From an uncultured delta proteobacterium (lineage in GTDB: Bacteria > Desulfobacterota > Desulfovibrionia > Desulfovibrionales > Desulfovibrionaceae): a stretch of DNA of 64,000 bases. The translations under genes and the position numbers were made by a program. The stretch lies in assembly GCA_900079685.1 (NCBI GenBank), contig LT599018.1:2909990-2973989 (forward strand), in the 5' to 3' direction. How positions within the stretch are numbered: position 1 is the stretch's first letter; every line of letters starts with the position of its first letter. Positions 1 through 64,000 of the stretch are shown in pieces. The notes below the pieces were generated by a model that saw nothing but the letters and a program-made list of their open reading frames with translations, did no database searches and was not told where the DNA came from.

Positions 1-399
1 GCGTTTGCGCTGGCAGCGCAAATGGCTGTGCAGCGTTCCTCCTCGTTTTTTGTCCGCCAGAATGTACTGGTAAATCCATTCATGACTGAGGGCAAAACCT
101 TTGCGTTTGAGAACTCCAGAGATTTGCTCCGGACTGAAGTCCTGGTGCAGACACTGTTCAACATACGTCCATACCTCAAGGCCAATGCGCTTCTTCCCTT
201 TACTGGTCTGCCTTTTCTGACTGCGCTTGTGTGCCTGCCTGTAGCGGTAGCCACGCGCCCCGGTATTTCGCGCAAGTTCGCGGCTTACAGTTGAGACGCT
301 ACGGCCTATCGCTTTGGCTATGGCCCTCAGTGACGTTCCACTTTTCACTGCCTGGCAGATGTAGTACCGTTCTTCCCTGGCAAGGTGTGCATAGCCCAT
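1..399 (-). CDS. IS30-family transposase, N-terminal part (partial at window edge)
   Basis: Hand translation of the minus strand from the ATG at 399 gives MGYAHLAREERYYICQAVKSGTSLRAIAKAIGRSVSTVSRELARNTGARGYRY..., a helix-turn-helix (HTH) N-terminus typical of IS30 transposases. It continues into the residues seen in ORF 36599..37366. Confidence 0.8.
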   Translation of the reverse strand, partial: MGYAHLAREERYYICQAVKSGTSLRAIAKAIGRSVSTVSRELARNTGARGYRYRQAHKRSQKRQTSKGKKRIGLEVWTYVEQCLHQDFSPEQISGVLKRKGFALSHEWIYQYILADKKRGGTLHSHLRCQRKR

Positions 400-493
400 A
401 CGCCCCTCAATCTTTGGTTGGATGGAGAGGCTAAAGGGCTATACCACCTTGCCTTTTCATTCAACTTTGAGGGTGTTGCACTTGCAAGTTGAA
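1..493 (-). mobile_element. IS30-family insertion sequence, partial (runs off the left edge)
   Basis: Bases 1-179 are identical to 37169-37347, which lie inside the IS30-like transposase ORF at 36.6-37.3 kb. The terminal repeat GGGTGTTGCACTTGCAAGTTGAA (471-493) matches the reverse complement of 36592-36614 with a few mismatches. Confidence 0.8.
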
Positions 494-542
494 TCCGCCT
501 TATCCAATATAAATGTTTTAAAAATAACAAAGGAATGCCACG

Positions 543-3500
543 ATGAAGAAACGGAGAATGATGACGATGGACGGCAACACGGCGGCAGCCTACGTTGCGT
601 ATCCCTTCACGGAGGTTGCCGCGATATTCCCGATCACGCCGTCGTCGCAAATGGCTGAACTCACGGACGAATGGGCCGCGAAGGGAAAAAAGAACCTCTT
701 CGGCCAGACGGTCCGCGTCGTTGAAATGCAGTCCGAGGGCGGCGCGGCAGGCGCGCTGCACGGCTCGCTCCAGGGCGGCGCGCTCACCACGACCTACACC
801 GCGTCCCAGGGGCTGCTCCTGAAAGTGCCCAACATGTATAAAATCGCGGGCGAGCTCTTGCCGGGCGTGTTCCACGTTTCCGCCCGTTCCCTGGCTTCCA
901 ACAGCCTCAGCATTTTCGGCGACCATCAGGACGTCATGTCCACCCGGCAGACCGGGTTCGCGCTCCTGGCTTCCAGCAGCGTGCAGGACTGCATGTACCT
1001 CGGCGCGGTGGCGCACCTGGCCGCCATCAAGGGCCGCCTGCCGTTCCTGCACTTTTTCGACGGGTTCCGCACCTCGCACGAAACGCAGAAAATCGGCGTT
1101 CTGGAATATGAAGAACTGGAAAAACTGCTCGATTGGGACGCCGTAAACGATTTCCGGCGCCGGGCGCTCAACCCGGACCATCCCACCTTAAGCGGCATGA
1201 CCCAGAACCCGGACGTGTTCTTCCAGCTGCGCGAGGCGGTCAACCCCTTCCACGCCGCGCTCCCCGGCATCGTGCGCGAGGCCATGCGGCAGATCAACGG
1301 CCTGACCGGCATGCGGTATGATTTCTTCGAATACTACGGCGCCCCGGACGCGGAACGCGTGATCGTTGCCATGGGTTCTTCCTGTTGCGCCATTGAGGAA
1401 GTGGTGGACGCCCTGACGGCCAAAGGCGAAAAGGTCGGGCTCATCAACGTGCGCCTGTACCGGCCCTTTGTCGAAGAGGCCTTCCGCGACGCGCTGCCGA
1501 AGACCGTCAAACGCATCACCGTGCTTGACCGTACCAAGGAACCGGGCGGGGTGGACCCCCTCTGCCTCGACGTGCGCAACGCCCTGTACGGCAGGCCGAA
1601 CGCGCCCATGGTCATCGCGGGCCGCTACGGCCTGGCGTCCAAGGATTTTACCCCTGCCCAGGCCCAGGCGGTGTTTGACAACCTTGCCCAGGCCGAACCG
1701 AAGGAATCGTTCACGGTCGGCATCGTGGACGACGTGACGTTCACCTCCCTCCCCGAACCCAAGGAACCGGTGAAGATCGACCGGACCGGCCAGACGGCCT
1801 GTAAATTCTGGGGCTTCGGGTCCGACGGCACGGTGGGGGCCAACAAGAGCGCCATCAAGATTATCGGGGACCACACGGACATGTACGCCCAGGCGTATTT
1901 CGCCTACGACTCCAAAAAGTCCGGCGGGGTCACCATCTCCCACCTGCGCTTCGGCGACAAGCCCATCCGCTCCACCTATTACGTGAACGAGGCGGATTTC
2001 ATCGCCTGCCATAACCAGGCCTACGTCCACCTGTACGACGTGCTCGGTGGCCTGCGGCCCGGCGGCACCTTCCTGCTTAACTGCATGTGGTCCGACGAGG
2101 AACTGGAGCAGCACCTGCCCGGCGCCATGAAGCGCTACATCGCGAACAACAACATCAAGTTCCGCACCATCAACGCCATCGGCATCGCCAACGATCTCGG
2201 CATCAGCGGCCGTATCAACATGATTATGCAGGCCGCCTTCTTCAAGCTGGCCAATATCATCCCCCTGGACGACGCGGTGAAATTCCTGAAGGACGCCGTC
2301 GAGGATTCCTACGGCAAGCAGGGCCGCGCCGTTGTGGAGAAAAACTTCGCGGCCATCGACAAGGGCATTTCCGCCATCCACGAGGTTGCGGTTCCCGCAT
2401 CCTGGAAGACCGCGCCGGACGCGCCCGCCCGGAAGGCGGCAAACCGCCCGGCGTTCTATGACGAAATCGTGGTGCCCATGCTGCGCCAGGAAGGGGACAA
2501 ACTCCCGGTCAGCGCGTTCAAGGGCTACGAGGACGGCCGCTGGCCCGTGGGCATCACCGGGTATGAAAAACGCGGCGTCGCCGTGCAGGCCGCCTGCTGG
2601 GACGCGGCCAACTGCATCCAGTGCAACCAGTGCTCCTTTGTCTGCCCGCACGCGGTCATCCGCCCGCTGCTGGCGACGGAAGAGGAACTTGGGGGCGCGC
2701 CCGAGGGCTTCCAGTCGCTTCCGGCCACGGGATACAAGGGCTTTGCCTACCACCTGGCGATCTCTTCCCTGGACTGCACCGGCTGCGGCCTCTGCCACCA
2801 GGCCTGCCCGGCCAAGACCAAGGCCATCGGCCTGAAATTGCTGGAAGAGCAGCGTCCCCAGTGTGAGGACCTCTGGAACTTCGCCAATGAGCGCATCAGC
2901 TACAAGCCGGTGGAAGACGGCAAGATCTCCGTCAAAACCAGCCAGTTTCTGCAGCCGCTCAACGAGTTTTCCGGCGCCTGCGCGGGCTGCGGGGAAACGC
3001 CGTACGCCAAGCTCATCACCCAGCTGTTCGGGGACCGCATGATGCTGTCCAACGCCGCCGGGTGTTCCACCGTGTGGGCGGCGGGCGCTCCGTCCGTTTC
3101 CTACACCAAGAACGCCGCCGGGCAAGGCCCCGCCTGGGGCTTCTCCCTGTTTGAAGACTGCGCGGAATACGGCTTCGGCATGTCGCTGGGCGTGGAGCAG
3201 GTCAGAACGCTCGTCGCGGACCTGGTCACGCAGGCCCTTGCCAAAGGCCAGCCCGAGCCGCTGGGCGCGGCCATGCGGGATTGGCTGGACAACCGCAAAA
3301 ACGGGAACGGCACGAGATTCCGCGCCAAGGCCCTGGAAGACGCGCTGGCCGCCCATAAGGGAACGGACCCGCTCCTGAACGAGATATACCGGCAGCGCGA
3401 TTACTTTGTGAAGCGCTCCCACTGGATATTTGGCGGCGACGGCTGGGCCTACGACATCGGCTACGGCGGCCTGGACCACGTGCTGGCCTACGGCGATGAC

Positions 3501-4061
3501 GTAAACGCCTTCGTGTTCGACACGGAAGTGTATTCCAATACCGGCGGCCAGTCCTCCAAGGCCACCCCTGTCGGGGCCATCGCCCAGTTCGCGGCGGGCG
3601 GCAAACCCACGCCGAAGAAGGACCTCGGCCTGATGGCCGTGACCTACGGCACGGTGTACGTGGCCCAGGTGGCGCTCGGCGCGGACAAGGCCCAGACCCT
3701 GCGGGCCATCATGGAAGCGGAAGCGTATCCCGGCCCGTCCCTCATCATCGCCTACGCGCCCTGCATCAACCACGGCATCAAGGGCGGCATGGCCCAGGGC
3801 CTCGCCCAGGCCAAAGAGGCCGTGGACGCGGGCTACTGGTCCTTGTACCGCTATAACCCCCTGCTCAAGCGGGAAGGGAAAAACCCCTTCATCCTGGATT
3901 CCAAGAAACCGGCCGGTAACTTCCGTGACCATCTTTTGAAGGAAGTGCGCTACTCCGCGCTGCTGACCCAGTTCCCGGACAAGGCCGAGGAACTCCTGCG
4001 CCATGCGGAACAGGCCGCGCAGGAGCGCCGGGAAATGTACGAGCGCCTGGCCGGAGCCTAA
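543..4061 (+). CDS. por: pyruvate:ferredoxin (flavodoxin) oxidoreductase
   Basis: 1172-aa ORF. N-terminus is DGNTAAAYVAYPFTEVAAIFPITPSS. Two 4Fe-4S ferredoxin motifs (CIQCNQCSFVCP, CTGCGLCHQACP) and a TPP-binding block GGDGWAYDIGYGGLDHV. AGGA lies 9 nt upstream of the ATG. Confidence 0.95.
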   Translation: MKKRRMMTMDGNTAAAYVAYPFTEVAAIFPITPSSQMAELTDEWAAKGKKNLFGQTVRVVEMQSEGGAAGALHGSLQGGALTTTYTASQGLLLKVPNMYKIAGELLPGVFHVSARSLASNSLSIFGDHQDVMSTRQTGFALLASSSVQDCMYLGAVAHLAAIKGRLPFLHFFDGFRTSHETQKIGVLEYEELEKLLDWDAVNDFRRRALNPDHPTLSGMTQNPDVFFQLREAVNPFHAALPGIVREAMRQINGLTGMRYDFFEYYGAPDAERVIVAMGSSCCAIEEVVDALTAKGEKVGLINVRLYRPFVEEAFRDALPKTVKRITVLDRTKEPGGVDPLCLDVRNALYGRPNAPMVIAGRYGLASKDFTPAQAQAVFDNLAQAEPKESFTVGIVDDVTFTSLPEPKEPVKIDRTGQTACKFWGFGSDGTVGANKSAIKIIGDHTDMYAQAYFAYDSKKSGGVTISHLRFGDKPIRSTYYVNEADFIACHNQAYVHLYDVLGGLRPGGTFLLNCMWSDEELEQHLPGAMKRYIANNNIKFRTINAIGIANDLGISGRINMIMQAAFFKLANIIPLDDAVKFLKDAVEDSYGKQGRAVVEKNFAAIDKGISAIHEVAVPASWKTAPDAPARKAANRPAFYDEIVVPMLRQEGDKLPVSAFKGYEDGRWPVGITGYEKRGVAVQAACWDAANCIQCNQCSFVCPHAVIRPLLATEEELGGAPEGFQSLPATGYKGFAYHLAISSLDCTGCGLCHQACPAKTKAIGLKLLEEQRPQCEDLWNFANERISYKPVEDGKISVKTSQFLQPLNEFSGACAGCGETPYAKLITQLFGDRMMLSNAAGCSTVWAAGAPSVSYTKNAAGQGPAWGFSLFEDCAEYGFGMSLGVEQVRTLVADLVTQALAKGQPEPLGAAMRDWLDNRKNGNGTRFRAKALEDALAAHKGTDPLLNEIYRQRDYFVKRSHWIFGGDGWAYDIGYGGLDHVLAYGDDVNAFVFDTEVYSNTGGQSSKATPVGAIAQFAAGGKPTPKKDLGLMAVTYGTVYVAQVALGADKAQTLRAIMEAEAYPGPSLIIAYAPCINHGIKGGMAQGLAQAKEAVDAGYWSLYRYNPLLKREGKNPFILDSKKPAGNFRDHLLKEVRYSALLTQFPDKAEELLRHAEQAAQERREMYERLAGA

Positions 4062-4140
4062 GGCGGACGAAAATGTGTTGCATCGGAGCGCCCCGAGGGG
4101 CGGAGGTTTCATTAACCGGAACGTATCAAGGAGAATACTG

Positions 4141-5157
4141 ATGAAATCGAAACTATTGCTGTCGTGCGCTGTTGCCCTGGGTCTCGTTTTCGCCGCGTCT
4201 TTCGGGGCCGTGGCGGCAACGACCATCAAGCTGGCGCATTCCTCGCCGGCCACCAACGACCGGCTTGAAGCCGCCTGTCAGATATTCAAAAAATACGTGG
4301 AGGAAAAAACCGGCGGCGCCGTCAAGGTGGATACCTTCCCCGGCAGCCAGCTCGGCGCCGAACGCGAGCAGCTTGAAGGCGTGCAGATGGGCAGCATCGA
4401 AATGGCGGCCCTGAGTGCCGGGCCCTTCCCCACGCTGTTCGCCGAAATCATGGTGTTTGACATCCCCTTCCTCTTCGCCAGCGAAGAGATCGCCTACAAG
4501 ATCATGGACGGCCCCGTGGGCACGGAACTGCGCGAAAAGTTCCGCCAGAAAACGGGCGTTCGCTGCGTGGCGTTCGGTGAAAACGGCTTCCGCAACTTCA
4601 CCTCCAACGTGGCCGTGACCAAGCCCGAAGATTTGAAGGGCCTGAAGATCCGCGTCATGGAAAACCCGGCCCACATGCAGATGGTGCGCGAACTCGGCGC
4701 CATTCCCACCCCGATCCCGTTCTCCGAACTGTACACGGCCCTGTCCCAGGGCGTGGTTGACGCGCAGGAAAACCCCGCCTCCCTGGTGGAATCCATGCGG
4801 TTCTATGAAGTGCAGAAATTCATGGTGCTCGACCGCCACGTGTACAACCCCTACCTCCTGATTATGAACGACGACTTCTACAAAGCCCTCACCCCCGAGC
4901 AGCAGAAGGTTATCGACGAGGCCAGCCAGCTCTTCGCGAAAGAAGAGCGCCGCCTGAACCGGGAACAGATCGCTTCCGGCATCGGCCGCATGCAGAAAGC
5001 CGGCCTGACCGTGACCGAGTTGGAGCCCGGCGCGCTTGAGCGTTTCCGCGCCATGGTGCAGCCCAAAGTTGTTGAAACGATCAAGAAGCAGGTTCCTCCC
5101 GCGACCGTGGACGCTTTTGTAAAGGCCGTGGCCGAGGCTGAAGCCAGCACGAAATGA
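4141..5157 (+). CDS. dctP: TRAP transporter substrate-binding protein (DctP family)
   Basis: Signal peptide MKSKLLLSCAVALGLVFAASFGAVAA, then a DctP-like body. AAGGAG precedes the ATG at 4141. It is followed by small and large TRAP permease genes. Confidence 0.9.
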   Translation: MKSKLLLSCAVALGLVFAASFGAVAATTIKLAHSSPATNDRLEAACQIFKKYVEEKTGGAVKVDTFPGSQLGAEREQLEGVQMGSIEMAALSAGPFPTLFAEIMVFDIPFLFASEEIAYKIMDGPVGTELREKFRQKTGVRCVAFGENGFRNFTSNVAVTKPEDLKGLKIRVMENPAHMQMVRELGAIPTPIPFSELYTALSQGVVDAQENPASLVESMRFYEVQKFMVLDRHVYNPYLLIMNDDFYKALTPEQQKVIDEASQLFAKEERRLNREQIASGIGRMQKAGLTVTELEPGALERFRAMVQPKVVETIKKQVPPATVDAFVKAVAEAEASTK

Positions 5158-5168
5158 TCCCCCCAGAG

Positions 5169-5231
5169 CCGCGGGGCGCCGCCGCCCCGCGGTCTCACGA
5201 AACGGCCCGCGGCGCAGCCGCGCTGCGGGCC
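5169..5231 (+). other. two GC-rich intercistronic stem-loops between dctP and dctQ
   Basis: 10-bp stem CCGCGGGGCG/CGCCCCGCGG (5169-5192) and a roughly 12-bp stem GGCCCGCGGCGC.../...GCGCTGCGGGCC (5204-5231). Confidence 0.5.
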
Positions 5232-5276
5232 GCAAAGGCATCACCCGGCGGCGGCCCCTTCTAAAATGGAGGAAGA

Positions 5277-5804
5277 ATGCGAAGTATTTTGCGACAGATA
5301 AACGACAAGCTGATTGAAGCGGAAAAGATAACCTGCGCGTTGCTGCTCTTCGCTGTCCTCATGGTGACGGTGTGGGGGGTTTTCGAGCGGTTCGTCCTGC
5401 AAATAGGGTTCGGCTGGTCCGATGAAGTGGCGCGGTACGTCAACGTGTACTGCATCTTTCTCGGCGCATGCCTGGGCGTTGTAAAGAGCGCCCACGTGGG
5501 CGTGGATGTTTTTGTCCGCCTGGTTCCGGCCAGATACCACAAAATCCTGGGCGCGATTGCCTATGTTCTGTGCGCCGCGTTTTGCGCGTCCGTGGCTGTT
5601 ACGGGATACAGCTATTTCCTGCGGCTGCAAGCCTCGAACCAGATTTCCGCCGCCCTGCAAATACCGATCTGTTGGGTGTTTTTCGCGGTTCCGCTCGGGT
5701 GCGGCCTGATGTGCCTGCACTACATATTGCGGCTCGCGCTCGGGGATATCGAAACGCCTGTGGAAGTTCCTTCCAAGACAGTGAAGGGGGCTTCCGATGA
5801 GTGA
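5277..5804 (+). CDS. dctQ: TRAP transporter small permease (DctQ family)
   Basis: 175-aa hydrophobic protein between the DctP and DctM genes. GGAGGA lies upstream and the ORF overlaps the next one by 8 nt. Confidence 0.85.
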   Translation: MRSILRQINDKLIEAEKITCALLLFAVLMVTVWGVFERFVLQIGFGWSDEVARYVNVYCIFLGACLGVVKSAHVGVDVFVRLVPARYHKILGAIAYVLCAAFCASVAVTGYSYFLRLQASNQISAALQIPICWVFFAVPLGCGLMCLHYILRLALGDIETPVEVPSKTVKGASDE

Positions 5805-7068
5805 AATCCTGATCGTCTGCCTCGCCATCCTGATCGTGATGAACGTTCCCATTGCCATGAGCATAGGGTTCGCCACCTTCATCGCCATTTTCACGGCGGG
5901 CAAGGTTCCCCTGTTCCTGGTAAGCCAGCGCATGTTCACCGGGGTGGACTCCTTCCCGCTGCTGGCCATTCCTCTGTTCATGCTGGCCGGGAGCCTCATG
6001 GACAGAGGGGGCATATCCCGCCGCCTGATCGATCTCGCGACCGCGTTCGTGGGGCATATCCACGGCGGGCTCGGCATCATCGCGGTCATCGCCTGCATGT
6101 TCTTCGCGGCGATTTCCGGTTCCGCCCCGGCAACGGTTGTGGCCATCGGCTCCATCATGGTTCCCGCCATGATAAAGGCCGGGTATGACAAGGCGTTTTC
6201 CGTGGCCTTGCTGGCCGCCGCCGGCACCATCGGGGTGGTTATCCCGCCGAGCATTCCTTTCGTCACGTACGGGGTGTCCATGAACGCCTCCATTGGGAAA
6301 CTCTTCGCGGCGGGCCTTGTGCCGGGCATCCTGATGGGGCTGACCCTCATCATTCTCTGTTACGTCGTGAGCCTGCGCAGGGGATACAAGGCGACCATGG
6401 AAAACGCCAAGGGGCGGTTCGCGGCCGTTAAAGAGGCGTTCTGGGGGCTGCTCATGCCCATTATCATCCTCGGCGGGATTTACGGCGGCATTTTCACGCC
6501 CACGGAAGCCGCGGCCGTCGCCTGCCTGTACGGTTTGATCGTGGGGCTTTTCATCTATAGCGAGTTGAGCTTAAAAGTCATCTATGAATGCCTGCACACG
6601 GCGGCCGTGCCGTCGGCCATGGTGCTCCTGATAATCGGCTGCGCCACGGCCATGGGGTGGATCACCACAGCTGAAAAGGTCCCCCACGCGGTGGCCGCCT
6701 ACATGACCACGATCACCGATTCCAAGATCGCCATGCTGCTCATGCTGAACGGCATCCTGATTATCGTCGGCTGCCTCATGGAGCTCAACGCGGCCATCAT
6801 CCTGCTCGGCCCCATTCTCCTGCCCCTGCTCCTGCAATACAAGATAGACGTGGTCCACTTCGGCGTCATCATGGTCGTGAACCTGGCCGTGGGCTTGCTC
6901 ACGCCGCCCCTGGGGATCAACCTCTTTGTCGCCAACGGGTTACGGAAGGATGTGGATTTCAAAGATATAGTCAAAAGGGTTCTGCCCATGGTCGGTGCGT
7001 TGTTTGCGTTAGTCCTGATTCTCAGCTATATACCCGTCATCTCGTTGTTCCTGACCAGATTTGTATGA
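5797..7068 (+). CDS. dctM: TRAP transporter large permease (DctM family)
   Basis: 423-aa polytopic membrane protein with typical DctM length and sequence style (FTGVDSFPLLAIPLFMLAG). Confidence 0.9.
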   Translation: MSEILIVCLAILIVMNVPIAMSIGFATFIAIFTAGKVPLFLVSQRMFTGVDSFPLLAIPLFMLAGSLMDRGGISRRLIDLATAFVGHIHGGLGIIAVIACMFFAAISGSAPATVVAIGSIMVPAMIKAGYDKAFSVALLAAAGTIGVVIPPSIPFVTYGVSMNASIGKLFAAGLVPGILMGLTLIILCYVVSLRRGYKATMENAKGRFAAVKEAFWGLLMPIIILGGIYGGIFTPTEAAAVACLYGLIVGLFIYSELSLKVIYECLHTAAVPSAMVLLIIGCATAMGWITTAEKVPHAVAAYMTTITDSKIAMLLMLNGILIIVGCLMELNAAIILLGPILLPLLLQYKIDVVHFGVIMVVNLAVGLLTPPLGINLFVANGLRKDVDFKDIVKRVLPMVGALFALVLILSYIPVISLFLTRFV

Positions 7069-7143
7069 TGGTCACTGCAGAGCAATAGAGTAATGTAGAG
7101 AGAAGAGACATTTATCTATTTGCCATGAGGCGGGTTACAGTCA

Positions 7144-7920
7144 ATGTCAGATAAAAAGAAAGCAAGCAGCGTTATAAAAGCACTGAATATTCTTGAGTTG
7201 CTTGGAGACTGCAAAGAACTTGGCGTGACGGAGATAGGCGAAAAGCTCGGCTACGACAAAAGCACAACCTTTCGTCTTCTCGCTACACTAAAAGAACGGA
7301 ACTTTGTCATTCAGAATGCAAAAAACCAAAAATATTCCAACGCGATAAAGCTGCTCATGCTGGGCAATGCGGTATTGCGGCACAAAAATTACAGCCACAA
7401 TATCCGGATTGAGCTGAAAAAACTGGCGGAAACGACCCGTGAGACGGTCAACCTGGCCATAGCGGAAGGCACTGAGGTTATTTACATCGACCGGTACGAA
7501 ACGGAAGATATCCTCAAACTCGCCAGCGCCATCGGCCAGCGGCGTCCGATGTACTGCACCTCGGTGGGGAAGGCCATTATGGCCTATTACGACCCCGGCT
7601 ACGTGGAATCGCTTTGCACGAACTTCCCCTTCGAGGCGTTTACCGAATTCACCTGCACAAATAAAAAAGCTCTGCTCAAGGAGCTGGAACTGATACGGCA
7701 ACGGGGGTACAGCATCGACAACCAGGAGCACCATCTCGGCATCCGGTGCGTCGCTGTTCCCATCTTAAGCCAGCACAACGAACCACTGGCAGCGGTGAGC
7801 ATTTCCATGCCCCAGTTTCGCGCCGACGCGGACCCGGGCTTGTTGGACAGGTGCATCGCCGCCCTCCTCGAAGCCTCGCCCAGGCTGACCAGGAGTTTCC
7901 TCGGTTCGGCGCAACAGTGA
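7144..7920 (+). CDS. IclR-family transcriptional regulator
   Basis: 258 aa. N-terminal winged HTH (VIKALNILELLGDCKELGVTEIGEKLGYDKSTTFRLLATL) plus a C-terminal IclR effector domain (GIRCVAVPI). Confidence 0.85.
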   Translation: MSDKKKASSVIKALNILELLGDCKELGVTEIGEKLGYDKSTTFRLLATLKERNFVIQNAKNQKYSNAIKLLMLGNAVLRHKNYSHNIRIELKKLAETTRETVNLAIAEGTEVIYIDRYETEDILKLASAIGQRRPMYCTSVGKAIMAYYDPGYVESLCTNFPFEAFTEFTCTNKKALLKELELIRQRGYSIDNQEHHLGIRCVAVPILSQHNEPLAAVSISMPQFRADADPGLLDRCIAALLEASPRLTRSFLGSAQQ

Positions 7921-7956
7921 AGGTTCCGCGCGGCAGGGTTGTTCTTAGAGGTTAGC

Positions 7957-8937
7957 ATGTCGCGTTACAAGATAGTCAATGTCGAGCCTTATTGGGACGA
8001 GTACGGCATAGAAAGAGAAGTCGCCAAACAGATAGACGCGGAAGCCGTGTTTATCAAAACCATTGATTACGAGAGGATCTACAAGGAAATCCCGGACTGC
8101 GACGCCCTGGTCATCCAGTACCTGAAAATAGACGATGCTCTGCTGGACCGCATGCCCAAGTGCAAAATCATCGTGCGCTCGGCCATCGGCGTGAACAACA
8201 TCGATCTCAAGGCCTGCGCGGATCGCGGCGTCATGGTCGCCAACGTGCCGGACTACATGCAGGGGGAAGTGGCCGACCATATCATGGCCATGTTCCTTGC
8301 CGTGAACAGAAAGCTCACGTTCCTCAACAAGCAGGTCCGGAGCGGCGCGTGGAGCGCCGAGGACGCGCGGCCCATGTATCTTTTGAAGACCCAGAGCATG
8401 GGCATTCTCGGCTGCGGGCAGATCGGCCAGATGACGGCGGCGCGCGCCCAGTCCTTCGGCATGAAGATTTACGGGTATGACCCGTTCCTGCCGCGCGAGG
8501 TTTTCGACAAGCTGAACATTATCCAGGTGAATTCGCTGGACGCGTTTTTCAGCACCATCGACCACCTTTCCATCCACATGCCGCTGACCGAGGAAACCAG
8601 GCACATCGTCAACTACGAGCGGCTGTGCCGGCTCAAGCCCCACAGCATCGTGCTGAATTCGTCGCGCGGGCCCGTGCTTTCCAGCGACGGCCTTTACCGG
8701 GCGCTGAAAGAAGGGCGCATTTACGGCGCGGGCCTGGACGTTCTTGAAGAGGAACCGCCGCAGTTCCCGCTGCCGCTGGCCGAGTTTGATACCGTCCTGT
8801 TCTCGCCCCACATCGCCTACTACTCGCAGGAAGGGGAGATCAACATGAAGCGGAAGTCCTTTGAAGAGGTCGTGCGCTTCTTCACCGAGGGGCGGCCCAA
8901 GCATTGGGTTAACCAGAAGTTTTTCCCCGCCTCCTGA
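7957..8937 (+). CDS. D-isomer-specific 2-hydroxyacid dehydrogenase family protein
   Basis: NAD-binding GILGCGQIGQ motif, and the SIHMPLT and NSSRG...GAGLDV blocks typical of the family. Start taken at MSRYKIV. Confidence 0.85.
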   Translation: MSRYKIVNVEPYWDEYGIEREVAKQIDAEAVFIKTIDYERIYKEIPDCDALVIQYLKIDDALLDRMPKCKIIVRSAIGVNNIDLKACADRGVMVANVPDYMQGEVADHIMAMFLAVNRKLTFLNKQVRSGAWSAEDARPMYLLKTQSMGILGCGQIGQMTAARAQSFGMKIYGYDPFLPREVFDKLNIIQVNSLDAFFSTIDHLSIHMPLTEETRHIVNYERLCRLKPHSIVLNSSRGPVLSSDGLYRALKEGRIYGAGLDVLEEEPPQFPLPLAEFDTVLFSPHIAYYSQEGEINMKRKSFEEVVRFFTEGRPKHWVNQKFFPAS

Positions 8938-8979
8938 GGGCAGGGCCAGCCTTCCGGGGTTTACCGGCAGTGCGTTACA

Positions 8980-9020
8980 ACGCCGGAGCGGCAGTTCGCC
9001 GCTCCGGCGTCATTGTTTTT
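8980..9020 (+). terminator. intrinsic terminator between convergent genes
   Basis: 12-13 bp stem ACGCCGGAGCGG/CCGCTCCGGCGT followed by CATTGTTTTT. Confidence 0.7.
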
Positions 9021-9029
9021 CCGGGTTTT

Positions 9030-10304
9030 TTACGCGCCGCCCGGCTTCCCGCATACCCGGTCGAGCAGCCTCGCGGCGGCGAACGCGCCGGCGGTCGCAA
9101 GGATGACGGGGTAAAAGGCGTCGTGGTTCGCGTGGGTGAGTTCGTAGATAAGCACGACGGCGGTCAGGGGCATGCTCATGGCGGCGGCCAGAAAGGCGGC
9201 CGAGCCCGTCAGGGCGAGGTGGCTCTCAAGGATGGGCGGGAAAAACAGGCTCCAGCAGCCCCCGAGCAGAATGCCGGCCAGCGCTCCCTGGAGCAGACTG
9301 GGGGTGATAAGCCCGCCGAAAGCCCCGGCCTTGCACGTGCTGACCGTGACGGCGAAGCGCAGAACCAGCAGGGCGGCGGCGAGCGCGGGCGTGAGGGAGC
9401 TTACAAGGCTGAGTTGGAGCGGGCCTTTGCCGTTGCCCAGAAGCTCCGGGAAGGGCACGGCCAAGAGGCCGATAAGGAAAAAGTTGGCCAGACAGGCGGG
9501 AATCCGGCCCGGGCCGGAAACGGCGCTTTTCCGGGCTCTCGCGGTTGCACGGGCAAAAAGCCATGCGGCCGCGCCGAGAAGCGGCCCGGCGAAGACGGCC
9601 CACAGCAGAAGGGAAGCGCTCGGGTTTATGGGGGGCACGATATAGGTGCGGGCATCCCCGAGCCCGGCCCAGGCGGTCAGGGAGCCGAGAACGCAGACGA
9701 ACAGCACGGCCGGGGCGCGGCGGCCCGGCAGGGAAACGAGCAGGGTTTCCAGCGCGAAAAGAGCCCCGGCCAGGGGCACGTTGTACACGGCCGCAAGACC
9801 CGCGCCAGAGCCGCAGGCCACGAGCAGGGCCGTGTCCTCATCGCCGAGGCCCAGCCGGTTGCCGATGCGTCCGGCGCACAAGGCTCCCAGTTCGCGCGGC
9901 GCGCTTTCCCGGCCGAGCGGCGAGCCGAGGCCCACCGTGATTATCTGGAGCAGGGCGTGGGCGACCGTCGCTACAGCGGGCATGGGCCGGGGCGGGACCG
10001 AGGCGGCGCTGGGAATACTGACCAGGGTCCGCCCGGCGCGAAAAAGGAAAAACCAGCCGAACCCGGCCACAAGGCCGCAGAGAGCCAGGGCGAAAACGCG
10101 GCGGCGCGGCGCTGCCTGTTCCACTCCCTGTAAAAAGCTCGCGGACGCCGTCAGGGAGTCGAAGCCGTAGCCGAAGGCCAGGTGCTGCACACCGTGCAAC
10201 AGCCAGCTCAAGGCAATGCCGGCGCACCCGGCGCAGACGCCTGTGGCGGCCAGGCCCAGAACAAGGGCGGTGGGGCGGTTGAATGTCTGCCGGGTACCAT
10301 GCAT
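9030..10304 (-). CDS. ClC-family chloride channel / H+-Cl- exchanger
   Basis: 424-aa membrane protein with GLGSPLGRESAPRELGA and GSGAGLAAVYNVPLAGALFALE motifs. Confidence 0.85.
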   Translation of the reverse strand: MHGTRQTFNRPTALVLGLAATGVCAGCAGIALSWLLHGVQHLAFGYGFDSLTASASFLQGVEQAAPRRRVFALALCGLVAGFGWFFLFRAGRTLVSIPSAASVPPRPMPAVATVAHALLQIITVGLGSPLGRESAPRELGALCAGRIGNRLGLGDEDTALLVACGSGAGLAAVYNVPLAGALFALETLLVSLPGRRAPAVLFVCVLGSLTAWAGLGDARTYIVPPINPSASLLLWAVFAGPLLGAAAWLFARATARARKSAVSGPGRIPACLANFFLIGLLAVPFPELLGNGKGPLQLSLVSSLTPALAAALLVLRFAVTVSTCKAGAFGGLITPSLLQGALAGILLGGCWSLFFPPILESHLALTGSAAFLAAAMSMPLTAVVLIYELTHANHDAFYPVILATAGAFAAARLLDRVCGKPGGA

Positions 10305-10396
10305 GGGCCACCATACCGCGAAAAATGAAAAGATTGAAGGAGCCCGGCGTTTTTCCGCGTGAGAATTTTGGGGATTCCCTTGCGCTTTCGGCGCGG

Positions 10397-10861
10397 TCAG
10401 ACCGCGAAATCCGTGTTCCGCAATCCTTCGTAGTAGTTCCCGCGTTCCGCCGTGAACTGCAGGACGACAAATTCCGGGTCAAGAGGACCCTGAGGGTAAT
10501 ACAGCGTCATGAACTCCTGCCAGAGCGACCGCCGCAAATCGTTGTCCCAGGACAGTTCGACCGTCCCGGACAGCATCACGCCGCGGCAGACCACCGGGTT
10601 GGCGTCGGGCGTGTATTCATAGGCATACAGGCAGGCGCGGGCATCACGCCGCAAAACGTCCGTCCGCCGCGCCGAGGTGTTGCTGCAGAACCAAAACCGT
10701 TGCAGGCCGTCGTTGCGCGCTTTGACTATCGCCTTGATTTCCGGCGCGCCGTCCGGGCCGGCAGTTCCCAGCATCATGACGAGCGGGTTCTGTTCCACCA
10801 GCGCCAGCGCCAGTTGTTTCGCTCCGCCTTGGGCCACGGGGGAATTTTTTTGTTCAGTCAT
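10397..10861 (-). CDS. pyridoxamine 5'-phosphate oxidase-like (FMN-binding split-barrel) protein
   Basis: Start chosen at MTEQKNSP, preceded by AGGAGG. About 155 aa with family-like blocks (MMLGTAGPDGAPEIKA, GVMLSGTVE). Confidence 0.6.
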   Translation of the reverse strand: MTEQKNSPVAQGGAKQLALALVEQNPLVMMLGTAGPDGAPEIKAIVKARNDGLQRFWFCSNTSARRTDVLRRDARACLYAYEYTPDANPVVCRGVMLSGTVELSWDNDLRRSLWQEFMTLYYPQGPLDPEFVVLQFTAERGNYYEGLRNTDFAV

Positions 10862-11023
10862 GGTGAGCCTCCTGTAATGATGTGTCCGGAACGTAGCACA
10901 CAAATCGCGACAGCTGTATGCCGTTGTTCGTGGTCTGGAAAAATATTTTTTGGAACACGCGGTGCGCGCCGTTCTATATCCCGCAATGTCGCGCCGCCGA
11001 TCTGAATATGATAGGGTGATCCC

Positions 11024-11281
11024 ATGGAGGTGCATGCCATGAGTATGGAAACTCTGCGGACTTTTCTAGGCTGGGGCGCGGTTCTCAATCTTGTCTGGCT
11101 GACGATTATCTTTTGCCTTTTTGCGCTGGGGAAAGACTGGATTCATCGCTTTCACAGCCGGTGGTTCAGCATTTCCAAAGAGACCATGACGACGGTCGTG
11201 TACATGCTTCTGGGCTGGTACAAGCTGGCCACGTTCCTGCTGTTCGTCATCCCGTATGTCGTGTTGCGCTTTTTTATGTAA
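11024..11281 (+). CDS. small membrane protein, function unknown
   Basis: 85-aa ORF with two clear hydrophobic helices. No family recognised. Confidence 0.4.
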   Translation: MEVHAMSMETLRTFLGWGAVLNLVWLTIIFCLFALGKDWIHRFHSRWFSISKETMTTVVYMLLGWYKLATFLLFVIPYVVLRFFM

Positions 11282-11375
11282 CGGCCCGTACCACGCGGGA
11301 GTAAAAAAGTAGCCGGAGAACGCCGGGCTCCCCGATCTGCATGCGTACCGCATCCTGCTGGTCGAGGACGTTGCC

Positions 11376-11717
11376 GTGAACAGGGAAATCGTGCTCGCCC
11401 TGCTCGAGCCGACCGGCCTTGCCATTGCCTGCGCGGAAAATGGTGAGAAGGCGGTGGCGATGTTCCGGCAATCACCCGGCCGGTACGACATGATATTCAT
11501 GGACTTGCAGATGCCGGAAATGGACGGGTTTGAAGCCACGCGGCGCATCAGGCAGCTTGATGTGCGAGACGCCGCGACTGTTCCCATTATCGCCATGACG
11601 GCCAACGTATTCCATGAAGACGTCGAGCGGTGCCTGGCTTCGGGCATGAACGGCCATCTTGGCAAACCGCTGGAAATGGATAAAATCCTGGACGTGATGC
11701 GGCAATACCTGGGCTGA
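11376..11717 (+). CDS. response-regulator receiver domain, orphan and probably 5'-truncated
   Basis: Receiver motifs DMIFMDLQMPEMDGFEATRRIR and IIAMTANV. The in-frame upstream sequence encodes ...YRILLVEDVAVN back to a stop at 11310, with no ATG/GTG/TTG there. Confidence 0.5.
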   Translation: MNREIVLALLEPTGLAIACAENGEKAVAMFRQSPGRYDMIFMDLQMPEMDGFEATRRIRQLDVRDAATVPIIAMTANVFHEDVERCLASGMNGHLGKPLEMDKILDVMRQYLG

Positions 11718-11793
11718 GGCCACGGGCCCGGCGCTCCGGGCGGTTTTCGTTTTGACGTCCCCTTGCGCGGTACGGAAAATAATGGAGCACGCT

Positions 11794-12978
11794 ATGGACA
11801 GCAACAGACTGACGCAAAAAATACACGCGTTCATCGATGCGGAATCGGAATCCATGTTCGGCCTTCTGCGGGAACTCGTCAACCGTGACAGCGGAAGCCG
11901 CGACATCGCGGACGTGAATGCGCTGGGTGATTTTCTGGCCGGCCGTCTGGAGGCCATGGGGTGCGGCGTGACGAAATACCCGCATCCGGACGCCGGGTTC
12001 CCGCTCGCGGCGGCCTGGCTTCCGGACGGCACCCCCCCGGACGCGCGCCGGGTTCTCCTTGTGGGGCACAGGGACACGGTCTTCCCGTCCGGCACGGCCG
12101 CCGCGCGGCCGTATGCCGAGGATGGGGTCAAGGCCTACGGTCCGGGCGTGTCGGACATGAAAGGAGGCATTGTCGCGGGTATCTATGCGATGAAAGCCCT
12201 GATGGCCCTTCGCGGGGAAACAGGGCCGCTGCCCATGGAACTGTTGCTGACCTCGGATGAGGAAATCGGCTCCGCGGCCTCGGCCCCGGTGATAGAAGAG
12301 CGGTGCCGGACCGCCAAAGCGGTTTTTTTCCTGGAACCGGCCAGGGCGAACGGGGCCCTGGTGATCGGAAGGGACGGAGGGGCTCTTCTCCGGCTTGAGG
12401 TTCACGGCAAATCGGCCCATGCGGGCAACAATTTCGCCGAAGGGGTCTCCGCCATCAACGGCCTTGCCGGCATTATCAGCGATTTCGCGCCGCTGTCGGA
12501 TGACGCCAAGGGCTACAGCGTCAACGTCGGTGTCATCGGCGGCGGCAGCGGGGCCATTATCGTGGCCGACCACGCCTGGGGCCAGGTGTACACCCGCTTT
12601 GCGACACTTGAGCAGAGAAAACAACTCCTGGACGGGATGCGGGCCGTGGTGGCCCGGCATAACCGGGGCGGCCTCAAGGCGGAACTGCATGGGCCGGTGG
12701 GGTTTTTGCCGTTCCTGCCCAACGAGGCCAACACGGCCCTTTTTTCCCTGGTCAAAGACGCCGGAAACGCATTCGGGCTGGCGCTTGAAGGCGTGGTCAC
12801 GCGGGGCGCCGCGGACGCGGGCGTCGCTTCCACGGCGGGTGTGCCGACCCTCTGCGGCATGGGTCCCGTTGGGGGCGAGCTGCACACGGACAGGGAGTTC
12901 ATGGTGCTGCGGTCGCTCCCCGAAAGGGCCAAAGTGCTCGCGCTATCCATCGCTCTGGCTTCGGAACGGTTCCGTTAA
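11794..12978 (+). CDS. M20-family metallopeptidase (carboxypeptidase G2-like)
   Basis: LLVGHRDTVFP and GPGVSDMKGG motifs; about 395 aa. An alternative ATG lies at 11782. Confidence 0.8.
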   Translation: MDSNRLTQKIHAFIDAESESMFGLLRELVNRDSGSRDIADVNALGDFLAGRLEAMGCGVTKYPHPDAGFPLAAAWLPDGTPPDARRVLLVGHRDTVFPSGTAAARPYAEDGVKAYGPGVSDMKGGIVAGIYAMKALMALRGETGPLPMELLLTSDEEIGSAASAPVIEERCRTAKAVFFLEPARANGALVIGRDGGALLRLEVHGKSAHAGNNFAEGVSAINGLAGIISDFAPLSDDAKGYSVNVGVIGGGSGAIIVADHAWGQVYTRFATLEQRKQLLDGMRAVVARHNRGGLKAELHGPVGFLPFLPNEANTALFSLVKDAGNAFGLALEGVVTRGAADAGVASTAGVPTLCGMGPVGGELHTDREFMVLRSLPERAKVLALSIALASERFR

Positions 12979-13424
12979 CGTCTCTTCCAGAGAGTCTTTC
13001 AGCCCGCTGTTGCCGCGTCCCGGCGACAGCGGGCCTCCTTCCCGCCGAAAAACCGGTCCAAGGGAAACGGCGGCAATGCGCGCATTGCGCGTTCATCCCA
13101 CTCCACCCGCGGAATAGAGTACGCATTTCGCCTGTGGCGGAAGCGGTTTTCATGCGTTATCTCTTTGTCGCTTGCAATCGCGCCTATGCACGGCGCGGCA
13201 ATCCGGGCCGGGTGGCGTTCATGGTGTTCCGGCATGGTGAAAAAACACTGCATGATCGAACGCGGAAAATTTTATGCGGAAATTTTCGTGGGAAAATCAT
13301 CTTACCCTTTGCTAAATATATATATATTTTTGTATAACATGATGTATGCAATGTTGTATGGCACACATACCCACGCGCAAAAATGTTGCGCGCATACAGT
13401 CGGAATGCCACCTCGGGGATTGCC

Positions 13425-15992
13425 ATGACAGAAGAATCGGTCATCCAAGACGCGCAGTTGTTTCTTGCCGGCACGATGGAAAATTTTTCCTGGGTCTGGT
13501 GGCCGCAAACGCACGCCATACTGTGGGCTCCCGGCCTGCGCGAGATATTCAGGGTTTCTGAAAGGGAAGCCGCGTTTACGCACGACAGCGAATTTTTTTC
13601 CAGGGTGCACGAGGACGACCTGCCCGGTTTTATGGTCAGGCTGCAACAGGTACTCGACGGCCACTGCAAAAGCAACGAGGATATCATCCGCGTGCGCCGG
13701 GGAGACAACAGCTGGGCCTGGGTGCTGTCCCGCTATTTCATTGTGAGGGAAAAAAGTGGCGAAACGTTCAAGATAACCGGCTACCTGATCGACTTGTCGC
13801 ACTTGCGCCTGCATTCCCGTTTTTTTCTCGCCATGGAGCGGCAGAACCTTGCCGGCTACCACGCCATGCTGGAGAATTCCCCCGATCTGGTCAGCCGGCT
13901 GAACAAGAACCTTTCCTTCATCTACGTCAACCCGACGCTGAACCGCTACATGACTTCCAGAGTGGACTCGCCGGACCATGAGGAGGCCTTTGCCGCCCCG
14001 CTCGGCGAGGAGCACCTCGCGTTCGTGCGCGCCAATGCCGCCGAGGTCTTTGCCGGCGGCGCGGTGCGAAGCGCGCCGTATGCCTTTGCCAGCGAATTGC
14101 GGGGAGACGTGAGCGGCGAGTATACCTTTTGGCCGGAGTTGGACCCGGACGGCACGGTGCATTCGGTCATAGCGCAATTCAGGGACAACACCGAGCATCT
14201 GCGCCTGGAGCAGCAGGCCCGCCTGAACGCGCGGCGTCTTGCGGCGCTGTATGAGCTGGGCCAGATGGCCGACCGGCCGGAAGAAGAAATCATGGGCCTG
14301 TTGACCGAATATATCACCGAACTCACCGGCGGCGGCTGCGGCTATATATTTTTCATACAGGACGCGGAGGAAGAAACCGGTCGTGTATTTTGGTCCAAAG
14401 CGCATTATGATTTTCTGGATCCCGCTGATATGCCCGCCACCTACCTGCCGGAAGGGTGCCTGGGCACGGGCAGGGACCAAAGCGGCAGGTTCCATGCGCG
14501 GTTTATCGTCAACGGTGACGGCGAGCACCCGATGCACACCGTTTTTGACGGTAAATACAAGGTGATGCGCCACATGCACGTTACGGTCTTTGACGGCGAG
14601 AAACCGGTATGCATCGCCGCCGTCAGCAACAAACCCACGCCCTATGAGGAGTCGGACCTGATCCAGCTGTCCCTGTTCATCGACAGCGCCGTGAACATTA
14701 TGAACCGGCACGAGTACTTCCGCTACCTCAAAGAGGCAAAGGAAACGGCGGAGCGGTTGAACAGGGCCAAAGACGAGTTCCTGGCCAATATAAGCCATGA
14801 ATTGCGCACGCCGCTGAACGGCATCCTGAGCATGCTGCAATTGCTCGAGTTGTCTTCCCTGCCGCCGGAGCAGCTGGAGCACGCGCGCGCGGCCACGTCG
14901 TCCGGCAAGGCCCTGTTGCGCATTATCGGCGATATTCTCGATCTGTCCGTCATGGAATCCGGCAAGATGACCATGCATACGGTACCATACAGTCTGCGCG
15001 ACGTTCTGCATTCCACCATAAATCTGTTCGCCGGCGAACTGGCCCAAAAAGGGCTGCGTCTTGATCTGGAAATAGCGCCTGATGTCCCCGAGCTGATGCG
15101 GGGAGACGACGCCAGGATGCGGCAGATCGTGTTTAACGTTATGGGAAACGCCATAAAATTCACGGAAAAAGGCGCGGTAAGCATCTACTGCGGTCTTGTC
15201 GGTTCCAGGCCGGACAGGCGCCGCGTCTATCTTGCCATTGCCGATACCGGCATAGGCATACCGGACGACCAGCACTCGCTGATATTTGACGCCTTTACCC
15301 AGGTAGACAGTTCTTCGTCGCGTAAATACGCCGGTACCGGCCTGGGGTTGAATATCGTCAGGCGCCTCATGGCGGCCATGGGCGGCAGCCTGACCCTGGA
15401 AAGCGAACTGGGGCGGGGCACGACCGTCCACCTTTCCCTGCCCGTCACGCCGGTGGCGCGGGAAAATGCCGGAAAAGAACGGGCGTTGCCTGCAGCCTCG
15501 CCGCATCGCTCTCTGGATGTGTTGGTGGCGGAGGATGACGCCGTCAGCCGCAGAGCCCTCAAGCTGCTTTTGCAGCGTTCGGGACACCGCGTGCTGTGTG
15601 TTTCCGACGGGAGGCAGGCTTTGGAATCGTTGCTATTGCACGACTTTCACTGCGTTTTTACGGATGTGCAGATGCCGGGCATGGACGGCCTGGAATTGGT
15701 CAGGCGCATACGGGCAAACCAGATGGAGGACATTACGCCGTCCGGCGCGGTCCTGGACATGGTCCGGGAACTCTGGCCGGAGGCCGCGCCCGCGCCGAAG
15801 GAGCGGGCTAACCGGGTACGGGACGCCATCATCACGGCGGTCAGCGCCCACGCCATGGCCGGGGATAAAGAGCGTTTTTTGAGCGAGGGCATGGATTTTT
15901 ATATCTCAAAGCCCGTTGACCTGCGCGAACTTGACGCCGTGCTCGCCTGCATCGTCAGGAAGCTTGCCGAGGCGGAGAGTGTCCCGGCTTGA
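13425..15992 (+). CDS. hybrid sensor histidine kinase (PAS/GAF - HisKA - HATPase - receiver)
   Basis: H-box FLANISHELRTPLNGI, G-boxes DTGIGIP and GTGLGLNIV, C-terminal receiver VLVAEDDAVSRRAL...DVQMPGMDG. Confidence 0.9.
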   Translation: MTEESVIQDAQLFLAGTMENFSWVWWPQTHAILWAPGLREIFRVSEREAAFTHDSEFFSRVHEDDLPGFMVRLQQVLDGHCKSNEDIIRVRRGDNSWAWVLSRYFIVREKSGETFKITGYLIDLSHLRLHSRFFLAMERQNLAGYHAMLENSPDLVSRLNKNLSFIYVNPTLNRYMTSRVDSPDHEEAFAAPLGEEHLAFVRANAAEVFAGGAVRSAPYAFASELRGDVSGEYTFWPELDPDGTVHSVIAQFRDNTEHLRLEQQARLNARRLAALYELGQMADRPEEEIMGLLTEYITELTGGGCGYIFFIQDAEEETGRVFWSKAHYDFLDPADMPATYLPEGCLGTGRDQSGRFHARFIVNGDGEHPMHTVFDGKYKVMRHMHVTVFDGEKPVCIAAVSNKPTPYEESDLIQLSLFIDSAVNIMNRHEYFRYLKEAKETAERLNRAKDEFLANISHELRTPLNGILSMLQLLELSSLPPEQLEHARAATSSGKALLRIIGDILDLSVMESGKMTMHTVPYSLRDVLHSTINLFAGELAQKGLRLDLEIAPDVPELMRGDDARMRQIVFNVMGNAIKFTEKGAVSIYCGLVGSRPDRRRVYLAIADTGIGIPDDQHSLIFDAFTQVDSSSSRKYAGTGLGLNIVRRLMAAMGGSLTLESELGRGTTVHLSLPVTPVARENAGKERALPAASPHRSLDVLVAEDDAVSRRALKLLLQRSGHRVLCVSDGRQALESLLLHDFHCVFTDVQMPGMDGLELVRRIRANQMEDITPSGAVLDMVRELWPEAAPAPKERANRVRDAIITAVSAHAMAGDKERFLSEGMDFYISKPVDLRELDAVLACIVRKLAEAESVPA

Positions 15993-16154
15993 ACCCCTTT
16001 GCCAATCTGAAATGGCGTGACGCCCGGGAAAAGAATGCGCTTTCTCGTATGTGCGGAATAGCGTGCTCCCCCGGTATTTCCGGCCGCGTTTCTGTTATGG
16101 TGTTAGCCGGCGTGCGCCCCTGGCATTCATGGGGATTTTGATCTGAATCGGAGC

Positions 16155-16208
16155 AGGCAAAAAACTGCGCGCCGGGCGGGAGCTTGCTACGGAGGCTCCC
16201 GCCCGGCG
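16155..16208 (-). terminator. intrinsic terminator after the CoA-transferase gene
   Basis: Perfect 14-bp stem (16170-16183 / 16195-16208). On the minus strand it is followed by GCAGTTTTTTGCC. Confidence 0.8.
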
Positions 16209-16240
16209 TCATTCAAAACAATCGCCATATCCGCCGTGTG

Positions 16241-17452
16241 TCAGATGATCCCTTTGGCCCGAAGAGCGGCGCACTCTTCTTCCGACAATCCGAGCATGTT
16301 GCGGAAAATGGCCGTATTGCTTTTCCCCATTGGCTGGCCGGCATGAGAGATTCTCCCGGGCGTGCGGGAAAATTTGCCCATGACATTCGGCATGCGCAGG
16401 GTGGCGCCCAGTTCGTGGTCTTCCACGGCGGCAAAGGATTCGCGGTAAATATAGTGCGGGTCCTCATAGACTTGTTTTGTGGTGTACATCGGCCCTATGA
16501 CAGCGCCGACTTCGCCAAAAACGTGCTGCACCTCGTCCATGTCCCTTTCCTTGATCCAGCTTCCGATAAGCGAATCCAGTTCCTTGACGTTTCGCAGCCG
16601 GGCGGCGTTGTCGCAAAACCGCTCGTCGTTGATGAGTTCAGGTCTGCCGATGGCCTGGAATACCCTGGCGGCGATGGGTTGCGCGGAGCCTGAGAGGGCC
16701 ATCCATGTGCCGTCTTTGCACTGGTAAGCATTCCGGGGGGCAAAGGATTCGCTGGAGTTGCCCGAGGGTTTCGCCACCACCCCCAACTGGTCATACGCCA
16801 TGAGCTCGGCGTCCAGCAGGCGCATCAACGGTTCATACAACGCCATGTCGATGTATTGCCCCCGGTTGCCCGGGTTTTGGGAACGCTCGTGGACGGCGAT
16901 CATGACCGAAAGGGCGCTGAAAACTCCGCACACCCCGTCAGCCAGCGCGATGCCGGGTAATGTGGGCTGATCCTTGGCCCCGTTGACCGAGGCAAACCCG
17001 CTCATGGCTTCGGCTACCGTGCCGAATCCGGGCCGGGAAGAATACGGGCCTGTCTGGCCGAATGCGGAAACACGCAGCATGATAAGGGATGGGTTTATCT
17101 CGGAAAGAGCGTCCCACCCGATTCCCCAGCGCTCCATGGTGCCGGGACGGTAATTTTCGATAACCACATCAGCCTTGGCCGCCAGTTTTTTAAATATTGC
17201 CTGGCCCTCCGGCTTGCCGAGGTTAAGGGTTATGGCTTCCTTGTTTCTGGCCAGCGTTTTCCAGAACAGCGAAACGCCGTTTTTTTGTCTGCCGTATGCC
17301 CTAACGGTATCACCCTTTTCCGGGTGTTCAATTTTGATGACTCTGGCGCCGTAATCGCCCAGGAAGGCCGCGGCCCATGGCGCGGCGAGCATGGTCGCGG
17401 CGTCGATAACGGTAAGCCCGCTCAATGGCAGGGCGTTTTCGCGCTTTTGCAT
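16241..17452 (-). CDS. family III CoA-transferase (CaiB/BaiF type)
   Basis: N-terminus LSGLTVIDAATMLAAPWAAAFLGDYGARVIKIEHP is typical of the family. Start at MQKREN, preceded by GGAG. Confidence 0.85.
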   Translation of the reverse strand: MQKRENALPLSGLTVIDAATMLAAPWAAAFLGDYGARVIKIEHPEKGDTVRAYGRQKNGVSLFWKTLARNKEAITLNLGKPEGQAIFKKLAAKADVVIENYRPGTMERWGIGWDALSEINPSLIMLRVSAFGQTGPYSSRPGFGTVAEAMSGFASVNGAKDQPTLPGIALADGVCGVFSALSVMIAVHERSQNPGNRGQYIDMALYEPLMRLLDAELMAYDQLGVVAKPSGNSSESFAPRNAYQCKDGTWMALSGSAQPIAARVFQAIGRPELINDERFCDNAARLRNVKELDSLIGSWIKERDMDEVQHVFGEVGAVIGPMYTTKQVYEDPHYIYRESFAAVEDHELGATLRMPNVMGKFSRTPGRISHAGQPMGKSNTAIFRNMLGLSEEECAALRAKGII

Positions 17453-18706
17453 GGCTGCTCCACAATATAACAGGCACAATGTTTGCGGTATGGAACGTGC
17501 GGTACGCTGTCGGGTGGAATTTCCCGGAAGAAATCCCACCCGGCGCGATACTAAAAGTTGGTGCTCCAGATTTCCTCATCCGAGGGAATTTTTTTATTTT
17601 CCTGGAAAAAGGCTATCCGGGAAATGTTGATTAGATGGTAGTAAGTGAGGTTCTCGGAAATGGAGTTGTTCCCCCAGGAGCCGCAGCCGAGCGTGTTGGT
17701 CGGGCTCAGGCCGTTCTGGAAGCTGCCGCCCCCGCTGGCCGCGCACTGCTGGTTGACAACGATTCGGGACACTTCCGTCTTGACGCCGGCATATTCAATC
17801 CGTTCCTGATTGTTGGAGTGAACCGCTATACTGTGCCCTTTGCCGATTTTGTTCAGGTTGTTGCGGGCGATTTCCACGGCCTCTTCCCAGGTGTCGTACG
17901 GGTAGACCGCCAACAGGGGAAACATTTTTTCCTCGCCGAGGATATCGTCCGGGCCCTCGGCTTCAACCGCCAGAATCATGGTGTTCGCGGGCACCGTAAT
18001 GCCGGCGGCCGCCGCGACTTCCCCGGCGTTTTTCCCGACCAGGTCCCGGTTCATTTTACCCTGCGGGAACGCAATTGAGCGAAGGGCGGCTCGTTTCGAG
18101 GCCGGCACCACATAGGCGTTGTTTTCCGCAAATAACTTCATGAGGATATCCCAGTCCTTTCGGGGCAAGGCCGCGCTCTGTTCACTGGTACAGACGATGC
18201 CGTTATCAAAGGCTCTGCCGGTAACAATTTTCGGTATGACCGCGGCGTAATCCACACCGCTGTCAACCAGCGCCTGCACGTTTCCCGCGCCCACGCCCAA
18301 GGCGGGTTTCCCGCTCGCATACACGGAGCGCACCATGTCCATGCCGCCCGTGGCGATGATAACGTCCACGGAACTGGCGAGCATTTTTGTCAGTTCGAGA
18401 TGCGGAATCTCCAGCATTTGGATGCAGTTTTTGGGCGCATGCAGTTTTTCCAGGGCCGCGTTCAGGTAGGCGACGGTTTTTTTGCCGCATTCCAGAGCCT
18501 TGGGGTGCACCGCGAAAATGATGGGGTTTCTTCCCTTGAGGGCGAACATGGCGTTGGACATTACCGTCACGATCGGGTTGGTCATCGGCGTGATGGCGCC
18601 CACAACACCCAGAGGCTTGGCTACCTTGATGATTCCTTCTTCCTCGTTGCGTTCGATAATGCCGACAGATTTCTTGCCACGCAGAGACCACCAGATTATT
18701 CTGGCT

Positions 18707-19969
18707 CAATGCTGTCCGGCTAAGGTGCGTTAAATATGTTCAAAATCTCCGAGGTTTATGCTACAAAACAGTTGCATAACCCATTGCAGCCCAAGGAGAT
18801 TTTGAACATGAGCCATCATAATACACTCTTTTCTCAAATGCTATCATTGATTCCCAGACATGTTTTTCAGAAACTGGAAGCCCGGCATAAAACAGGTCGT
18901 TCTTCTCGACAATTCGGCTTTAAGGAACAGTTTACGGTCATGGCTTTTATCCAGCTTGCAGCAAGGCGCTCCATGCGTGACGGATTGCGCTGTTTGGCCG
19001 CCTGCGGCAAGAGGCTGTATCATTTTGGCCTTTTTCCCGTTGCACGTTCCACTTTCTCCGATGCCAACAACTCCCGGCCTGTGGGCTTTTTCAAAGATCT
19101 ATTTGCCGACATGTACAGCCTGTGTGTTCCCAAGGCCTCCAAACACAAATTTCATTTCAAATGCAAACTTTACAGCATGGACGCCACCACCATCAGCCTG
19201 TGTTTGTCGCTGTTTCCCTGGGCCACGTTCCGCCAAAACAAGGGCGGCGTCAAAATGAACACAGTGCTTGACCACGATGGTCATATCCCGGCATTTGTCA
19301 CCGTTGATGTGGCCAAAACGCACGAAAGCCGTATGGCGAAAAGTCTTTCTCTGCCCAAAGGCTCCATCGTGACCTTCGACAAAGGCTATGTCAGTTACCC
19401 CTGGTTTCAGACCCTGCTCGAAAATGGCATCTTTTTCGTCACCCGCCTGAAGGACAACGCTGTTTACAAACTGCTGGAGCGCCGCCCGGTGAACCGCACA
19501 AGCGGGGTTACTTCCGACCACATTATCGAAGTGAAGCACAGCCGGGGAAAAGTCTTGCGCCTGCGTCGCATCGGCTACCGGGACGCCGAAACAGGCAAGC
19601 GTTACGAATTTCTGACAAATCACTTTCGCCTGTCCGCCCGCACCATCGCCGATATTTACAAAGAACGCTGGAAAATCGAACTCTTTTTTCGCGAAATCAA
19701 ACAGAATCTACGCATCAAAAGCTTTGTCGGGAACACGGAAAATGCTGTATTGATTCAGATTTATACCGCGCTGACCGTCTACCTGCTCCTGGCCTACCAG
19801 AAATTCCTGAGTAAAACAGGGCTGTCCGTGCAGCAACTTTTCCAAATCGCCTCACTGAACATCCTCGGAACAGACTCGCTGGAAGAACTCCTGAAGCCCC
19901 GACGACGAAAAAATGAAAACCTCTATAACCTCAGTCTGTTATCCTTGGCAGCTTAACCGGACAGCATTG
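18707..19969 (+). mobile_element. IS4-like insertion sequence, copy 1 (1263 bp)
   Basis: Terminal inverted repeats CAATGCTGTCCGGCTAAG / CTTAACCGGACAGCATTG. Perfect 9-bp target duplication ATTCTGGCT at 18698-18706 and 19970-19978. Confidence 0.9.
18808..19956 (+). CDS. IS4-family DDE transposase
   Basis: 382 aa, MSHHNTLFSQMLSLIPRHVFQKLE..., preceded by AAGGAG. A paralogue lies at 31914..33059. Confidence 0.85.
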   Translation: MSHHNTLFSQMLSLIPRHVFQKLEARHKTGRSSRQFGFKEQFTVMAFIQLAARRSMRDGLRCLAACGKRLYHFGLFPVARSTFSDANNSRPVGFFKDLFADMYSLCVPKASKHKFHFKCKLYSMDATTISLCLSLFPWATFRQNKGGVKMNTVLDHDGHIPAFVTVDVAKTHESRMAKSLSLPKGSIVTFDKGYVSYPWFQTLLENGIFFVTRLKDNAVYKLLERRPVNRTSGVTSDHIIEVKHSRGKVLRLRRIGYRDAETGKRYEFLTNHFRLSARTIADIYKERWKIELFFREIKQNLRIKSFVGNTENAVLIQIYTALTVYLLLAYQKFLSKTGLSVQQLFQIASLNILGTDSLEELLKPRRRKNENLYNLSLLSLAA

Positions 19970-20472
19970 ATTCTGGCTTTGTTTTTATTTTTAAGAGTCT
20001 TATATTCAACCGTGCCGAGCTTTGTTTCCGCTACCGCGTCTCTGGCGAACTCCTCGGCATTGTCGAAAATAGTCTTGGCGCAAGCGTGGGCGAGTGCGTC
20101 AACCTGCCTCTGGGTGTACGAATCCAATTCGGCAAGAGCCACTCTGGCCTTGGCGATCTTGTCATCGATATAGGCTTTGAATGCAGCGGTCTGATCCGCT
20201 TTTTCCTCGAGATTCATTTCCTTTTTCTGGCTCATGTCTCTTCTCGCTTTTACCGTCAGGTAAGGTTTTGCAGCACCAGCCGGGTCCGGAGGGCGGAGGC
20301 CGTCCGCCGCCTTCCGGCGCGGCATTGTCCACAATGGACAATCGCTTTTGTTCGTTTGTATTGCTGGCGGCGATTCAGGAAAAACGCCGGCGTATCATGC
20401 CGCGGCTACACGTTTCAGACGTAATTCGTCCCGGAGCGTACAATGGGCGCATTTCGCGCTCCGGATAGGAGG

Positions 20473-22794
20473 CTAATAAAAAAAAGCGTCATGGCCGGCA
20501 GCTCCTGCCGCACGGTGGCGATATTCATGAGGGGGCCGTTGCGTCTGCGACACCGTTTCGTCATCCGCAAAGACAAATTGCTGGTGAAAACATCCCTTTT
20601 CCACGAATTCGCACAGCAGACGCACCAGCTTGTCGCGCCCCTGGGCGGTTGCGATCATTTTCTCGGGCAATCGCTGGCTGACGAAAACGCCGTTAAGGGC
20701 GCGATCCAAGCTGATTCTGCCCAGAGAGGCGGCGACCCCGGCATATCCCTTGTCGTTCGCGTCGTGCTTGGGGCTCAGCCCGTCGGCGAGAGGGAATCCC
20801 GCCAGTCGGCCGTCCGGAGATGCCGCGGTTTTCGCGCCGAGGCCGATATGGGTTCCTTCCGAGCACAATGCAGGCCAGAACCGGCCGTTGCGGTAGTTGC
20901 CATGTTTTTCCACGATGTCGAAGTACCGGTCGGCAACACGCGCGGCCAGGAGGTCCACGGACTCAATACCGTTGCCGAATTTGGGCAGGCTTGTAAGCGC
21001 CCGTTGACGCAACATTTTGTTTCCGCGAAAATTTTGGGCCAGAATGTCCCGAAACTCCGCGAACGTCAGCCGTTTTTCTTCAAATACAAAAGTCCGGACC
21101 GCCTCGAGCGAATCCGCGCAATTGGGCAGCCCCACGCCAAGCAGCCCGGTAGTGTTGTAACGGGCGCCGCCAGCCGTTGCCTCGCGGCCCTTTTCCAGGC
21201 AGCCGCCGATAAACAAACTGAGAAAGGGGAGCGGCATGATTTGCTGGTGGATATGGTCGGCAAGATTGGCATCACACAGTTGCAGGCTTGCGGCGTACTC
21301 CATCTGACGGTCAAATATCCGCAAGAAACATTCAAAGCGCTCACAGCCCTCAACAGGGGCATGCAAACCCAGCGGAGAGCCGAACAAAATGTCGCGCCCG
21401 TCACCGAGTGTGACTTCCAGCACTTTCGCTATATTGAGGCAGCCGCCATGACAGCGTCCCCAATGGCTGCCGACAGTGACTACGCTCCCGCCGGCGGGGA
21501 TATAATCCCGAGCTTCGGAAAGCGGTATGCCGTATCGCTCCAAGGCCGGGACGACACGTTCGTCGTTCACCACCTGGGGCATGCCGTTGCCGCAACACAG
21601 GCTTTGAACAATGCTTTCCAGGAAGTTTTCCGGGGTCAACCTGTGGAGGCGGGCCGTTACGTTTGGCTGGGTCAGGCCAATATGGCTGTTGGCTTGCAAG
21701 CACATGTGGGAAAGGGGGTTGGTCGCGTCCTCGCCATCGTTTCCGAGGCCGCCCACCGTCAAATTTTGTCCCGCGGCATACCCGGCATGCGCTTCCGCGG
21801 CCCCATCCTCGCCCAGCCGGATAATTTCACAAAATTTGAGGAACAACATGTCGATCAGTTCCTGCGCGGCTTCCGGCGAGATGGCGCCTTCCGTCAGGTC
21901 ACGTTTCAAAAACGGCCACATGTATTGATCAAAGCGGCCGGGGGTTATGGCGGATCCATTTGATTCTATATGCGCGGCAAGATGCATGAACCAAAATGCT
22001 TGAACCGCTTCCCGGAAATTCCGCGCCGGGTGCAAAGGGATACGCTCCAGCAAGGCAGCCATTGTATCCAATTCGGCAAGGCGGTCCGGATCGTCTTCAC
22101 GGGCGGTTAAATCCAGGACCAGTTTTTGGTGGCGCCGCGCCAAGGTCGCCAAGCCTTGGCACACTTCCAGGCAGGCATGGTACAATGTTACCTTTTCCGC
22201 GTGTTGCGGATCCGTGACCGGCAAATCTTTGAGGCGCTGCTCCAACTCCTCGCGGATTCCCAGAATCCCGACACGCAGAAGTTTGTCATAGTCCGGGGAG
22301 ACTTGCGCAAATCCGCTCCATGCGTGGGGTCCGTAAATCAGCCCGGCTTCGACCGCGGCTTTTATGGACGGAGGGCGCAAAGCCGAAAACGCATCGGCCA
22401 GCGTTTTCCCCCGCCAATAGGGGGCGAGTGCCCGCAAGGCGCCGCAGGTTTCCGGGGAGATGAAAATCCGGTTGGATTGTTTCGTTTTACCTGAGTCCAG
22501 GGTGTGGATAAATTCGATGCCGGCCTCGGGGAAAACCTCAACGCCGCGAGGTTTGGAGGCCGGGTGTCCCATGATGACCTCGCCCGGGTCAATAAAAATG
22601 GGCATCCGGGCTAATGTCTCACGCAGAGCGACGGCACGGGTGAGTACTCTCGGCGAGGCTTCCATGGACCGATATACTTCAGTATAGACAACGGCCCGCT
22701 CACTGCACATCTGGGGGGAACGGCTCAGGAAAAGCTCCTTCAAGCCTTGAACCCGTATGCTGGTGTTGCTGTTGATTATATTGGGAATCACCAT
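20473..22794 (-). CDS. glycyl-radical-enzyme (PFL2/eliminase)-fold protein lacking canonical radical residues
   Basis: 773 aa with GRE blocks ITPGRFDQYMWPF, NLTVGGLG, NGMPQVVND, GGARYNTTG and SPDGRLAGFPLADGLSP. The Cys loop reads DYIPAGGSVV and the C-terminus reads RAAGAAGHDAFFY*. Confidence 0.8.
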   Translation of the reverse strand: MVIPNIINSNTSIRVQGLKELFLSRSPQMCSERAVVYTEVYRSMEASPRVLTRAVALRETLARMPIFIDPGEVIMGHPASKPRGVEVFPEAGIEFIHTLDSGKTKQSNRIFISPETCGALRALAPYWRGKTLADAFSALRPPSIKAAVEAGLIYGPHAWSGFAQVSPDYDKLLRVGILGIREELEQRLKDLPVTDPQHAEKVTLYHACLEVCQGLATLARRHQKLVLDLTAREDDPDRLAELDTMAALLERIPLHPARNFREAVQAFWFMHLAAHIESNGSAITPGRFDQYMWPFLKRDLTEGAISPEAAQELIDMLFLKFCEIIRLGEDGAAEAHAGYAAGQNLTVGGLGNDGEDATNPLSHMCLQANSHIGLTQPNVTARLHRLTPENFLESIVQSLCCGNGMPQVVNDERVVPALERYGIPLSEARDYIPAGGSVVTVGSHWGRCHGGCLNIAKVLEVTLGDGRDILFGSPLGLHAPVEGCERFECFLRIFDRQMEYAASLQLCDANLADHIHQQIMPLPFLSLFIGGCLEKGREATAGGARYNTTGLLGVGLPNCADSLEAVRTFVFEEKRLTFAEFRDILAQNFRGNKMLRQRALTSLPKFGNGIESVDLLAARVADRYFDIVEKHGNYRNGRFWPALCSEGTHIGLGAKTAASPDGRLAGFPLADGLSPKHDANDKGYAGVAASLGRISLDRALNGVFVSQRLPEKMIATAQGRDKLVRLLCEFVEKGCFHQQFVFADDETVSQTQRPPHEYRHRAAGAAGHDAFFY

Positions 22795-22904
22795 ACCTTG
22801 GCCTCAACCACGCCTCGTGTTGTCGTGAAATGTGTTCCCTTTTCCGCCAGCCCGCTCCATTGGACATTGCCCGCGGAGTTTCCGCCCGAATGGTGGAGGC
22901 AAAA

Positions 22905-22919
22905 GCAATCGGCGTGCCA
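22905..22919 (-). promoter_or_regulatory. sigma-54 (-24/-12) promoter of the GRE-like operon
   Basis: Minus strand reads TGGCACGCCGATTGCT, matching the consensus TGGCAC-N5-TTGCW. It lies about 110 nt upstream of the start codon at 22794. Confidence 0.75.
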
Positions 22920-23006
22920 TCCGCGCAAGTGAGGTGCGGCGGTTGGCGGATAATGCGTTTCAGGCAGGAAGCAATGACAGGGAGGATAGATAAAAATGAG
23001 ACAAAC

Positions 23007-23034
23007 GTGACAATTTGAGGCATTGACTTGTCAC
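23007..23034. promoter_or_regulatory. candidate upstream activator site (inverted repeat)
   Basis: GTGACAA-N14-TTGTCAC, with an extra GAGACAA half-site at 22998-23004. It lies about 100 bp upstream of the sigma-54 promoter, in the divergent intergenic region shared with the activator gene. Confidence 0.5.
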
Positions 23035-23070
23035 AGTTGGCCCAGTATTGTGCCGCCAAAGGGAGGCTCT

Positions 23071-25179
23071 ATGGACATCCGCGATCTTTCTTCTCCTGAG
23101 GCGCAGGAAAAAACCCGGCAGGCCAAGGAGCAGTTCCGCCTGGGCGTACCGGTTGATGAACGCTCCGTGCGCAAGGAAATTCTGGAGTCGTGGCAGCGCT
23201 CCCGCTCATACGGCCTGGATTTCGAGACGGCCGACAAATCCCTGATTTCTCCCGCCGCGTTGAAAAAACGCATCCGAGAGCGCCAGGTGCTGTATGATAT
23301 TGCCGCGCCCGTCATAGACAAATTGTATGACTTCACCACAGGATCGGGCTTTCTCTCAATACTTTGCGATGAAGAGGGGTACGTTCTCAAAACCATTGGC
23401 GACGATGAAATACGGGCCGCCGCGCAAAAAAATCTGTTGGTTGAAGGGTGCAATCGCAGCGAGCGGCGGATAGGCACCAACGGTATCGGCACTCCGCTGG
23501 TGACGCATACCCCCATTCAGGTTTTTGGAGAGGAGCATTTCCACTCGCCCCACAATAACAGAGTCTGTTCCGGCGCGCCGATATTCGGCCCGGGCGGCGT
23601 GCCCATCGGTGTCTTCTGCCTGACAGGGAGGAGCGAGACCGTTTCCTTTCATACGCTCGGTCTTGCCGTTTCCGTTGCGAACGACATTTCACAGCAAATC
23701 AGGATGCTGCAGGCTTACAATACCGTGGACAGGCTGCAAAAGCAGGCGGAACTCATAGTGGAAACCGTGCCTTCGGGCATTTTGCTGATGAATAAGGATC
23801 TGGAGATTATCCGCACGAACTCCCGGGGGGCGGCTTTGCTGCATAAACCTCAAAATGAGATAATGGGCAAGAAGCTTCACGAAATTCTGCACAGAGAGCC
23901 GTTTTCACCGGATAACCTGGAAGAGACGATTGACGACCAAAAGGTTTGTATTGAGGAGGGCGGGAGAAAAACCAATTTTATTTTTACGCTCAACGCGGCC
24001 AGCAAGGACCATTACGTCGTGACGTTCGTAAAAACGGAATCCTTGCAGAAAAAAATACACAGACTCATCGGTTCCGAAGCGTACTTCACCTTCGATGACA
24101 TTATCGGACGCTCTTCGGGGATCCAGAACGCGATCGCCTTGGCGAAAATAGCCTCCGGCAACAGGTCGACCGTGCTGCTGACCGGTGAAAGCGGCACGGG
24201 CAAAGAGCTTTTTGCTCAAGCCATACATAATGCCGGCCCCCGGCGGGATGCCCCGTTCGTGGTGCTCAACTGCGCGGCCTTGCCCAAAAGCCTTATCGAG
24301 AGCGAGTTGTTCGGTTATGAAAACGGCGCGTTTACCGGCGCGCGGCGGGAAGGGTACGCCGGAAAGTTTGAATTGGCGAACGGCGGGACGATCTTTCTGG
24401 ACGAGATCGGGGACATGCCTTTGGATGTTCAGGCGAGCCTGTTGCGGGTGCTGCAAAACAGGGAAGTCAGCCGGATCGGCAGCACAAGGGCCACCAAACT
24501 GGACGTGCGCATTATTGCGGCCACCAACATAAATTTGCCGGAATCCATCAAGAATAATGCGTTCAGAGGGGATTTGTACTACCGGCTTAACGTTTTTAAT
24601 ATTCATATCCCCCCGCTCCGGGAACGCCCGGCGGATATTCGTGCGCTTGCGGAGTACTTTTTGCACAAGTATGCGGAATTCTCATCCCGTCCCGTCCGCG
24701 GTTTCAGCGAGGAAGCGTTTCGCGCTTTGGAAGGCCACAGCTGGTACGGCAATATCCGCGAGCTGGAGAATATTATTGAACGCGCAATCTACGTTGCGCG
24801 TTCAGAGTTCCTGACGGTCGAGGAAATTCATCTGGTGAGCAATTTTCCCTCCACGGATCATGTTGAAACGGTTCCTTCCCCCAAACCCGCCCCGGTATCT
24901 TCCGCCAGCCCGGACTTTATGGGCTTTTCGCCTCAGGGCGGCCTGGACCTCCCCTCCTTATTCGAGGCGGAAGATCCCCTTGCCGCCATTGAATATGCGC
25001 TCACCGCCGCCAACGGCAACATCTCCCGGGCCGCCGAGATGTTGTGCGCAAACCGGCGCACGCTTTACCGCAAACTCCACAGCTACGGGCTTGATCCAAA
25101 ACAATTGCGTCGCCAAGCCAAACGGAAAAAATCCAGCGGCGGCGCGTTGCCTGGCGTGCCAAACTCGCTGAACAAATAA
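23071..25179 (+). CDS. sigma-54-dependent transcriptional activator (sensor domain - PAS - AAA+ - Fis HTH)
   Basis: Walker [15 protein letters not shown]-type loop [17 protein letters not shown]-terminal HTH. Start at MDIRDL, preceded by GGGAGG. Confidence 0.9.
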
Positions 25180-25294
25180 CCGCTTGTTCTTGGCGTGTAA
25201 AATCATTGTCTCATTTGTCACAAAATTAGTGTTATCTGCATGGGTATTTTGTGGCATATGAGATTTTTGTGTGCCGTTATTCGACTTTCTGGCT

Positions 25295-27082
25295 TTATTT
25301 GCATTCCGGCCAGCCGGTGCAGCCCCAGAAATCGTAGCCGCCCTTGCCGTCTTTGCCGGGCTTTTTCACCCGGCGCACCATAGGCTTGCCACATTTTTCG
25401 CAGACCTTGCCTGTGGCCTTGGCAAAGGCCTGGAGTTCCTGTTTCAGGCGGGCATGAGCCTCACTGATCACGGAGTGGTAGTCGGCTTTGCCTGCGGCGA
25501 TGTCATCCAGCGCCTGTTCCATCTGGCGGGTAAACTTGTATTCCACGAAGCTGAAGTTGTCGCGCAACTTATCCACCACCATAACACCCAGCGGCGTGGG
25601 GGTGAGGAAGCGTTTTTCAGTTTTGACGTAGCCCCGGCTCATGATGGTATCCAGGATAGCGGCATAAGTGGACGGGCGACCAATGCCGCGCTTTTCCAAT
25701 TCGCGGATCAGGCTGGCTTCGGTGAATCGGGCAGCGGGTTTGGTCTTTTTGGTCAACACCGTGCCGGTCAGCGCCGTGGGCCTGGTTCCCGGCTTCATGG
25801 CCGGAACCGGGTTTTCCGGTTCCGTAGCGTCTTCAACATCATCCGCGGTCACATCTCCCGCTGTCAGCACCTTCCAACCTTGGGAAAGGAGCGTCCGCCC
25901 CTTGGCTTCAAAGAGCGCCTGTTTGCCGTCCAGATCCGCAGCTAGCTGAAGCACCCGCACGGCGTACACGGCGTCTTCCAGCTGGCTGGCTAGCGAGCGC
26001 AGGCGGATCAGCCGGTACAGAGCCTTTTCATCGGCGGTTTCGCCTGCTTCCTCGATTTCTATATGCGTGGGGCGAATGGCTTCATGCGCTTCCTGTGCGC
26101 CTTCTTTCGACTTCCAGGAGCGTGGATTTTCCACCAGCGGCCAGCCCTGGCCTTCGCAGAAGGCGCGAATCGCATCCCCGGCGTCCTGCGAAAGGTTGTG
26201 AGAGTCCGTTCTCATGTAGGTGATCGCCCCTTGTTCATAGAGGCGTTGCGCCAATTGCATGGTTTGCTTGGGCGTGAATTTCAGAGCGTTGGAGGCAGCC
26301 TGTTGCAGGCTGGAGGTGGTAAAGGGAGCCGGAGGCGCGGAGCGGCTTTCCGACTCTTTGCAGTCTACGACTTCAAGGGAGCGGAGCGCCGCCGCTTTTT
26401 CGGCCAGGGCTTTATCAAGCAGGTATTCCTGACCGTCTTCAAGCCACGGCTTGACCAGCCATGTGGCCTTCCAGCCGTCCGTGATGTTGTCTACGTTCTC
26501 AAAGCTCAGCTCCGCGCCGTAGTGGGTTGTGCTGCGAAAATCCTGAATTTCCCGCTCGCGCTCCACCACCAGACGTACAGCCGGACTCTGTACCCGGCCG
26601 GCCGACAGCTTCTCGCCGGCCACATTGGAAAGAGGCCCGCTGACCATATAGCCGCAGAAGCGATCCAGAACCCGCCGCCCTTCCTGCGCAGCCACCAGGG
26701 CCATGTCTATGGAGCGCGGCACATCAAGCGCGGCTTTGATGGCCTTTTCTGTGATTTCCGCATAGGTGACGCGCTTGGCGTCCTTGAGCTTCAGAGCGTC
26801 TTGGATATGCCAGGCGATGGCTTCCCCTTCGCGGTCAGGGTCGGTGGCCAGGTAGACGGCTTCCACGTTTTTGACCAGCCCAGCCAGACGGGAGAGAACA
26901 TCTTTGCCCCTGTCCGTGGGAATGTATTTCGGTTTGAAACCCGGCGCGGCCACGCCCATTTCCTTGATAGGCAGATCGCGCACATGGCCGACCGAGGCCA
27001 CAACCTTCCAGTCGGAACCGAGGATTTCCTGCACCTTTTTCACTTTGCCGGGGGATTCGAGAATAAGCAGTTTTGAGCACAT
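25295..27082 (-). CDS. type IA DNA topoisomerase (TraE/Topo III-like, mobile-element type)
   Basis: Toprim N-terminus LLILESPGKVKKV...VGHVRDLP and a C-terminal zinc ribbon CEKCGKPMV...WGCTGWPEC. Confidence 0.85.
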   Translation of the reverse strand: MCSKLLILESPGKVKKVQEILGSDWKVVASVGHVRDLPIKEMGVAAPGFKPKYIPTDRGKDVLSRLAGLVKNVEAVYLATDPDREGEAIAWHIQDALKLKDAKRVTYAEITEKAIKAALDVPRSIDMALVAAQEGRRVLDRFCGYMVSGPLSNVAGEKLSAGRVQSPAVRLVVEREREIQDFRSTTHYGAELSFENVDNITDGWKATWLVKPWLEDGQEYLLDKALAEKAAALRSLEVVDCKESESRSAPPAPFTTSSLQQAASNALKFTPKQTMQLAQRLYEQGAITYMRTDSHNLSQDAGDAIRAFCEGQGWPLVENPRSWKSKEGAQEAHEAIRPTHIEIEEAGETADEKALYRLIRLRSLASQLEDAVYAVRVLQLAADLDGKQALFEAKGRTLLSQGWKVLTAGDVTADDVEDATEPENPVPAMKPGTRPTALTGTVLTKKTKPAARFTEASLIRELEKRGIGRPSTYAAILDTIMSRGYVKTEKRFLTPTPLGVMVVDKLRDNFSFVEYKFTRQMEQALDDIAAGKADYHSVISEAHARLKQELQAFAKATGKVCEKCGKPMVRRVKKPGKDGKGGYDFWGCTGWPECK

Positions 27083-27154
27083 GACATTTTCCTTATGAAG
27101 GCCGTCATGCGGCGCGGGGTTGGGGCGCGAGGCTCGCAGGAATATTATGAGAAG

Positions 27155-27910
27155 CTACGCGGCCTGTTGAGGAGGTTGATGTGAACGGCGAGCAGCCTCT
27201 CCGGAAAAGCGTTTGTCCAGGTCAGAAACAGAGTGTTTCCCGGCATATTGCCGATACGGCTCCGGGAGCCATGATTCCATTTCCAACATACGCTGCCAGA
27301 ATGCCGGGAAGTGATGGTATAACTTTTCAGCCTGCGCAATGCCGCCCAACGGACAGCACCAGCAGCTTACGCGGTCAAAAATACCATATAAGCCGCCCCA
27401 GGTCAGACCGCGCTCCCTGCAATACGCCAAAGCGTGTTCTTCAGAGATCCCCCATTCCACCATCGGATAGGCATAGCATTGAAAGCGTGGAGCCTTCTTT
27501 GCCCTGTGCTTTTCCACGCGGTCAGGCTCATCGGAGGCATAGCCGAGGCATTGAACGGCAGGAAGGCTAATTCCCTGCCAGGTCAGGGAGTTGACGTATG
27601 CGTTGATAGCGCGGGTCTTTTCTCCAGTACACCAGCGCCGCATTGCAGAGGGCCAACCGTAACCCTGGCGTGTATTTTGAATATTTCGCGTGCGGGCTTT
27701 CCGCGCCAAGATAAAATCAAAACTTTCGCGGGGAACGAGGCGGGTAATTTTTTGCTTGATAATGTCTTCAACCTGCGCAATATGCGCCTCCATATGGGGA
27801 AATTCCCAACCAGTATCAAAATAAACAATATCGGTCATTTTGATGCCAAGCTCATGAAGCCGCAGCACAAGATAGGTGCTGTCTTTCCCACCAGAGAAAG
27901 ACGGAATCAT
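27155..27910 (-). CDS. PAPS-reductase-like adenine-nucleotide alpha-hydrolase family protein
   Basis: PP-loop SFSGGKDST at the N-terminus and a Cys-rich C-terminal part (VSCWCCPLG). GGAG lies upstream of the ATG. Confidence 0.75.
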   Translation of the reverse strand: MIPSFSGGKDSTYLVLRLHELGIKMTDIVYFDTGWEFPHMEAHIAQVEDIIKQKITRLVPRESFDFILARKARTRNIQNTRQGYGWPSAMRRWCTGEKTRAINAYVNSLTWQGISLPAVQCLGYASDEPDRVEKHRAKKAPRFQCYAYPMVEWGISEEHALAYCRERGLTWGGLYGIFDRVSCWCCPLGGIAQAEKLYHHFPAFWQRMLEMESWLPEPYRQYAGKHSVSDLDKRFSGEAARRSHQPPQQAA

Positions 27911-27930
27911 TGTTGCTCTCCGCCAAGCCT

Positions 27931-29928
27931 TCATAAAGCCAACTCCCGCGTCTTCCCCTTGTCACGGGATTTGTCCGTAGCCTGTTGCAACACAAGGCCA
28001 ACCTGCTTTTTCACTTCATCAAGCCCGCGTGACTGGTGCAGATCGTTGAAATCGGTCAGGCCTCGTGCTCGCTCCTCTTCATTGAAGATCGGGGCTACGA
28101 CCTTGCCGCCCACGGGTTTTTCCGTTGCCATGTGCAGGCTCGCACCGGTTGCGTAACCTTCGGCCAGCAAGATTTCGCCTTGGGAGAGGTCTTTGCCGGG
28201 TTCGGCGATCAGGTGGTAATTGCCGTTTTTCTCCATGCCGGATTGAAAGCGTTTCTGGCCTTCCGGAGAAATGTATTGCAGGCCGCGCAAGTCACCCTCG
28301 ACGTTTTGCGCCGGAACCATCAGGTTGCCGTCCAGATCCTCCCGAACACCAAGCGGCGGAACACCCTTTTTCTGGAGATAGGCATTTTCCGCTGTCGCCC
28401 AATCGTGGCCGATCCATTCCGCATGTGCGTCACGCGCAGCCGAATGCTGGCGCTCAATAATAGCCTGCTGCCGCTCTTCCCGTTTTCGGGCGATTTCCGC
28501 TCGCTGGACAGCCAACTGCTCTTTGGTCAAGGTGTGGTCGGACGCCGCCCAGGTATGTTTTTCTCCCGCGCTGAAATCCTGCATCCACCCGGCAGGTCTC
28601 TCGTCCAGGAAGCCGCAATATGCGCCGTCCAAATCGCCCCGGCTTTTGCCGATGATCGGAACGCGATGGATCTGGCCGTCCATGATCGGCTCTTTGCCGC
28701 CCAAATCCAGGCCAAACTGTTCCAGAGCCCTGGAAAACTCTTCCTGCGGCGGCATGGTGATTTGCGGCTCCAGCGCGATGGCCTTTTCCGGCAGCCAGGC
28801 GGAAAGCTGGTTCAGGTCTGTGCCTTCCGGCGCGTACCAGAGCTTGTTGTCCTTGTCCCACTTCGCTCCCAGCTTCTTGGCCTGCTCTTTTTCCTTGTAC
28901 GGTACAGCCAGGAACGTCTTTTCCGTGGCCGGATTTGCCGGAACGCCCATCGCCGCTATGCCCTCGTCACGTTCCACATTGCGTTCAGGCCGCACCGCCT
29001 GTTCCTGCGCCAGCTCTTTTTTCATTTCCAGCCCCAGGATGTATTCCTTGATCTGCTCCGCGTCCCGACAGGCCCGGACTATTTCATAGGGGTCATCCTC
29101 CAGCGCCTTGACCCAGGAGTTCACATACGAGGCGTGATGTTCCGGATCATGCGGGATGCCGATGTCCTGACCGAGCATCCAGGAGGCGATTTCCGCCCGC
29201 AGCTCTTCTCTGGCGTACATTTCGGAGCCGAACGGCCCGTTTTCCCGATCCAGACGGCTGGAGTGGCGCGTCCAGTGTCCGAGTTCATGCAGGGCCGTTC
29301 CGTAATACAAGCCGGGCTCTTCAAAGTTTTCACGCGGCGGCAGATGGATGGAGTCGGTGCCGTAACGGTAAAATGCGCGGTTGCTCTGGTCGTGGTTGAT
29401 GTTCGCGCCGGAGGCAGAGAGAATATTTTCCGCCTTTTCCACCGGCTCCCATTCAAAGGCCTTGTCCGTGAGTTCCAGGGGCGGCATTCCTTCGATCTGC
29501 TCTGCATTGAAGACGTGGGCAAAACGCATGATCGGCTTGTCCAATTCCACGGTCATTTTTTCCGGCTTGCCGTCCTCGCCGAGAACAGGTTTGCCGTCTT
29601 CGCCCAGACGATCCTGTTCTTTGCTGAACTGGAAATAGACCACGGGCGTGGCCTTGCTGCCGGGCATGATGCGCATATCCTTTTCGTTAGCCTGGCGCAG
29701 GGTCATCCAGCGCGGATCGTCATAGCCGGAAAGGGCCAGATGCACCCGGTTCATGCCCCGATAGACCGTTCCGGAAGCCGGATTGTGCGGCGCGGCAATG
29801 GTTTTTCCGGGATGCCAGGGCTGTTGCCAGGGTGCGGTTCCTTCCTTCAGGCGCTCGATGATCTTTTCCGCGAACTCTTCATGAAAGGGGGGGCGCTTGG
29901 GCTTGTCGGATTTGTTACCGTTCTTCAT
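27931..29928 (-). CDS. ArdC-like ssDNA-binding/zincin metallopeptidase fused to a Toprim primase-like domain
   Basis: ArdC N-terminus (TAPWQQPWH, GTVYRGMNRVHLAL), HExxH (ALHELGHW), a KKLGAKWDKDNKLWYAP module, and a Toprim-like C-terminus (ILLAEGYATGAS). GGAGG precedes the ATG at 29928. Confidence 0.8.
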   Translation of the reverse strand: MKNGNKSDKPKRPPFHEEFAEKIIERLKEGTAPWQQPWHPGKTIAAPHNPASGTVYRGMNRVHLALSGYDDPRWMTLRQANEKDMRIMPGSKATPVVYFQFSKEQDRLGEDGKPVLGEDGKPEKMTVELDKPIMRFAHVFNAEQIEGMPPLELTDKAFEWEPVEKAENILSASGANINHDQSNRAFYRYGTDSIHLPPRENFEEPGLYYGTALHELGHWTRHSSRLDRENGPFGSEMYAREELRAEIASWMLGQDIGIPHDPEHHASYVNSWVKALEDDPYEIVRACRDAEQIKEYILGLEMKKELAQEQAVRPERNVERDEGIAAMGVPANPATEKTFLAVPYKEKEQAKKLGAKWDKDNKLWYAPEGTDLNQLSAWLPEKAIALEPQITMPPQEEFSRALEQFGLDLGGKEPIMDGQIHRVPIIGKSRGDLDGAYCGFLDERPAGWMQDFSAGEKHTWAASDHTLTKEQLAVQRAEIARKREERQQAIIERQHSAARDAHAEWIGHDWATAENAYLQKKGVPPLGVREDLDGNLMVPAQNVEGDLRGLQYISPEGQKRFQSGMEKNGNYHLIAEPGKDLSQGEILLAEGYATGASLHMATEKPVGGKVVAPIFNEEERARGLTDFNDLHQSRGLDEVKKQVGLVLQQATDKSRDKGKTRELAL

Positions 29929-30121
29929 ACAGCACCTCCCCCTGGGCGTTGATGGTGAGCAGCGCGTCTTCAATCAGATCCGCCAGGATAATGGCGTCTT
30001 CCTGAAACGCGCCCATGTGTTCAGCCACGTCCGGATCAAGCGGAACGTAAAGCCCTGGATCGTCCGTAATCTGTTGAGCCGCAGCTCTCGCGGCGGCGGC
30101 AAGGTATTCTTTGTGGGTCAT
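29915..30121 (-). CDS. small hypothetical protein in the transfer cluster
   Basis: 68-aa ORF (MTHKEYLAAAARAAAQQ...) packed tightly between traF and the ArdC/primase gene. No family recognised. Confidence 0.4.
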   Translation of the reverse strand: MTHKEYLAAAARAAAQQITDDPGLYVPLDPDVAEHMGAFQEDAIILADLIEDALLTINAQGEVLYEER

Positions 30122-30125
30122 AGTG

Positions 30126-30650
30126 CTATTCCTTTGTGTGGTTGGGGTTAAAAACAAAAACAGGCTCGACCCGCTGAAGAGACTCCAGCGGAACGAGCCC
30201 GAAATACCTGCTGTCAAAACTGCCTTCATGATCGGCCAGCACCAAGGCCATGCCCGTGGGGATGACGCCGGAGCGCAGAACCGAAGGCATGGGCTGCCCC
30301 TGGCTGTCCACCGTGCGGATAGCCAGGGCGGCGGCATCTATATGCTCGCCCGGCAGGCCTGCCAGGCGTTTAAGGAGCGGACGCAGGCCGCTCTCGCAGG
30401 AACCGGCCCGGAGGTAGCCGCGCTCTTTGGCCAGAGACGCAAACTCACCGCGCAGGCAAAAGCTGACCAGATCGCCTTTGGCGAGGTCAACGGAACCATG
30501 TTCCGGCGCGAGGCGGTAAATGCCTTTGGGCAAGGACGGTGTGGGGTTGATGCGCAGGCCGGAAGCGTGGGTCAGCAGCCCGGTCAGCAGCAGACAGAGG
30601 CCAACGAAAAGCCAGCCCAGCACTCGGCTATTCCATAAAATAGCGTTCAC
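30126..30650 (-). CDS. traF: conjugative-transfer signal peptidase TraF (S26 family)
   Basis: About 174 aa from a GTG start. One TM helix, then PSLPKGIY...GDLV...DSRYFG, a block typical of TraF/TrbI-processing peptidases. Located next to traG. Confidence 0.7.
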   Translation of the reverse strand: MNAILWNSRVLGWLFVGLCLLLTGLLTHASGLRINPTPSLPKGIYRLAPEHGSVDLAKGDLVSFCLRGEFASLAKERGYLRAGSCESGLRPLLKRLAGLPGEHIDAAALAIRTVDSQGQPMPSVLRSGVIPTGMALVLADHEGSFDSRYFGLVPLESLQRVEPVFVFNPNHTKE

Positions 30651-31590
30651 TGGAGTTCTCCTGTGCGGGCTTCGGAGCGGCTTCGGCTTCCGGCGCGGGT
30701 TTGGTGGAGGATGCAGACGGATTGGCCGAGTACCAGGACGCGGGGCGCGGCTGATACAGGGAATCGCTGATGCCGCTGGGATAGACAGCATTCAGGCCGG
30801 GAACCGGCACCTTGGCGCGGGCGGCAAAGACGGGATCGAAGAAGTACAGGATCTGTCGCCCGTAAATGGGCGACTGGCCAGCGGTGAACACCAGCATATC
30901 GCCTGGCTTCACCACGCGGCCCTGACTGTCCTTTTCCGGGCCGGGCAGCCTCATGCACTCGTCAGGTGTGAGCAGCGGCCTGGCCGTTTCCGTGACGTTG
31001 ACTGAGGCGTTTTTCATGTGGCCGGTGCGCGAACCGGAGAGCGACACCTTTTCTTCCACGACAGTGGTTTTCCCGGTCATGTCCGAAAGGTTTTTAGCAG
31101 TTTCAATGGTGTTCGGTGCGTAGGCAATTCGCACATGGCAGTTGGCCATGAGGGCGTTATCCTTGCCGTACACGCCGTTAAGCTGGGTAATGTCCTGAAC
31201 GATGATGTAAACTTTGCCGCCGTAGCCCGCGATGTAGGCTAGGGCCTTTTCCATGATCGGCAGCTTGCCCAAGGACGTGAACTCGTCCAGCAACAGTAAA
31301 AGCCTGTGCTTGTACCCGGCCTTGCTGGAACCGTCCGCAAACTCCATTTTGGAGCAAATCCGGCGCACGATCATATCCACCATGAGCCGCAGGAGGGGCC
31401 GCATCCGATCGATGTCCGCCGGGGAAATCACCAGGTAGAGGTTCACCGGCTTGTCATGGTTCATGAGGTCATGGATGCGGAAGTCGCAATGGCCGGTATT
31501 GAGCGCCACAACAGGATCGCGGTACAGCGCCAGGTTGGTCAGGGCCGTGGAGACAACGCCGCTCGCTTCATTCTCCGCCTTGTTCGTCAA
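30628..31590 (-). pseudogene. traG: type IV coupling protein TraG/VirD4, C-terminal half only
   Basis: 320 aa matching the C-terminal half of coupling proteins (LLLLLDEFTSLGKL, GGKVYIIVQDITQL, RPLLTPDE). There is no ATG, an in-frame TAA lies just upstream, and the sequence switches abruptly to AT-rich DNA at about 31591. Confidence 0.8.
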
Positions 31591-31900
31591 GCAGTTTTAT
31601 CTATTTGGAAAATAAAGAGAAATATAAGGCGAAGGCATTTTATACCAGCTTTTATACCAGCAGTTTTTGAAGCTACAGACGGATGTAAGTAGATGGTAAA
31701 AGACGATCTTTGATGGACCATATAACTTTTACGACTGCGTTGGACCTGTCCGAGTTACTAATTTATATAATTAGATGATTTTATTAAATAAAAATATTTT
31801 ACTAACTTTTATACCAACAAAATGCATAGATATAAGCAAATGTTCATGGACATGGCTGGTCATTAGCAAAAAGTGGTGTGCGGGATACTTTACAAAAAAA

Positions 31901-33160
31901 CATTGCTGTCCGGCTAAGCACCCAATTCTAATAGGCTGAGATGTTGAAGATTATCTTTTCTTCGCCGTCGTGGATTCAGGAGTTCTTCCAGAGACGCCGA
32001 ACCGAGCAGGTTGAGCTGGATGAGTTGGAAAAGTTGCTGCACGGACATCCCGATGCGGCTGAGGAATTTTTGGTACGCCAGCAGCAGGTACACCGTCAGG
32101 GCCGTGTAGACTTGAATCAGTACCGCGTTTTCCGAGTTGCCGACAAAGGTCTTTATGCGCAGATTTTGTTTGATTTCCTTGAAGAAAAGCTCGATTTGCC
32201 AGCGGTCTTTATAGATGTCGGCAATGGTTTTTGGCGAGAGCCGGAAGTTATTGGTTAAAAACTCGTAATGTTTTCCGGTTTTCTGGTCGCGGTAGCCAAT
32301 ACGCCGCAGCCGCAGGCCTTTTCCCCGACTGACGACCTCAATGATGTGATCGGAAGTGACACCGGTCCCCCGGCGCACCGGGCGGCGCTCCAAAAGCTTA
32401 TAAACGGCGTTGCGTTTGAGGCGGGTCACGAAAAAGCTGGCTTTTTCCTCAAGGGCTCGAAACCAGGGGTAGCTGATGTACGCCTTGTCAAAAACCACTA
32501 TGGAGGCTTTGGGCAGTTCCAGGGATTGAGCCATACGACTTTCATGTGTTTTGGCGTCGGTGACGGTTACGAAAGCCGGGATATGCCCGTCATGGTCCAG
32601 CAGGGTGTGCATTTTGACGCCGCCTTTGGCTTGGCGGAACGAAGCCCATGGGAAGAGCGAAAGGCAAAGCTTGATGGTGGTAGCGTCCAAGCTGAACAGC
32701 TTGGATTTGAAGCGAAATTTGTGCTTCGGAGTTTTTGTCGCGCACAAGCCGTACATTTCGGCGAACAGGTCATGAAAAAAGCCCACGGGCCGGGAGTTGT
32801 TCGCATCAGCGAACGTTGAGCGGGCCACGTTTTTCAGGCCCCAGTGGTACAAGCGGTTCCCGGCTGCGGCCAGGCAACGCAACCCATCGCGCATGGAGCG
32901 CCTTGCGGCAAGCTGTATGAAGGCCATGGCGGTGAACTGCTCCTTGAAGCCGAATTTGCGTGAGGCCCGCCCTACTTTGTGCCGGTGTTCGAGCTTTTGA
33001 AAAACATGTCTGGGAATCAGAGATAGCATCTGGGAGAAAAGTGTATTATGGTGACTCATGTCCAAAATCTCCTTGTGTGGCAAAGTTTTTCGCAAACTCT
33101 TTATACCACATCGCATTGAGATTTTGGACTTTTTTCTTAACCCTTAGCCGGACAGCAATG
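31901..33160 (-). mobile_element. IS4-like insertion sequence, copy 2 (1260 bp)
   Basis: Inverted repeats CATTGCTGTCCGGCTAAG / CTTAGCCGGACAGCAATG. Perfect 9-bp target duplication ACAAAAAAA at 31892-31900 and 33161-33169. Confidence 0.9.
31914..33059 (-). CDS. IS4-family DDE transposase (diverged paralogue of 18808..19956)
   Basis: 382 aa with the same N-terminus MSHHNTLFSQMLSLIPRHVFQKLE. Roughly three quarters of residues are shared with copy 1 by eye. Confidence 0.85.
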   Translation of the reverse strand: MSHHNTLFSQMLSLIPRHVFQKLEHRHKVGRASRKFGFKEQFTAMAFIQLAARRSMRDGLRCLAAAGNRLYHWGLKNVARSTFADANNSRPVGFFHDLFAEMYGLCATKTPKHKFRFKSKLFSLDATTIKLCLSLFPWASFRQAKGGVKMHTLLDHDGHIPAFVTVTDAKTHESRMAQSLELPKASIVVFDKAYISYPWFRALEEKASFFVTRLKRNAVYKLLERRPVRRGTGVTSDHIIEVVSRGKGLRLRRIGYRDQKTGKHYEFLTNNFRLSPKTIADIYKDRWQIELFFKEIKQNLRIKTFVGNSENAVLIQVYTALTVYLLLAYQKFLSRIGMSVQQLFQLIQLNLLGSASLEELLNPRRRRKDNLQHLSLLELGA

Positions 33161-33555
33161 ACAAAAAAAGCACCCGTATCACGTTATAGCGTGGCGCGGG
33201 CGCTTTAGTTACAGGTTATTTGCCTTATAAACAACTAATAGCCAGGAATGTTTTTAATGCGTAATCCAGTGCCATAGCAGCCTTGGTCATTGCATGCCAT
33301 TGGGGGCATCCTGCGGTCTAAATTCAAAAACGCGGTCCTCACACATGACCAGCACCATGTTCATCAGTTCTTAGAAAGATAATGTACTATCAAATTTATT
33401 AAAATAAAATAAGGTGTTTTTTACAATCCCCTGTTAAATCAATGCATTCTGAATGTAATGCATTCATTTAGTTGCACAAACTGCCTAAAGCATATATCAT
33501 TTATAAGTGAAGCAAAATTTATTGTTCTTGATACCAATCTCGAAAGGAGAAAAAT

Positions 33556-33695
33556 ATGTCTTATACTGCGGAAATAAGTCGAGGAAATCCCACTGCTTTT
33601 TTATTTTTGATAGACCAATCTGGTTCTATGGAAGACAAGATGTCATCTGGGCGCTCTAAAGCACAACAACTTGCCGATGTACTTATTCGCCTTGA
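33556..33695 (+). pseudogene. von Willebrand factor A (vWA) domain protein, 5' stub only
   Basis: MSYTAEISRGNPTAFLFLIDQSGSMEDKMSSGRSKAQQLADVL contains the MIDAS motif DxSxS. GGAGAA precedes the ATG. Beyond about 33695 the frame runs antisense to another gene and composition changes. Confidence 0.6.
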
Positions 33696-33957
33696 TGATT
33701 TTCGGCTGTGCGGGCGATGCAGCAGGGGGCGCTTTGCTTTTGTTTTCAGGGGCCGGACACGCGGGCGCTTGCTTTTTAGAGTTTCTGATAAACTGGCAAA
33801 GCGTGATGTAGGCCATGGAAATACGCCCGTCTTTGGTCAGCTCCTCATGAATGAGCCGCTTGCTGTATCCTTGCTCCATCATTTGAAAAATTGTTTCCTT
33901 CCAGGCCCGGTACTGGATTTTTGCCTTGTGGTGGCGAAGGCGCTCATGGGCTGGCAT
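33643..33957 (-). CDS. hypothetical protein; its 3' end runs into the vWA stub
   Basis: 104-aa ORF (MPAHERLRHHKAKIQYRAWKETIFQMMEQGYSKRLIHEEL...). Its last roughly 15 codons lie in the AT-rich vWA fragment, so the native C-terminus is probably lost. Confidence 0.4.
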   Translation of the reverse strand: MPAHERLRHHKAKIQYRAWKETIFQMMEQGYSKRLIHEELTKDGRISMAYITLCQFIRNSKKQAPACPAPENKSKAPPAASPAQPKIIKANKYIGKLLCFRAPR

Positions 33958-34147
33958 GACAACTACCCTCCGATCGCACTTCGCAGACTTTGGCCTTGAT
34001 CAGGTTCTCAATTCGCGGCGGCAACTCTTCGCCATTTTCGATTTTCTTCCTGATTTTCCTGTAATGCCGGATTGAATAACCCAATAATTCCGCAGCTTTC
34101 TCATGCGAACCCAATGAGGCGCACAAGAAAAACACAGCATGTTCCAC
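33944..34147 (-). CDS. small HTH-like regulatory protein
   Basis: GTG start preceded by AAGGAG (the track ORF extends to 34198). LGSHEKAAELLGYSIRHYRKIRKKI looks like an HTH. Overlaps the next gene by 14 nt. Confidence 0.4.
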   Translation of the reverse strand: MEHAVFFLCASLGSHEKAAELLGYSIRHYRKIRKKIENGEELPPRIENLIKAKVCEVRSEGSCHASP

Positions 34148-34282
34148 AAGATAACTCCTTGTTTTAATAGATTTATATCTTCCTCGTGTTATAAACATGT
34201 ATTTTCTGATTTACAAGGTCGTAAAATCCGGGTATGAAATTTTTCAGAAGAGAAGTCCAAGACAATGAAAAGGAGGCGTGAA

Positions 34283-34594
34283 ATGCCACAAGACGATTTC
34301 CCGCAACGGTTTGAACGCGCCTATGTGGCTCTCGTTAATGAAAGAGCCATGCTCAGAGGCTATAAAAAAGGCGAATTCGCCGCCAAGCTGTGGCCCTGGA
34401 TGAAGCCCAAAGTCGCGGCAACGCGCTGGAACGCCATACGGGAAAAGGCAGTTCATACCGGCAAGCCACAGAGCGTAACCATTGCGGACGCCCTGCGTAT
34501 GGCGGACGCCCTAGGCGAGGATGTTGGCTATCTCATGGTAATCGCAAAAGAAAGCGTCAGAAAGGAATTCTCTGACGCGGGAAAAAAGGAGTAG
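34283..34594 (+). CDS. XRE/phage-repressor-like HTH protein
   Basis: The ATG at 34283 is preceded by AGGAGG. 103 aa with GYKKGEFAAKLW...VTIADALRMADALG. Confidence 0.45.
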   Translation: MPQDDFPQRFERAYVALVNERAMLRGYKKGEFAAKLWPWMKPKVAATRWNAIREKAVHTGKPQSVTIADALRMADALGEDVGYLMVIAKESVRKEFSDAGKKE

Positions 34595-34598
34595 TTTT

Positions 34599-34823
34599 AT
34601 GGATCAGCAAGACAAGCATGAAGACTTGCGCAAGGTGGAGGGAAAAGCCGAAGAGCTTGTGTCGCTTACACTTGAGGTGTGCGAAAAGCGGCTTACGGAT
34701 TCGCGCAACCTTTCGCCGGAGCATGTCGCGCTGTCATCGGCTGCCATGTCCGTTCGCCAGTCCGTGAAGACGTTCCTGGCGGTAACGGGCATTCCCGGCA
34801 TGGAGGAAAGCGAAGCGGAGTAG
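34599..34823 (+). CDS. hypothetical protein
   Basis: 74-aa ORF, 4 nt after the previous stop, with AAGGAG upstream. Confidence 0.35.
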   Translation: MDQQDKHEDLRKVEGKAEELVSLTLEVCEKRLTDSRNLSPEHVALSSAAMSVRQSVKTFLAVTGIPGMEESEAE

Positions 34824-34894
34824 CAATTTTTTTTGCCTATTTATATCAGAATTTCTGATTTTTAATACCGGATAATCCATTCCAAGGAAAACTT

Positions 34895-35164
34895 ATGGCA
34901 TCGGAGCAAATACTTACCAACAACATTGATGACGCCCTGGAGCGCTTGCTTGCTCCGGTCGCGGAAGTGGAGAGGCTGAAGCGAAAAGAATACCTGACGC
35001 CGGAAGAGGTTGAGCTTGTCTATGGCCTGAAACCCAAGACTTTGGCCAACAAAAGAATGAAGGCGCAAGGCCCGGAGTACATCAAGGACGGGGAGCGGAT
35101 TCTTTACAAGCAGCAGGCCGTAAAGAAGTACCTGGAGGCAAAAACGGTCAGGACGCGCCCGTGA
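34895..35164 (+). CDS. excisionase/AlpA-like HTH DNA-binding protein
   Basis: 89 aa. YLTPEEVELVYGLKPKTLANKRMKAQGPEYIKDG resembles MerR-type excisionase HTH proteins. Located near an integrase fragment. Confidence 0.5.
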   Translation: MASEQILTNNIDDALERLLAPVAEVERLKRKEYLTPEEVELVYGLKPKTLANKRMKAQGPEYIKDGERILYKQQAVKKYLEAKTVRTRP

Positions 35165-35253
35165 TGGCGTTCCGCTCTTCCATAAAACCATGACAAGCCC
35201 CATTGCTGGAGCTTGTCATGGTTGTCCTTCAAGAGCGTGAGGGAGGTTCACTG

Positions 35254-35529
35254 TTACTCTCTGGTTGTGACCGCCTGTTCCAAGACCAGACGGATATAGC
35301 GCGTATAGGGCATTCCTTCCGCTTCGGCCCGAACTTTCACAGCGTTCAACAGGCCTTGCGGAAGGCGCATGTTGAGTGCGGCGCTTTTTGCTTCAAACTC
35401 AAATTTGACGGGCGCGAAACCAGACAGATCGTACTCCGACAAATCGGCTGACTCAACAAAAGCCTCGGCGTCCGCATCGGTTTTCAACGAAGGCATTTGT
35501 TTAAGGTCTTGCTTTTTCATAATGGTCAA
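35254..35529 (-). CDS. brnA: BrnA-family antitoxin
   Basis: C-terminal ribbon-helix-helix block LNMRLPQGLLNAVKVRAEAEGMPYTRYIRLVLE. Lies immediately downstream of, and overlaps, the BrnT-like gene. Confidence 0.7.
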   Translation of the reverse strand: MTIMKKQDLKQMPSLKTDADAEAFVESADLSEYDLSGFAPVKFEFEAKSAALNMRLPQGLLNAVKVRAEAEGMPYTRYIRLVLEQAVTTRE

Positions 35530-35800
35530 CCTCTTTCTGGTGCATGTAACGGGCGCTAATAGGTCGGATAAACGTTTGCCCGCCGATCAGGCGGAACATA
35601 AAAACAAGAAACAGGTAGCGTCCCGCTTTTGTTTTCCCGATGGCCCGCATACGCGGCTCATCAGGGTGGGGGTCTGGCATTACCGAGGGAGCTGATGCAA
35701 AGAATTCTTCAATTTCTTCCCTTGAAACGCCGTGCTTGCCGCACTTCGGCCAATTCCCCTCATCCCAATCAAAGCCAGCTATATCTATTTTCATGTTCAT
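35501..35800 (-). CDS. brnT: BrnT-family (DUF497) ribonuclease toxin
   Basis: FDWDEGNWPKCGKHGVSREEIEEFF ... RAIGKTKAGRYLFLVF ... IRPISARYMHQKE are typical BrnT blocks. Confidence 0.7.
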   Translation of the reverse strand: MNMKIDIAGFDWDEGNWPKCGKHGVSREEIEEFFASAPSVMPDPHPDEPRMRAIGKTKAGRYLFLVFMFRLIGGQTFIRPISARYMHQKEVDHYEKARP

Positions 35801-35917
35801 CCTACACCAACGTAAAGACATTTGTCTACACAATATGGATTTATATAAAGCACACCAAGGAAAAAATCAAGAGACATTTCTTCAGGCCAGAACGCTGAGC
35901 CAGGCGCAGTTAAAGGG

Positions 35918-36568
35918 CTATATCTTTTTATGTCGCGGGATAACGCGCTTCACCGTTTCAGTAGCTTGGCCCTTGGAAAATATCCCTTGCACAAGGGCAA
36001 CCGTCTGGCTTTTTTTGTCCGGGCACAAGTGGGAGTAGCGCTTGGTCATGTCCGGGCTGCTATGGCCGACCATTTCACCAATAACATAGAGCGGAACGCC
36101 CTCCATGGCCAGCCAACTGCAATAGGTGTGACGAAGAGTATGGAAAACAACTTTGTGCCTGCGATCAACATTGGGCGGATTCAGCCCGGCGTCCGCCACC
36201 GCCCGCGCAAAGCTGTTGGTGGCGGAATCAGAGCCAAGCTGCGTTCCCTTTTTGCTGGGGAACAAAAACTCCAATCCATTTTTGCCTGCTACAACCCGTT
36301 CCAACGTTTCATGCACAAGGTCATTGACCGGGATGGAGCGCCTGCCGGTTTTGCCCTCCAGGTGCAGTACGCTGTTTTTCAAGTCCACATCCTGCGGGCG
36401 CAGGCCCAAGATCTCCGAAAGCCGCATCCCGGTATTCAGGGAGATCAGGCTGACGTCATGCCAAAGCTGGCTGCGCTTCTTGACAGCGGCAAGAAGCGTT
36501 TGCGCCTCATCCGCCGTCAAAAAGCGGTCGCGGGCATTGTCCACCTTGGGCAGCTTTACCCTGTCCAT
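35918..36568 (-). pseudogene. tyrosine recombinase, catalytic domain only
   Basis: Catalytic residues are in context (TGMRLSE, HTLRHTYCSWL, GHSSPDMTKRYSH). The N-terminal core-binding domain is absent and the IS30 end abuts at 36592. Confidence 0.75.
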
Positions 36569-36591
36569 CGGCTTCGGGCCGGAATCGCGGT

Positions 36592-37347
36592 TTCAAGTTC
36601 AAAGTGCAACACCCAGTCCTTGGGTATTGGCGTCTTCTAAAAAAACTTCATAGGGTGTCTTAAACCCAAGGCATTTTCTAGGCCGCCAGTTCAAGCGGCA
36701 CATTGCCGCTATGATCTCATCTTGCGTGACCGATGCCAAGCTTACCCCCTTGGGGAAGTATTGGCGTAGAAGGCCATTGGAGTTCTCGTTCAAGCCACGC
36801 TCCCACGAATGGTAGGGGTGCGCAAAAAATCCCTGAGCCTCGAGTGTAGCTGACACATCGGCATGGTAGCTGAACTCCTTGCCGTTATCATAGGTAATAG
36901 TCTGAACAAAGTCCTTAATGGGTGTCAAGAGTCCTTCAATGACCCGCCTTACTTCGCTGGCGCTTTTGTTGGGAGCCTTGCCAAACAGGAAAAGACGACT
37001 TTTACGCTCTGCAAGTGTCACCAAAACGGGGCCTCCTTTACTGCCTTCAACGGTATCAGCCTCCCAATCACCAAGGCGTGAGCGCTCGGCAACAATGGAC
37101 GGGCGTATGTCTATGCTGATACGCCCCTTGATTTGACCTCGTCTGTCGGGTTTGCCATATCGTCGTTTGCGTTTGCGCTGGCAGCGCAAATGGCTGTGCA
37201 GCGTTCCTCCTCGTTTTTTGTCCGCCAGAATGTACTGGTAAATCCATTCATGACTGAGGGCAAAACCTTTGCGTTTGAGAACTCCAGAGATTTGCTCCGG
37301 ACTGAAGTCCTGGTGCAGACACTGTTCAACATACGTCCATACCTCAA
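36592..37347 (-). mobile_element. IS30-family element, 5'-truncated copy
   Basis: The transposase ORF (36599..37347) lacks about 75 N-terminal residues. Identity with the window-start copy ends exactly at 37347. A terminal repeat lies at 36592-36614. Confidence 0.85.
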
Positions 37348-38150
37348 ACCGCGGCGGCGAAATCACGAAATAGCTCTACATACGGATAATCAGTTGATTC
37401 TCGGTCTTTGGCTGCATTCGGATAGACCATCAACTCATGTGCAGAGGCATCTTTCAGACCTGGAGCCTTGAGGTAGGGGGTAATAGCTTCGGCCCCAAAA
37501 GGTAATCCAATTCTACGGATGTCTTTGCCAGTCTGAACCCAGTCAATAGACCCATGCAGTTTAGTAAGCCGGGCGACCCCTTCCAGGTATCGGGGTTCAC
37601 CCCGAATGCCCGGCGGATTGTAGTGCATATCAAGGTCTAGCCGCGAAGAACGGAAAATCGGCATTAGCTGACCGACAAAACGATCCAGCAAATGTAGTCC
37701 TGCCAATTCAGCCCCGGCCTCAATGAGCCGGTCATAGTTGGTGGTGAAAATATTCAACCGATCACGCGTGCCTGAGCGACTGGCAAAACTCATAAGAAAC
37801 GTAACCAATGTATTGAAAGCGAACTCCTGTTTGCTTCCTTCGGCTTCCGCTATGGCGGTTTCATTTTTAAGAATGGAATGAGAAAAGGCATCCATCGCGG
37901 CAGCGATCTCTGTTTGCAGAGTTTCTGCCTTGTCCTTTTCCCCAAGAATCTCTAAACCACGCAATAGTTCATTGGCGACGCGAAGCTGATCTTCCAGATT
38001 CCCCTGTTTCCTGCCGGTTTTGCCTGCCGCCTCTTGAGCTGCCGCACCAATTTCATCTTTAAAACTGGGTAGGTTCGCCTCTCCCATGCCTGCGGCTTGT
38101 TTGTCAGACGCCAGGCTATGCACTGCATTGGTGAGCCCGGAGCCTACCAT
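37348..38150 (-). pseudogene. SIR2-like (SIR2_2 type) defence-associated protein, 3'-truncated by IS30
   Basis: FTTNYDRLIE and LTKLHGSIDW motifs. The reading frame runs straight into the truncated IS30. Confidence 0.65.
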
Positions 38151-38164
38151 ACCATCAACCCATC

Positions 38165-38559
38165 TTGTCGTTATTTCATGGAATGACCCCTTGGGACGTA
38201 TTATTGAAACCTACCGTGACTTGGGGCGCGCCTCCCAGGTCACTCTTCTTGTTGGCCCAAGCCTGGCCTCGCTTCAGCAACTGACAGAGCGGGGAGCTTT
38301 GTACACGGAGTATCAGCAAGGCATTGAGAAACGAAAGATAGGCCTGGATGCTGTGAAAAAACAGGAAGATGCAGAACTTGCGGCAATCAGGGAAAAGTGG
38401 GCAACCAAACGTAGTGAGCTGGAAAAACTAAATATCGCCAAGAAAAATCGTCGCAGCCTGATCCAACTCGCCCGTAAGCATGAGGCTGAAGAAAGAGCCA
38501 TGGCAAAATTGCCGTATCAGACTCCCCGGAATAACGGCACGGTGCGGGCCTCGCCGTAA
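38165..38559 (+). pseudogene. startless coding fragment (coiled-coil; mobile-element protein C-terminus?)
   Basis: Open frame ...LGRIIETYRDLGRASQVTLLVGP...YQQGIEKRKIGLDAVKKQEDAELAAIREKWATKRSELEKL... with no start codon before residue 140. Confidence 0.3.
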
Positions 38560-38880
38560 TGGGACTCCATGTAGTCTATCTGACCGAGACCAAGCCTCCT
38601 GAACAATGTTCGGCTCAAGACCTAATCGATGAATTGGTAAGGCGGGCTTTGCAAAAGAGGGATAAGTCTGAGGTAGCTGGTGAGGTCGCCAGTTCATGGT
38701 TCCCAACTGAAAAGAAATAGTCCAGTCCACAAATGAAGCGGGATAAAGGGATTTTCCCCTTTGTCCCGTTTTTCTATCCTGCTAATCCCATTGGATATAT
38801 ACAGAACCACTCCAAATCACTCCTTTTGCTCCATTCGGCAATGAAAAAAGGACTTTCGGTGTTATCCGAAAGTCCTTGAT

Positions 38881-38935
38881 TTCTCTGGCTCCCCGGGACG
38901 GGGTTGAACCGCCGACCTAGTGATTAACAGTCACC
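38881..38935 (-). repeat. tRNA-Asn 3'-end copy (att-type direct repeat, left)
   Basis: 55 bp identical to 46265-46319 (50 nt of the tRNA 3' end plus 5 nt). It has its own terminator-like hairpin at 38851-38877. Confidence 0.9.
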
Positions 38936-39039
38936 TATAAAGATAAGTAATTTCAGTTAATTATAATTTAACCATTTGGAATTGCATGGCTTTGCAAGCG
39001 CATGAATGTGTACGAAATTTCAGGCTTTTTCAGCTCAAG

Positions 39040-39084
39040 TGGAGCAAAATTGGAGCAAATGGAGCAGGCGTTTTCTCTGCTCCA
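39040..39084. repeat. TGGAGCA repeat cluster (candidate integrase arm-type sites)
   Basis: TGGAGCA at 39040, 39051 and 39060; inverted TGCTCCA at 39078. Confidence 0.5.
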
Positions 39085-39090
39085 CCGAAC

Positions 39091-39393
39091 TTATTGATGC
39101 GCCACAGGCCCGCAATCTGTTTTCACGTCGAGGGGAACGCCAAGCGACTTGGTAATCTTCAAAATAGTCTCAAAGCGGGGCTTTGTCCCAGGGGAAAAGG
39201 TCTTATACAGGCTTTCCCGGCTGAGGCCGGTATCTTTGGCGAGTTGCGCCATACCCCGCGCTTTTGCCACGTCGCCAAGGGCGGCAAGGAAAACATCCGG
39301 GTTGGGGTCCTCCAGGCAAGCGGAGAGGTATTCCGCTATCACTTCTTCATTGTCGAGATAGCGGGCGACGTCAAATTCACGAATCTTGATCAT
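39091..39393 (-). CDS. addiction-module antidote protein (HigA-like)
   Basis: YLDNEEVIAEYLSACLEDPNPDVFLAALGDVAKARGMAQLAKDTGLSRESLYKTFS is typical of the antidote family. 4-nt overlap with the upstream killer gene. Confidence 0.75.
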   Translation of the reverse strand: MIKIREFDVARYLDNEEVIAEYLSACLEDPNPDVFLAALGDVAKARGMAQLAKDTGLSRESLYKTFSPGTKPRFETILKITKSLGVPLDVKTDCGPVAHQ

Positions 39394-39695
39394 AGCCCTT
39401 TCTCCTTAATTTCTCGCCACATGGCTTTCGCCAGCTTGATGTCCCGCGCCTGTGAGCTTTTGTCTCCGCCAACTATGAGCAGATAGACGTTCAGCCCTTC
39501 TTGCGCGTAATACACCCGATAGCCAGGGCCGAAATCAATGCGCATTTCTGAAACACCCTCTCCTGCCGGTTTGCAATCTCCGAAGTTTCCCGCTTTAGCC
39601 GACCGCAGCCGGGCGAATATTCGCGCCCGGCCCTTATGGTCTTTGAGCTTTTCCAGCCAATCGGCGAAAATATCCGTTTCATGAAGGGTATTCAT
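39390..39695 (-). CDS. addiction-module killer protein (RelE/HigB-like)
   Basis: FADWLEKLKD...ARLRSAKAGNFGDCKPAGEGVSEMRIDFGPGYRVYY...LLIVGGDKSSQARDI. Confidence 0.75.
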   Translation of the reverse strand: MNTLHETDIFADWLEKLKDHKGRARIFARLRSAKAGNFGDCKPAGEGVSEMRIDFGPGYRVYYAQEGLNVYLLIVGGDKSSQARDIKLAKAMWREIKEKGL

Positions 39696-39790
39696 GGAGG
39701 CATTGTAGCCTATGGGATACAAAAGTCAAGAGCACCATGAAGCGTTCACTTGAAAAAATAAGGTTATCTGCCGCATGCCGTAAGCCCGGT

Positions 39791-40297
39791 TTATGAACCG
39801 GCGAAAAGCCGCCTGACATGGTCCAGCCCAAGAAAGAGAACGAGCGGATCAAAGGGCGAGGCGGCAAAGCCCCGCGCCCGGTAAAAGGCGGCAGCCCGCT
39901 CATGCAGCGCATGGACGAGCAAGGCGCGAATGCCCGCAATGTCCGCCGCCTGAAGCGTCCTCAACAGGGCGTCCCGTAACATGCCGGTCCCAGCGTTTTG
40001 TCCGGCATAACGCCGGTCAACCGCAAGGCGGGCCAGAATCATAACCGGAATGGGCTGGGGCATGTTCCGCCGGACACTGCCCGGCGCGAACTTGTGTTCA
40101 ATGCTCCCCACAGCCAAAGAGTAATACCCGGCAACCTCGTTGCCGGAGCAGACGACATAGGTGCGGGTAGCGCCGGAAGTTTCGTTTTTCAGCGCCCGCT
40201 GGCGCAACCAGTCATCCAGCGAAGATTCCCCGCAAAAAAACTGGGAGGCATCATGCGCCGCAGTCAGTGGGGCAGGAGCGGAGAGCGCCAAGCTCAT
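39791..40297 (-). CDS. GNAT-family acetyltransferase toxin (TacT/KacT-like)
   Basis: FFCGESSLDDWLRQRALKNE...GYYSLAVGSI...LARLAVDRRYAGQNAGTGML. ATGA overlap with the upstream DUF1778-type gene. Confidence 0.75.
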   Translation of the reverse strand: MSLALSAPAPLTAAHDASQFFCGESSLDDWLRQRALKNETSGATRTYVVCSGNEVAGYYSLAVGSIEHKFAPGSVRRNMPQPIPVMILARLAVDRRYAGQNAGTGMLRDALLRTLQAADIAGIRALLVHALHERAAAFYRARGFAASPFDPLVLFLGLDHVRRLFAGS

Positions 40298-40569
40298 TGT
40301 TTTTGCCACGGCGCTTGGGTTGCGAAAAGTTTGCCCAAACCGCGCACCTGTTCCTCGGATGGCGGGGTGTCCAGGGCTGTTTGCAGTTCGTTCCACGTAT
40401 CGCTGTCCAGCGTGAAGCGCGTCCGGTCGAGAATCACCTCTTCAGCAATCCGGAGGGTGTTTTCAAGAATAAACGCCGTCCGGCTTTTTCCCATGCTCTG
40501 GGCCGCCTGGTCGATCAGCGCTTTTTCCGCGTCGGAAATACGCAGGTTTATGGATGCTGTCGCGGTCAT
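40294..40569 (-). CDS. DUF1778-family antitoxin (TacA-like)
   Basis: INLRISDAEKALIDQAAQSMGKSRTAFILE is the typical ribbon-helix-helix N-terminus. AGGAG lies upstream. Confidence 0.75.
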   Translation of the reverse strand: MTATASINLRISDAEKALIDQAAQSMGKSRTAFILENTLRIAEEVILDRTRFTLDSDTWNELQTALDTPPSEEQVRGLGKLFATQAPWQKQ

Positions 40570-40655
40570 GGCGATGGTCTCCTTTTTCAGGAAAATATAG
40601 CGCCCTCTTGCGTTTGTCAATACATTGTATATACAGACAGGCGCACTCAAAAATC

Positions 40656-40944
40656 TTAGCGCCCGGCCAGATCATCTTTGTACATCATATAGGCAATGAC
40701 GGCCTTTTTAATAAAATTCCTGACAAATTCATACTCACTCATCAACAGCAACAAATCCAGGGCAGTCATTCCCGTACCTTTGTAATACCAGTTTCTCACT
40801 CTCTCGGTCGGGAGGACAAGCTCATAGGCTATCTGTTTTGAGGTCAATCGCTGCTTTCTTATGATTTCCACAAGATGCTTTGTCAGATGATTATTCCCAC
40901 GCGCATTTTTGTGGCAAATCTGCCACAAGTTACTTCTGGACATG
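40656..40944 (-). CDS. hypothetical HTH-like protein
   Basis: 96-aa ORF preceded by AGGAG, divergent from the serine recombinase gene. Confidence 0.4.
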
Positions 40945-41009
40945 CATTTCTCCTTAGTTAAAAGTATGAATCTGGATTTTTTCAGCCGCTGCAAGGAGAT
41001 ACAAGCCAG

Positions 41010-42578
41010 ATGCCACAGGCGGGAACCGCATATACAATAGGTGAAATAAAGAAACTGCGCCTGAGAGGTGCCATGTATATCCGCATGTCCACAGAATTGC
41101 AGGTGGAGTCCCCCGAAAATCAGGGGCGTGAAATACGTGCGTATGCAGACAGTTACGGCATTGAAATCGTCTCAATATACACCGATCTTGGCGTCAGCGG
41201 CATGAAGGCCGAGGGGCGCGAGCAATTTCAAGCCATGCTGGATGATGTCGAATCCGGTCGTAATGAATACAGCATCGTTTTGTATCTGGATGACAGCCGG
41301 TGGGGGCGCTTTGTCGATAGTGGGGAGGCGGAATATTACCGCATGCGGCTGAAACTCAGAGGAGTTATCTGCCAGGCCTGCGACAAGCCGCTTACCATGA
41401 CCGCTACTTTTGCGGATCGCCTTCTGACGATGGTGAAAGACGAGAGCGCCAGTGACTATTGCCGCCAGCTTTCGCAAAAAGTGTTTGTCGGCCAACGCAA
41501 TCTGATTCTAAAGGGATACAGGCAAGGCGGTCCGGCGGGGTTCGGCTTACGCCGGGTGCTTGTGGATGAATCCGGAAACCCCAAGCAAGAGTTGACTATC
41601 GGCCAACGCAAAAGCCTCCAGACAGAAAGAGTCGTGCTGGCCCCCGGTCCTGGGGCTGAACAGGAAACCGTGCGCTGGATGTACGATCAGTTCATTGCCG
41701 GAGCACGGGAAACAGAAATCGCGGACATGCTTAATGCCGAAGGCTGCCTGACGGACTTTGGCAGATTCTGGACGAGAGGTTCTGTACGGGAAGTGCTGAC
41801 CAACGAAAAATATATCGGCAACAACCTGTACAACCGCAGATCCGGAAAATTGAAAAGCAAGCCCAAGCCAAATCCGGAGAGCGAATGGATACGGAAGGAA
41901 CGAGCTTTCCAGCCGGTTGTTGATGCCGAACAATTCTACACCGTTCAAAGGCTCATCCGGGAGCGGCATAAAAAGATATCCGACATTGAGATGCTGGAAC
42001 GTCTCAGATCGTTACATGCTCAAACGGGCCGCTTGTCCGCCATGATCATTGACGAGTCGGAAAACATGCCTCCGAGCAGTCTTTATAGCAGCCGGTTTGG
42101 CGGATTGCTGCGCGCGTATACCCTGATCGGGTATATGCCGGAGCGGGATTACCGGTATGTGGAGATTAACCAGAGACTCCGGATCTTGCACGGTGATATT
42201 GTTTCGCAAACAGTGTCGGACATAGAAGAGCTGTGTGGACGGCGAATATGTATCGACCCGGAAACAAGCCTGCTCGAATTGAATCACAATTTATTCATAT
42301 CAATAGTTATCAGCAGATGTTTCCTTACCTCTTTCGGGATGCGCCGGTGGAAAATCCGGTTTGATACCGGGCTACACCCCGACATCACTGTGGCTGTGCG
42401 CATGGATGCGGCAAATGAAAATATACATGATTACTATATCCTGCCCGCGTTGGAATTTGGGAACAGCGCCTTGAGGTTACAGGATGAAAACGCCGATCTG
42501 TTAGATAGTTTTCGTGCGGACAGCCTTGATTACCTTCTGGGAATGAGCATTAACATCAGCCTCGACAAGGCGGTATAA
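41010..42578 (+). CDS. large serine recombinase
   Basis: Resolvase catalytic N-terminus AMYIRMSTELQVESPENQ...YTDLGVSGMK...LDDSRWGR, followed by a recombinase domain. 522 aa. Confidence 0.85.
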   Translation: MPQAGTAYTIGEIKKLRLRGAMYIRMSTELQVESPENQGREIRAYADSYGIEIVSIYTDLGVSGMKAEGREQFQAMLDDVESGRNEYSIVLYLDDSRWGRFVDSGEAEYYRMRLKLRGVICQACDKPLTMTATFADRLLTMVKDESASDYCRQLSQKVFVGQRNLILKGYRQGGPAGFGLRRVLVDESGNPKQELTIGQRKSLQTERVVLAPGPGAEQETVRWMYDQFIAGARETEIADMLNAEGCLTDFGRFWTRGSVREVLTNEKYIGNNLYNRRSGKLKSKPKPNPESEWIRKERAFQPVVDAEQFYTVQRLIRERHKKISDIEMLERLRSLHAQTGRLSAMIIDESENMPPSSLYSSRFGGLLRAYTLIGYMPERDYRYVEINQRLRILHGDIVSQTVSDIEELCGRRICIDPETSLLELNHNLFISIVISRCFLTSFGMRRWKIRFDTGLHPDITVAVRMDAANENIHDYYILPALEFGNSALRLQDENADLLDSFRADSLDYLLGMSINISLDKAV

Positions 42579-42579
42579 G

Positions 42580-43467
42580 ATGGAAGCCAATGAAGTCATC
42601 CTTATCCCCGTTAGTGAAGTCCATATTTTGAATCCGCGCGTGCGTAACCAGAACATCGCTGAAGAGATCCGCCGTAACATCAGGAATGTCGGGCTGAAGC
42701 GCCCTATTACTGTAACCTTAAGCACAAACCGTAAATCCGGGAAAAAATACGATCTCGTCTGCGGCCAAGGACGATTAGAGGCCTTTATTGATGCTGGCGA
42801 AACGGAAATTCCCGCCATCATAATAGAAGTCGACAGGGAAGGCGCTCATATCATGAGCTTGGTGGAAAACATCGCTCGTCGGAACAATAACCCCTTGGAG
42901 TTACTCCATGGTATCACTTACTTGAAAGAGCAAGGCTATACCGATGGGGAAATAGCCGGAAAAACAGGTCTCAGTCGGGAATGGATTCGCGGAATAGGAA
43001 AATTATTGGAAAGCGGAGAAGAGCGCCTGGTGAGCGCGGTGGAAAAGGGGCGTATACCGCTTTCCGTCGCTCTGCAAATTGCTGTCGAAGATGACGCCGC
43101 CATACAGACGGCCCTGATGGAAGCCTATGAGACGGGCCAACTCAGCGGGGCCAAGCTCGTTGCCGTGCAGAGGCTGCTTGATCGACGCAAGCATTACGGC
43201 AAATACTATGGGAAAAAGATGCCAGCTCCTTCAAAAAAGAGGCCGCAGCTCTCCACCGAGGAACTGGTTGCGGTTTATGAGAACAATATCAAAAATAAAA
43301 AACGGCTGATCGCCAAAGCCGACCACCTCAAGCGAGTGCTGGCGTTTTCAGCGGCAGCCCTGAACGAATTGCTGCGTGATGAGCATTTTACCAATCAGTT
43401 AAAGGCGGAAGGGGTGAACGACATTCCCGAACGGCTGGCTGATTTGCTCGGCGAGGTGTACGCATGA
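42580..43467 (+). CDS. ParB/Srx-fold N-terminal domain protein (RepB-like), copy A
   Basis: VHILNPRVRN...YDLVCGQGRLEAFIDAG...SLVENIARR. Starts 2 nt after the recombinase stop. Confidence 0.7.
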   Translation: MEANEVILIPVSEVHILNPRVRNQNIAEEIRRNIRNVGLKRPITVTLSTNRKSGKKYDLVCGQGRLEAFIDAGETEIPAIIIEVDREGAHIMSLVENIARRNNNPLELLHGITYLKEQGYTDGEIAGKTGLSREWIRGIGKLLESGEERLVSAVEKGRIPLSVALQIAVEDDAAIQTALMEAYETGQLSGAKLVAVQRLLDRRKHYGKYYGKKMPAPSKKRPQLSTEELVAVYENNIKNKKRLIAKADHLKRVLAFSAAALNELLRDEHFTNQLKAEGVNDIPERLADLLGEVYA

Positions 43468-44357
43468 GCCCTGGAATCAAACACGGCTTTGAAAGAAAGC
43501 TTGTCACACTCGCCATAGCGGACCTGCGTCTTACCAAAACTCTGTCCGTGCATATCAAACAAGGGCAGAAGTATTTACAAATATTGTCCTCCATCCGGGA
43601 AGCCGGCCTTATTGAACCGCCGGTTGTCGTTCTCTCCGGCAAGGGCCGCGAGTACCTTCTTTTGGACGGGCACCTGCGGATTATGGCGCTGACTGAATTG
43701 GGCAAGACGGAGGTGAACTGTCTGGTGTCGGTGGATGACGAAGGCTACACCTACAACAAGTTCATCAACAGGCTCTCGGCTGTCCAGGAACACAAAATGA
43801 TCGTGAAAGCCCTCAACGATGGTGTTTCTGAAGAAAAGCTGGCGGCGTCGCTAAACCTTAATATAAAATCAATTCGCAATAAAAAGACCATGTTGGATGG
43901 AGTCTGCCAGGAAGCCGCCGATTTGCTGAAAGACAAAATCATGTCGGAGAACGTATTCCGGGTATTGAAGAAAATGAAACCCCTGCGGCAAATCAAGGTC
44001 GCCATGATTATGAACGACCAAAAGCGTTACAGCGATGCGTATGCCAAGATTTTGCTGGAAGGAACGTCTCCCGACCAGCTTGTTCATGAGCCGAAGAAAA
44101 AAAAGCTTTCACCGGCCGCTCTGGAAAAACGCATGCGCCTGGAAGAGGAGAGCATCGCATTGAGCGAGGACATCCGTGCCCTGAATGATTCCTATGGAAC
44201 GGACATGATCCATCTGAACATCGTTCAGTCATATCTGAAAAGGCTGATGGGCAACGAAAAGATTGCGGGCTACCTGCAAAAACATCACCCGGAAACCCAT
44301 GAAAAGTTTTCTGAAATAGCCGAAATGGATTTTTTCAAAATGAAGGCTGTGAGCTGA
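43464..44357 (+). CDS. ParB/Srx-fold N-terminal domain protein (RepB-like), copy B
   Basis: IREAGLIEPPVVV...YLLLDGHLRIMAL. ATGA overlap with copy A. Confidence 0.65.
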   Translation: MSPGIKHGFERKLVTLAIADLRLTKTLSVHIKQGQKYLQILSSIREAGLIEPPVVVLSGKGREYLLLDGHLRIMALTELGKTEVNCLVSVDDEGYTYNKFINRLSAVQEHKMIVKALNDGVSEEKLAASLNLNIKSIRNKKTMLDGVCQEAADLLKDKIMSENVFRVLKKMKPLRQIKVAMIMNDQKRYSDAYAKILLEGTSPDQLVHEPKKKKLSPAALEKRMRLEEESIALSEDIRALNDSYGTDMIHLNIVQSYLKRLMGNEKIAGYLQKHHPETHEKFSEIAEMDFFKMKAVS

Positions 44358-44454
44358 GTTGGGCTGGCCGGAGACACAGAAGGGAGCTGCTCCCGCTCCA
44401 CCTTCTTTTCCAGACCTTTCATCTGCTGCCAAGAACTTCAGTCCATGAGCGAAA

Positions 44455-44495
44455 AGGAGGGGAAGGCCGGATTTTGGCCTTTCCCTCCCTTCACG
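44455..44495. terminator. bidirectional terminator-like hairpin
   Basis: GGAGGGGAAGGCC...GGCCTTTCCCTCC stem (12 of 13 pairs) with flanking T/A runs, between convergent genes. Confidence 0.5.
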
Positions 44496-44744
44496 CTACC
44501 GCTTCTTGTTGCTCTGGCTGACAACGCTGCCCGCCAGCGAGCGGGTCAGGTCGCTGTAAAACGGGTTTTGCAAAATCCGCCCGGCGACGGTTTCCATCTC
44601 GGTCCCGGTTTCGTTGCTCGTTGAAGACTGGGACAGAACGGAACCTGCCAGCCTCCGCTGAATGGCGGAAGCATTTTCATCGGCAAGCGTGCGAGCCGCT
44701 ACGGAGGCCATCGGTTCAGAGGTGCGCTTCGTGTTTTTGGTCAT
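44496..44744 (-). CDS. small hypothetical protein with an internal repeat
   Basis: 82 aa containing RRLAGSVLSQSS and RSLAGSVVSQSN. Confidence 0.4.
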   Translation of the reverse strand: MTKNTKRTSEPMASVAARTLADENASAIQRRLAGSVLSQSSTSNETGTEMETVAGRILQNPFYSDLTRSLAGSVVSQSNKKR

Positions 44745-44940
44745 GATACTATCTCCATGGGGTTATGCAGAACGAGTTTGCGCGTAGCTCTTAAAATGAG
44801 GGGCAATCATCACATTCTTACCGGGGATATTGCGCGCCGGGGATTCGTTCCGCAGGGTTGAATTTCCCCTTTTCGTTTTTCGGCAATGTTTCTATCTGTG
44901 CTGGCGTGGCAGCAGACATGGCTTCTTCATTAGTTGGCTG

Positions 44941-45720
44941 TTATCTCCTTTTCTTCCGCCGACCGCGCTCTCTTGCCAGAAGCAACCACTCCAATTGGAA
45001 GATGTCATGCTGAAAGGCCAAATCCATTGCGGGCTTAAAGCGCTTATTCACATCATTTGGTTCGCTGATGCCCAGTTCACCTGCAATATCCTCGTTGCTC
45101 TTGCCCTCCAGGGCAGCGATGAGGGCACGCAGGTCTTTCCCTTGCTTTTCGCTTTTTGGGTATTGCGGAAGTAGCGCATGCAGCTTCTCCAACGAAGACC
45201 GCGAGAACATTTCTTTGCCTGTGCCGCGAAGAAGTTCCGCATTTCGCACAAGATACAGATAGAACGCCTTCTTCACGGTGATGGATTGCCCCATAAAGTG
45301 CAGGAGTTCTTCTTTTTTGAAGAATATCCGGGAGAAATCTTTCTTTTCCTGAAGCCAGTGATAGTAGACATGAGGCCTGCCGCTAACGGCTTTCCTAAAA
45401 TAGCGTGCGAATGGATCGTTGCTTTCCATAACTCCGGGAATGTTCCCGGTAAAAGGCGTGTCACACTCCACGTAGACTTGGGGGTGCGTCTCCTTGTTTT
45501 CCGGAAGGGCACAGGTCGTTATGAACCTATCCAGCGCCCGCTCAGAAAAAAGATGGGAAAACCTCTCTGATCGGAGGAGCTTTTCGGCGCAGATATAGAG
45601 AGAAGAAGGCTCGGATGTCAGCCGTTCATCTATGTCCAGCACCATGTCGCCAGGAGCCATCTCTTCACCCGGCGTTATGGTGCCGATCTTTCCGGCAATA
45701 CCTGAAAATAAAAAAGACAT
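44941..45720 (-). CDS. hypothetical protein (possible C-terminal HTH)
   Basis: 259-aa ORF from MSFLFSGIAG. The C-terminus ALIAALEGKSNEDIAGELGIS looks HTH-like. No family recognised, and GC is lower than the flanks. Confidence 0.45.
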   Translation of the reverse strand: MSFLFSGIAGKIGTITPGEEMAPGDMVLDIDERLTSEPSSLYICAEKLLRSERFSHLFSERALDRFITTCALPENKETHPQVYVECDTPFTGNIPGVMESNDPFARYFRKAVSGRPHVYYHWLQEKKDFSRIFFKKEELLHFMGQSITVKKAFYLYLVRNAELLRGTGKEMFSRSSLEKLHALLPQYPKSEKQGKDLRALIAALEGKSNEDIAGELGISEPNDVNKRFKPAMDLAFQHDIFQLEWLLLARERGRRKKRR

Positions 45721-45754
45721 TTTTTTTCGAACAGTCGAAATGAAAAGATACATT

Positions 45755-46033
45755 TTATATTCGTCTTGAGGATCCCGGCGAATAGGCGAAACGAGGCTCG
45801 CGATACGAAAACCGAATGTAATCATCAATATAGCGGTCGAGCGCTTCGGCAAGCGTGGTACCTTCCGCCTCCGTGCGGGAGACGAACACACCCCGATCCA
45901 TTTCGCCTTCAATGTCCCGAGCCCAAACTTCGGCTTCGTATTTGGTTTCAAAGGTCTTGCAGGTGACGGGCCACCCTTTACGGCGAATGCGGGCTTCCCA
46001 TTGCAGGTCGCCGCGTTTTCGGATTGTTGCCAT
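45755..46033 (-). pseudogene. tyrosine integrase, N-terminal arm-binding stub
   Basis: MATIRKRGDLQWEARIRRKGWPVTCKTFETKYEAEVWARDIEGEMDRG is a classic integrase N-terminus. It loses similarity after ...LDRYIDDYI and stops, with no catalytic domain. Confidence 0.75.
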
Positions 46034-46172
46034 GCCGTTCCTCCTTGCTCCATTTTGCTCCACTCCCGAACAGACTTGAAAAAGCACTCGCGCCATAGCC
46101 GGGGTGAAGCGGCTGCTATGAAAAAGTAGCCCGCTATCATTCGGGCTTTTCAGCCAGTTCCGAAAGCGTGAG

Positions 46173-46211
46173 TGGAGCAGCCGTTGGAGCAAGTGGAGCA
46201 AATTTGGAGCA
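46173..46211. repeat. TGGAGCA repeat cluster (candidate integrase arm-type sites)
   Basis: TGGAGCA at 46173, 46185, 46194 and 46205, with 9-12 nt spacing. Two inverted copies lie at about 46044-46062. Confidence 0.5.
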
Positions 46212-46221
46212 ATAAAGCAAA

Positions 46222-46260
46222 TGAAAACGAAAAAGGGACTTACGATCTCTCGTAAGCCCC
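46222..46260 (-). terminator. intrinsic terminator of tRNA-Asn
   Basis: Stem GGGGCTTACG/CGTAAGTCCC (one mismatch). On the minus strand it is followed by TTTTTCGTTTTC. Confidence 0.65.
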
Positions 46261-46269
46261 TGATTTCTC

Positions 46270-46345
46270 TGGCTCCCCGGGACGGGGTTGAACCGCCGAC
46301 CTAGTGATTAACAGTCACCCGCTCTGCCGATTGAGCTACCGGGGA
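46270..46345 (-). tRNA. tRNA-Asn: tRNA-Asn (anticodon GTT)
   Basis: Hand-folded cloverleaf: acceptor TCCCCGG/CCGGGGA, anticodon loop CTGTTAA, T-arm GGCGG-TTCAACC-CCGTC, encoded CCA. Confidence 0.9.
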
Positions 46346-46495
46346 ATATGACGCCGTTGTCCAGCGCGTGGGAGTATGTACGCCAAATTCAAAAAGGCGT
46401 CAACAACTCATCCCGTCGGGATGCATTTTTCCGGGCTCCTCCGGAGGCGGTTCCGGGATGCGCCCCCCCGTGAAGGTGCGGCGCGTATCCCCGGT

Positions 46496-47122
46496 TCAGA
46501 GTTTCAACGCGCCCCACACCTTGCCCACAATTTCTTCAGAGGGCCTGAGGGTTCTCTGACCGGGCTTCCAACGGGCGGGGCAGGCCTGTTCCGGGTTCTT
46601 GGCAAGATGCACGTTGGCCTCAAGCTTGCGGATCAGTTCATCAACGTTGCGGCCGACGTTGTTGAGGTTGACTTCCGCGCTTACCAGGGTGCCGTCCGGG
46701 CTGATGATGAACGTACCGCGATACGCCGTGCCGGAGGCCTCATCGTACACGCCGAAGTAACGGGAGATGCAGCCGGTGCCGTCTGCGGCCATCTGGAATT
46801 TGACGTCTTCCAGGAATTTTTCGCTTCTCTGCCAGGCCATGTGCGCGAATTTCGTGTCCGTGGAAACGGAGATGACTTCCACCCCCAACTCCTGGAATTT
46901 TTTACGCTGGTCCGCGAGGTCGGCCAGTTCCGTAGGGCAGACGAACGTGAAATCCGCGGGGTAGAAAAAGATGACCACCCAATGGCCTTTCTGCAGATAT
47001 TCGTTGAGGCTGTGGTCTTCAAAACCGCCTTGCGCGGGGTTGAAGGTTTCAAATGCAAAGTCGCTCACTTTCCGGCCCATAGCCGCCTTCCCCGACAGCA
47101 TGACGCACGTTTCCGGGTTCAT
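46496..47122 (-). CDS. typical 2-Cys peroxiredoxin (AhpC/Prx1 type)
   Basis: Peroxidatic motif FTFVCPTE and resolving-Cys context EQACPARWKPG. AAGGAGG precedes the ATG. Confidence 0.85.
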   Translation of the reverse strand: MNPETCVMLSGKAAMGRKVSDFAFETFNPAQGGFEDHSLNEYLQKGHWVVIFFYPADFTFVCPTELADLADQRKKFQELGVEVISVSTDTKFAHMAWQRSEKFLEDVKFQMAADGTGCISRYFGVYDEASGTAYRGTFIISPDGTLVSAEVNLNNVGRNVDELIRKLEANVHLAKNPEQACPARWKPGQRTLRPSEEIVGKVWGALKL

Positions 47123-47408
47123 AAAGACCTCCTTAAAATAATAGTGGTTATTACATTTGATAATAGAAATATACATTCATGGCAACATATCCCTTCAGTA
47201 TATTCATGAACACGCAGCAGCCACATTATTATCAGCGCCGGCGGGTGCGGCGTGGCGTCGAATATTCGCTCCCCGGCAGTAAGGGTGCAAGAAACGCGGG
47301 ACTTCGCGGATGCTCGCAAGCTGCGCCTGGTGCGCGCGTCGGGCATTGCCGTATTGCTCTCTTGGCGGATTCTCGTGCATCCGCTTGACAGAAAACGCTA
47401 AAACCATG

Positions 47409-47467
47409 TATGTGTATATGCACAAATTGGAAAAGTTTTTTTATTTTTACTTGTGCATATACACATA
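47409..47467. promoter_or_regulatory. 17-bp perfect inverted repeat (candidate operator pair)
   Basis: TATGTGTATATGCACAA (47409-47425) and its exact reverse complement (47451-47467), separated by a 25-nt AT-rich spacer. It ends 12 nt before the MFS start codon. Confidence 0.5.
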
Positions 47468-47479
47468 TATGAGGACAGT

Positions 47480-48763
47480 ATGCAAACCGCAGGACAGGGA
47501 GCAGGGCGGCGCGGGGCCGCTCCCGCCATTTGGGTCAGCGTGGCCCTGGCAAGTCTTATTCTGAGCATTACCATGGGCATACGGCAGACCGTGGGCTTGT
47601 TCGTGCATCCCATTATCGCGGGCACGGGCATGACCGTTGTCGACGTCAGCATGGCGCTCGCCATCGGGCAGTTGCTCTGGGGCGTTTTTCAGCCCATTTT
47701 CGGTGCCTGGGCCGATAAAAAAAGCGCGTTCGCGGCCCTGGCCGTCGGCGCGGTCTGCCTGGCGGGCGGGCAGTTGCTCACGCTGTGGGCCACAACGCCC
47801 GCGACCCTGATCCTGGCGCAGGGCTTTCTGTCACCCGCCGGAGCAGCGGCCGGAAGTTTTTCCGTTCTGCTCGGCATCGTGGCCGGACGGCTGACGGCGG
47901 ACACCCGCTCCATGGCCAGCGGCCTCATCAACGCGGGCGGGTCCATCGGCCAGTTCGCCTTTGCCCCGCTGGTCCAGTTCGTCATGCATCTGCGGGATTA
48001 CTACGCGAGCCTTGTCGTGCTGGCCGGGGCGGCCCTGCTGACGATTCTGCCGTCCTGGGTGCTGTGCCGGGGAAAAGAGGCAGCCCCGGCCATTGAAAAA
48101 GGAGCGACGGCGGCCCCGCCGCAGCCGGACGTTCCCCTTGCCAGGGAAGGGCTGCGCGATCAGCTGCGCGTGGCGTTACGCGACAAAAGCTACTTGCTGC
48201 TGCACGGCGGGTTTTTCACCTGCGGGTTCCACGTGGCATTTCTGACCACACACCTGCCGGGGGAGGTCAGTTTATGCGGGCATTCGGCGGCCGTGTCCGC
48301 CGCGAGCCTTTCCCTGATCGGGCTGTGCAACATTGCCGGAAGCATCGGGGCCGGGATTCTCGGCAAGTATTACAGAATGAAGTATATCCTGGCCGCGCTG
48401 TACGCCAGCCGGGCCGCGATGATCGCGGTCTATCTGCTTTCCCCCAAAACGGAGATGACGTTTTACCTCTTCGCGGCGGCCACCGGGTTCACCTGGCTGG
48501 CAACCGTGCCGCCCACCGCCGGGGTTGTGGGCAAGCTGTTCGGGATGCGGTATCTTGCAACCCTGTTCGGGCTGACGCTCTTCACCCACCAGATCGGCGC
48601 CTTTTTCGGCGCCTGGCTTGGCGGCGTGGCCATGCAGCAATCCGGGAGCCTCTTGTGGGTCTGGTATATCGACGTGGCGCTGGCGCTTTTCGCGGCGGTG
48701 GTAAACCTGCCGATCAAGGAACAGCCTGTTCCGCGAAGGAATCCGGTGGCCGGAGCGGCCTAG
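47480..48763 (+). CDS. MFS transporter
   Basis: About 427 aa with a 12-TM-like hydrophobic pattern. GAGGA lies upstream. Confidence 0.8.
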   Translation: MQTAGQGAGRRGAAPAIWVSVALASLILSITMGIRQTVGLFVHPIIAGTGMTVVDVSMALAIGQLLWGVFQPIFGAWADKKSAFAALAVGAVCLAGGQLLTLWATTPATLILAQGFLSPAGAAAGSFSVLLGIVAGRLTADTRSMASGLINAGGSIGQFAFAPLVQFVMHLRDYYASLVVLAGAALLTILPSWVLCRGKEAAPAIEKGATAAPPQPDVPLAREGLRDQLRVALRDKSYLLLHGGFFTCGFHVAFLTTHLPGEVSLCGHSAAVSAASLSLIGLCNIAGSIGAGILGKYYRMKYILAALYASRAAMIAVYLLSPKTEMTFYLFAAATGFTWLATVPPTAGVVGKLFGMRYLATLFGLTLFTHQIGAFFGAWLGGVAMQQSGSLLWVWYIDVALALFAAVVNLPIKEQPVPRRNPVAGAA

Positions 48764-48854
48764 AGCTTTGCACGGGTACCACGATGCAACCGGACACAAT
48801 GCTCCGGCCTTGCGGAGCGAAAGTGCACTGACGGCGCACAAAGGAGAAACAACC

Positions 48855-49280
48855 ATGGCGGATTGCGCTGAACGATCAACCCCTTGCTATTGCACGGCTT
48901 TGCGCAGGGCTGCCCGGGCGGTGACGAAACTGTACGACGCCGCGCTGGAACCGGGCGGACTCAAGGTGACGCAATTTTCCCTGCTCAGGAACGTGCAGCG
49001 CCTGGGCCCGGTTACGTTTGCCGCGCTGTCCGGGGTTGTGCAGCTTGAGCGGACCACGCTTATCCGCAACCTGGATGTGCTGGTCAGGCAGGGCCTTCTG
49101 GAAATGCGGCCCAACCCGCCGTCGCGGGCGCACCTGATCTGTCTGACGCACAAGGGCGAGGCCGAAATTGAAAAAAACAACCCCGCCTGGGAAGCGGCCC
49201 AGAACGCAATGGAAACGGTCTTGACCGGCGAGGAGCGGCGATTTTTGCGTTCGGTGCTCAAAAAATTGCAACAGGTCTGA
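48855..49280 (+). CDS. MarR-family transcriptional regulator
   Basis: 141 aa with the winged HTH LKVTQFSLLRNVQRLGPVTFAALSGVVQLERTTLIRNLDVLVRQGLL. AAGGAG lies upstream. Confidence 0.8.
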   Translation: MADCAERSTPCYCTALRRAARAVTKLYDAALEPGGLKVTQFSLLRNVQRLGPVTFAALSGVVQLERTTLIRNLDVLVRQGLLEMRPNPPSRAHLICLTHKGEAEIEKNNPAWEAAQNAMETVLTGEERRFLRSVLKKLQQV

Positions 49281-49287
49281 ATGGCAA

Positions 49288-49318
49288 ATAAAAAGGGAAC
49301 TGCGAGGCTCCCTTTTTA
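49288..49318. terminator. bidirectional terminator-like hairpin
   Basis: AAAAAGGGAAC-tgcgag-GCTCCCTTTTT between convergent genes. Confidence 0.5.
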
Positions 49319-49322
49319 TTTG

Positions 49323-50660
49323 TCATTGCCGGATCAGAATGCTGCCCCAGCACGGCGGCAGCGGGACGGCCAACCGGCCGTTCCGCGCGGTATGGGGCGC
49401 GCCGCCGTTCAGGACGTCCCGCCACATTCCCTGTATATCCCCCTGGAGAACAAACTCTGTTTGCTCGTGCGCCGCGTTGACGCAGACCAGCGCGGTTTCC
49501 CCGGCGTGTTCCCGTTTGAAACCATACTGGGTGTGCGTCACCCGCATTTCGGTAAACTCGCCGAGGGCCAGCGCGGGGTGCTCGCGCCGCAGCCGGGCCA
49601 GGGTTTGGATCGCGCGGGCCAGATCCGGTTCCTTCGCGGCGTCCCGGAGGCTTTCCGGCGTCAGGGCCGGGCGCAGCGGCCAGTCGTCGCGGCCTTTTCG
49701 TTTTGCGCCCTCCAGGCCGTATTCGCTGCCGTAATAGACCGAAGGCGTTCCCGGCAGGGTAAAGAGCAGAATATGCAGCGGGTAGAGGTGCGCCGGGTCG
49801 CGCAACCGGCTCCGGATGCGCGTGACGTCGTGGTTGTCCGCGAAGGTGTACCAGCGGTAGGCGGAGGAACCGGGCGTGAACTGTTTGCGGCAGGTATGGG
49901 CCAGCTCAAAGTAGTTGGCGTCGTTATGGCTGGACCACAGCCCCTTGTGCAGGATGTAGTTGGTGACCGCGTCCAGCCCCCCCTGATCGACCCAGCGGGC
50001 GTAGTCGCCGTGGATGACTTCTCCCAGGAGGTAAAAGCCGGGCCGCAGCGTCCGGCAGTGTTCCGCCAGCGCGCGTTGGAAACCGAGATCAAGGCAGTCC
50101 GCGGCGTCGAGGCGCAACCCGTCGATGCCGTAGCGGGAAATCCATTCCCCGGCGGCGTGCAGCAGGTGGTTCCGCACGTCGGGGTGGTCGGTATTCAGTT
50201 TGACCAGTTCGTAATGGCCCCGCCAGGCCGTGTAATCAAAGGGGTCGCCCGGCGGGCTCTGGCGGGTGAAATCGCAGAAAAACCAGGGGGCGAAGCGGGA
50301 GTTTTGCCTGTTTTTCACAACGTCCTGGAACGCCCAAAAAGACCGGCCCACATGGTTGAACACCGCGTCGAACACCACCCGGATGCCCCTGGCGTGGGCC
50401 TGTTCCACGGCCCAGGCCAGATCGTCGCCGGTGCCGAGGCGGCTGTCCGGCGTGAAGTAGTTGGTGGTGTCGTACCCGTGGGTTTCGGACTGGAACACCG
50501 GGCCGAGCAGCAGGGTATCCGCCCCGAGATCCCGGATATGGTCGAGCCAGGGCTCGATCCGCCGCAGCCGGGAGCATGGCGCGCCATCATTGGCATGCGG
50601 CGCGCCGAAGCAGCCGAGCGGATAGAGATGGTAGAAAAAAGCGCTGTTTGGGGAATTCAT
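49323..50660 (-). CDS. GH13 alpha-amylase-family glycoside hydrolase
   Basis: GH13 regions DAVFNHVG, GIDGLRLDAADCL, LLGEVIHGD and FADNHD. No signal peptide. The start overlaps the upstream MarR stop (TGATG). Confidence 0.85.
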   Translation of the reverse strand: MNSPNSAFFYHLYPLGCFGAPHANDGAPCSRLRRIEPWLDHIRDLGADTLLLGPVFQSETHGYDTTNYFTPDSRLGTGDDLAWAVEQAHARGIRVVFDAVFNHVGRSFWAFQDVVKNRQNSRFAPWFFCDFTRQSPPGDPFDYTAWRGHYELVKLNTDHPDVRNHLLHAAGEWISRYGIDGLRLDAADCLDLGFQRALAEHCRTLRPGFYLLGEVIHGDYARWVDQGGLDAVTNYILHKGLWSSHNDANYFELAHTCRKQFTPGSSAYRWYTFADNHDVTRIRSRLRDPAHLYPLHILLFTLPGTPSVYYGSEYGLEGAKRKGRDDWPLRPALTPESLRDAAKEPDLARAIQTLARLRREHPALALGEFTEMRVTHTQYGFKREHAGETALVCVNAAHEQTEFVLQGDIQGMWRDVLNGGAPHTARNGRLAVPLPPCWGSILIRQ

Positions 50661-51127
50661 CAGCCTGCCTCCCGGTCCGTGGCGAGCGCGGCGTCGGCCA
50701 GTTTTTCCAGGACGGGCAGAAGTGTTGCCAGGGCCGCGCGGTCTTGCGGCGCGAGGGCGGATTCCATGAGCTGTTCCAGCCGCGCTTTGCGGGTTTGCAT
50801 GTCGCCCCGGAAGGTTTGCTCGCCCTGGGCGGTGAGGGAGAGCGCGACCTTTCGGCCGTCCTCCCCGTCGTGCTCCTTGCGGATGCAGCCTGTTGCCTGC
50901 AACTGTTTCAGGACGGCCGTCAGGGATTGCTTTTTCACCCCCAGTTCCTTCGCGATGCCGGAAGCCGTGCCGGTTTTGCGCCGGTGAAGGATGCCCAGCA
51001 CCAGCATGGCCGTGGGGCCGGGCCGGTCGGGTTTTCGGGCGTCGCGCAGGTAGTGGGAAATATGCAGCACAGCCCGGAGCAGGCCGGGCGACAAGGACTG
51101 GACGGGCGGATGGCTGGATTCGTTCAT
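50660..51127 (-). CDS. MarR-family transcriptional regulator
   Basis: 155 aa, PTAMLVLGILHRRKTGTASGIAKELGVKKQSLTAVLKQLQATGCI. Confidence 0.8.
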   Translation of the reverse strand: MNESSHPPVQSLSPGLLRAVLHISHYLRDARKPDRPGPTAMLVLGILHRRKTGTASGIAKELGVKKQSLTAVLKQLQATGCIRKEHDGEDGRKVALSLTAQGEQTFRGDMQTRKARLEQLMESALAPQDRAALATLLPVLEKLADAALATDREAG

Positions 51128-51834
51128 GAATAGTAAGGTAATACTTACTATAAAGTGTGTCAAGAATAGTGCACTGCCGCATGGCGTGCGGTATGCGGAT
51201 TTTCCCGGCGCGCTCTTCTTGCCGTCCTTTTACGGCGGCCCAAGGCAATCAGGCTATAATTCAGAAAAAAATAATTTATTCTTTTATGGTATAACTATTT
51301 AATATAAAAAATGAAAAAAATGGATGGCTAAAATATTAGATATCATATCCCAAAAAGAGCGCTCAGGGAAAAAGAATTTCACGGAAGGAGAGACAGGGCA
51401 TCGCCTCAATCGGTTTATATAAATCTAAGATATCAGAACACGTTTCAATGCTGCCGGACGGAGTGAGTTGCCCTTTTTATTGTTGCAGTTTATATGGTTA
51501 CTTGTATTTTTTAAAAATGCATACTGCATGGCGATGGTATGGAACAGTGCATGCCGCTCGGTAAACGCCGTATTGCAGACCGGATTTTTCTCGGGATGTT
51601 CCTGTGCCGGGGAATTTATCGCGGCGAGCGCGTGATGCTTCCGGCGGTGCGGAAAACACGAAATGCCGGGTTGTTTGTTGTTGAGCGGGAGTGATGCTCT
51701 GGGGGGATCACGCTTGCTCTTCACGGGGCCGGGTGCGAGAGCATCCCGCCCCATCTTTTTTTATGAGGGAGAAGCGGGCGGGGGCGGCATCCGGCAGTCC
51801 GCACCCGGAACCGGCCCGGCATCATCGCTGTGGA

Positions 51835-54699
51835 TCAACTCCGGCCTCTCCGGGCGAGCTCCGCTTCCAGCCGTTCCCTCAGAGCGCCGTATTCCAGGTT
51901 GTCCAGCTGGTCGCGCAGCCACAGGATCAGTTCGGTGTCGGCCTGGTCGGCGTAGGTCATTTGCTCAAGTTCCGTCATGGTTCTTTCCATGCTCATGGCG
52001 TCAAAACGCTTGTTGGCCTCCAGCATCGCGGCCAGCATGTCCGTGTCCAGGGTTTCCCGGCGGTGTTTTTCGCCCGCGCCCGCGTCGATGCCGTCCAGCA
52101 GCGCCTGGAGTTCCGCAAGCAGTGTTTCCGTAAACGCCAGAAGCTTGCCGTTGTTCGCGGCGACCATTTTGCGGTCGCCCTTTTTGGCCGCGTGTTCCAG
52201 CATTTCCGCAAGATTGCCGACCTCGTTCGCGCCGATATTCCAGGAGCTGCCTTTCAACCCGTGAACGGTTATGGCGTAGTCCGCCAGGTTCCCTTCCGGT
52301 ATGGCCCGGAGTTTTTCGAGGAGGGCCGGCGTATGCTTCACGTAGGAACGGAGAATGTAAAGGCAGGTATCCTCGCTATCGTAGTATTGGGCGAGGGTTT
52401 GCAGATCAATGCCGCTCGCGCGTTTGCCGGTCAGGGCGCCGCCGGGGCCGGATCGCGCCCGATCCCGGTTCGTTCCGGGTTCCGCCCTGGCTTGTTCCTC
52501 TTTGGCCTGTTCCGCCTGGTGCAGCGTTTCCTCGGGCTGCCTGTCGCAGATCCATTCCTTGAGAATGGCGTCAAGGCGCAAGGTATCGATGGGTTTTGAA
52601 ATGAACGCGTTGAATCCCTTCGAGAGCAGCATCTCTTCATTGCCGACCAGGGCGTTTGCCGTCAGGGCGATGATGGGGATATTCCTCGCGTAGTCCGTTC
52701 CCAATTCCTGCCGAATGATGCGCGTGGCTTCAACCCCGTCCATGTCCGGCATCATGTGGTCCATGAACACGGCGTCATAGCGGACCTTTTCCGTCCGGAT
52801 GCGCTCAACGGCCGCCTGCCCGCTCTGGACGCAGTCGATTTTCATGGCATAGGGCAGCAGCAGGCCCTTTGTGACATCGAGGTTGGTCGGGATGTCGTCC
52901 ACCACCAGCACGCGCGCGTACGGCATGTATACGCAATCCAGGCTCCCGTGCCGTGCCCGCCGGTCCTCGGCAAAGCGGAACCGTTTGAGTTTGCCGGCGG
53001 TATCCTTGCCGATGGGCGTCGGGTCGATGATTTCCTGGCGGATTGTGACGGTAAAGACGGACCCCTCCCCGTATTCGCTCGCCACTTCGATGGAGCCGCC
53101 CATGCGTTCCGCGAGGGTTTTGGTGATGGTCAGGCCGAGCCCGGTGCCCACGAGCGTCCGGTTGGTTCTGGTGTCCACCTGGCTGTATTCCTTGAACAGC
53201 TTGCCCAGGTCCTCTTTTTTGATGCCGATGCCCGTGTCGATCACGCGGAAGGTGATCCACGCGGCGTTCTCCCGCTGTTCCCAGCGGATGTCCAGGGTCA
53301 CGGTGCCTTTGCGCGTGTATTTGAAGGCGTTTGAAAGGAGGTTGTTGAGGATCTGCTTCACCCGCAACTCGTCGCCGAGCAGGCTGACGGGCAATGTGTC
53401 GTCCAGCTCCAGGATGAAGGTGACGGGCCTCGCGCCGATCCGCACGAGGTGCAGTTGCACGACATCGTTAATCATGCTGGGCAGTTCGTAGTTCTCCGGC
53501 ACAAGTTCGAACCCGCCCGCCCCGATTTTGGAGAAATCGAGAATGTCGTTGATGATGCCGAGCAAACTGGCGCCGGAATTGTAGATTTTGACCAGATCGT
53601 TGTGCGTCGCCTCCGGGAGATCCTTGCGCATCTGGATTTCCGACAGGCCGATGATGGCGTTGAGCGGGGTGCGTATTTCGTGGCTCATGACGGCCAGGAA
53701 AGAGGATTTGGACTGGTTTTCCTCATCGGACTGCATTTTGGCCGCGCTGAGGCGGAGCAGCAGGTAGCTGAGAAAAAGCGTCAGGCTGATGCCGAGCGCG
53801 ATCAGGATGGAGGCCGTGCGGTACAAATCGGCGTAGTAGCTGCGCGTGGGCATGACCACGCCGATATACCAGCCGTTGTATAATTCCCGGAAGAACACGA
53901 TGGCGCTGGTGCCGTCAAAATCCCGCACGCGTTTCGCGGTCACGGTTTCGTTGCGCCGCAACGCGTCGGATATGGCCGCGTAATCCTCGCCGAGGTCCTT
54001 CAGCTGCAAATTGTTAACGTTTTCATTGGGGTGGGCGATGATGTAATGGTACTGGTTGACGATCATGCCGTACCCGTCTTCCCTCAACTGGAGCGATTTG
54101 GCGTAGGTGATGACCCAGGAGAGGTCGATGTCGAGCGAGAGAACGCCGTAGTAGTCGCCCCATTTTCCGTGAATTTCCTGCGCCAGGGAAATCACGGAGC
54201 CGCCGGTGTTGTCGGCGTTCATATCCCGGTAGGGCGCGGTGTACTCCGCCTGTTTCGTCCGGATGGCCAACTGGTACCACGGCCGCTGCTGGGGGATGAA
54301 GTCCTTGCCGAGGGCCTGGTTGTTGCCGTCGAGAAATTCATCGCGGATAAAGCCGTACACGCCGGTAAATCCCAGCACGCCTTCTTTCTGCCCGTACATG
54401 GATTGCGTCGTGCGCACGAGGTAGGCGCGTATCTCGCTCTGGCTTTCTCCCCGGTCGAGCATGTCCTGCACGGTCATGTAGATGGCGTTGAAGGCGATCC
54501 GGGGTTCCCGCAGGTATGACTGGATGGTTTTTTCGCTTTCGCTGAGCGCCACGGTCACGGAGGTTTGCGTTTCCCGCTGGATGACGAAGCTGACGGAAAG
54601 ACAGCCGATGAGCACCATGAGGAAGAACGCGGCGCACACAAACAGCAGCTGTTTGTAGTTTGCCTTGAAAACGAGCTCCCAGTTCGGGCGGTGGTTCAT
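51835..54699 (-). CDS. hybrid sensor histidine kinase (Cache-like periplasmic domain - HisKA - HATPase - receiver - Hpt)
   Basis: H-box FLAVMSHEIRTPLNAIIG, G-boxes DTGIGI and GTGLGLTI, receiver VLVVDDIPTNLDV...MDHMMPDMDG, Hpt HGLKGSSWNIGA. Confidence 0.9.
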   Translation of the reverse strand: MNHRPNWELVFKANYKQLLFVCAAFFLMVLIGCLSVSFVIQRETQTSVTVALSESEKTIQSYLREPRIAFNAIYMTVQDMLDRGESQSEIRAYLVRTTQSMYGQKEGVLGFTGVYGFIRDEFLDGNNQALGKDFIPQQRPWYQLAIRTKQAEYTAPYRDMNADNTGGSVISLAQEIHGKWGDYYGVLSLDIDLSWVITYAKSLQLREDGYGMIVNQYHYIIAHPNENVNNLQLKDLGEDYAAISDALRRNETVTAKRVRDFDGTSAIVFFRELYNGWYIGVVMPTRSYYADLYRTASILIALGISLTLFLSYLLLRLSAAKMQSDEENQSKSSFLAVMSHEIRTPLNAIIGLSEIQMRKDLPEATHNDLVKIYNSGASLLGIINDILDFSKIGAGGFELVPENYELPSMINDVVQLHLVRIGARPVTFILELDDTLPVSLLGDELRVKQILNNLLSNAFKYTRKGTVTLDIRWEQRENAAWITFRVIDTGIGIKKEDLGKLFKEYSQVDTRTNRTLVGTGLGLTITKTLAERMGGSIEVASEYGEGSVFTVTIRQEIIDPTPIGKDTAGKLKRFRFAEDRRARHGSLDCVYMPYARVLVVDDIPTNLDVTKGLLLPYAMKIDCVQSGQAAVERIRTEKVRYDAVFMDHMMPDMDGVEATRIIRQELGTDYARNIPIIALTANALVGNEEMLLSKGFNAFISKPIDTLRLDAILKEWICDRQPEETLHQAEQAKEEQARAEPGTNRDRARSGPGGALTGKRASGIDLQTLAQYYDSEDTCLYILRSYVKHTPALLEKLRAIPEGNLADYAITVHGLKGSSWNIGANEVGNLAEMLEHAAKKGDRKMVAANNGKLLAFTETLLAELQALLDGIDAGAGEKHRRETLDTDMLAAMLEANKRFDAMSMERTMTELEQMTYADQADTELILWLRDQLDNLEYGALRERLEAELARRGRS

Positions 54700-54718
54700 G
54701 GCGGTCGTCCTGGTGTGT

Positions 54719-55885
54719 TTAGCGGGAAGCGGAAACGTCAACCACGGTCCGGTAGTACCAGTTGATGCCTCTGGTGATTTCGCTGTCCGGCAGCGTGCCG
54801 CCCGCAACCCCCACGGTCCGGCCGCTGTTCGTTCGCATCACGCCGTCAAAGACGTTGCTTTTCCCGGTGATGATGCGTTCCCGCGCGGCGGCGACCGCGT
54901 CCCTCACCGCCTGCGTGGTCTGGCTTTCGTTGAGGGGCGTGATGGCGACCATGCCTTCGGCCATGCCGCCGTAGTAAGGTTTTGTCGTGAAGCTGCCGTT
55001 GATGACGCTTGCGATAAGGTGCGTGTAATAGACTTCCCAGTTCCAGACGACGGACGTCAGAACGGCGTTCGGCGCGAATCGGGCCATGTCGCTGTTGTAC
55101 CCGATGCCCCAGACCCCGGTTTTCTCGGCTTCCATTTGGGGGTTGACCGTATCGCAGTGCTGGGCGATCACGTCGCATCCGGACCGCAGGAGGCGGCGCG
55201 TTGCGCGGCGTTCCCCGGCGGGGTCAAACCAGCTGTTGGTGACGCGGACATAAATCCGGGCGTCGGGGTTGGCGCTTTCCACGCCCAGGGCAAAGGCGTT
55301 GATGCCGCCGGTCACTTCCGTATTCGAGGAGCCCATGGCGGCGACGAAGCCGATTTTACCGGTTTTGGTTTTAAGCCCGGCCACGATGCCGCTGAGATAC
55401 CGCGCCTGATATACCCTGCCGAAATAGTTCGTGAAGTTTTTTTCATTACGCTTAAACCCCGAGGCGTTGGCGAAGATGACGGAAGGATATTCCTCGGCGA
55501 GCGTCGCGCACGCGTCCATGTAGCCCCAGCTGGTGGCGATGATGATGTTGGCCCCGGCGGCGATGCATTCGCGGATCGTGTGTTCGATCATCCTGGCGTC
55601 GGACTCGCTTATGTCGAATTTGCGGATGATCTGGGCGTCGCGGAGTCCGAGGGCTTGCTGCATTTTTCTGATGCCTGTCTCGTGGGCGAAGGAATAGCCC
55701 GCGCCGTCCGCCTTGTCGAGGTACAGCACGCCGATAACGATTTTCTCTTTCGCCAGGGGGTTGCCGGGGGTCCAGGCTTCTTCGCCGGCGCATCCCGCGC
55801 AGAAGAGGGCGCAGAACAGGGCGCAGAACAGGGCGCAGAACAGGGCGCAGAACAGGGCGGCGCGCAAGCCGGACCGGGCCGTCAT
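54719..55885 (-). CDS. BMP-family (Med/BmpA-like) substrate-binding lipoprotein
   Basis: Signal peptide with a Cys-containing lipobox-like end (LFCAGC) and BMP blocks (KIGFVAAMGSSNTEVTGGINAFALG, NSWFDP). Start taken at MTARSGL. Confidence 0.8.
   Translation of the reverse strand: MTARSGLRAALFCALFCALFCALFCALFCAGCAGEEAWTPGNPLAKEKIVIGVLYLDKADGAGYSFAHETGIRKMQQALGLRDAQIIRKFDISESDARMIEHTIRECIAAGANIIIATSWGYMDACATLAEEYPSVIFANASGFKRNEKNFTNYFGRVYQARYLSGIVAGLKTKTGKIGFVAAMGSSNTEVTGGINAFALGVESANPDARIYVRVTNSWFDPAGERRATRRLLRSGCDVIAQHCDTVNPQMEAEKTGVWGIGYNSDMARFAPNAVLTSVVWNWEVYYTHLIASVINGSFTTKPYYGGMAEGMVAITPLNESQTTQAVRDAVAAARERIITGKSNVFDGVMRTNSGRTVGVAGGTLPDSEITRGINWYYRTVVDVSASR
55797..55856. repeat. 12-bp tandem repeat x5 inside the lipoprotein signal-peptide coding region
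   Basis: GCGCAGAACAGG x4, preceded by the degenerate unit GCGCAGAAGAGG. Encodes (ALFC)5 on the minus strand. Confidence 0.9.
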
Positions 55886-55939
55886 CCGCCGGGCGGCGCG
55901 CTCTTTTTGCGGGGATGTGGGTATATGGCTCATAGTTCG

Positions 55940-57247
55940 GGCTCATCCGGTTGAAGAGTGCTTTTGACAAAAAATATGGACATGGGTTCCAATCGAGATC
56001 ACGCAAACGATCATCGAAAAGGCGGAATCACCATGTCCACGAGTTTTGTTTATCATGCCATGGGCCTGTCGGGCTACGAGTATGTGCATCAGAAATTTGA
56101 AAGCGGGAGCGTTACATTTCGGCTCCGGCCAAAATGGCGGCTTCTATGCTGTCCGGCCTGCAAATCGAAACAGGTGACCAGACGGGGCATGTATTTTCGA
56201 AAGCTGCGCAGTTTGCCTATTGGGCGCAAGCCAATCCGGCTGTTGATTGAAGTGCCGCGCGTCTGGTGTGCCGTTTGTGGCTGCATCAGGCGTATCAGTC
56301 TTGGCATTGCGGAGCCCAGACGGAGCTATACACGAGCTTTCGCCCGGCACGTTCTTGAACTGGCCAGACTCATGACACTCAAGGATGTGGCGCTGTTCCT
56401 CGGTGTCGGCTGGGACTGCGTGAAGGACATTGTCAAGCGCAATCTGGCTCGACGCTTCGCTCGCCCAAGGCTGCGCAGCGTGCGGTATCTGGCCATAGAC
56501 GAAATCAGCGTTCGGAAAGGGCACAAGTACCTGACTCTGGTCATGGACCTTGAGAGCGGCGCGGTGCTCTTTGTTGGCGATGGCAAGGGCGCGAAATGTC
56601 TGGAGCCGTTTTGGGTGATGCTTCGCCGTTCCCGCGCCAAGGTCCAGGCCGTGGCGACGGATATGAGCACCGCCTACATCGGCGCGGTATTGGACAATCT
56701 GCCGGGAGTCCCCCTGGTCTTTGATCACTTCCATGTGGTCAAGCTGATGAATGAAGCACTTACAGAAATCAGACGCGGTCTGCATCGCGAGGCGGACGTT
56801 ATGGGCAAGAAGGTGTTGAAAGGCAGTCGATGGATTCTACTCAAGAATCCTGAGAATCTTTCAGCGGAGCGCGATGAAGCGGCCAAACTGCAAGAGGCGC
56901 TGAAGCTCAACGAGCCGTTGGCGGTGGCCTACTATATGAAGGAAGACCTGCGGCAATTTTGGAGTCAGTCAAACAGGGAAGCTGCACAAGTGGCTATAGA
57001 CGATTGGGTAAGCCGCGCCCAGGCGTCAGACATTGGTCCGCTTATGCGTGTGGCAACGACCCTCGCTGGGCTCAAATTCGGCATCCTGAATTGGTACGAG
57101 CACCCCATATCCTCTGGACGCATGGAAGGGACCAACAACAAAATCAAGGTGCTCAAGCGGATGGCCTACGGATACAGAGACATGGAGTTTTTCAAACTCA
57201 GAATCCTCGCCATTCACGAGGCAAAGTACGCTTTAACCGGATGAACC
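55940..57247 (+). mobile_element. ISL3-family insertion sequence (1308 bp)
   Basis: Imperfect inverted repeats GGCTCATCCGGTTGAAG... / ...CTTTAACCGGATGAACC. Perfect 8-bp target duplication ATAGTTCG at 55932-55939 and 57248-57255. Confidence 0.9.
56033..57244 (+). CDS. ISL3-family transposase
   Basis: N-terminal zinc-finger region CPACKSKQV...WCAVCGC and a DDE body. 403 aa, with the stop inside the right inverted repeat. Confidence 0.85.
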   Translation: MSTSFVYHAMGLSGYEYVHQKFESGSVTFRLRPKWRLLCCPACKSKQVTRRGMYFRKLRSLPIGRKPIRLLIEVPRVWCAVCGCIRRISLGIAEPRRSYTRAFARHVLELARLMTLKDVALFLGVGWDCVKDIVKRNLARRFARPRLRSVRYLAIDEISVRKGHKYLTLVMDLESGAVLFVGDGKGAKCLEPFWVMLRRSRAKVQAVATDMSTAYIGAVLDNLPGVPLVFDHFHVVKLMNEALTEIRRGLHREADVMGKKVLKGSRWILLKNPENLSAERDEAAKLQEALKLNEPLAVAYYMKEDLRQFWSQSNREAAQVAIDDWVSRAQASDIGPLMRVATTLAGLKFGILNWYEHPISSGRMEGTNNKIKVLKRMAYGYRDMEFFKLRILAIHEAKYALTG

Positions 57248-57649
57248 ATAGTTCGGTGACGGTACGGTAGTCCCGTTGGTTGTCGGCCCTTTCCCTCAAT
57301 GCTCCCGCGCGCGGCGGGCAACGCCGCGACACGGCCGCCATGGATACCTCTCCCGTCAAAGAGCCGGGCGGGGCATATCCGCAACAAGCCCGCCGGGGCA
57401 GCGCAAGGCTGCCGGGATGGTCCCAAGGCGGGTACGTGTTGTGGTGCGTCCAACGTACTGAAACCGGGAAGAACCCGCAATCATTTCTTATTGTGCCAGT
57501 ACACGCGGCAACCGGACGGGAACGCGGAGGTTGTCAATAATGCCCTGATTTTACGTGCAAAAAAACGAAAGAAAAAAGTGAATTAATCCTTGCCATTCAA
57601 AAGTGAATGGCTTAAAGCTAAAACAATAGTTTTTGCAGGAGTCTTTTCC

Positions 57650-57784
57650 ATGCCCAGAAGCTTACGTTCCATAAACCGCGCAACCGCGTGTGACAGACAG
57701 ACGGCATCCGCTGTCTCTTCTGTCGTGCGCAACGTTGTCGTAGTAGTAAGCTGGCCTTTCCAGGGAGGCGAGGGTAACCTTTAA
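57650..57784 (+). CDS. candidate leader peptide rich in Val codons
   Basis: AGGAG lies 8 nt upstream of the ATG. 44 codons, MPRSLRSINRATACDRQTASAVSSVVRNVVVVVSWPFQGGEGNL, with 8 Val in 13 residues, five of them consecutive at 57734-57748. Confidence 0.55.
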   Translation: MPRSLRSINRATACDRQTASAVSSVVRNVVVVVSWPFQGGEGNL

Positions 57785-57819
57785 CGGAAGAGTAAAGTTG
57801 TTACGCTCCTGCTGAAAAA

Positions 57820-57849
57820 GCGGCCTCCCCAGGGAGGCCGCTTTTTTTT
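57820..57849 (+). terminator. intrinsic terminator (attenuator) upstream of the acyl-CoA synthetase
   Basis: 9-bp GC stem GCGGCCTCC/GGAGGCCGC with a 4-nt loop, followed by T8. It ends 72 nt before the ATG at 57922. Confidence 0.8.
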
Positions 57850-57921
57850 GGCGGCGCTCCCGGCGGGGACAAAAAAGCAGGTGTGACCATTCGGACATTG
57901 TAACAGATAGAGGATTGTACC

Positions 57922-59616
57922 ATGTTGTTCACAGACAAACTCCGCTCAGCAACCCATGAAGAACTTTGCCGGGATTTCTCCATCGCCGTGATGCCCGACT
58001 TCAACTTCGCTTTCGACGTTGTAGACCGCAAGGCTTTTCTGACCCCTGACGCTGTTTGTGTCCGCCATATCGACGATTCGTTCGCGCGCCGGGATTTCAC
58101 TTACAAGGACATGGCAAGGGCCTCCAGCAAAATGGCAAACGCCCTGAAAGGCCTTGGCCTGAAAAAGGGCGACAAGGTGCTCCTGATGCTGCACCGCCGC
58201 ATCGAATGGTGGCAGGCCATGCTCGGCCTGCACAAACTGGGCGCGGTGGCCATCCCTTCCCCGGCGCAACTGACCCCCCATGACATCGCGTTCCGCTGCC
58301 GCAAATCCAGAGCCAAGGCCATCATCACGGATTACCGGATCAGCGGCGGGGTGGAATCTGTCCGGGAAAGCCTGCCGGACCTCTGCTTCTGCATCCAGGC
58401 CGGGCCCGAACAGGCCGGGGAAACAGCCGCCCTGCCTTCCGCCCTGCCTTCCGAAGGTTGGCTTGATCTCGCCGCCCTGCTGGAAGACGCCTCCCCGGCC
58501 TTCCCCCGCCCCCTTTCCGACGAAGAGCTTGCCTGCGGCAAGGACCCCCTGCTGATTTTCTTCTCCTCCGGCACCACGGGCATGCCCAAGATGGTTCTGC
58601 ACAACCACGAGTACCCCCTGGGGCATTATTTCACCGCCGCCTACTGGCACAACGTGGAGCCCGGCGATCTGCACATGGCTGTCGCCGACACCGGCTGGGC
58701 CAAAGCTGCCTGGGGAAAGTTTTACGGCCAGTGGATGGCCGGGGCCACCTCCCTCATTTACGACTTCCGCGGGAAGTTCTGCCCGGCCAATCTGCTCCGG
58801 GTCATCACCGGGGAAAGGGTCAACAGCTTCTGCGCCCCGCCCACCGTGTACCGCCACCTGATCCAGGAAGACCTGGCGCAGTATGACTTTTCCCACCTGC
58901 GGCATTGCGCCGCTGCCGGTGAGCCCCTCAACGAGAGCGTGATCCATGACTGGAAGCAGGCCACCGGCCTGAACATCCACGAAGGGTTCGGCCAGTCGGA
59001 AACCGCCCTTATGATCGCCTCGCTCCCCTGCATGGAATTCAGGGCCGGTTCTATCGGCAAGCCGGTTCCGGGCTGGGATGTGGCTCTCCTGGACGACAAC
59101 GGGGAAATCTGCCCGGCGGGCGAGGAAGGGGAGATCTGCGTGCGCATCGCCGAAAAACGCCCCCACGGCATTTTCACCGGATATCTGGACGAGTCGGGGC
59201 AGATCATCTCCGCCAGACGCGGCGATTGGTACCATACGGGCGACAAGGCCCGGACGGACGAGGACGGCTACTACTGGTTCCTCGGCAGGGTGGACGATTT
59301 AATCAAGACCTCGGGGTACCGCGTGGGCCCTTTTGAAGTGGAAAGCGCGCTGGTCTCCCACCCCGCCGTGCTGGAGGCCGCCGTGACCGGCGTGCCCGAC
59401 GCCGTCCGGGGCCAGGCCATCAAGGCCAGCGTCGTGCTGACCAAAGACTACGCGCCTTCGCGTGAGCTTGTTCAGGAAATTCAGGAGTATGTGAAAAGCA
59501 TAACCGCGCCGTACAAATACCCCAGAATTGTGGAATTCGTGAAGGAACTGCCGAAAACTTTCAGCGGCAAGATAAAGCGGGCGGAGATCCGCGAAAGGGA
59601 TCTGAAGACCGCGTAA
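57922..59616 (+). CDS. AMP-forming medium/short-chain acyl-CoA synthetase
   Basis: AMP-binding signature FFSSGTTGMPK, YHTGD, and C-terminal SGKIKR. 564 aa. Confidence 0.9.
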   Translation: MLFTDKLRSATHEELCRDFSIAVMPDFNFAFDVVDRKAFLTPDAVCVRHIDDSFARRDFTYKDMARASSKMANALKGLGLKKGDKVLLMLHRRIEWWQAMLGLHKLGAVAIPSPAQLTPHDIAFRCRKSRAKAIITDYRISGGVESVRESLPDLCFCIQAGPEQAGETAALPSALPSEGWLDLAALLEDASPAFPRPLSDEELACGKDPLLIFFSSGTTGMPKMVLHNHEYPLGHYFTAAYWHNVEPGDLHMAVADTGWAKAAWGKFYGQWMAGATSLIYDFRGKFCPANLLRVITGERVNSFCAPPTVYRHLIQEDLAQYDFSHLRHCAAAGEPLNESVIHDWKQATGLNIHEGFGQSETALMIASLPCMEFRAGSIGKPVPGWDVALLDDNGEICPAGEEGEICVRIAEKRPHGIFTGYLDESGQIISARRGDWYHTGDKARTDEDGYYWFLGRVDDLIKTSGYRVGPFEVESALVSHPAVLEAAVTGVPDAVRGQAIKASVVLTKDYAPSRELVQEIQEYVKSITAPYKYPRIVEFVKELPKTFSGKIKRAEIRERDLKTA

Positions 59617-59626
59617 TGGTGGAAAA

Positions 59627-59664
59627 AACGCACAAGGAGCCGCCGGGGCGGTTCCTTGTGCGTT
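59627..59664 (+). terminator. terminator-like hairpin after the acyl-CoA synthetase
   Basis: Stem AACGCACAAGGA/TCCTTGTGCGTT. The downstream T-run is weak. Confidence 0.45.
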
Positions 59665-59774
59665 CTCGTCTTGAGGCCGTGAAGGGATGTGACGTACGCT
59701 GCCTCCAGGCAAAACGAAACGGCGGGCCGACATAAAAGCGGCCAGCCGTTTCGGCATGGATCCGGGGACGTACG

Positions 59775-60311
59775 TTACGCGCCACCCGCCGGAGCGTCCG
59801 TATTGCCGGACGAGCCTGCGTCCGTATCGGCAAACCAGCTCAGCGCTTCCTCAATCCGTGCCATGGAAGCTCCGGGCGCGTCGTATCGGCCGACATGGCG
59901 CTGCACGGGGGTTTTGGCGTTGGCGCCCTTGGCCAGGGCAACGTTACCCACACCCAAGCCGTCGCTTGCCGCTGGGGCATCGTCGGAACGGTGCATCCCG
60001 CGTCCTTCGGAGGGCAGCATTTCCGTCATGAGTTCCGCGGTTTTTTCCGCCTGAAACCGGGCCACGGTAAGGGCGCCGCCCTCTGTGTCCTTGCCGTCCG
60101 TAACGTTGCCATCGCGGGGGCCTTCGGACAATTTCCGCGCTTCTTCGGAAATGGTTACCGTGTCGCCGGATTGCTGCGCATGGGTCGCTGTGGGGTTTTG
60201 CGGGAGGGCGCTGTCCAGCGTGCCGTTACCGGCTGTCTCCTTGAGCGCGTCCTTGTGGCTGAGGGTGGCATACAGATCGTTTCCGATTCCTTGCAGCATG
60301 GGAGTGACCAT
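59775..60311 (-). CDS. hypothetical low-complexity protein
   Basis: 178-aa ORF rich in Gly/Asp/Ala. GDTVTISEEARKL is faintly FlgM-like, but I cannot support an assignment. Confidence 0.35.
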   Translation of the reverse strand: MVTPMLQGIGNDLYATLSHKDALKETAGNGTLDSALPQNPTATHAQQSGDTVTISEEARKLSEGPRDGNVTDGKDTEGGALTVARFQAEKTAELMTEMLPSEGRGMHRSDDAPAASDGLGVGNVALAKGANAKTPVQRHVGRYDAPGASMARIEEALSWFADTDAGSSGNTDAPAGGA

Positions 60312-60629
60312 TTACGTGCTCCTTGCGGGGTGGAGGAGTACCCGTCCAGATGTGCATGCCGGAGTGAACCCTTGTTCTCGGCGAATCTACATTCCTTATC
60401 GGGCTGTAACGGTTTTGGATTAGGGCAAAAAAATATTTTTTCGATGTTGCGTACCCGGCGTCCGTCCGGGCTTGCCGGTCCCCGGGAGCGGAAAATGGCG
60501 GGAAAGGGATATTTCCTGTTTCGGAATTATTTTATGTTGTTTTTACCCTACTGCCAGAGGAGACTCCTCTTGACGAACGGCAAAACGGCATTACTCTATG
60601 GATATAAATTTCCGTTTAAGGAGGATGCC

Positions 60630-61160
60630 ATGAATATCACCAAATATTATCCGTCGCGCTGGTTCAGCCATGAAGACGACGACAGGGCTCCTGCCGTCCG
60701 CCGCCGTGGTGAAAACCCCAGGGATGCGTTCCATTCGGAAGTTGACCGCATGTTTGACGATTTCTTCACGGGTTTCGGGTTCTCCCCCATGCCGTCGCTG
60801 CTCGGCAGACACGGCGGGGGCGAGGCGCTCCTGAAGCCGAGCCTGGATCTTGCCGCGTCCGACAAGGAATATACCGTGGCCGTGGAACTGCCCGGCGTGG
60901 ACGAGAAGGACATTGCCGTTGAAGTGAAGAGGGACACCCTTACGATACGCGGCGAGAAGAAAAGGGAATTCGAGGACAAGGACGAAAAGGGCGTATACCG
61001 GATGGAGCGCAGCTACGGCTCTTTCTACCGCACCCTTGCCTTGCCGGGAGACGCCGATATTGACGGCATCAAGGCCGCTTTTGACAAGGGCGTGCTCCGG
61101 CTGATCATCCCGAGGACAGAGACCGAGGATACGAAGAAAATAGCCATCACCAACGGGTAG
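60630..61160 (+). CDS. Hsp20/alpha-crystallin small heat-shock protein
   Basis: Alpha-crystallin domain (YTVAVELPGVDEKDIAVEV...GVLRLIIPR). AAGGAGG precedes the ATG. Confidence 0.9.
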   Translation: MNITKYYPSRWFSHEDDDRAPAVRRRGENPRDAFHSEVDRMFDDFFTGFGFSPMPSLLGRHGGGEALLKPSLDLAASDKEYTVAVELPGVDEKDIAVEVKRDTLTIRGEKKREFEDKDEKGVYRMERSYGSFYRTLALPGDADIDGIKAAFDKGVLRLIIPRTETEDTKKIAITNG

Positions 61161-61189
61161 AACGAATCCCGCCGTTGACGGCGAAGAGC

Positions 61190-61232
61190 GAAATGCCGCC
61201 GGGGTACCCAGATATCCCGGCGGCATTGTGTT
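61190..61232. terminator. bidirectional intrinsic terminator
   Basis: 12-bp stem AATGCCGCCGGG/CCCGGCGGCATT followed by GTGTTTTCC, between convergent hsp20 and ohr. Confidence 0.7.
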
Positions 61233-61246
61233 TTCCGTGGTATGGG

Positions 61247-61678
61247 CTACTGCGTCAGCACCGTGAGCGCGACGTCAATGTTGCCCCTGGTCGCGTTGGA
61301 ATAGGGGCAGGTCTGGTGGGCCAGCTCGACGAGTTTTTCGGCTTCCGCCTTGTCCATGCCCGGCAGCTTCACGGTGAGCGCCACCTGCAGGCCGAGCTTC
61401 TCGCCCGAGGTGCCGAGATCCACTGCCGCCACGATGGAAGGGTTAGGGCTGATGGCTATTTTTTTCTTGCCCGCCAGCATTTTCATGGCGGAGAGGAAGC
61501 AGGCCGCGTACCCGGCGGCAAAAAGCTGCTCGGGGTTGGTGGCGTTGCCGCCCGCTCCGCCCATTTCCTTGGGCATGCCCAATTTGACCCTAAGGTTGCC
61601 GTCCCCGGACACGGCTTCGCCGTCGCGCCCGCCCGTTACCGTGACTGTGGTGGAGTACATGATTTTTGAAAGAGCCAT
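61247..61678 (-). CDS. ohr: Ohr-family organic hydroperoxide resistance protein
   Basis: Conserved Cys contexts GYAACF and CPYSNATRGNI. 143 aa. Confidence 0.9.
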   Translation of the reverse strand: MALSKIMYSTTVTVTGGRDGEAVSGDGNLRVKLGMPKEMGGAGGNATNPEQLFAAGYAACFLSAMKMLAGKKKIAISPNPSIVAAVDLGTSGEKLGLQVALTVKLPGMDKAEAEKLVELAHQTCPYSNATRGNIDVALTVLTQ

Positions 61679-61951
61679 ACGACCTCCGGATGTATGTTTT
61701 AGTATGGAGTACTATAGGGAAGCGCATGCGGCCACGATATTATTATTGCTTGAGGGAAAAATCCGTTCCTTGCGAAACGGACAACTTTTTTCCTCGTTGC
61801 GTTACTGTAACTGCGCGGATGACGCCGCCTGGAATATTAAAAAGTGTTACATGATCCGCTAAAAAAGGGCCGGTGTGATGACAAGATCGCTAAAATGTGC
61901 CATTGCTATAGCCTGGAGGGTTTTTGAACATGCAACAAGCGCGGGTGCGGC

Positions 61952-62713
61952 ATGAGTGACAGCGCCAAAAAAATACTGGTCATCGATGACGACGAGCGGT
62001 TGCACGAACGGGTGCAGGATTTCCTGCACGCCAACGGCTACACCTATATCAAACTCACCGGCGGGGCCGATGTGCTGCACACGCTGGAGACCTACCGGCC
62101 CGACATCGTTCTTCTGGACGTCATGATGCCCGGCGAGGACGGGTTTTCCGTCCTGTTAAAAATCAGGGGCGCGTCCAAAGTGCCGGTCATCATGCTGACG
62201 GCCCGGGGTGAGGATACGGACCGCATCATCGGCCTGGAGCTCGGCGCCGATGATTACCTGGCGAAACCGTTCAACCCGAGGGAACTGCTCGCGCGCATCC
62301 GGGCCGTGCTGCGCCGGGCCGAACCGCAGGAGAACGGCGCCGCCAGGGAACCGGCGCCGGAACACGAGGACGCGGAATCGGCCAGCGCCGTGAACGTGGC
62401 CTTTTCCGCCGGGGAGGTGCGCGTCGGTTCCTATGTGCTCGATACCAGACGCCAGACCCTTTCGCGCGGCAAGAACACGACCTCGCTTTCCACGGCCGAG
62501 CTTTGCCTGCTGCACGCGTTTATGACCCGCGTGGAGACGGTCCTCGGCAGGGAACAGCTCATGCTTCTCGCCTTCGGCAGTGACGAACACTCCACCGCCC
62601 GCAGCATCGACGTGCACATCAGCCGCTTGCGGGCGCTGTTACGGGACCTCGGCGAACCCTCAACGCGCATCCGCACGGTTTGGGGATCCGGCTATTGCTG
62701 GATTGGGGAATAA
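61952..62713 (+). CDS. OmpR-family response regulator
   Basis: Receiver (ILVIDDDERL...DVMMPGEDG...MLTARG) plus a winged-helix output domain (VWGSGYCW). Confidence 0.9.
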   Translation: MSDSAKKILVIDDDERLHERVQDFLHANGYTYIKLTGGADVLHTLETYRPDIVLLDVMMPGEDGFSVLLKIRGASKVPVIMLTARGEDTDRIIGLELGADDYLAKPFNPRELLARIRAVLRRAEPQENGAAREPAPEHEDAESASAVNVAFSAGEVRVGSYVLDTRRQTLSRGKNTTSLSTAELCLLHAFMTRVETVLGREQLMLLAFGSDEHSTARSIDVHISRLRALLRDLGEPSTRIRTVWGSGYCWIGE

Positions 62714-62716
62714 GTG

Positions 62717-64000
62717 TATGCGGTTCTTCTCGCGCCTCTGGCAGCAAGTGTTTTTTTACTCCCTCGTGCTGATCGTCGCGTCCGGGGCGATGGGTATTTT
62801 TCTGCTGTACGACAATCTGATAAACAAAGCCTCAAGCGTCGTCATCGCCTTTACCACGGAGGTGCGCAACGCCCTGACGGGGCAGACGCCGGCCGAAGCG
62901 GACAGGTTCCTCCAACGCTTCAACAACCAGGAAGCCAGATTCTGGATAGAGGATGAGCGGGGTATCCTGCTCGCCGGAGAGCGATTCGGCGGCCGGTCCG
63001 GCAAGGACTGGGAGCCGCATTTGCTCAATCTCGAGCACTCCGGGGAAATCGCCTTGTGGCAGACGGAATTCAAGAACTCGCTTTTCCTGGCCATCACGCC
63101 CTGCGCTCTTAAGGACAGGGATGCCACCCTGTACGCCATCTATATGCCCTTTCCGGTCCCGCCGCTGGAGACGGTGCTTTCTCCCGGCATCATCACCATC
63201 GCGCTGATAACGGGCCTTCTGGCCCTCTGGATCGCGCGGAAGGTGGGCGGCCCGCTGCGCCGTCTGCAGCGCGAAGTTTCCGAAATTTCAGGCACCCTGC
63301 AACTGAACCATGTCACCGTTTCCGGCTCCGGCGAGATCGCGGACGTCGCGCGGGCCATCAACCGCCTGGTGGGCGGGTTGCGACGGCACATTACCGGGAT
63401 GAACAAGCTTGTTTTGAATATCTCGCACGAACTGCGCTCCCCCATCACGCGCATGGCCTTGTCCGCCGAGATGATCGGCGAAGGGCTGGAGCTTCTGAAA
63501 CAGCGGAAAAACAACGGCACCGCGCAGGAGGAGGCGGTTATCAGCCTGGCGGAAAAGAATTTTGAAGCCCTGCGCCAGGAACTGGTGCACATGGATAATC
63601 TCATCGGCAGCACCTTGCTTTCCAGCAAGCTGGACGTGCAGGACCCGGGCGACCTGAAGGAGGCGGTCTCCCTTTCCGCCTTGTGCGAGAATACGGCGGA
63701 ACGGTATGAAACCATGTTCCGCCAGGCGGATATCCGCTTCATGCGCGGCATAGACGGCGGCATCACCGTGACCGGCGATGCGACTCTTCTGGTGCAGGCT
63801 CTCACCAACCTGTTGGACAATGCCGTGAAATACGCGTCCGGCCCGGAGCCGCAGGTGCGTTTGCGCCTTGTGCGCGAGAACGGGTATGCGGTGATCGATG
63901 TGGAAAATACGCACCCCCCCCTGCCGCGGGAAGCCCTCGATCATATTTTTGACGCCTATTTCCGGTACGAGCAGCGGACCGGCACCGGGGTGGGCCTCGG
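62717..64000 (+). CDS. sensor histidine kinase, partial (runs off the right edge)
   Basis: Hand translation from the ATG at 62717 gives MRFFSRLWQQVFFYSLVLIVASG..., a HAMP-like segment, the H-box LNISHELRSPITRM and the N-box LLDNAVKYA. The frame is open to the window end. Confidence 0.85.

Follow-up and report, generated by a model that had tools for sequence, protein, structure and literature searches.

GRE1*, a 773-aa ORF of the window (the whole 64-kb stretch of DNA analysed here), is the syntenic orthologue of GRE1, a canonical PFL2-type glycyl radical enzyme (GRE) with a linked activase, from a clade without characterised member. Judging from its sequence, the protein would be neither activatable nor able to carry out GRE chemistry. 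What defines a GRE is its Gly/Cys radical pair together with an activase dedicated to it. The history that we favour, with some reserve, is that of a stranded dead GRE: a deletion removed the activase, the radical residues were lost, and the ORF was retained as a first cistron, not as a new enzyme. The features of the locus are listed in Table 1.

Table 1 Features of the GRE1* locus (positions in the window)
Feature	Position	Strand	Evidence
Family III CoA-transferase (real start likely near 17452)	16241..17539	-	Domain calls; 83% identical to L046 orthologue
Aldehyde dehydrogenase gene, 3' part	17551..18705	-	ORF reconstruction
IS4-family insertion sequence (transposase 18736-19956)	18706..19970	+	23-nt inverted repeats, target duplication
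CoA-acylating aldehyde dehydrogenase gene, 5' part	19978..20235	-	ORF reconstruction; 90% identical to P0121
Spacer at putative deletion junction, without activase remnant	20236..20414	-	tblastn, HMM, DNA alignment
Ancestral C-terminal tail ISLLSGARNAPIVRSGTNYV and stop in the +1 frame (792-aa protein if joined)	20415..20477	-	Translation, DNA alignment
GRE1* (SBW07462.1), 773-aa PFL2-type GRE-fold ORF, predicted radical-dead	20473..22794	-	Translation, Pfam/NCBIfam scores, AF2 model
T8 homopolymer, reading frame shifts here	20478..20485	-	Sequence, three-frame translation, HMM
Degenerate Gly loop, residues 761-772, RAAGAAGHDAFF instead of LVVRVAGYSAIF	20479..20514	-	Alignment, leave-one-out list
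Degenerate Cys loop, residues 430-439, DYIPAGGSVV	21478..21507	-	Alignment with 19 homologues, leave-one-out list
Codon 164, Gln where the relatives have an invariant active-site His (counterpart of residue 166 in the 5i2a diol dehydratase chain)	22303..22305	-	Alignment
Sigma-54 promoter TGGCACGCCGATTGC	22905..22919	-	Motif; conserved at orthologous locus L129
Divergent sigma-54 activator (GAF-PAS-AAA+-HTH_8), 702 aa	23071..25179	+	Domain calls

Family membership and lost residues

An earlier note had proposed this ORF without giving its strand. It is real and is read from 22794 to 20473 on the minus strand; the plus-strand reading of the same interval contains stops. The translation, identical to NCBI protein SBW07462.1, includes all the GRE blocks quoted in that note and matches the Pfam PFL-like profile (PF02901) over residues 14-653 with 596 bits, but the Gly_radical profile with 31.8 bits only. 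Its score against NCBIfam TIGR01774 (554.7 bits) lies below the curated cut-off of 678.2, which the canonical relatives P0002, P0005 and P0014 exceed (721-728). The AF2 model, built on an alignment of canonical homologues, has a pLDDT of 84.7 (below 50 at residues 751-773) and a pTM of 0.87, and superimposes on diol-dehydratase GREs with TM values of 0.92-0.93 (1R8W, 5I2G, 9RCP). The predicted fold is the PFL-like ten-stranded barrel of the GRE superfamily. The catalytic residues are gone and the fold is kept in the model, as in a pseudoenzyme.

Alignment with 19 homologues shows the catalytic motifs to be degenerate, as the earlier note had read them. In the Cys loop, VGCDE of the relatives becomes AGGSV: the thiyl Cys, invariant in 54 relatives, is Gly436 and the CXE glutamate is Val438. 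In the Gly loop, VVRVAGYSAIF becomes AAGAAGHDAFF, the aligned Gly (Gly767) being retained. Of the glycyl radical domain (GRD) signature RVxG[FWY]x6-8[FL]x4Qx2[IV]x2R (PMC13450708), GRE1* keeps the Gly alone (GAAGHDAFFY followed by the stop), the remainder lying beyond a frameshift. The thiyl Cys is described as essential to catalysis in a 2026 GRE review (PMC13450708), while the CXE glutamate and its partner histidine are eliminase features, and the HypD variants H160Q and E436Q are inactive (PMC7077986). Both of these eliminase residues are replaced in GRE1* (E438V, H164Q). Other pocket-aligned replacements are S282A, N449H and Y644C, and some positions of the replaced set, which includes these three and H164Q, presumably belong to the active-site pocket.

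In total, 20 of the 80 otherwise invariant columns are changed in GRE1*, against at most 3 in each of the 54 relatives, a departure that is far beyond chance. Among the 120 best database matches, both motifs are absent only from GRE1* and one partial sequence, and all 73-74 GREs retrieved from metagenome contigs keep both. A search for orthologues carrying the GGSV and GAAGHD substitutions, proposed in the earlier note, recovered none: the GRE1* substitutions recur in none of the other sequences searched, a set of 5.8 billion proteins together with the metagenome contigs, and peptides specific to the query had no match in these contigs. The relatives are canonical, including the best other homologue (59% identical). 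Internal compensated frameshifts were also considered as a source of the odd motifs and rejected, since tblastn returns a single ungapped in-frame HSP over residues 1-772; visual inspection of the Gly-loop DNA gave no parsimonious pair of shifts.

The locus and its reconstructed ancestral order

No cognate radical-SAM activase was detected in the window, which covers 64 kb of a 3.0-Mb genome, by tblastn or by six-frame HMM search, whereas in 6 of 6 related loci examined the GRE is immediately followed by an activase gene. The core of the earlier reading, a GRE-fold protein unable to do glycyl/thiyl radical chemistry and with no activase nearby, was right. The sigma-54 promoter and the dedicated activator that it described (a GAF-PAS-sigma54-HTH protein) are also present, the counterpart of the promoter in L129 reading CGGCATGCCAATTGC.

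On contigs L129/L130, the activator orthologue (72-74% identical) faces the order GRE1 - activase - DctPQM - activase2 - GRE2, in which GRE1 is 99.9% identical to P0002. Three contigs of one sample (L131, L006 and L046) are collinear with L129 (74-78% nucleotide identity). On L046, the GRE located upstream of the orthologues of the CoA-acylating aldehyde dehydrogenase (ALDH, 90% identical) and of the CoA-transferase (83%) is the orthologue of L129 GRE2 (83% over 264 aa, 76% nucleotide identity). Two related lineages carry this arrangement from the activator to GRE2, and a contig of one of them carries GRE2 followed by ALDH and CoA-transferase. The ancestral order can be reconstructed as a sigma-54 activator divergent from GRE1 - activase1 - DctPQM - activase2 - GRE2 - CoA-acylating ALDH - CoA-transferase, a composite of overlapping contigs of the two lineages in which the span from GRE1 to the CoA-transferase is on no single contig. 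Homology between the window and L046 begins exactly at the ALDH start codon (about 20236). The window lineage would have lost about 7.8 kb, comprising activase1, the TRAP transporter, activase2 and GRE2, and it is because this segment is missing that GRE1 adjoins the ALDH and CoA-transferase genes under the old sigma-54 promoter. In GTDB genomes with relatives of the CoA-transferase, no GRE or ALDH adjoins it; relatives of the ALDH (80-81% identical) lie in aldolase/TRAP loci, with no GRE there.

GRE1* and the ALDH gene are separated by 237 bp. This spacer contains no activase remnant detectable by tblastn, HMM or DNA alignment, and its alignment with the L046 region upstream of ALDH is limited to a few bases immediately preceding the ATG. 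A palindrome (ATTGTCCATTGTGGACAAT, 20324-20342) lies within the junction. A sigma-70 consensus scan of the 237 bp detected no promoter; the spacer may hold one that such a scan misses.

The ORF had been described as uninterrupted. This is correct for 772 codons, but at the T8 run the frame shifts, one codon ahead of the stop now in use, which is a premature TAG (20475-20473), and 20 codons are lost from the 3' end. The ancestral 20 residues and stop are still encoded in the +1 frame, which aligns codon by codon with the GRE1 3' ends of L129 and L006. Undoing the shift raises the HMM score by 7 bits, a gain equalled in 0 of 200 shuffles. Similarly, the ALDH and family III CoA-transferase genes are both co-oriented with GRE1*, as stated previously, but the ALDH gene is split by the insertion sequence (IS). 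Deletion of the IS and of one copy of its 7-bp target duplication (TTCTGGC, at 18699-18705 and 19971-19977) restores a 470-aa ALDH ORF. The IS, the 3' frameshift, the putative activase-removing deletion and the canonical GRE1* orthologues had all escaped the earlier note.

Uneven constraint and competing explanations

GRE1 is 84.7% identical between the two relatives and 58-59% identical from either to the window copy. Branch dN is about 0.26 for the GRE1* lineage, against 0.04-0.06 in the orthologues. The acceleration is specific to GRE1*, its neighbours evolving at a normal rate. The activators are 74-78% identical in each of the three pairs, with a dN of 0.10 on the window branch against 0.08-0.09 in the two relatives. 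None of 113 invariant columns is changed in the ALDH (branch length 0.062, sister 0.051) and none of 62 in the CoA-transferase, suggesting that both genes were under normal constraint until the very recent IS insertion.

Within GRE1*, residues 1-600 have a branch length of 0.39 and the GRD one of 1.0 (0.14 and 0.06 in the sister). A test for purifying selection, also suggested in the earlier note, gives an omega of 0.24 for the barrel (against 0.05–0.08) and of 0.48 for the GRD; dS is saturated (1.5-2.1), so that these are rough values for the branch only. Invariant residues are changed at 5 of 48 positions in the barrel and 13 of 30 in the C-terminal third (Fisher p = 0.0017), and 43-47% of the otherwise invariant residues within 601-773 are affected. 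The changes have a mean BLOSUM62 score of +0.38 in the barrel and of -0.32 in the C-terminal third, against a neutral expectation of -0.35 to -0.69. Over residues 1-600 substitutions become rarer the more conserved the site is (53% down to 16%), the most conserved sites being changed in 16% of cases as against 41% at equivalent C-terminal sites. Loss of constraint is therefore uneven, the GRD and active site being nearly neutral and the barrel under relaxed purifying selection. Some selection persisted after the radical function was lost.

According to the history that we favour, GRE1* would have lost, after the deletion, the thiyl Cys, the CXE glutamate, the partner histidine, the presumed pocket positions and the RVxG[FWY] motif of activase recognition, and also its last 20 codons through the T8 frameshift. 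It would be a catalytically dead first cistron whose translation presumably continues, kept intact mainly by its position between the sole evident promoter and the ALDH and CoA-transferase genes. Since these two genes stayed under normal constraint until the recent IS insertion, any mutation that truncated GRE1* by a nonsense codon or made it misfold would have come at a cost; we infer that polarity and the cost of misfolding are the cause of ORF retention. Erosion of the locus appears to be ongoing, to judge from the T8 frameshift and from the IS that splits ALDH. Of the two fates proposed in the earlier note, a very early stage of decay is contradicted by the branch dN and by the proportion of invariant residues changed in the C-terminal third, while neofunctionalisation is not borne out by substitutions confined to one sequence and by syntenic orthologues that are canonical and activase-linked. 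That note also allowed that a canonical sequence with a cognate activase in closely related strains would reduce GRE1* to a mutated allele; the canonical, activase-linked orthologues of related lineages speak partly for this. GRE1* is a dead GRE under long residual selection, neither an early pseudogene nor, because its substitutions occur in no other sequence, an established non-radical family.

The constraint on the barrel could equally reflect a real new function. GRE1* may be a true pseudoenzyme, its barrel having been taken over for some non-catalytic task under selection (to bind a ligand, to act as a scaffold, or to partner the ALDH/CoA-transferase or the activator) that keeps frame and fold. 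This reading, which we regard as possible but not probable, agrees with the region-specific constraint, the open ORF and the conservative barrel substitutions, with the intact sigma-54 promoter and activator, and with a GRE fold confidently predicted outside the Gly loop. However, GRE1* is a singleton, its dead form being conserved in no other species or strain of the collections searched, and both the frameshift and the IS inserted into the adjacent gene suggest current erosion. The known or presumed pocket positions are replaced too (H164Q, S282A, N449H, Y644C), so that the ligand site of the ancestor has not been kept. It seems rather unlikely that GRE1* is a functional non-radical protein, and the first GRE-derived pseudoenzyme, with a binding, scaffolding or regulatory role in a sigma-54-controlled ALDH/CoA-transferase operon.

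An ordinary pseudogene drifting neutrally, with a long frame left open by luck, is improbable. The decaying context (activases deleted, 3' frameshift, IS in ALDH) and the TIGR01774 score under the family cut-off would suit it, but the omega near 1, random substitutions and lost periodicity of uniform decay are not seen. GC1/2/3 periodicity is intact all along GRE1*, and uniform drift is incompatible with the regional contrasts in conserved-site change (16% and 41%) and branch length (0.39 and 1.0). When neutral drift is simulated, 4% of runs still have an open ORF once amino-acid divergence has reached 10%, and 0.2% once it has reached 19%; drift matching the barrel excess alone leaves it open in at most 0.5-4% (substitutions only). 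Uniform neutral decay is rejected because of the regional rate differences, the conservative barrel substitutions and the open frame taken together.

A barrel remodelled for new non-radical catalysis is very improbable: its pocket residues have been exchanged, not deleted, and the predicted fold is retained, but one sequence alone defines no new conserved motif, the Gly, Ser, Val, Gln, Ala and Cys replacements suggest no catalytic set, and changes in the C-terminal third score near the neutral expectation. We give equally little credence to an assembly or sequencing artefact, or to an enzyme still radical through Gly767 and an activase encoded elsewhere. In favour, homopolymers such as the one at the frameshift are typical places for errors, the aligned Gly is retained and activase searches covered the window; but the hundreds of in-frame substitutions within one ungapped HSP are beyond sequencing error, the essential thiyl Cys is absent, and RVxG[FWY] has lost its Arg, Val and aromatic residue. 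The PFL activase has reportedly been crystallised with a bound RVSGYAV peptide that contains this motif.

Comparison with known systems

The literature searched yielded no family of radical-dead GREs and no precedent for a GRE that lost both its radical pair and its activase yet persists as an intact gene. The closest relatives of GRE1* are canonical PFL2-type GREs of the same clade (P0002/L129 GRE1 and P0003), with which it is collinear over the full length at 58-59% identity, and which likewise stand beside an orthologous sigma-54 activator and a conserved promoter. It differs from them in lacking the Cys, CXE glutamate, partner histidine, RVxG[FWY] and last 20 residues, in having no adjacent activase or TRAP transporter and in failing the TIGR01774 cut-off. 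B12-independent glycerol and 1,2-propanediol dehydratases (1R8W, 5I2A, 9RCP) are its structural neighbours (TM of the predicted fold 0.92).

Aminoacyl radical enzymes (AAREs) are GRE-like proteins in which the radical Gly is replaced by Thr, Ser or Ala; they have over 100 homologues and are confirmed to be radical enzymes (PMC13450708). Like GRE1*, they combine a GRE fold with a departure from the canonical Gly fingerprint. GRE1* differs as a singleton in which the Gly is kept and the motif, Cys and activase are gone. Membership of the AAREs was rejected on the retained Gly767 and the absent Cys and activase, the review naming Gly replacement alone and retention of Cys and activase being our assumption. 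A second parallel is found in GRM1 microcompartment loci, where all those with two aldehyde dehydrogenases encode one with a mutated catalytic Cys (PMC4207490). This protein resembles GRE1* in the loss of its nucleophile from an otherwise intact ORF within a GRE-associated catabolic locus. However, its recurrence shows selection whereas GRE1* has no counterpart elsewhere.

The locus provides a dated, syntenically anchored example of the fate of a GRE after activase deletion. The radical domain and active site appear to have been released first, with the barrel still constrained, which would show the parts of the fold that are needed only for radical chemistry. Should GRE1* prove to be expressed and to have a use, the concept of pseudoenzymes would come to include radical enzymes; otherwise the locus would document in detail how a gene dies slowly within an operon, buffered by selection. 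In practical terms, annotation from Pfam domains alone ("formate acetyltransferase 2" or GRE) over-calls the function of such a protein.

GRE1* as a radical-dead derivative of a canonical glycyl radical enzyme

GRE1* descends from a canonical glycyl radical enzyme (GRE) and is radical-dead; it is stranded without its activase, and its operon is still undergoing erosion. It matches the Pfam profile PFL-like with 596 bits (residues 14-653) and Gly_radical with only 31.8 bits. Its score against NCBIfam TIGR01774, 554.7 bits, lies below the cut-off of 678.2; three canonical relatives score 721-728. The identical NCBI protein SBW07462.1, on the 3.0-Mb contig, is annotated as 'putative Formate acetyltransferase 2 [uncultured delta proteobacterium]'. 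A plus-strand reading was rejected, the frame being closed.

All sequence blocks quoted in the earlier note were found in the translation, and alignment with 19 homologues confirms the loss of radical residues that it claimed: the Cys loop reads AGGSV versus VGCDE in the homologues, and the Gly loop AAGAAGHDAFF versus VVRVAGYSAIF. Among the best 120 matches of 5.8 billion proteins, both motifs are missing only in GRE1* and one truncated entry, and they are kept in all 73-74 GREs from metagenome contigs. GRE1* has altered 20 of the 80 columns that are invariant in 54 other sequences (at most 3 of 80 in any of these). Further substitutions are S282A, N449H and Y644C, at positions that would correspond to Ser282, Asp447 and Tyr640 in the pocket of glycerol dehydratase. 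Gln164 aligns with the His at residue 166 of the 5i2a diol dehydratase chain, whose counterpart in HypD is His160; the HypD H→Q variant at this position is inactive (PMC7077986). The claimed lack of an activase in the 64 kb also holds: tblastn queries with two cognate activases found none, nor did an HMM of five activases run against all six frames.

In a 2026 review (PMC13450708), the defining features of a GRE are the fingerprint of the glycyl radical domain (GRD), the Cys and an activase specific to the enzyme. All three were tested and found lacking, the activase within the 64 kb, so GRE1* should not be classed as a functional GRE. It also differs from the recently described aminoacyl radical enzymes, in which the Gly is replaced and which are still radical enzymes. 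Dead enzyme copies in GRE-associated microcompartment loci are known for aldehyde dehydrogenases (PMC4207490); the literature searched describes no GRE that has lost its radical chemistry and yet persists as an intact ORF.

The ORF was described earlier as otherwise uninterrupted, which overlooked a 3' frameshift at a T8 run. Past this run the +1 frame reads ISLLSGARNAPIVRSGTNYV and then a stop. Scored with an HMM built from the relatives, this tail is worth 7 additional bits, a gain reached by 0 of 200 shuffles, and it matches the 3' ends of orthologous genes codon by codon. With it the protein would have 792 aa, the length of its relatives. A frameshift therefore took away 20 codons, be it genuine or an error in the homopolymer.

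An AF2 model built on the canonical-homologue alignment (pLDDT 84.7, pTM 0.87) is of low confidence only at 101-107, 331-340, 646-649 and the Gly-loop region 751-773, and, when superposed, reaches TM 0.92-0.93 against diol and glycerol dehydratases of the GRE type. Choline trimethylamine-lyase (PDB 9f3w chain A, 1150 residues) matches GRE1* twice, through its full catalytic domain (363-1130) and an N-terminal partial copy (~26-329) without Cys and Gly loops, a natural case of a non-radical GRE-fold fragment.

Coordinates of features in the window
Feature	Position	Strand	Remarks
DctP-like and DctM-like genes	4183-7080		
IS4-family element	18706-19970		1265 bp, splits ALDH; 23-nt inverted repeats, 7-bp TTCTGGC duplication
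Palindrome	20324-20342		GRE1*-ALDH spacer; perfect, 8-bp arms, ATTGTCCA-TTG-TGGACAAT; GC-rich stretch after
T8 run	20478-20485		GRE1* ORF stops one codon past it
GRE1* ORF	22794→20473	minus	773 codons
GRE1* upstream region	22795-23070		
Sigma-54 promoter	22919-22905		TGGCACGCCGATTGC, upstream of GRE1*
Mobile-element block	25295-31590		immediately past activator stop
Type IA topoisomerase	25295-27082		
ArdC-N/zincin protein	27931-29973		
Second IS4-family element	31901-33161		transposase 31914-33116, minus strand

The ancestral locus and its erosion

The nearest relatives of the activator (72-75% identical) were traced to their contigs. On L129/L130 the activator faces GRE1, followed by activase1 (AE1), DctP, DctQ, DctM, activase2 (AE2) and GRE2. 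This GRE1 (791 aa) is fully canonical and 99.9% identical to the relative P0002. Orthologues of the CoA-acylating aldehyde dehydrogenase (ALDH) and family III CoA-transferase (CoAT) of the window, 90% and 83% identical, are found on contig L046. The canonical GRE upstream of them is only 27% identical to GRE1* and is the orthologue of L129 GRE2 (83% over 264 overlapping residues, 76% nucleotide). A single sample supplied three contigs that share the gene order of L129 and are 74-78% identical to it in nucleotides: L131 (activator), L006 (GRE1-activase-DctP) and L046 (GRE2-ALDH-CoAT). The window shows 74% nucleotide identity to L129 (activator) and 76-79% to L046 (ALDH, CoAT), which places the three lineages at roughly equal distances. 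The most parsimonious ancestral order is activator ↔ GRE1-AE1-DctPQM-AE2-GRE2-ALDH-CoAT, a composite of two lineages spanned by no single contig.

The window order is activator ↔ GRE1*-(about 180 bp)-ALDH::IS-CoAT. Its homology to GRE1 stops at the ancestral stop, and that to L046 starts exactly at the ALDH ATG. The window locus therefore lacks about 7.8 kb, comprising the two activases, the transporter and GRE2. The DctP-like and DctM-like genes of the window were rejected as the missing TRAP transporter (~31% identical, unrelated paralogues). The spacer palindrome, which neither L046 nor L129 shares, could serve to bind a regulator or could be a deletion scar.

ALDH, the next gene after GRE1* on the same strand, is split by an IS4-family element which the earlier note had missed; excising it with one TTCTGGC copy gives an intact 470-aa ORF. 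ALDH and CoAT evolve at a normal rate, with 0/113 and 0/62 invariant columns changed and branches of 0.062 versus 0.051 in the sister and 0.23 versus 0.19, respectively. Outside the window, the 3.0-Mb contig encodes another CoA-acylating ALDH (P0135, 69% identical) and a further activator of this type (P0245, 62% identical); a paralogous locus thus exists and might compensate for the disrupted ALDH.

In the relatives (L129 1-2734; L046 1-1602), one island under sigma-54 control combines two different GREs, two activases and a TRAP transporter. Neither GRE1 nor GRE2 of the relatives matched a characterised NCBIfam equivalog, and the island may encode a two-GRE pathway of carboxylate catabolism that is as yet undescribed.

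Uneven constraint along GRE1*

Between the window lineage (W) and two related lineages (A, B), identities in the activator and in GRE1 are 73.7% and 59.1% (W-A), 75.3% and 57.8% (W-B), and 77.6% and 84.7% (A-B).

Three-point branch values from Nei-Gojobori distances; W-branch dS is ~1 (saturated), so omega values are rough
Region	W-branch dN	A / B dN	Rough omega
Activator	0.10	0.09 / 0.08	
GRE1, whole	0.26	0.04 / 0.06	W 0.27 (A, B: 0.05-0.08)
GRE1, residues 1-600	0.24		0.24
GRE1, GRD residues 670-773	0.42		0.48

The amino-acid branch length of GRE1* is 0.39 for residues 1-600 versus 1.0 for the GRD, but 0.14 versus 0.06 in the sister, so the usual order is inverted. Invariant residues changed at 5/48 positions before residue 600 versus 13/30 after (Fisher p = 0.0017). 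Mean BLOSUM62 of the substitutions at conserved columns is +0.38 in the first 600 residues versus -0.32 in the remainder, random single-nucleotide change being expected to give -0.35 to -0.69. As site conservation rises, W-branch substitutions drop from 53% to 16% in residues 1-600 and only from 67% to 41% in 601-773. GC by codon position is gene-like throughout. GRE1* thus went through a long period during which changes in the radical domain and active site were tolerated but those in barrel and reading frame were not.

ALDH and CoAT remained under normal constraint, and no separate promoter is evident for these two genes behind GRE1*. Indirect selection, through polarity and the cost of misfolding, may therefore have preserved the frame and foldability of GRE1*. 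The main rival is a genuine new non-radical role, for which the barrel's still measurable constraint speaks; against it, the dead form occurs in one sequence only, and along with the catalytic residues it has lost those at known or presumed pocket positions. A buffered relic rather than new biology is most likely, a reading that rests on one sequence. Uniform neutral decay is rejected by the regional rates, substitution pattern, codon GC and open ORF, the frame staying open in 4%, 0.5% and 0.2% of neutral-drift simulations (substitutions only, indels uncounted) at 10%, 16% and 19% amino-acid divergence. Of the earlier interpretation, non-radical was correct, early decay was wrong and new function is unproven. 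The history of the locus can be reconstructed cleanly, and GRE1* carries an unusual signature of selection.

Regulatory region and mobile DNA

The sigma-54 promoter and divergent activator (GAF-PAS-AAA+-HTH) are present as previously described, and the promoter is common to the window and L129. It lies ~430 nt upstream of GRE1 in L129 (9406-10000) and only ~110 nt upstream of GRE1*. The L129 leader contains a called 82-aa ORF without Pfam match, nearly identical in contig L001; this stretch is missing from the window, whose leader is thus ~300 nt shorter.

The second IS4-family element is bounded by an A-rich ~8-bp direct repeat (CAAAAAAA). It shares 74% DNA identity and matching terminal inverted repeats with the element inside ALDH, so two diverged copies of one family lie within 15 kb. 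The block of conjugative or mobile-element genes past the activator also includes a PAPS-reductase-like gene and a TraG/VirD4 ORF covering profile positions 216-459 only, which is probably truncated. On the same side of the activator L129 carries a phage-type integrase, ParD and an HTH_17 gene. Mobile DNA seems to have landed repeatedly at this junction beside the activator.

Follow-up and report, generated by a model that had tools for sequence, protein, structure and literature searches.

A gene for a serine recombinase (SR) that is followed on the same strand by genes for two different ParB-like proteins, and by no gene for a ParA partner, raises the question of what the three products do together. 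Such a trio lies in the 64,000-nucleotide stretch of bacterial DNA analysed here (the window). The original prediction, made from the sequence alone, treated the trio as one coupled unit, considered classical partitioning unlikely, and offered a self-contained mobile module, an inversion module (in either of which the ParB-fold proteins would serve as directionality or DNA-bridging factors) and a defence or exclusion module as candidate functions. Here, we compare the locus with its relatives in other genomes, plasmids and metagenomes. The three genes, a small divergent regulator gene and a 66-bp control region make up a compact cassette of approximately 3.7–3.9 kb, which we regard, with moderate confidence, as an integrative cassette that is self-contained and moved by the recombinase it encodes. 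Full-text literature searches found no description of this cassette, and it is apparently undescribed. The features of the locus are listed in table 1.

Table 1. Features of the cassette and of the island that carries it, in window coordinates.
Feature	Position	Strand	Details
Host island with cassette	38867–46319		7.4 kb; bounded by a 69-nt direct repeat
Island direct repeats	38867–38935 and 46251–46319		69 nt, 96% identical; include the 3′ half of tRNA-Asn
Arm-like repeats	39036–39058 and 46190–46212		Inside the island
Regulator gene (divergent; fourth cassette gene)	40656–40943	−	95 aa; ATG behind an AAGGAG ribosome-binding site
20-bp palindrome TTGTGGCAAATCTGCCACAA	40909–40928		~100 bp upstream of the SR start, within the 5′ end of the regulator gene
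Divergent control region, regulator–SR	40944–41009		66 bp; read from sequence
SR (large serine recombinase)	41010–42578	+	522 aa; ORF call, Pfam
ParB1	42580–43467	+	295 aa; ORF call, Pfam and NCBIfam
ParB2	43464–44357	+	297 aa; ORF call, Pfam
Terminator-like hairpins after ParB2	44383–44399 and ~44453–44491	+	Second hairpin longer; scan and direct sequence reading
Tyrosine integrase N-terminal stub	46033 down to 45817	−	72 aa
tRNA-Asn	46270–46345	−	3′ half within the island repeat

The trio is a single conserved unit, as had been proposed. SR and ParB1 are separated by 1 nt (GTA TAA G ATG), ParB1 and ParB2 share an ATGA overlap (GCATGAGC), and the colinear arrangement is conserved in relatives. 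Values of dN/dS between 0.06 and 0.10 for SR, ParB1 and ParB2 indicate strong purifying selection on all three. The original prediction placed these three genes exactly, and the motifs that it quoted, GQGRLEA and DGHLRIMAL, are both present in the ORF translations; it overlooked the divergent regulator gene and the palindrome embedded in it.

A survey of gene neighbourhoods, suggested at the outset as a check, found the three families together far more often than expected by chance. Of 80 genome loci, drawn from many phyla, nearly all keep the order SR–ParB1–ParB2 on one strand, and the trio is colinear in 51 of the 54 metagenome loci with enough flanking sequence; the flanks of the cassette loci are unrelated to each other. 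At E ≤ 1e-30 there are 577 ParB2 cluster representatives, covering hundreds of species, and the cassette is found on chromosomes, plasmids, islands and prophages of many phyla. It is present in 110 PLSDB records, with large rhizobial plasmids as frequent carriers. The closest relatives of the window cassette are only 78–84% identical to it, and the best metagenome relative is 80% identical.

This distribution bears on the reading that the trio is an inert remnant of a RepB-type plasmid partition or replication region, fused by chance to a recombinase gene. Both ParB-like proteins match the RepB family (PF07506) and NCBI names their relatives 'plasmid partitioning protein RepB C-terminal domain-containing protein', as a remnant would lead one to expect, but hundreds of species have the trio in this order, the genes are translationally coupled and under strong purifying selection, no ParA- or RepA-type gene lies nearby, and no repC was noticed. 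The remnant reading is extremely improbable and is effectively refuted by the conservation data. A classical partition locus is also rejected, in keeping with the initial assessment: no ParA-type ORF (deviant Walker-A motif, KGGxxK[ST]) occurs in any frame of the 64-kb window, or among 1110 ORFs within approximately 8 kb of 80 related loci.

Large serine recombinases integrate and excise DNA by recombining short att sites with a 2-bp crossover. Their catalytic domain has its nucleophilic serine in a YxRxS context, the recombinase domain comes after the long alpha-E helix, and a zinc ribbon with an embedded coiled-coil normally controls synapsis and direction and binds the directionality factor. 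Small resolvases and invertases, of approximately 180–200 aa, consist of a catalytic domain and a C-terminal helix–turn–helix (HTH), and act on res or inverted hix-type sites. The resolvase catalytic domain noted at first sight in SR is confirmed by a match to Resolvase (PF00239, E = 9e-17), and is followed by a recombinase domain (PF07508, E = 8e-23) and a family-specific C-terminal domain of approximately 200 aa (residues ~325–522). The catalytic residues Y23, R25, S27, R97 and R100 are invariant in 53 sequences, and this comparison shows, or at least strongly implies, that SR is catalytically intact. The resolvase-type catalytic domain with its nucleophilic serine and the recombinase domain are shared with TnpX of Tn4451, TndX of Tn5397, CcrAB of SCCmec, and PhiC31, Bxb1 and SPbeta SprA; in a Foldseek search the AlphaFold model (pLDDT 79.5) matched SprA, PhiC31 and Bxb1 over approximately 325 residues only. 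No zinc ribbon was detected by Pfam, conserved cysteines are absent from the alignment, and residues ~325–522 have no match in PDB or BFVD. SR thus has the large-serine-recombinase fold without the zinc ribbon and coiled-coil. With 522 aa and a recombinase domain, it is not of the small resolvase or invertase type (Tn3 res, Hin/Gin). The inversion module that had been suggested is rejected, as no significant inverted repeats flank a segment in the window.

The two ParB-like proteins are distinct from each other and have RepB-like C-termini, as first described. ParB1 is of the ParB/Spo0J type: its nucleotide-binding boxes are intact, and it has an HTH and a helical C-terminus like that of RepB. 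It matches ParB_N (4.5e-9) and RepB (2.5e-17) in Pfam, and Spo0J, ParB, Noc and KorB in a sequence search of PDB. Its invariant residues are NPRxR, G62xG64R65 and E96N97xA99R100. ParB2 has the same architecture, with a strong match to RepB PF07506 (5e-33) and a weak match to ParB_N (0.0076); it retains GxxR (G69, R72), and has a conserved DDEGYTYN loop in place of the third, ENxxR box. A sequence search of PDB with ParB2 gave no match, and the fold of its model (pLDDT 81) matches CTP-bound ParB, Noc and KorB. Profiles of the two families align with 97% probability over 255 columns (hhalign). Judged by these alignments, ParB2 is an ancient paralogue that has diverged from ParB1 and whose third box is degenerate. 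The 'methylase/ParB' gene of phage WO, which appears in the literature, is unrelated.

Evidence on mobility comes from Sinorhizobium sp. K101, where a 3887-bp insertion lies precisely within yifB/comM. It contains only genes for a regulator (149 aa), SR (523 aa), ParB1 (296 aa) and ParB2 (299 aa), whose products are 45–47% identical to those of the window. The uninterrupted yifB/comM of S. meliloti Ak57 represents the empty site, the S. meliloti yifB target surrounding ATCTGCTGATGG. The empty site has a single TGCT tetranucleotide, each junction of the K101 insertion has one as well, and the cassette ends, when joined, would read ...GGATGCCACG-TGCT-AACGTTGTGC.... A precise insertion with a few identical junction bases is what is expected of serine recombinases, and the K101 insertion fits this pattern. 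In Agrobacterium, the C58 plasmid pAt and pAt1D1460 have only a 3.9-kb cassette in common, at 96.9% identity. On both sides of this shared block lie imperfect direct repeats similar to a tRNA 3′ end, and plasmids without the cassette have a single copy of this tRNA-3′-end-like site exactly at the break in homology. Where pairs of cassettes that are 91–98% identical occupy different contexts, homology ends within approximately 10 bp of the ParB2 stop codon on one side, and on the other it reaches as far as the regulator or promoter, or slightly further.

The comparisons therefore include one clean pair of occupied and empty sites (K101/S. meliloti) and one att-like case (Agrobacterium), and it is these two that support the mobile-module option of the original prediction. 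Comparison of the loci as a whole shows, or strongly implies, that the cassette moves as a single unit, and that the sites it occupies in chromosomes, plasmids and islands are unrelated. SR is the only recombinase within the minimal cassette unit; movement may instead depend on another recombinase acting in trans.

The same loci bear on a maintenance function, in which SR would resolve multimers or tandem arrays of the carrier, and the ParB pair, working as a clamp without ParA, would keep the element stable or silent, whether by tethering it in the manner of a centromere or by repressing it at long range in the manner of KorB. The att-like sites on either side of the Agrobacterium cassette do recall a tandem array, and ParB1 resembles KorB and Noc. 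The frequency of the cassette on large rhizobial plasmids (the 110 PLSDB records) would suit such a role, as would its frequent position beside a tyrosine integrase at the head of an island (six of 86 upstream neighbours; L030 and L035). An element usually has a single cassette, and the copies found in one genome have diverged and are not identical (L014/L022, L043/L046), which means that the cassette does not multiply like an insertion sequence. However, the K101 unit stands by itself in a housekeeping gene of the chromosome, where there is no element for it to maintain, SR is of the integrase or transposase type (recombinase domain) rather than a small resolvase, and no res-like repeated subsites were seen. 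We consider maintenance unlikely.

A role in defence or exclusion, in which ParB clamps would load onto incoming phage or plasmid DNA and recruit SR to break or scramble it, is slightly less likely still. It is suggested by the company that the cassette keeps: AbiE, Fic, restriction enzymes, Abi and P63C on Agrobacterium and Paraburkholderia plasmids; restriction–modification (RM) methylases, ResIII and DEAD helicases, type I RM and SWI2/SNF2 downstream across loci; and SIR2, a Gp49-like/antidote pair and a GNAT/TacA pair among the neighbours in the window. Island cargo regions are rich in defence genes whatever else they hold, however, and because the cassette resides in the cargo regions of mobile elements, these surroundings are explained equally well without a defensive role. 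In a search of PADLOC-DB v2, SR and ParB1 had no match and ParB2 had weak matches only (E = 7.5e-4, to PD-Lambda-5_A, and 2.6e-3); the former match counts in favour, but no PADLOC model was matched at a meaningful level, and a known defence system is rejected on this basis. No paper describing such a role was found, the minimal element consists of four genes only, and an exact insertion that stands by itself, with microhomology at its junctions, is the hallmark of a mobile element. The defence module put forward initially thus finds no backing.

Against integration by the cassette's own recombinase stands the outcome of other searches for flanking repeats and empty sites. Flanking direct repeats in 60 loci and the window scored 14–16 of 20, as did mismatched controls, giving no general signal, and only in Agrobacterium do flanking repeats coincide with homology breakpoints. 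Motifs resembling a tRNA T-loop bracket the cassette in Agrobacterium only; in the window they occur only at the level of the island. Repeats of a tRNA-Ser 3′ end at three loci (L013, L023 and L025) were not above a shuffled null and were rejected. No empty sites were found in Ensifer or Paraburkholderia, where larger islands enclose the cassette. For the window's own cassette, neither an empty site nor a target-site repeat was found, and a search for the empty site among 301 genomes of the same family returned homologues for the TacAT flank only. The regions 40650–41010 and 44357–44500, which had been proposed to contain att sites, have no significant flanking repeat; the first holds the operator- or parS-like palindrome.

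In the window, the cassette is an intact passenger in a decayed tRNA-Asn island. The GC content is approximately 50% in the island and approximately 60% in its flanks. The island's tyrosine integrase has been reduced to a stub, which shares 63% identity with the N-termini of annotated site-specific integrase genes.

The regulator gene is conserved in the 13 close relatives (loci L001–L013) at 40–67% identity, and the 112-aa ORF with a TTG start that had been listed for it is probably too long. The window regulator has no match in Pfam or PHROG. A ...VRNW..G......L..L motif can be seen by eye both in this protein and in the upstream genes of other cassette subgroups, and some of those genes match HTH families in Pfam. 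The palindrome within its 5′ end is a candidate operator or parS-like site, and thus a putative binding site. Of the 13 close relatives, 12 carry it at approximately the corresponding position, and the 64-kb window contains no second copy. Conservation at synonymous sites reaches its maximum over the cassette here (0.80; mean 0.46), and in one relative (L008) both arms are altered together, along with the encoded amino acids; this maximum and the joint changes indicate conservation beyond coding need. Palindromes in other cassette subgroups are different, or none is obvious. The control region is partly conserved in the subgroup, including the SR ribosome-binding site AAGGAGATA. On the other side of the cassette, the stretch 44383–44491 is not conserved in relatives. 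A structured RNA-like element 3′ of ParB2 (A2, model R1) is real in 18 of 82 loci and corresponds to no Rfam family; it is absent from the window (best score 9 bits, E = 1.5), L001–L013, Agrobacterium and K101, and is therefore not a required part of the cassette.

These parts suggest a mechanism. SR would cut the cassette ends and the target site and rejoin them, and control of synapsis and direction would be supplied in trans by the two ParB-type proteins, in place of a zinc ribbon and coiled-coil. ParB1 and ParB2 would probably act as an asymmetric pair, as the CTP-binding boxes of ParB1 are complete and the third box of ParB2 is degenerate. The pair would bind a specific palindrome (here that at 40909–40928) and gate synapsis, direction or target choice, while the small regulator would keep the operon repressed. 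We infer that the ParB pair is a nucleotide-gated accessory factor. A broader proposal is tentative: the cassette could represent a class of minimal serine-recombinase elements in which a heterodimeric ParB-type (probably CTP) switch replaces control by zinc ribbon, coiled-coil and recombination directionality factor (RDF). In this class, the switch, with ParB1 catalytic and ParB2 degenerate, would load at an element-specific palindrome and license synapsis, direction or target choice.

Comparison with known systems highlights both similarities and differences. Other large-serine-recombinase elements have the zinc ribbon and coiled-coil where SR has its unmatched C-terminal domain, they use a small directionality factor where the cassette has two ParB-type proteins always co-translated with SR, and they carry cargo, unlike the minimal cassette unit. 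With ParABS, Noc and the KorB–KorA system of RK2, ParB1 shares the NPRxR, GxxR and ENxxR boxes, the HTH and a helical dimerisation end. Both cassette ParBs are predicted to fold like the CTP-bound forms of ParB, Noc and KorB, and the single palindrome is a plausible loading site. Unlike ParABS, the cassette lacks a ParA partner and has two obligate paralogues, one with a degenerate third box, coupled to a recombinase. The C-terminal two thirds of both proteins match RepB of repABC plasmids through PF07506, but no repA accompanies the cassette and no repC was noticed beside it; the cassette spans chromosomes, islands and prophages in many phyla. MuB and TnsC, the nucleotide-switch accessory proteins of transposons, provide a functional analogy only: a nucleotide-gated DNA-binding partner beside a recombinase could control target capture or immunity. 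MuB and TnsC are AAA+ ATPases rather than proteins of the ParB/Srx fold, use a different nucleotide, and work with DDE rather than serine chemistry.

For annotation, a 'plasmid partitioning protein RepB C-terminal domain-containing protein' encoded beside a 'recombinase family protein' is the mark of a mobile cassette rather than of a partition locus. Serine integrases are major tools of genome engineering, and the control of their direction and synapsis is being actively studied; the recognition of ParB-fold CTP switches in settings other than chromosome segregation is recent. If the ParB pair gates recombination, it would be a new mode of recombinase control, in a compact system of approximately 3.9 kb with testable att sites (Sinorhizobium yifB and the tRNA-like site in Agrobacterium). 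If the proposed ParB switch does control such elements, it would connect ParB-CTPase clamps with site-specific recombination for the first time.

The trio of a large serine recombinase (SR) and two ParB/RepB-like proteins (ParB1 and ParB2) is called as open reading frames (ORFs) exactly at the positions originally predicted. The junctions read directly as described there: a single base separates the SR stop TAA from the ParB1 ATG, and the ParB1 stop and ParB2 start overlap as ATGA. SR has the Pfam Resolvase and Recombinase domains, which bears out the standard resolvase catalytic domain, and both ParB-like proteins match ParB_N and RepB (the ParB_N match of ParB2 is weak), with both quoted motifs, GQGRLEA and DGHLRIMAL, in place; NCBIfam adds just matches that are generic or lie far below cutoff (CcrB, parB_part and Noc among them). 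The lack of a ParA partner, as originally stated, holds for every frame of the window, where no ORF with a ParA-type Walker-A motif is found. SR, ParB1 and ParB2 are each under purifying selection (dN/dS 0.06-0.10), and that the genes are an inert remnant of a partition system is hardly credible.

Features of the cassette, its host island and the related loci
Feature	Position	Strand	Remarks
69-nt direct repeat	38867-38935 and 46251-46319		bounds island; includes tRNA-Asn 3' half
23-nt arm-like repeats CAAGTGGAGCAAAnTTGGAGCAA	39036-39058 and 46190-46212		both inner ends of island
Gp49-like/antidote pair	39091-39722		cassette neighbour
GNAT/TacA pair	39791-40650		cassette neighbour
Regulator gene	40656-40943	-	95 aa; divergent from SR, 66 bp upstream
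20-bp palindrome TTGTGGCAAATCTGCCACAA	40909-40928		perfect arms; inside 5' end of regulator gene
SR	41010-42578	+	522 aa; ORF call
ParB1	42580-43467	+	295 aa; ORF call
ParB2	43464-44357	+	297 aa; ORF call
82-aa ORF	44496-44744	-	no family assignment; between cassette and integrase stub
269-aa ORF	44941-45750	-	no family assignment; possible C-terminal HTH, weak sigma-70 r4/LuxR-like; between cassette and stub
tRNA-Asn	46270-46345	-
~106-nt element	L014:8929-9034; L051:8901-9006; 16 other loci		outside window
tRNA-3'-end-like fragments	L089:3283-3340; L090:3896-3950; L091/L092 ~1440-1525; L088:5545-5580		rhizobial plasmids

The co-occurrence of the three families, for which a survey had been proposed, extends well beyond the window. 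Scanning one genome per species gave 174 ParB2 relatives, and in the 80 loci kept, SR, ParB1 and ParB2 follow one order on one strand wherever the contig allows; these loci are spread over Desulfobacterota, Alpha-, Beta- and Gammaproteobacteria, Acidobacteriota, Verrucomicrobiota, Myxococcota and others. When flanking ORFs are clustered, the trio alone is common (68-73 loci), any other cluster occurring in 12 loci at most. Among 379 metagenome relatives, the trio is colinear in 51 of the 54 loci with enough flank, and a profile search gives the ParB2 family 577 cluster representatives at E <= 1e-30. The cassette (trio, control region and small divergent regulator gene) is present on 110 PLSDB plasmids, among them Agrobacterium fabrum C58 pAt (ATU_RS24135-24150), and in one phage record; its ParBs belong to PHROGs of unknown function. 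The window's own genome has one copy, and 2 of 41 related genomes carry the cassette. A full-text literature search turned up no account of two ParB/RepB-like genes being coupled to a serine recombinase. In a Lautropia MAG (L028, 2569-5718), the cassette SR gene is split by ~3.3 kb with three consecutive ORFs, two of which cluster with a tyrosine-recombinase-like protein; this insertion may be of a recombinase-in-trio type.

SR is a large serine recombinase by its catalytic and recombinase domains, and residues Y23, R25, S27, R97 and R100 are invariant. Its AlphaFold model (pLDDT 79.5) aligns to the SPbeta SprA, PhiC31 and Bxb1 integrases over just ~325 residues, the family alignment has no conserved cysteines, and the conserved C-terminal ~200 residues, modelled as helices followed by a beta-rich part, have no match in PDB or BFVD; SR therefore falls outside the class as defined by zinc ribbon and coiled coil. 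ParB1 has sequence similarity to Spo0J, ParB, Noc and KorB, and its three nucleotide-binding boxes (NPRxR, GxGR, ENxAR) are all invariant. ParB2 has no sequence match in PDB; its predicted fold resembles CTP-bound ParB, Noc and KorB, and it retains GxxR with a conserved DDEGYTYN loop in place of ENxxR. Homology between the two spans their whole length (hhalign 97%). Since they are obligate, translationally coupled paralogues, one complete and one degenerate, they would seem to form an asymmetric pair.

The best-supported reading, and in our view a probable one, is that the cassette is a self-contained integrative element moved by its own serine recombinase, as one of the original proposals had it. 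The most decisive case among those compared is Sinorhizobium sp. K101, where a 3887-bp segment (L094:4012-7898) interrupts yifB/comM, a Mg-chelatase-like AAA ATPase gene that is intact in S. meliloti Ak57 (empty site L095:3324-3327). The motif TGCT, found a single time in the empty site, is present at each junction of this precise insertion, which ends 18 bp past the regulator stop and 34 bp past the ParB2 stop. The K101 element contains genes for a 149-aa regulator, SR (523 aa), ParB1 (296 aa) and ParB2 (299 aa) and nothing else, SR being its sole recombinase; its proteins are 45-47% identical to those of the window. Agrobacterium plasmids C58 pAt and pAt1D1460 likewise have as their sole common block 3.9 kb (96.9% identity) comprising regulator, SR, ParB1 and ParB2, with an imperfect direct repeat, CCTTGAnnGGnnTnGAACC, at both ends, whose reverse complement resembles a tRNA T-arm plus acceptor end. 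Cassette-less plasmids have a single copy of this site beside a Fic gene or AbiE pair, exactly at the homology break with occupied plasmids. On rhizobial plasmids, isolated tRNA-3'-end-like fragments (T-arm plus acceptor) immediately follow Fic or AbiE genes; they look like remnants of att sites and serve as recombination breakpoints.

At the DNA level, the window resembles its relatives over 40705-44357 only; as non-coding DNA would not align at such divergences anyway, the comparison was based on pairs of high similarity. Where cassettes sharing 91-98% identity lie in different contexts (L045/L053, L049/L064, L020/L023/L025/L028), their homology ends no more than ~10 bp from the ParB2 stop on one side and 100-190 bp upstream of SR on the other. 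The conserved flanking repeats suggested as att candidates did not materialize: no significant repeat surrounds the window's cassette, and across loci a general repeat test scored no better than chance. Because, in addition, no empty site was found for the window's cassette, the cassette forms part of larger islands in Ensifer and Paraburkholderia, and within-genome copies are divergent, not identical (L014/L022, L043/L046), it behaves as an occasional integrative element or island integration module, not a proliferating insertion sequence. That it is instead a maintenance or resolution module for its carrier element is unlikely.

In the window, the cassette sits in a low-GC stretch within a 7.4-kb island. 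Beside tRNA-Asn, a tyrosine integrase is represented by just its first 72 codons, which share 63% identity with annotated site-specific integrases. From its sequence features, this fits a tyrosine-integrase island whose integrase has been lost, and a passenger or nested insertion is the best reading of the SR cassette within it. More TGGAGCA heptamers precede the integrase stub, and a separate C-terminal tyrosine-integrase fragment is located at 35918-36568. The 82-aa and 269-aa ORFs adjoin the cassette in none of the related loci. Of 301 genomes from the same family, 18 have DNA homologues (66-79%) of the GNAT/TacA toxin-antitoxin pair (region 39940-40640), full-length matches stopping at query 690-700 (~40630-40640), just short of the cassette's left edge. 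A SIR2-type defence gene (37344-38150, minus strand; PADLOC PDLC04079, E = 7e-102) is abutted by an ORF (36599-37366, minus strand) with a weak, below-cutoff match to rve (DDE integrase core). Across loci, tyrosine integrases and housekeeping genes are among the upstream neighbours, many restriction-modification, helicase and other cargo genes lie downstream, and a tRNA gene lies within 8 kb in 16 of 60 loci. Of the evidence, the neighbourhood alone speaks for a DNA-targeting defence or exclusion system, but the stand-alone K101 insertion and the negative PADLOC result weaken that reading, which we consider less likely still than a maintenance role.

The regulator gene, which probably begins with the ATG at 40943, preceded by an AAGGAG ribosome-binding site, is kept in all 13 closest loci. 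Other subgroups have small genes at this position with a '...VRNW..G...' motif (compared by eye) or XRE/winged-HTH Pfam matches, and in a few of them a small cysteine-rich gene on the SR strand replaces it. The palindrome within the gene has one copy in the window, and 12 of 13 close relatives have it at the corresponding position; it is the cassette's top peak of synonymous-site conservation (0.80 against a mean of 0.46, with dS saturated in the group compared). In the close relative L008, both arms have changed together, as have the encoded residues, so the DNA symmetry itself is under selection; the palindrome is our best candidate for an operator or parS-like loading site. A betaproteobacterial subgroup (L018, L020, L023, L025) has its own conserved palindromes, TTTCGCGCTGATAACGTCCGCGCGAAA and TCTCACTTGTGATTGCAAATGAGA, ~155 and ~200 bp upstream of SR, which points to co-evolution of binding sites with the individual cassette lineages.

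Immediately 3' of ParB2, 18 of 82 loci, mostly alphaproteobacterial, have a conserved GC-rich element of ~106 nt with three predicted hairpins, compensatory changes at 6 base pairs and no Rfam family; at one locus (L027) it is inverted, 450 bp downstream. Either an RNA or a structured DNA site is conceivable, and the element was rejected as a core part of the cassette because it is missing from the window and the minimal K101 element.

In classical serine integrases, control of synapsis, direction or target comes from the coiled coil and a directionality factor, whereas in the integrative element favoured here the ParB pair would supply control of synapsis, direction or target choice in trans, and the small regulator would keep the operon off. 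Serine-recombinase mobile elements are already a known kind; what would be new here is one with an unprecedented pair of accessory proteins.

Follow-up and report, generated by a model that had tools for sequence, protein, structure and literature searches.

The window, by which we mean the whole 64,000-nucleotide stretch of DNA analysed here, carries what appears to be a ribosome-mediated transcription attenuator that would sense charged tRNA-Val and control a single acyl-CoA synthetase gene, a reading built on sequence elements and modelled RNA folds to which we give a probability of roughly 0.78. The leader most likely switches the synthetase on when valine is scarce, and the analysis suggests a salvage of isobutyrate for valine supply. 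The features of the attenuator class are found together: a leader ORF bearing a ribosome-binding site, a cluster of regulatory codons, an intrinsic terminator and, by computation, an antiterminator that is mutually exclusive with it. An earlier sequence-only reading had proposed that a Val-codon leader with competing hairpins attenuates the synthetase gene, and this proposal was upheld by the conservation of the ORF, of the RNA segments and of their spacing, as well as by folds in which one strand was masked (9 of 9 sequences). The elements of the leader are the following:

57637 to 57641, plus strand: Shine-Dalgarno sequence AGGAG of the leader ORF, 8 nt upstream of the ATG at 57650
57650 to 57784, plus strand: leader ORF of 44 codons plus TAA, read from the sequence
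57659 to 57752, plus strand: structured 5' domain closed by helix P0 (AGCUUAC 57659-65 / GUAAGCU 57746-52), from MFE folds
57686 to 57730, plus strand: hairpin P1 inside the leader ORF, from covariation and RNAalifold prediction
57734 to 57748, plus strand: five Val codons GTT GTC GTA GTA GTA, the proposed sensor, read from the sequence
57754 to 57759, plus strand: strand C, GCCUUU, which pairs with strand D and would be covered by a ribosome stalled on the last Val codon, from spacing and folding
57763 to 57769, plus strand: strand D, GGGAGGC, which forms the 5' side of the antiterminator and repeats the terminator right arm, from folding
57770 to 57808, plus strand: hairpin P3, which encloses the leader stop codon and places D beside the terminator left arm, from folding
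57806 to 57812, plus strand: CUCCUGC, complementary to the Shine-Dalgarno region GCAGGAG (57635-41), invariant in 9 of 9 leaders
57815 to 57849, plus strand: intrinsic terminator made of A5, a stem (57820-29 / 57832-41) and U8 (57842-49), from folding

The leader set comprises ten distinct DNA loci (the window, L161, L162, L165, L166, L167, L169, L172, L174 and the incomplete L175) and two leaders known as peptides only, hence 12 leaders, nine of which are complete and were used for the folding and spacing analyses. The 44-codon ORF (translation MPRSLRSINRATACDRQTASAVSSVVRNVVVVVSWPFQGGEGNL), its Shine-Dalgarno sequence and its five Val codons, all described beforehand, are present in the window and conserved across the leaders. 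Homologous ORFs of 43 to 49 codons starting with ATG or GTG occur in all relatives, and each of the ten leader DNA copies has a GGAG or AGGA motif 6-10 nt ahead of the start codon. The comparative search for Val-rich leaders upstream of orthologous synthetases that had been advised was carried out and found runs of 4 to 11 consecutive Val codons in 12/12 leaders; these regulatory runs consist of Val codons only, without Leu or Ile. GTA, the rarest Val codon in this genome (6.4% of the Val codons in 27 long window ORFs), is their main codon and accounts for 11/11 in L174. Indels in the aligned 5' half of the ORF are multiples of three, so that the frame is kept, and the Val run is the sole conserved peptide feature outside nucleotide-constrained segments, the flanking peptide being divergent. 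The L166 leader carries a +1 insertion downstream of the Val run that creates an early stop at GGG-TAA, and its RNA sequence is still kept.

The leader lies directly upstream of every orthologous synthetase retrieved (71-89% protein identity), with nhmmer E-values from 1e-23 to 1e-74 upstream of every retrieved orthologue of at least 71% identity. Among the matches listed in scans of genome and metagenome contigs, nhmmer detected no leader at about 160 loci with synthetase relatives of at most 61% identity, and no ORF with a Val/Ile/Leu run was found upstream of these relatives, again among the matches listed. The scan for such ORFs returned 15 forward matches, 13 of them belonging to the leader family, versus two in the reverse-complement control. 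Genes neighbouring the leader-synthetase loci differ from one locus to another. The 3' half of the leader shows 84-91% nucleotide identity in seven of the eight relatives compared and 72% in L174, where the Val run is longer, which explains the lower value; for comparison, identity is 69-82% in the synthetase coding DNA and 57-70% in the spacer. Between the Val run and the terminator, the DNA is thus better conserved than the coding sequence of the synthetase itself. The leader signal is real and well above chance, and its conservation argues against a chance occurrence; the sequence-only reading had let its case stand or fall with the conservation of the leader ORF and pairings in relatives, and the ORF, the RNA segments and the spacing are all conserved.

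These comparisons bear on the possibility that the ORF is the gene of a small hydrophobic protein, followed by a terminator of its own, or that the region is the inert remnant of a dnaA 3' end and its terminator, with no coupling to the synthetase. The region does resemble the dnaA 3' end and terminator of L170, and gene callers annotate the leader ORF in some contigs; however, in varied genomic contexts the unit invariably accompanies the synthetase, at a distance of 135-146 nt upstream, and its nucleotide-level conservation exceeds that of neighbouring coding DNA, which is not expected of a neutral remnant. Moreover, the peptide is variable at its N-terminus and frameshifted at its C-terminus in L166, and a duplicated GGGAGGC with fixed spacing would be useless to a free-standing small gene. 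We therefore consider such an uncoupled ORF hardly credible.

Folding of the 241-nt region gave an MFE of -99 kcal/mol, compared with -75.3 +/- 4.7 kcal/mol for 200 shuffled sequences (z = -5.1), none of which equalled it, and both the terminator and the GCCUUU:GGGAGGC hairpin are part of this MFE structure. The terminator arms are GCGGCCTCCC (57820-29) and GGGAGGCCGC (57832-41), followed by T8 at 57842-49. Its stem is invariant, and a G+C-rich stem of 10 bp with a U7-8 tract is found 70-77 nt upstream of the synthetase start in all nine complete leaders, with an energy of -24 to -28 kcal/mol in all relatives. A simple consensus terminator scan missed the window hairpin, even though folding gives it -25.5 kcal/mol. 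Strand D can pair with GCCUCCC (57823-29) in the left arm of this terminator, a pairing that lies within the RNAalifold consensus; both the GGGAGGC/GCCTCCC antiterminator and the hairpin followed by T8 are thus found where they had been placed. The alternative structures were compared by folding, as had been suggested: when strand C was masked in transcripts that stop short of the right arm, the antiterminator three-way junction was the MFE structure in 9/9 sequences. The spacing is equally constant, as strand C, counted from the first base of the last Val codon, ends at 13 nt in 9/9 leaders and strand D starts 17 nt (18 in one leader) from the last Val codon in 9/9, and the distance from the Val run to C fits the footprint of a stalled ribosome in each of the nine.

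The other half of the switch is less clear-cut. The GCCTT:GGGAGGC hairpin that had been proposed to sequester strand D is indeed present in the MFE structure, but it is weak (-5.2 kcal/mol), and in partial transcripts folded without a ribosome the antiterminator is already preferred in 7/9 sequences, a result that counts against the attenuator reading. Likewise, a ribosome at the stop codon had been expected to cover 57763-69; the stop codon lies 13 nt downstream of D in 7/9 leaders, and the distance is 6 nt for L166 and 19 nt for L167, so that a terminating ribosome would cover strand D only partly. Termination in valine-replete cells must consequently depend on kinetics and on the position of the ribosome near the stop, and not on thermodynamics. 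By folding, the terminator form is the more stable one for the full transcript of every sequence, which means that read-through must also be kinetic.

The 5' half provides evidence of another kind. Helix P0 displays compensatory exchanges, an A-U pair being replaced by G-C in two sequences and a C-G pair by U-A in one, and the domain that it closes is possibly a pause or synchronising structure. Six base pairs of P1 are altered on both sides, and the covariation score of the whole structure is 0.184, compared with 0.152 for shuffles (0/500 reach 0.184) and 0.07-0.10 for slid controls. P3 is 89% paired across the sequences, with one pair altered on both sides. The columns of the 3' half are invariant and for this reason devoid of covariation, so that the alternative pairings rest entirely on conservation and energy calculations. 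Finally, CUCCUGC pairs with the Shine-Dalgarno region of the leader in several full-length MFE folds, and this pairing, if it forms, may limit leader translation.

From the sequence elements, their conservation, their constant spacing and the computed folds observed here, we infer the start, pausing, termination and valine response of the following course of events. Transcription would start near 57625, and the leader ORF would be translated during ongoing RNA synthesis. When Val-tRNA is scarce, the ribosome would stall in the Val run, mostly at the rare GUA codons; if its A site holds the last Val codon, it would cover the next 13 or so nucleotides, i.e. strand C, leaving GGGAGGC (strand D) single-stranded. 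P3 would bring D beside the left arm of the terminator and D would pair with GCCUCCC once this arm emerges, blocking the terminator and allowing RNA polymerase to enter the synthetase gene. When Val-tRNA is plentiful, the ribosome would reach the stop codon inside P3, and D would be partly covered or recaptured by C; the terminator hairpin of -25 kcal/mol with its U8 tract would form and transcription would end at about 57849.

An RNA that is almost invariant over about 115 nt, above the usual need of simple hairpins, and that folds with a three-way junction could also be another kind of sensor, such as a riboswitch or a protein-binding or tRNA-binding leader acting on the same terminator, the ORF and its Val codons being incidental. 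An Rfam scan of 57200-58100 at E-values up to 10 returned only sub-threshold terminator matches; the best of them, to Phe_leader, reaches 26.8 bits where the gathering score is 55, and aligns to the terminator only. The T-box leader was considered and rejected, with no Rfam T-box match at E up to 10 in 57200-58100; a regular-expression search for the T-box motif upstream of 175 homologous loci gave no match. Against such a sensor stand this absence of any Rfam family at threshold and of a T-box motif upstream of the homologues, the start codon, Shine-Dalgarno sequence, frame and Val run that are kept in 12 leaders while neighbouring codons change, the indels of the 5' half in multiples of three, and the distance from the Val run to C that matches a ribosome footprint in 9/9. 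We judge this alternative very improbable, and retain attenuation by a translating ribosome.

Upstream of the leader ORF, the following promoter-region elements were noted:

57590 to 57595, plus strand: -35-like hexamer TTGCCA (in CTTGCCA), a conserved pattern and presumed promoter element
57592 to 57611, no strand assigned: inverted repeat GCCATTCA-aaag-TGAATGGC in the promoter spacer, read from the sequence
57613 to 57618, plus strand: -10-like hexamer TAAAGC, 17 nt downstream of the -35-like box, an arrangement found at 10/10 loci

When the ten leader loci were re-aligned by eye, all of them displayed CTTGC[CAG]N, a 17-nt spacer and TAnnnn, with A/T-rich sequence upstream. Only the leading TA of the -10-like box is invariant among the 10 loci, and a consensus promoter scan of the leader region found no promoter; the -10 element is thus weak by E. 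coli rules. The putative TTGCCA-N17-TAAAGC promoter would place the transcription start near 57625. The repeats of this region had been read as a promoter/operator. The promoter part is plausible in view of the conserved TTGCnn-N17-TAnnnn pattern, whereas the operator part is conjectural. The repeat of L161, GCCATCAG-atgg-CTGATGG, has changes that compensate each other; in L165 and L167 it is reduced to CCAT...ATGG, and leaders farther away lack it. Beyond the closest relatives, a conserved operator is accordingly unsupported. The direct repeat AAAAGTGAAT exists, with its first copy at 57574 as described and its second at 57599, one base away from the 57600 given earlier.

Downstream of the leader, two further features complete the unit:

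57922 to 59616, plus strand: AMP-forming short/medium-chain acyl-CoA synthetase of 564 aa, with Pfam domains AMP-binding and AMP-binding_C
59628 to 59663, plus strand: long hairpin that follows the synthetase stop codon and has a poor U tract, read from the sequence

The synthetase gene is preceded by the Shine-Dalgarno sequence GAGGA (57910-14). Given the hairpin downstream of it and the next genes, which are on the opposite strand or far away, it is probably monocistronic. Its two Pfam domains and its best solved relative, MacsMa (3ETC; E = 1.3e-172, full-length alignment), agree with the earlier statement that the controlled gene is an acyl-CoA synthetase and not an ilv gene, and the 3ETC alignment shows the two Trp residues of the ADSGW..VWGK segment to be retained in the window protein. 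The best NCBIfam model is MbcS (NF047394), with 447 bits against a cut-off of 850, a score so far under the cut-off that the window synthetase is not an MbcS equivalog. Members of the wider synthetase family occur, among the matches listed, in Bacteroidales, Clostridia, methanogens and spirochaetes. The window's own genome also carries a paralogue of the synthetase (P0029).

Anaerobes use branched short-chain acids for the synthesis of branched-chain amino acids; MacsMa prefers 2-methylbutyrate (PMC10455477), and MbcS of Staphylococcus aureus activates isobutyrate and 2-methylbutyrate (PMC10026030). The synthetase might convert isobutyrate to isobutyryl-CoA, for reductive carboxylation to 2-oxoisovalerate and transamination to valine, as a salvage induced by valine hunger. 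This role is consistent with its nearest characterised relatives, MacsMa and MbcS, both of which activate short branched-chain acids, and we put it slightly below even odds. A regulatory signal constitutes independent evidence of function, and a sensor of valine alone would suggest that isobutyrate is what the Macs/ACSM-like clade uses physiologically as its substrate. The synthetase gene is itself no recognised gene of the valine pathway, and no ilv or 2-oxoisovalerate oxidoreductase gene adjoins the unit at the window, L162, L166, L167, L169 or L172, both of which count against our reading; a PFOR-type enzyme is encoded at 543-4061, 54 kb from the synthetase and within a TRAP-transporter/IclR cluster.

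The attenuator could also sense valine while the synthetase primes the synthesis of iso-branched fatty acids with isobutyryl-CoA or another short acyl-CoA whenever too little primer comes from valine, as MbcS does in Staphylococcus aureus, or activates some other acid. Iso- and anteiso-branched fatty acids abound in Desulfovibrio membranes, a valine-pathway gene is linked to the synthetase at no locus, and the best NCBIfam model is that of MbcS, whose role is branched-chain fatty acid synthesis from exogenous acids (PMC10026030, PMC11167679). Yet the MbcS score is well under the equivalog cut-off, what a sensor of tRNA-Val charging monitors is the demand of protein synthesis, and the main branched primers of such bacteria come from leucine and isoleucine and not from valine, whereas the leader codons are Val only. 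A function in primer supply or on another acid therefore seems unlikely to us, and valine salvage from isobutyrate is the role that we carry forward.

The resemblance to dnaA can be followed in some detail. In related genomes, thyX is followed by dnaA, a terminator, an HTH/cupin regulator gene and a paralogous synthetase gene, in this order. Some 50 codons at the end of this dnaA, together with its terminator (L170), align colinearly with the leader, in frame at the start codon: an internal AGGAG-N-GTG of dnaA corresponds to the leader Shine-Dalgarno sequence and start codon, its palindromic MAGAI-coding stretch to the P1 hairpin and its Ile-Ile-Ile tail to the Val run, and its terminator stem is nearly identical to that of the leader. 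We tentatively propose, as a conjecture that may well prove wrong, that the attenuator arose from a duplicated dnaA 3' fragment recruited as an amino-acid sensor, and that the unit marks an isobutyrate-to-valine salvage within a widespread, poorly annotated family of anaerobe synthetases. If this is true, the leader would be one of the rare cases in which the origin of an attenuator, here from a dnaA 3' end, can be traced.

The system would represent a clear leader-peptide attenuator in Desulfovibrio-like bacteria, where none is described in Rfam or in the papers searched, and its target would be a salvage enzyme and not a biosynthetic operon. It would also allow a direct test, in sulfate reducers, of the old idea that reductive carboxylation leads from isobutyrate to valine. 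Our literature search for a Val leader associated with an acyl-CoA synthetase, or for such a leader in Desulfovibrio, found nothing relevant, and Rodionov et al. 2004 has no passage on amino-acid attenuators in delta-proteobacteria.

Like the classical attenuators (E. coli ivbL/ilvBN and ilvL/ilvGMEDA; trp, his, leu, thr and pheA), the window leader combines a short ORF, in which regulatory codons are clustered, with an intrinsic terminator ahead of the structural gene and an antiterminator built partly from a terminator strand; in the proposed mechanism, the ORF would be translated and the place of the ribosome on it would decide between the two. Its peptide appears to resemble that of ivbL, with runs of V separated by R, and its rare GTA codons have a parallel in the leu leader, where the run contains rare CUA codons. 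In contrast, it has no sequence or covariance-model relationship to these systems, its regulatory codons are Val only, its target is a single acyl-CoA synthetase and not a biosynthetic operon, its host is Desulfovibrio-like, its anti-antiterminator is very weak, and it contains an extra structured P0/P1 domain inside the ORF. As to the enzyme, MacsMa of Methanosarcina acetivorans is the closest solved relative, but it is archaeal and clearly diverged, and its preferred substrate is an isoleucine-related acid; we know of no leader for it. MbcS differs from the window synthetase in serving fatty-acid primer supply and, to our knowledge, is not under attenuation. The recently recognised ilvB-II motif of Corynebacterium (PMC10272879) similarly controls the gene downstream of it through a leader ORF that is specific to its lineage and contains branched-chain amino acid codons, although its conserved uORF targets ilvBNC, in a different phylum and with a sequence unrelated to that of the window leader. 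We conclude that the window leader probably belongs to the classical class of leader-peptide attenuators, and that its target gene is unusual.

The leader in front of the acyl-CoA synthetase gene at 57922-59616 reads best as a valine-sensing attenuator, to which we assign a probability of roughly 0.78. All the leader elements listed in the sequence-only reading were located in the window, and its direct repeat is present, although the second copy starts at 57599 rather than 57600. The elements are as follows.

57592-57611, inverted repeat
57599, start of the second copy of the direct repeat
57637-57641, Shine-Dalgarno AGGAG, 8 nt upstream of the ATG at 57650 (read from the sequence)
57650-57784, leader ORF, product MPRSLRSINRATACDRQTASAVSSVVRNVVVVVSWPFQGGEGNL
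57659-57665 with 57746-57752, helix P0, closing a structured domain within the ORF
57686-57730, hairpin P1, within the P0-closed domain
57734-57748, five Val codons in succession
57754-57759, GCCTTT (strand C)
57763-57769, GGGAGGC (strand D)
57754-57759 with 57764-57769, hairpin C:D, -5.2 kcal/mol
57770-57808, hairpin P3, inside which the leader stop codon falls
57815-57849, terminator, -25.5 kcal/mol, with arms 57820-57829 and 57832-57841 and then T8 at 57842-57849

The leader region folds at -99 kcal/mol versus -75 kcal/mol for shuffled sequence (z = -5.1). GTA, with a 6.4% share of Val codons across 27 long window ORFs, is the predominant codon in the Val runs of the leaders.

A search for Val-rich leaders in front of orthologous synthetases had been suggested, and the contigs of the closest homologues of the enzyme were examined individually. 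A homologous leader was present directly 5' of every orthologue examined in the identity range from 89% down to 71% (loci L165, L161, L162-164, L169, L167/168, L166, L172/173 and L174; nhmmer E = 1e-37 to 1e-74). Synthetase relatives of 66% identity or less carried no such leader, and collection scans with the synthetase returned, among the matches listed, relatives of at most 61% identity. When 175 homologous loci were screened for Val, Ile or Leu runs in ORFs lying upstream, 15 forward matches resulted, 13 of which belonged to the leader family; the screen yielded this family only, with two matches in the reverse-complement control. A leader-peptide profile run against a collection of 5.8 billion proteins recovered seven called ORFs, all of the leader family and with the same synthetase downstream wherever downstream DNA was at hand. 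The surrounding genes vary by locus (AhpC, an enoyl-CoA hydratase/ETF cluster, a CHASE2 cyclase, an MFS transporter, MltA), so that promoter, leader and synthetase behave as a single self-contained unit. At one of these loci (L162, 926-9692) the unit lies amid genes for an HpaB/AbfD-like enzyme, enoyl-CoA hydratase, FixC/FixX-like proteins, ETF alpha and beta and acyl-CoA dehydrogenase, a short-chain acyl-CoA redox cluster.

The leader peptides share an ATG or GTG start, a Shine-Dalgarno sequence and 4-11 Val codons; their N-terminal two-thirds drift, with indels in multiples of three. When eight relatives were compared with the window as reference, nucleotide identity from the Val run to the terminator was 84-91% in seven of them and 72% in L174, owing to its longer Val run, as compared to 69-82% for synthetase coding DNA, 61-73% for the 5' half of the leader and 57-70% for the spacer between terminator and synthetase. 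L166 has a one-base insertion 3' of the Val run that puts the ORF out of frame and ends it at GGG-TAA; its nucleotide sequence is retained all the same, which indicates that conservation 3' of the run reflects a constraint on RNA and not on protein. Eleven GTA codons stand in a row in L174 (266-298); the variation in run length from 4 to 11 has the look of triplet slippage and could adjust how sensitive the sensor is.

Compensatory changes were seen in P0 and P1, and twelve pairs are altered on both sides in the structure overall, whose covariation score (0.184) lies above every one of 500 shuffles and is roughly double the score of slid controls. The 3' elements are invariant and covariation is therefore uninformative about them. 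Strand D duplicates the right arm of the terminator and pairs with the left arm (57823-57829). The sequence-only reading had proposed this pairing as an antiterminator, and RNA folding supports it: with strand C masked and the right arm not yet made, it is the minimum-energy fold in nine of nine sequences, where P3, a small hairpin and the antiterminator that closes them off make a three-way junction (-26 to -31 kcal/mol). Counted from the first base of the final Val codon, the end of C is 13 nt away in all nine leaders and the start of D 17 nt away (18 in one). A ribosome covers roughly 12-15 nt beyond the codon in its A site, so this fixed spacing fits a ribosome stalled at the last Val codon, with C covered and D free.

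Two other steps of the mechanism as first proposed stood only in part. The hairpin expected to sequester GGGAGGC was found, but it is weak, and in the ribosome-free partial transcript D prefers the left arm of the terminator in seven of nine sequences, by 1-7 kcal/mol; in these folds C:D is a poor sequestor. RNAalifold gives a "swapped" consensus, with the right arm of the terminator paired to AAGCUGGCCUUUC and the left arm to D. A ribosome at the stop codon had been expected to mask 57763-57769, whereas the stop lies 13 nt beyond D in seven of nine leaders (6 nt in L166, 19 nt in L167) and a ribosome terminating there would leave part of D exposed. In the full transcript the terminator form is the more stable in every sequence, which together with the weakness of C:D implies that the choice of fold must be kinetic. 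Behind a ribosome that does not stall, C:D and the terminator, both local hairpins, would form fast; with a ribosome on C, the free D, kept near the left arm by P3, would win.

Re-alignment of the leader copies by eye revealed a promoter-like pattern, CTTGC[CAG]N, a 17-nt spacer and TAnnnn, preceded by A/T-rich sequence, in ten of ten DNA copies, 47-66 nt 5' of the leader start codon; a consensus promoter scan did not call it. By this pattern, transcription would start near 57625. Of the suggested promoter/operator at the inverted repeat, the promoter is plausible and the operator tentative: the repeat sits in the promoter spacer and shows compensatory changes in L161, a locus of a relative, but fades in more distant copies. 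GTGAAT occurs twice within 57574-57611, 25 nt apart and flanking the -35-like box. The inverted repeat may be a binding site for a regulator in the closest relatives. The invariant CUCCUGC just 5' of the terminator (57806-57812) is complementary to the Shine-Dalgarno region GCAGGAG (57635-57641), a pairing present in several full-length minimum-energy folds; through it, further rounds of leader translation might be held down, or shut off when the whole transcript has been made.

An ISL3-family insertion sequence (55940-57247; transposase 55958-57244; 25-nt imperfect terminal inverted repeats) ends about 340 nt upstream of the leader element and its promoter, with no overlap. Mobile DNA is abundant in the window, with two IS4-type transposase genes (DDE_Tnp_1 with DUF4372; 18736-19956 and 31914-33116) and conjugative-element remnants at 25295-44357 (topoisomerase, ArdC-like protein, TraG/TraD coupling protein, RepB). 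A glycyl-radical enzyme gene lies at 20473-22794.

The controlled gene encodes an AMP-binding acyl-CoA synthetase, as had been read from the sequence. Its top NCBIfam model is MbcS, at 447 bits and hence below the equivalog cut-off of 850; MbcS is a Staphylococcus aureus ligase acting on isobutyrate and 2-methylbutyrate. The closest solved structure, matched over the full length (E = 1.3e-172), is the Methanosarcina acetivorans medium-chain acyl-CoA synthetase 3ETC, which prefers 2-methylbutyrate (PMC10455477). The sensors hold Val codons only, save one Ile in one leader and one Leu in another just before the run, which argues for the valine-related isobutyrate over 2-methylbutyrate as substrate. 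Induction under shortage fits salvage, not catabolism, and anaerobes make branched-chain amino acids from branched short-chain acids (PMC10658910). A role in converting isobutyrate to valine is a tentative assignment, at slightly under even odds; its main functional rival is that the synthetase supplies primers for branched-chain fatty acids. No oxidoreductase or ilv gene linked to the unit was found at the loci examined, and the presumed route from isobutyryl-CoA to valine would be reductive carboxylation of the kind that anaerobes carry out. Past the synthetase stop codon stands a long and almost perfect hairpin with a poor U tract (59628-59663), where a monocistronic transcript probably ends. 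At 543-8937, 54 kb from the leader, genes for a 1172-aa pyruvate:ferredoxin-oxidoreductase-type enzyme, a TRAP transporter (DctP, DctM), an IclR regulator and a D-2-hydroxyacid dehydrogenase may form a 2-oxo/2-hydroxy acid utilisation locus.

An unusual feature of the leader is its possible connection to dnaA. The only other match to the leader model was the dnaA 3' end and terminator in L170 (E = 9e-12), a locus with a paralogous synthetase near dnaA; the match spans the last ~50 dnaA codons and the terminator (L170 1948-2173; L171, a second such locus, 2101-2196; window counterpart 57627-57849). With the terminator removed from the model, the L170 site was still the best non-family match in 1.3 Mb (E = 7.8e-4), followed by the orthologous L171 site (E = 1.1). 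The alignment has an in-frame start at the leader start codon, an internal AGG-AGT...ACC-GTG of dnaA aligns with the leader Shine-Dalgarno and GTG start, and ..RQMAGAISIIERNSGIIISG..GG is aligned with ..RQTASAVSSVVRNVVVVVSW..GG; profile-profile comparison (hhalign) gave P = 0.0044. Both loci are ordered thyX, dnaA, terminator, HTH_3/Cupin_2 regulator, paralogous synthetase (62-66% identity), and P0029, a paralogue in the window's own genome, is 75-77% identical to these paralogues and 61% to the leader-linked enzyme. Together, alignment, gene order and P0029 make it plausible, though not proven, that the leader arose by duplication of a dnaA 3' end. The paralogues P0017 and P0022 (66% and 62% identity) have the regulator gene upstream in place of a leader (L170 2199-2762; L171 2345-2911), so that the two lineages appear to be under different control systems.

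A literature search found no such leader described in Desulfovibrio or before an acyl-CoA synthetase. The leader peptide resembles that of E. coli ilvBN, a likeness and not homology, as no Rfam family reached threshold for the leader. Its target gene offers a testable functional label for a widespread enzyme clade; the mechanism itself is familiar, known from the classical trp, his, leu and ilv attenuators.
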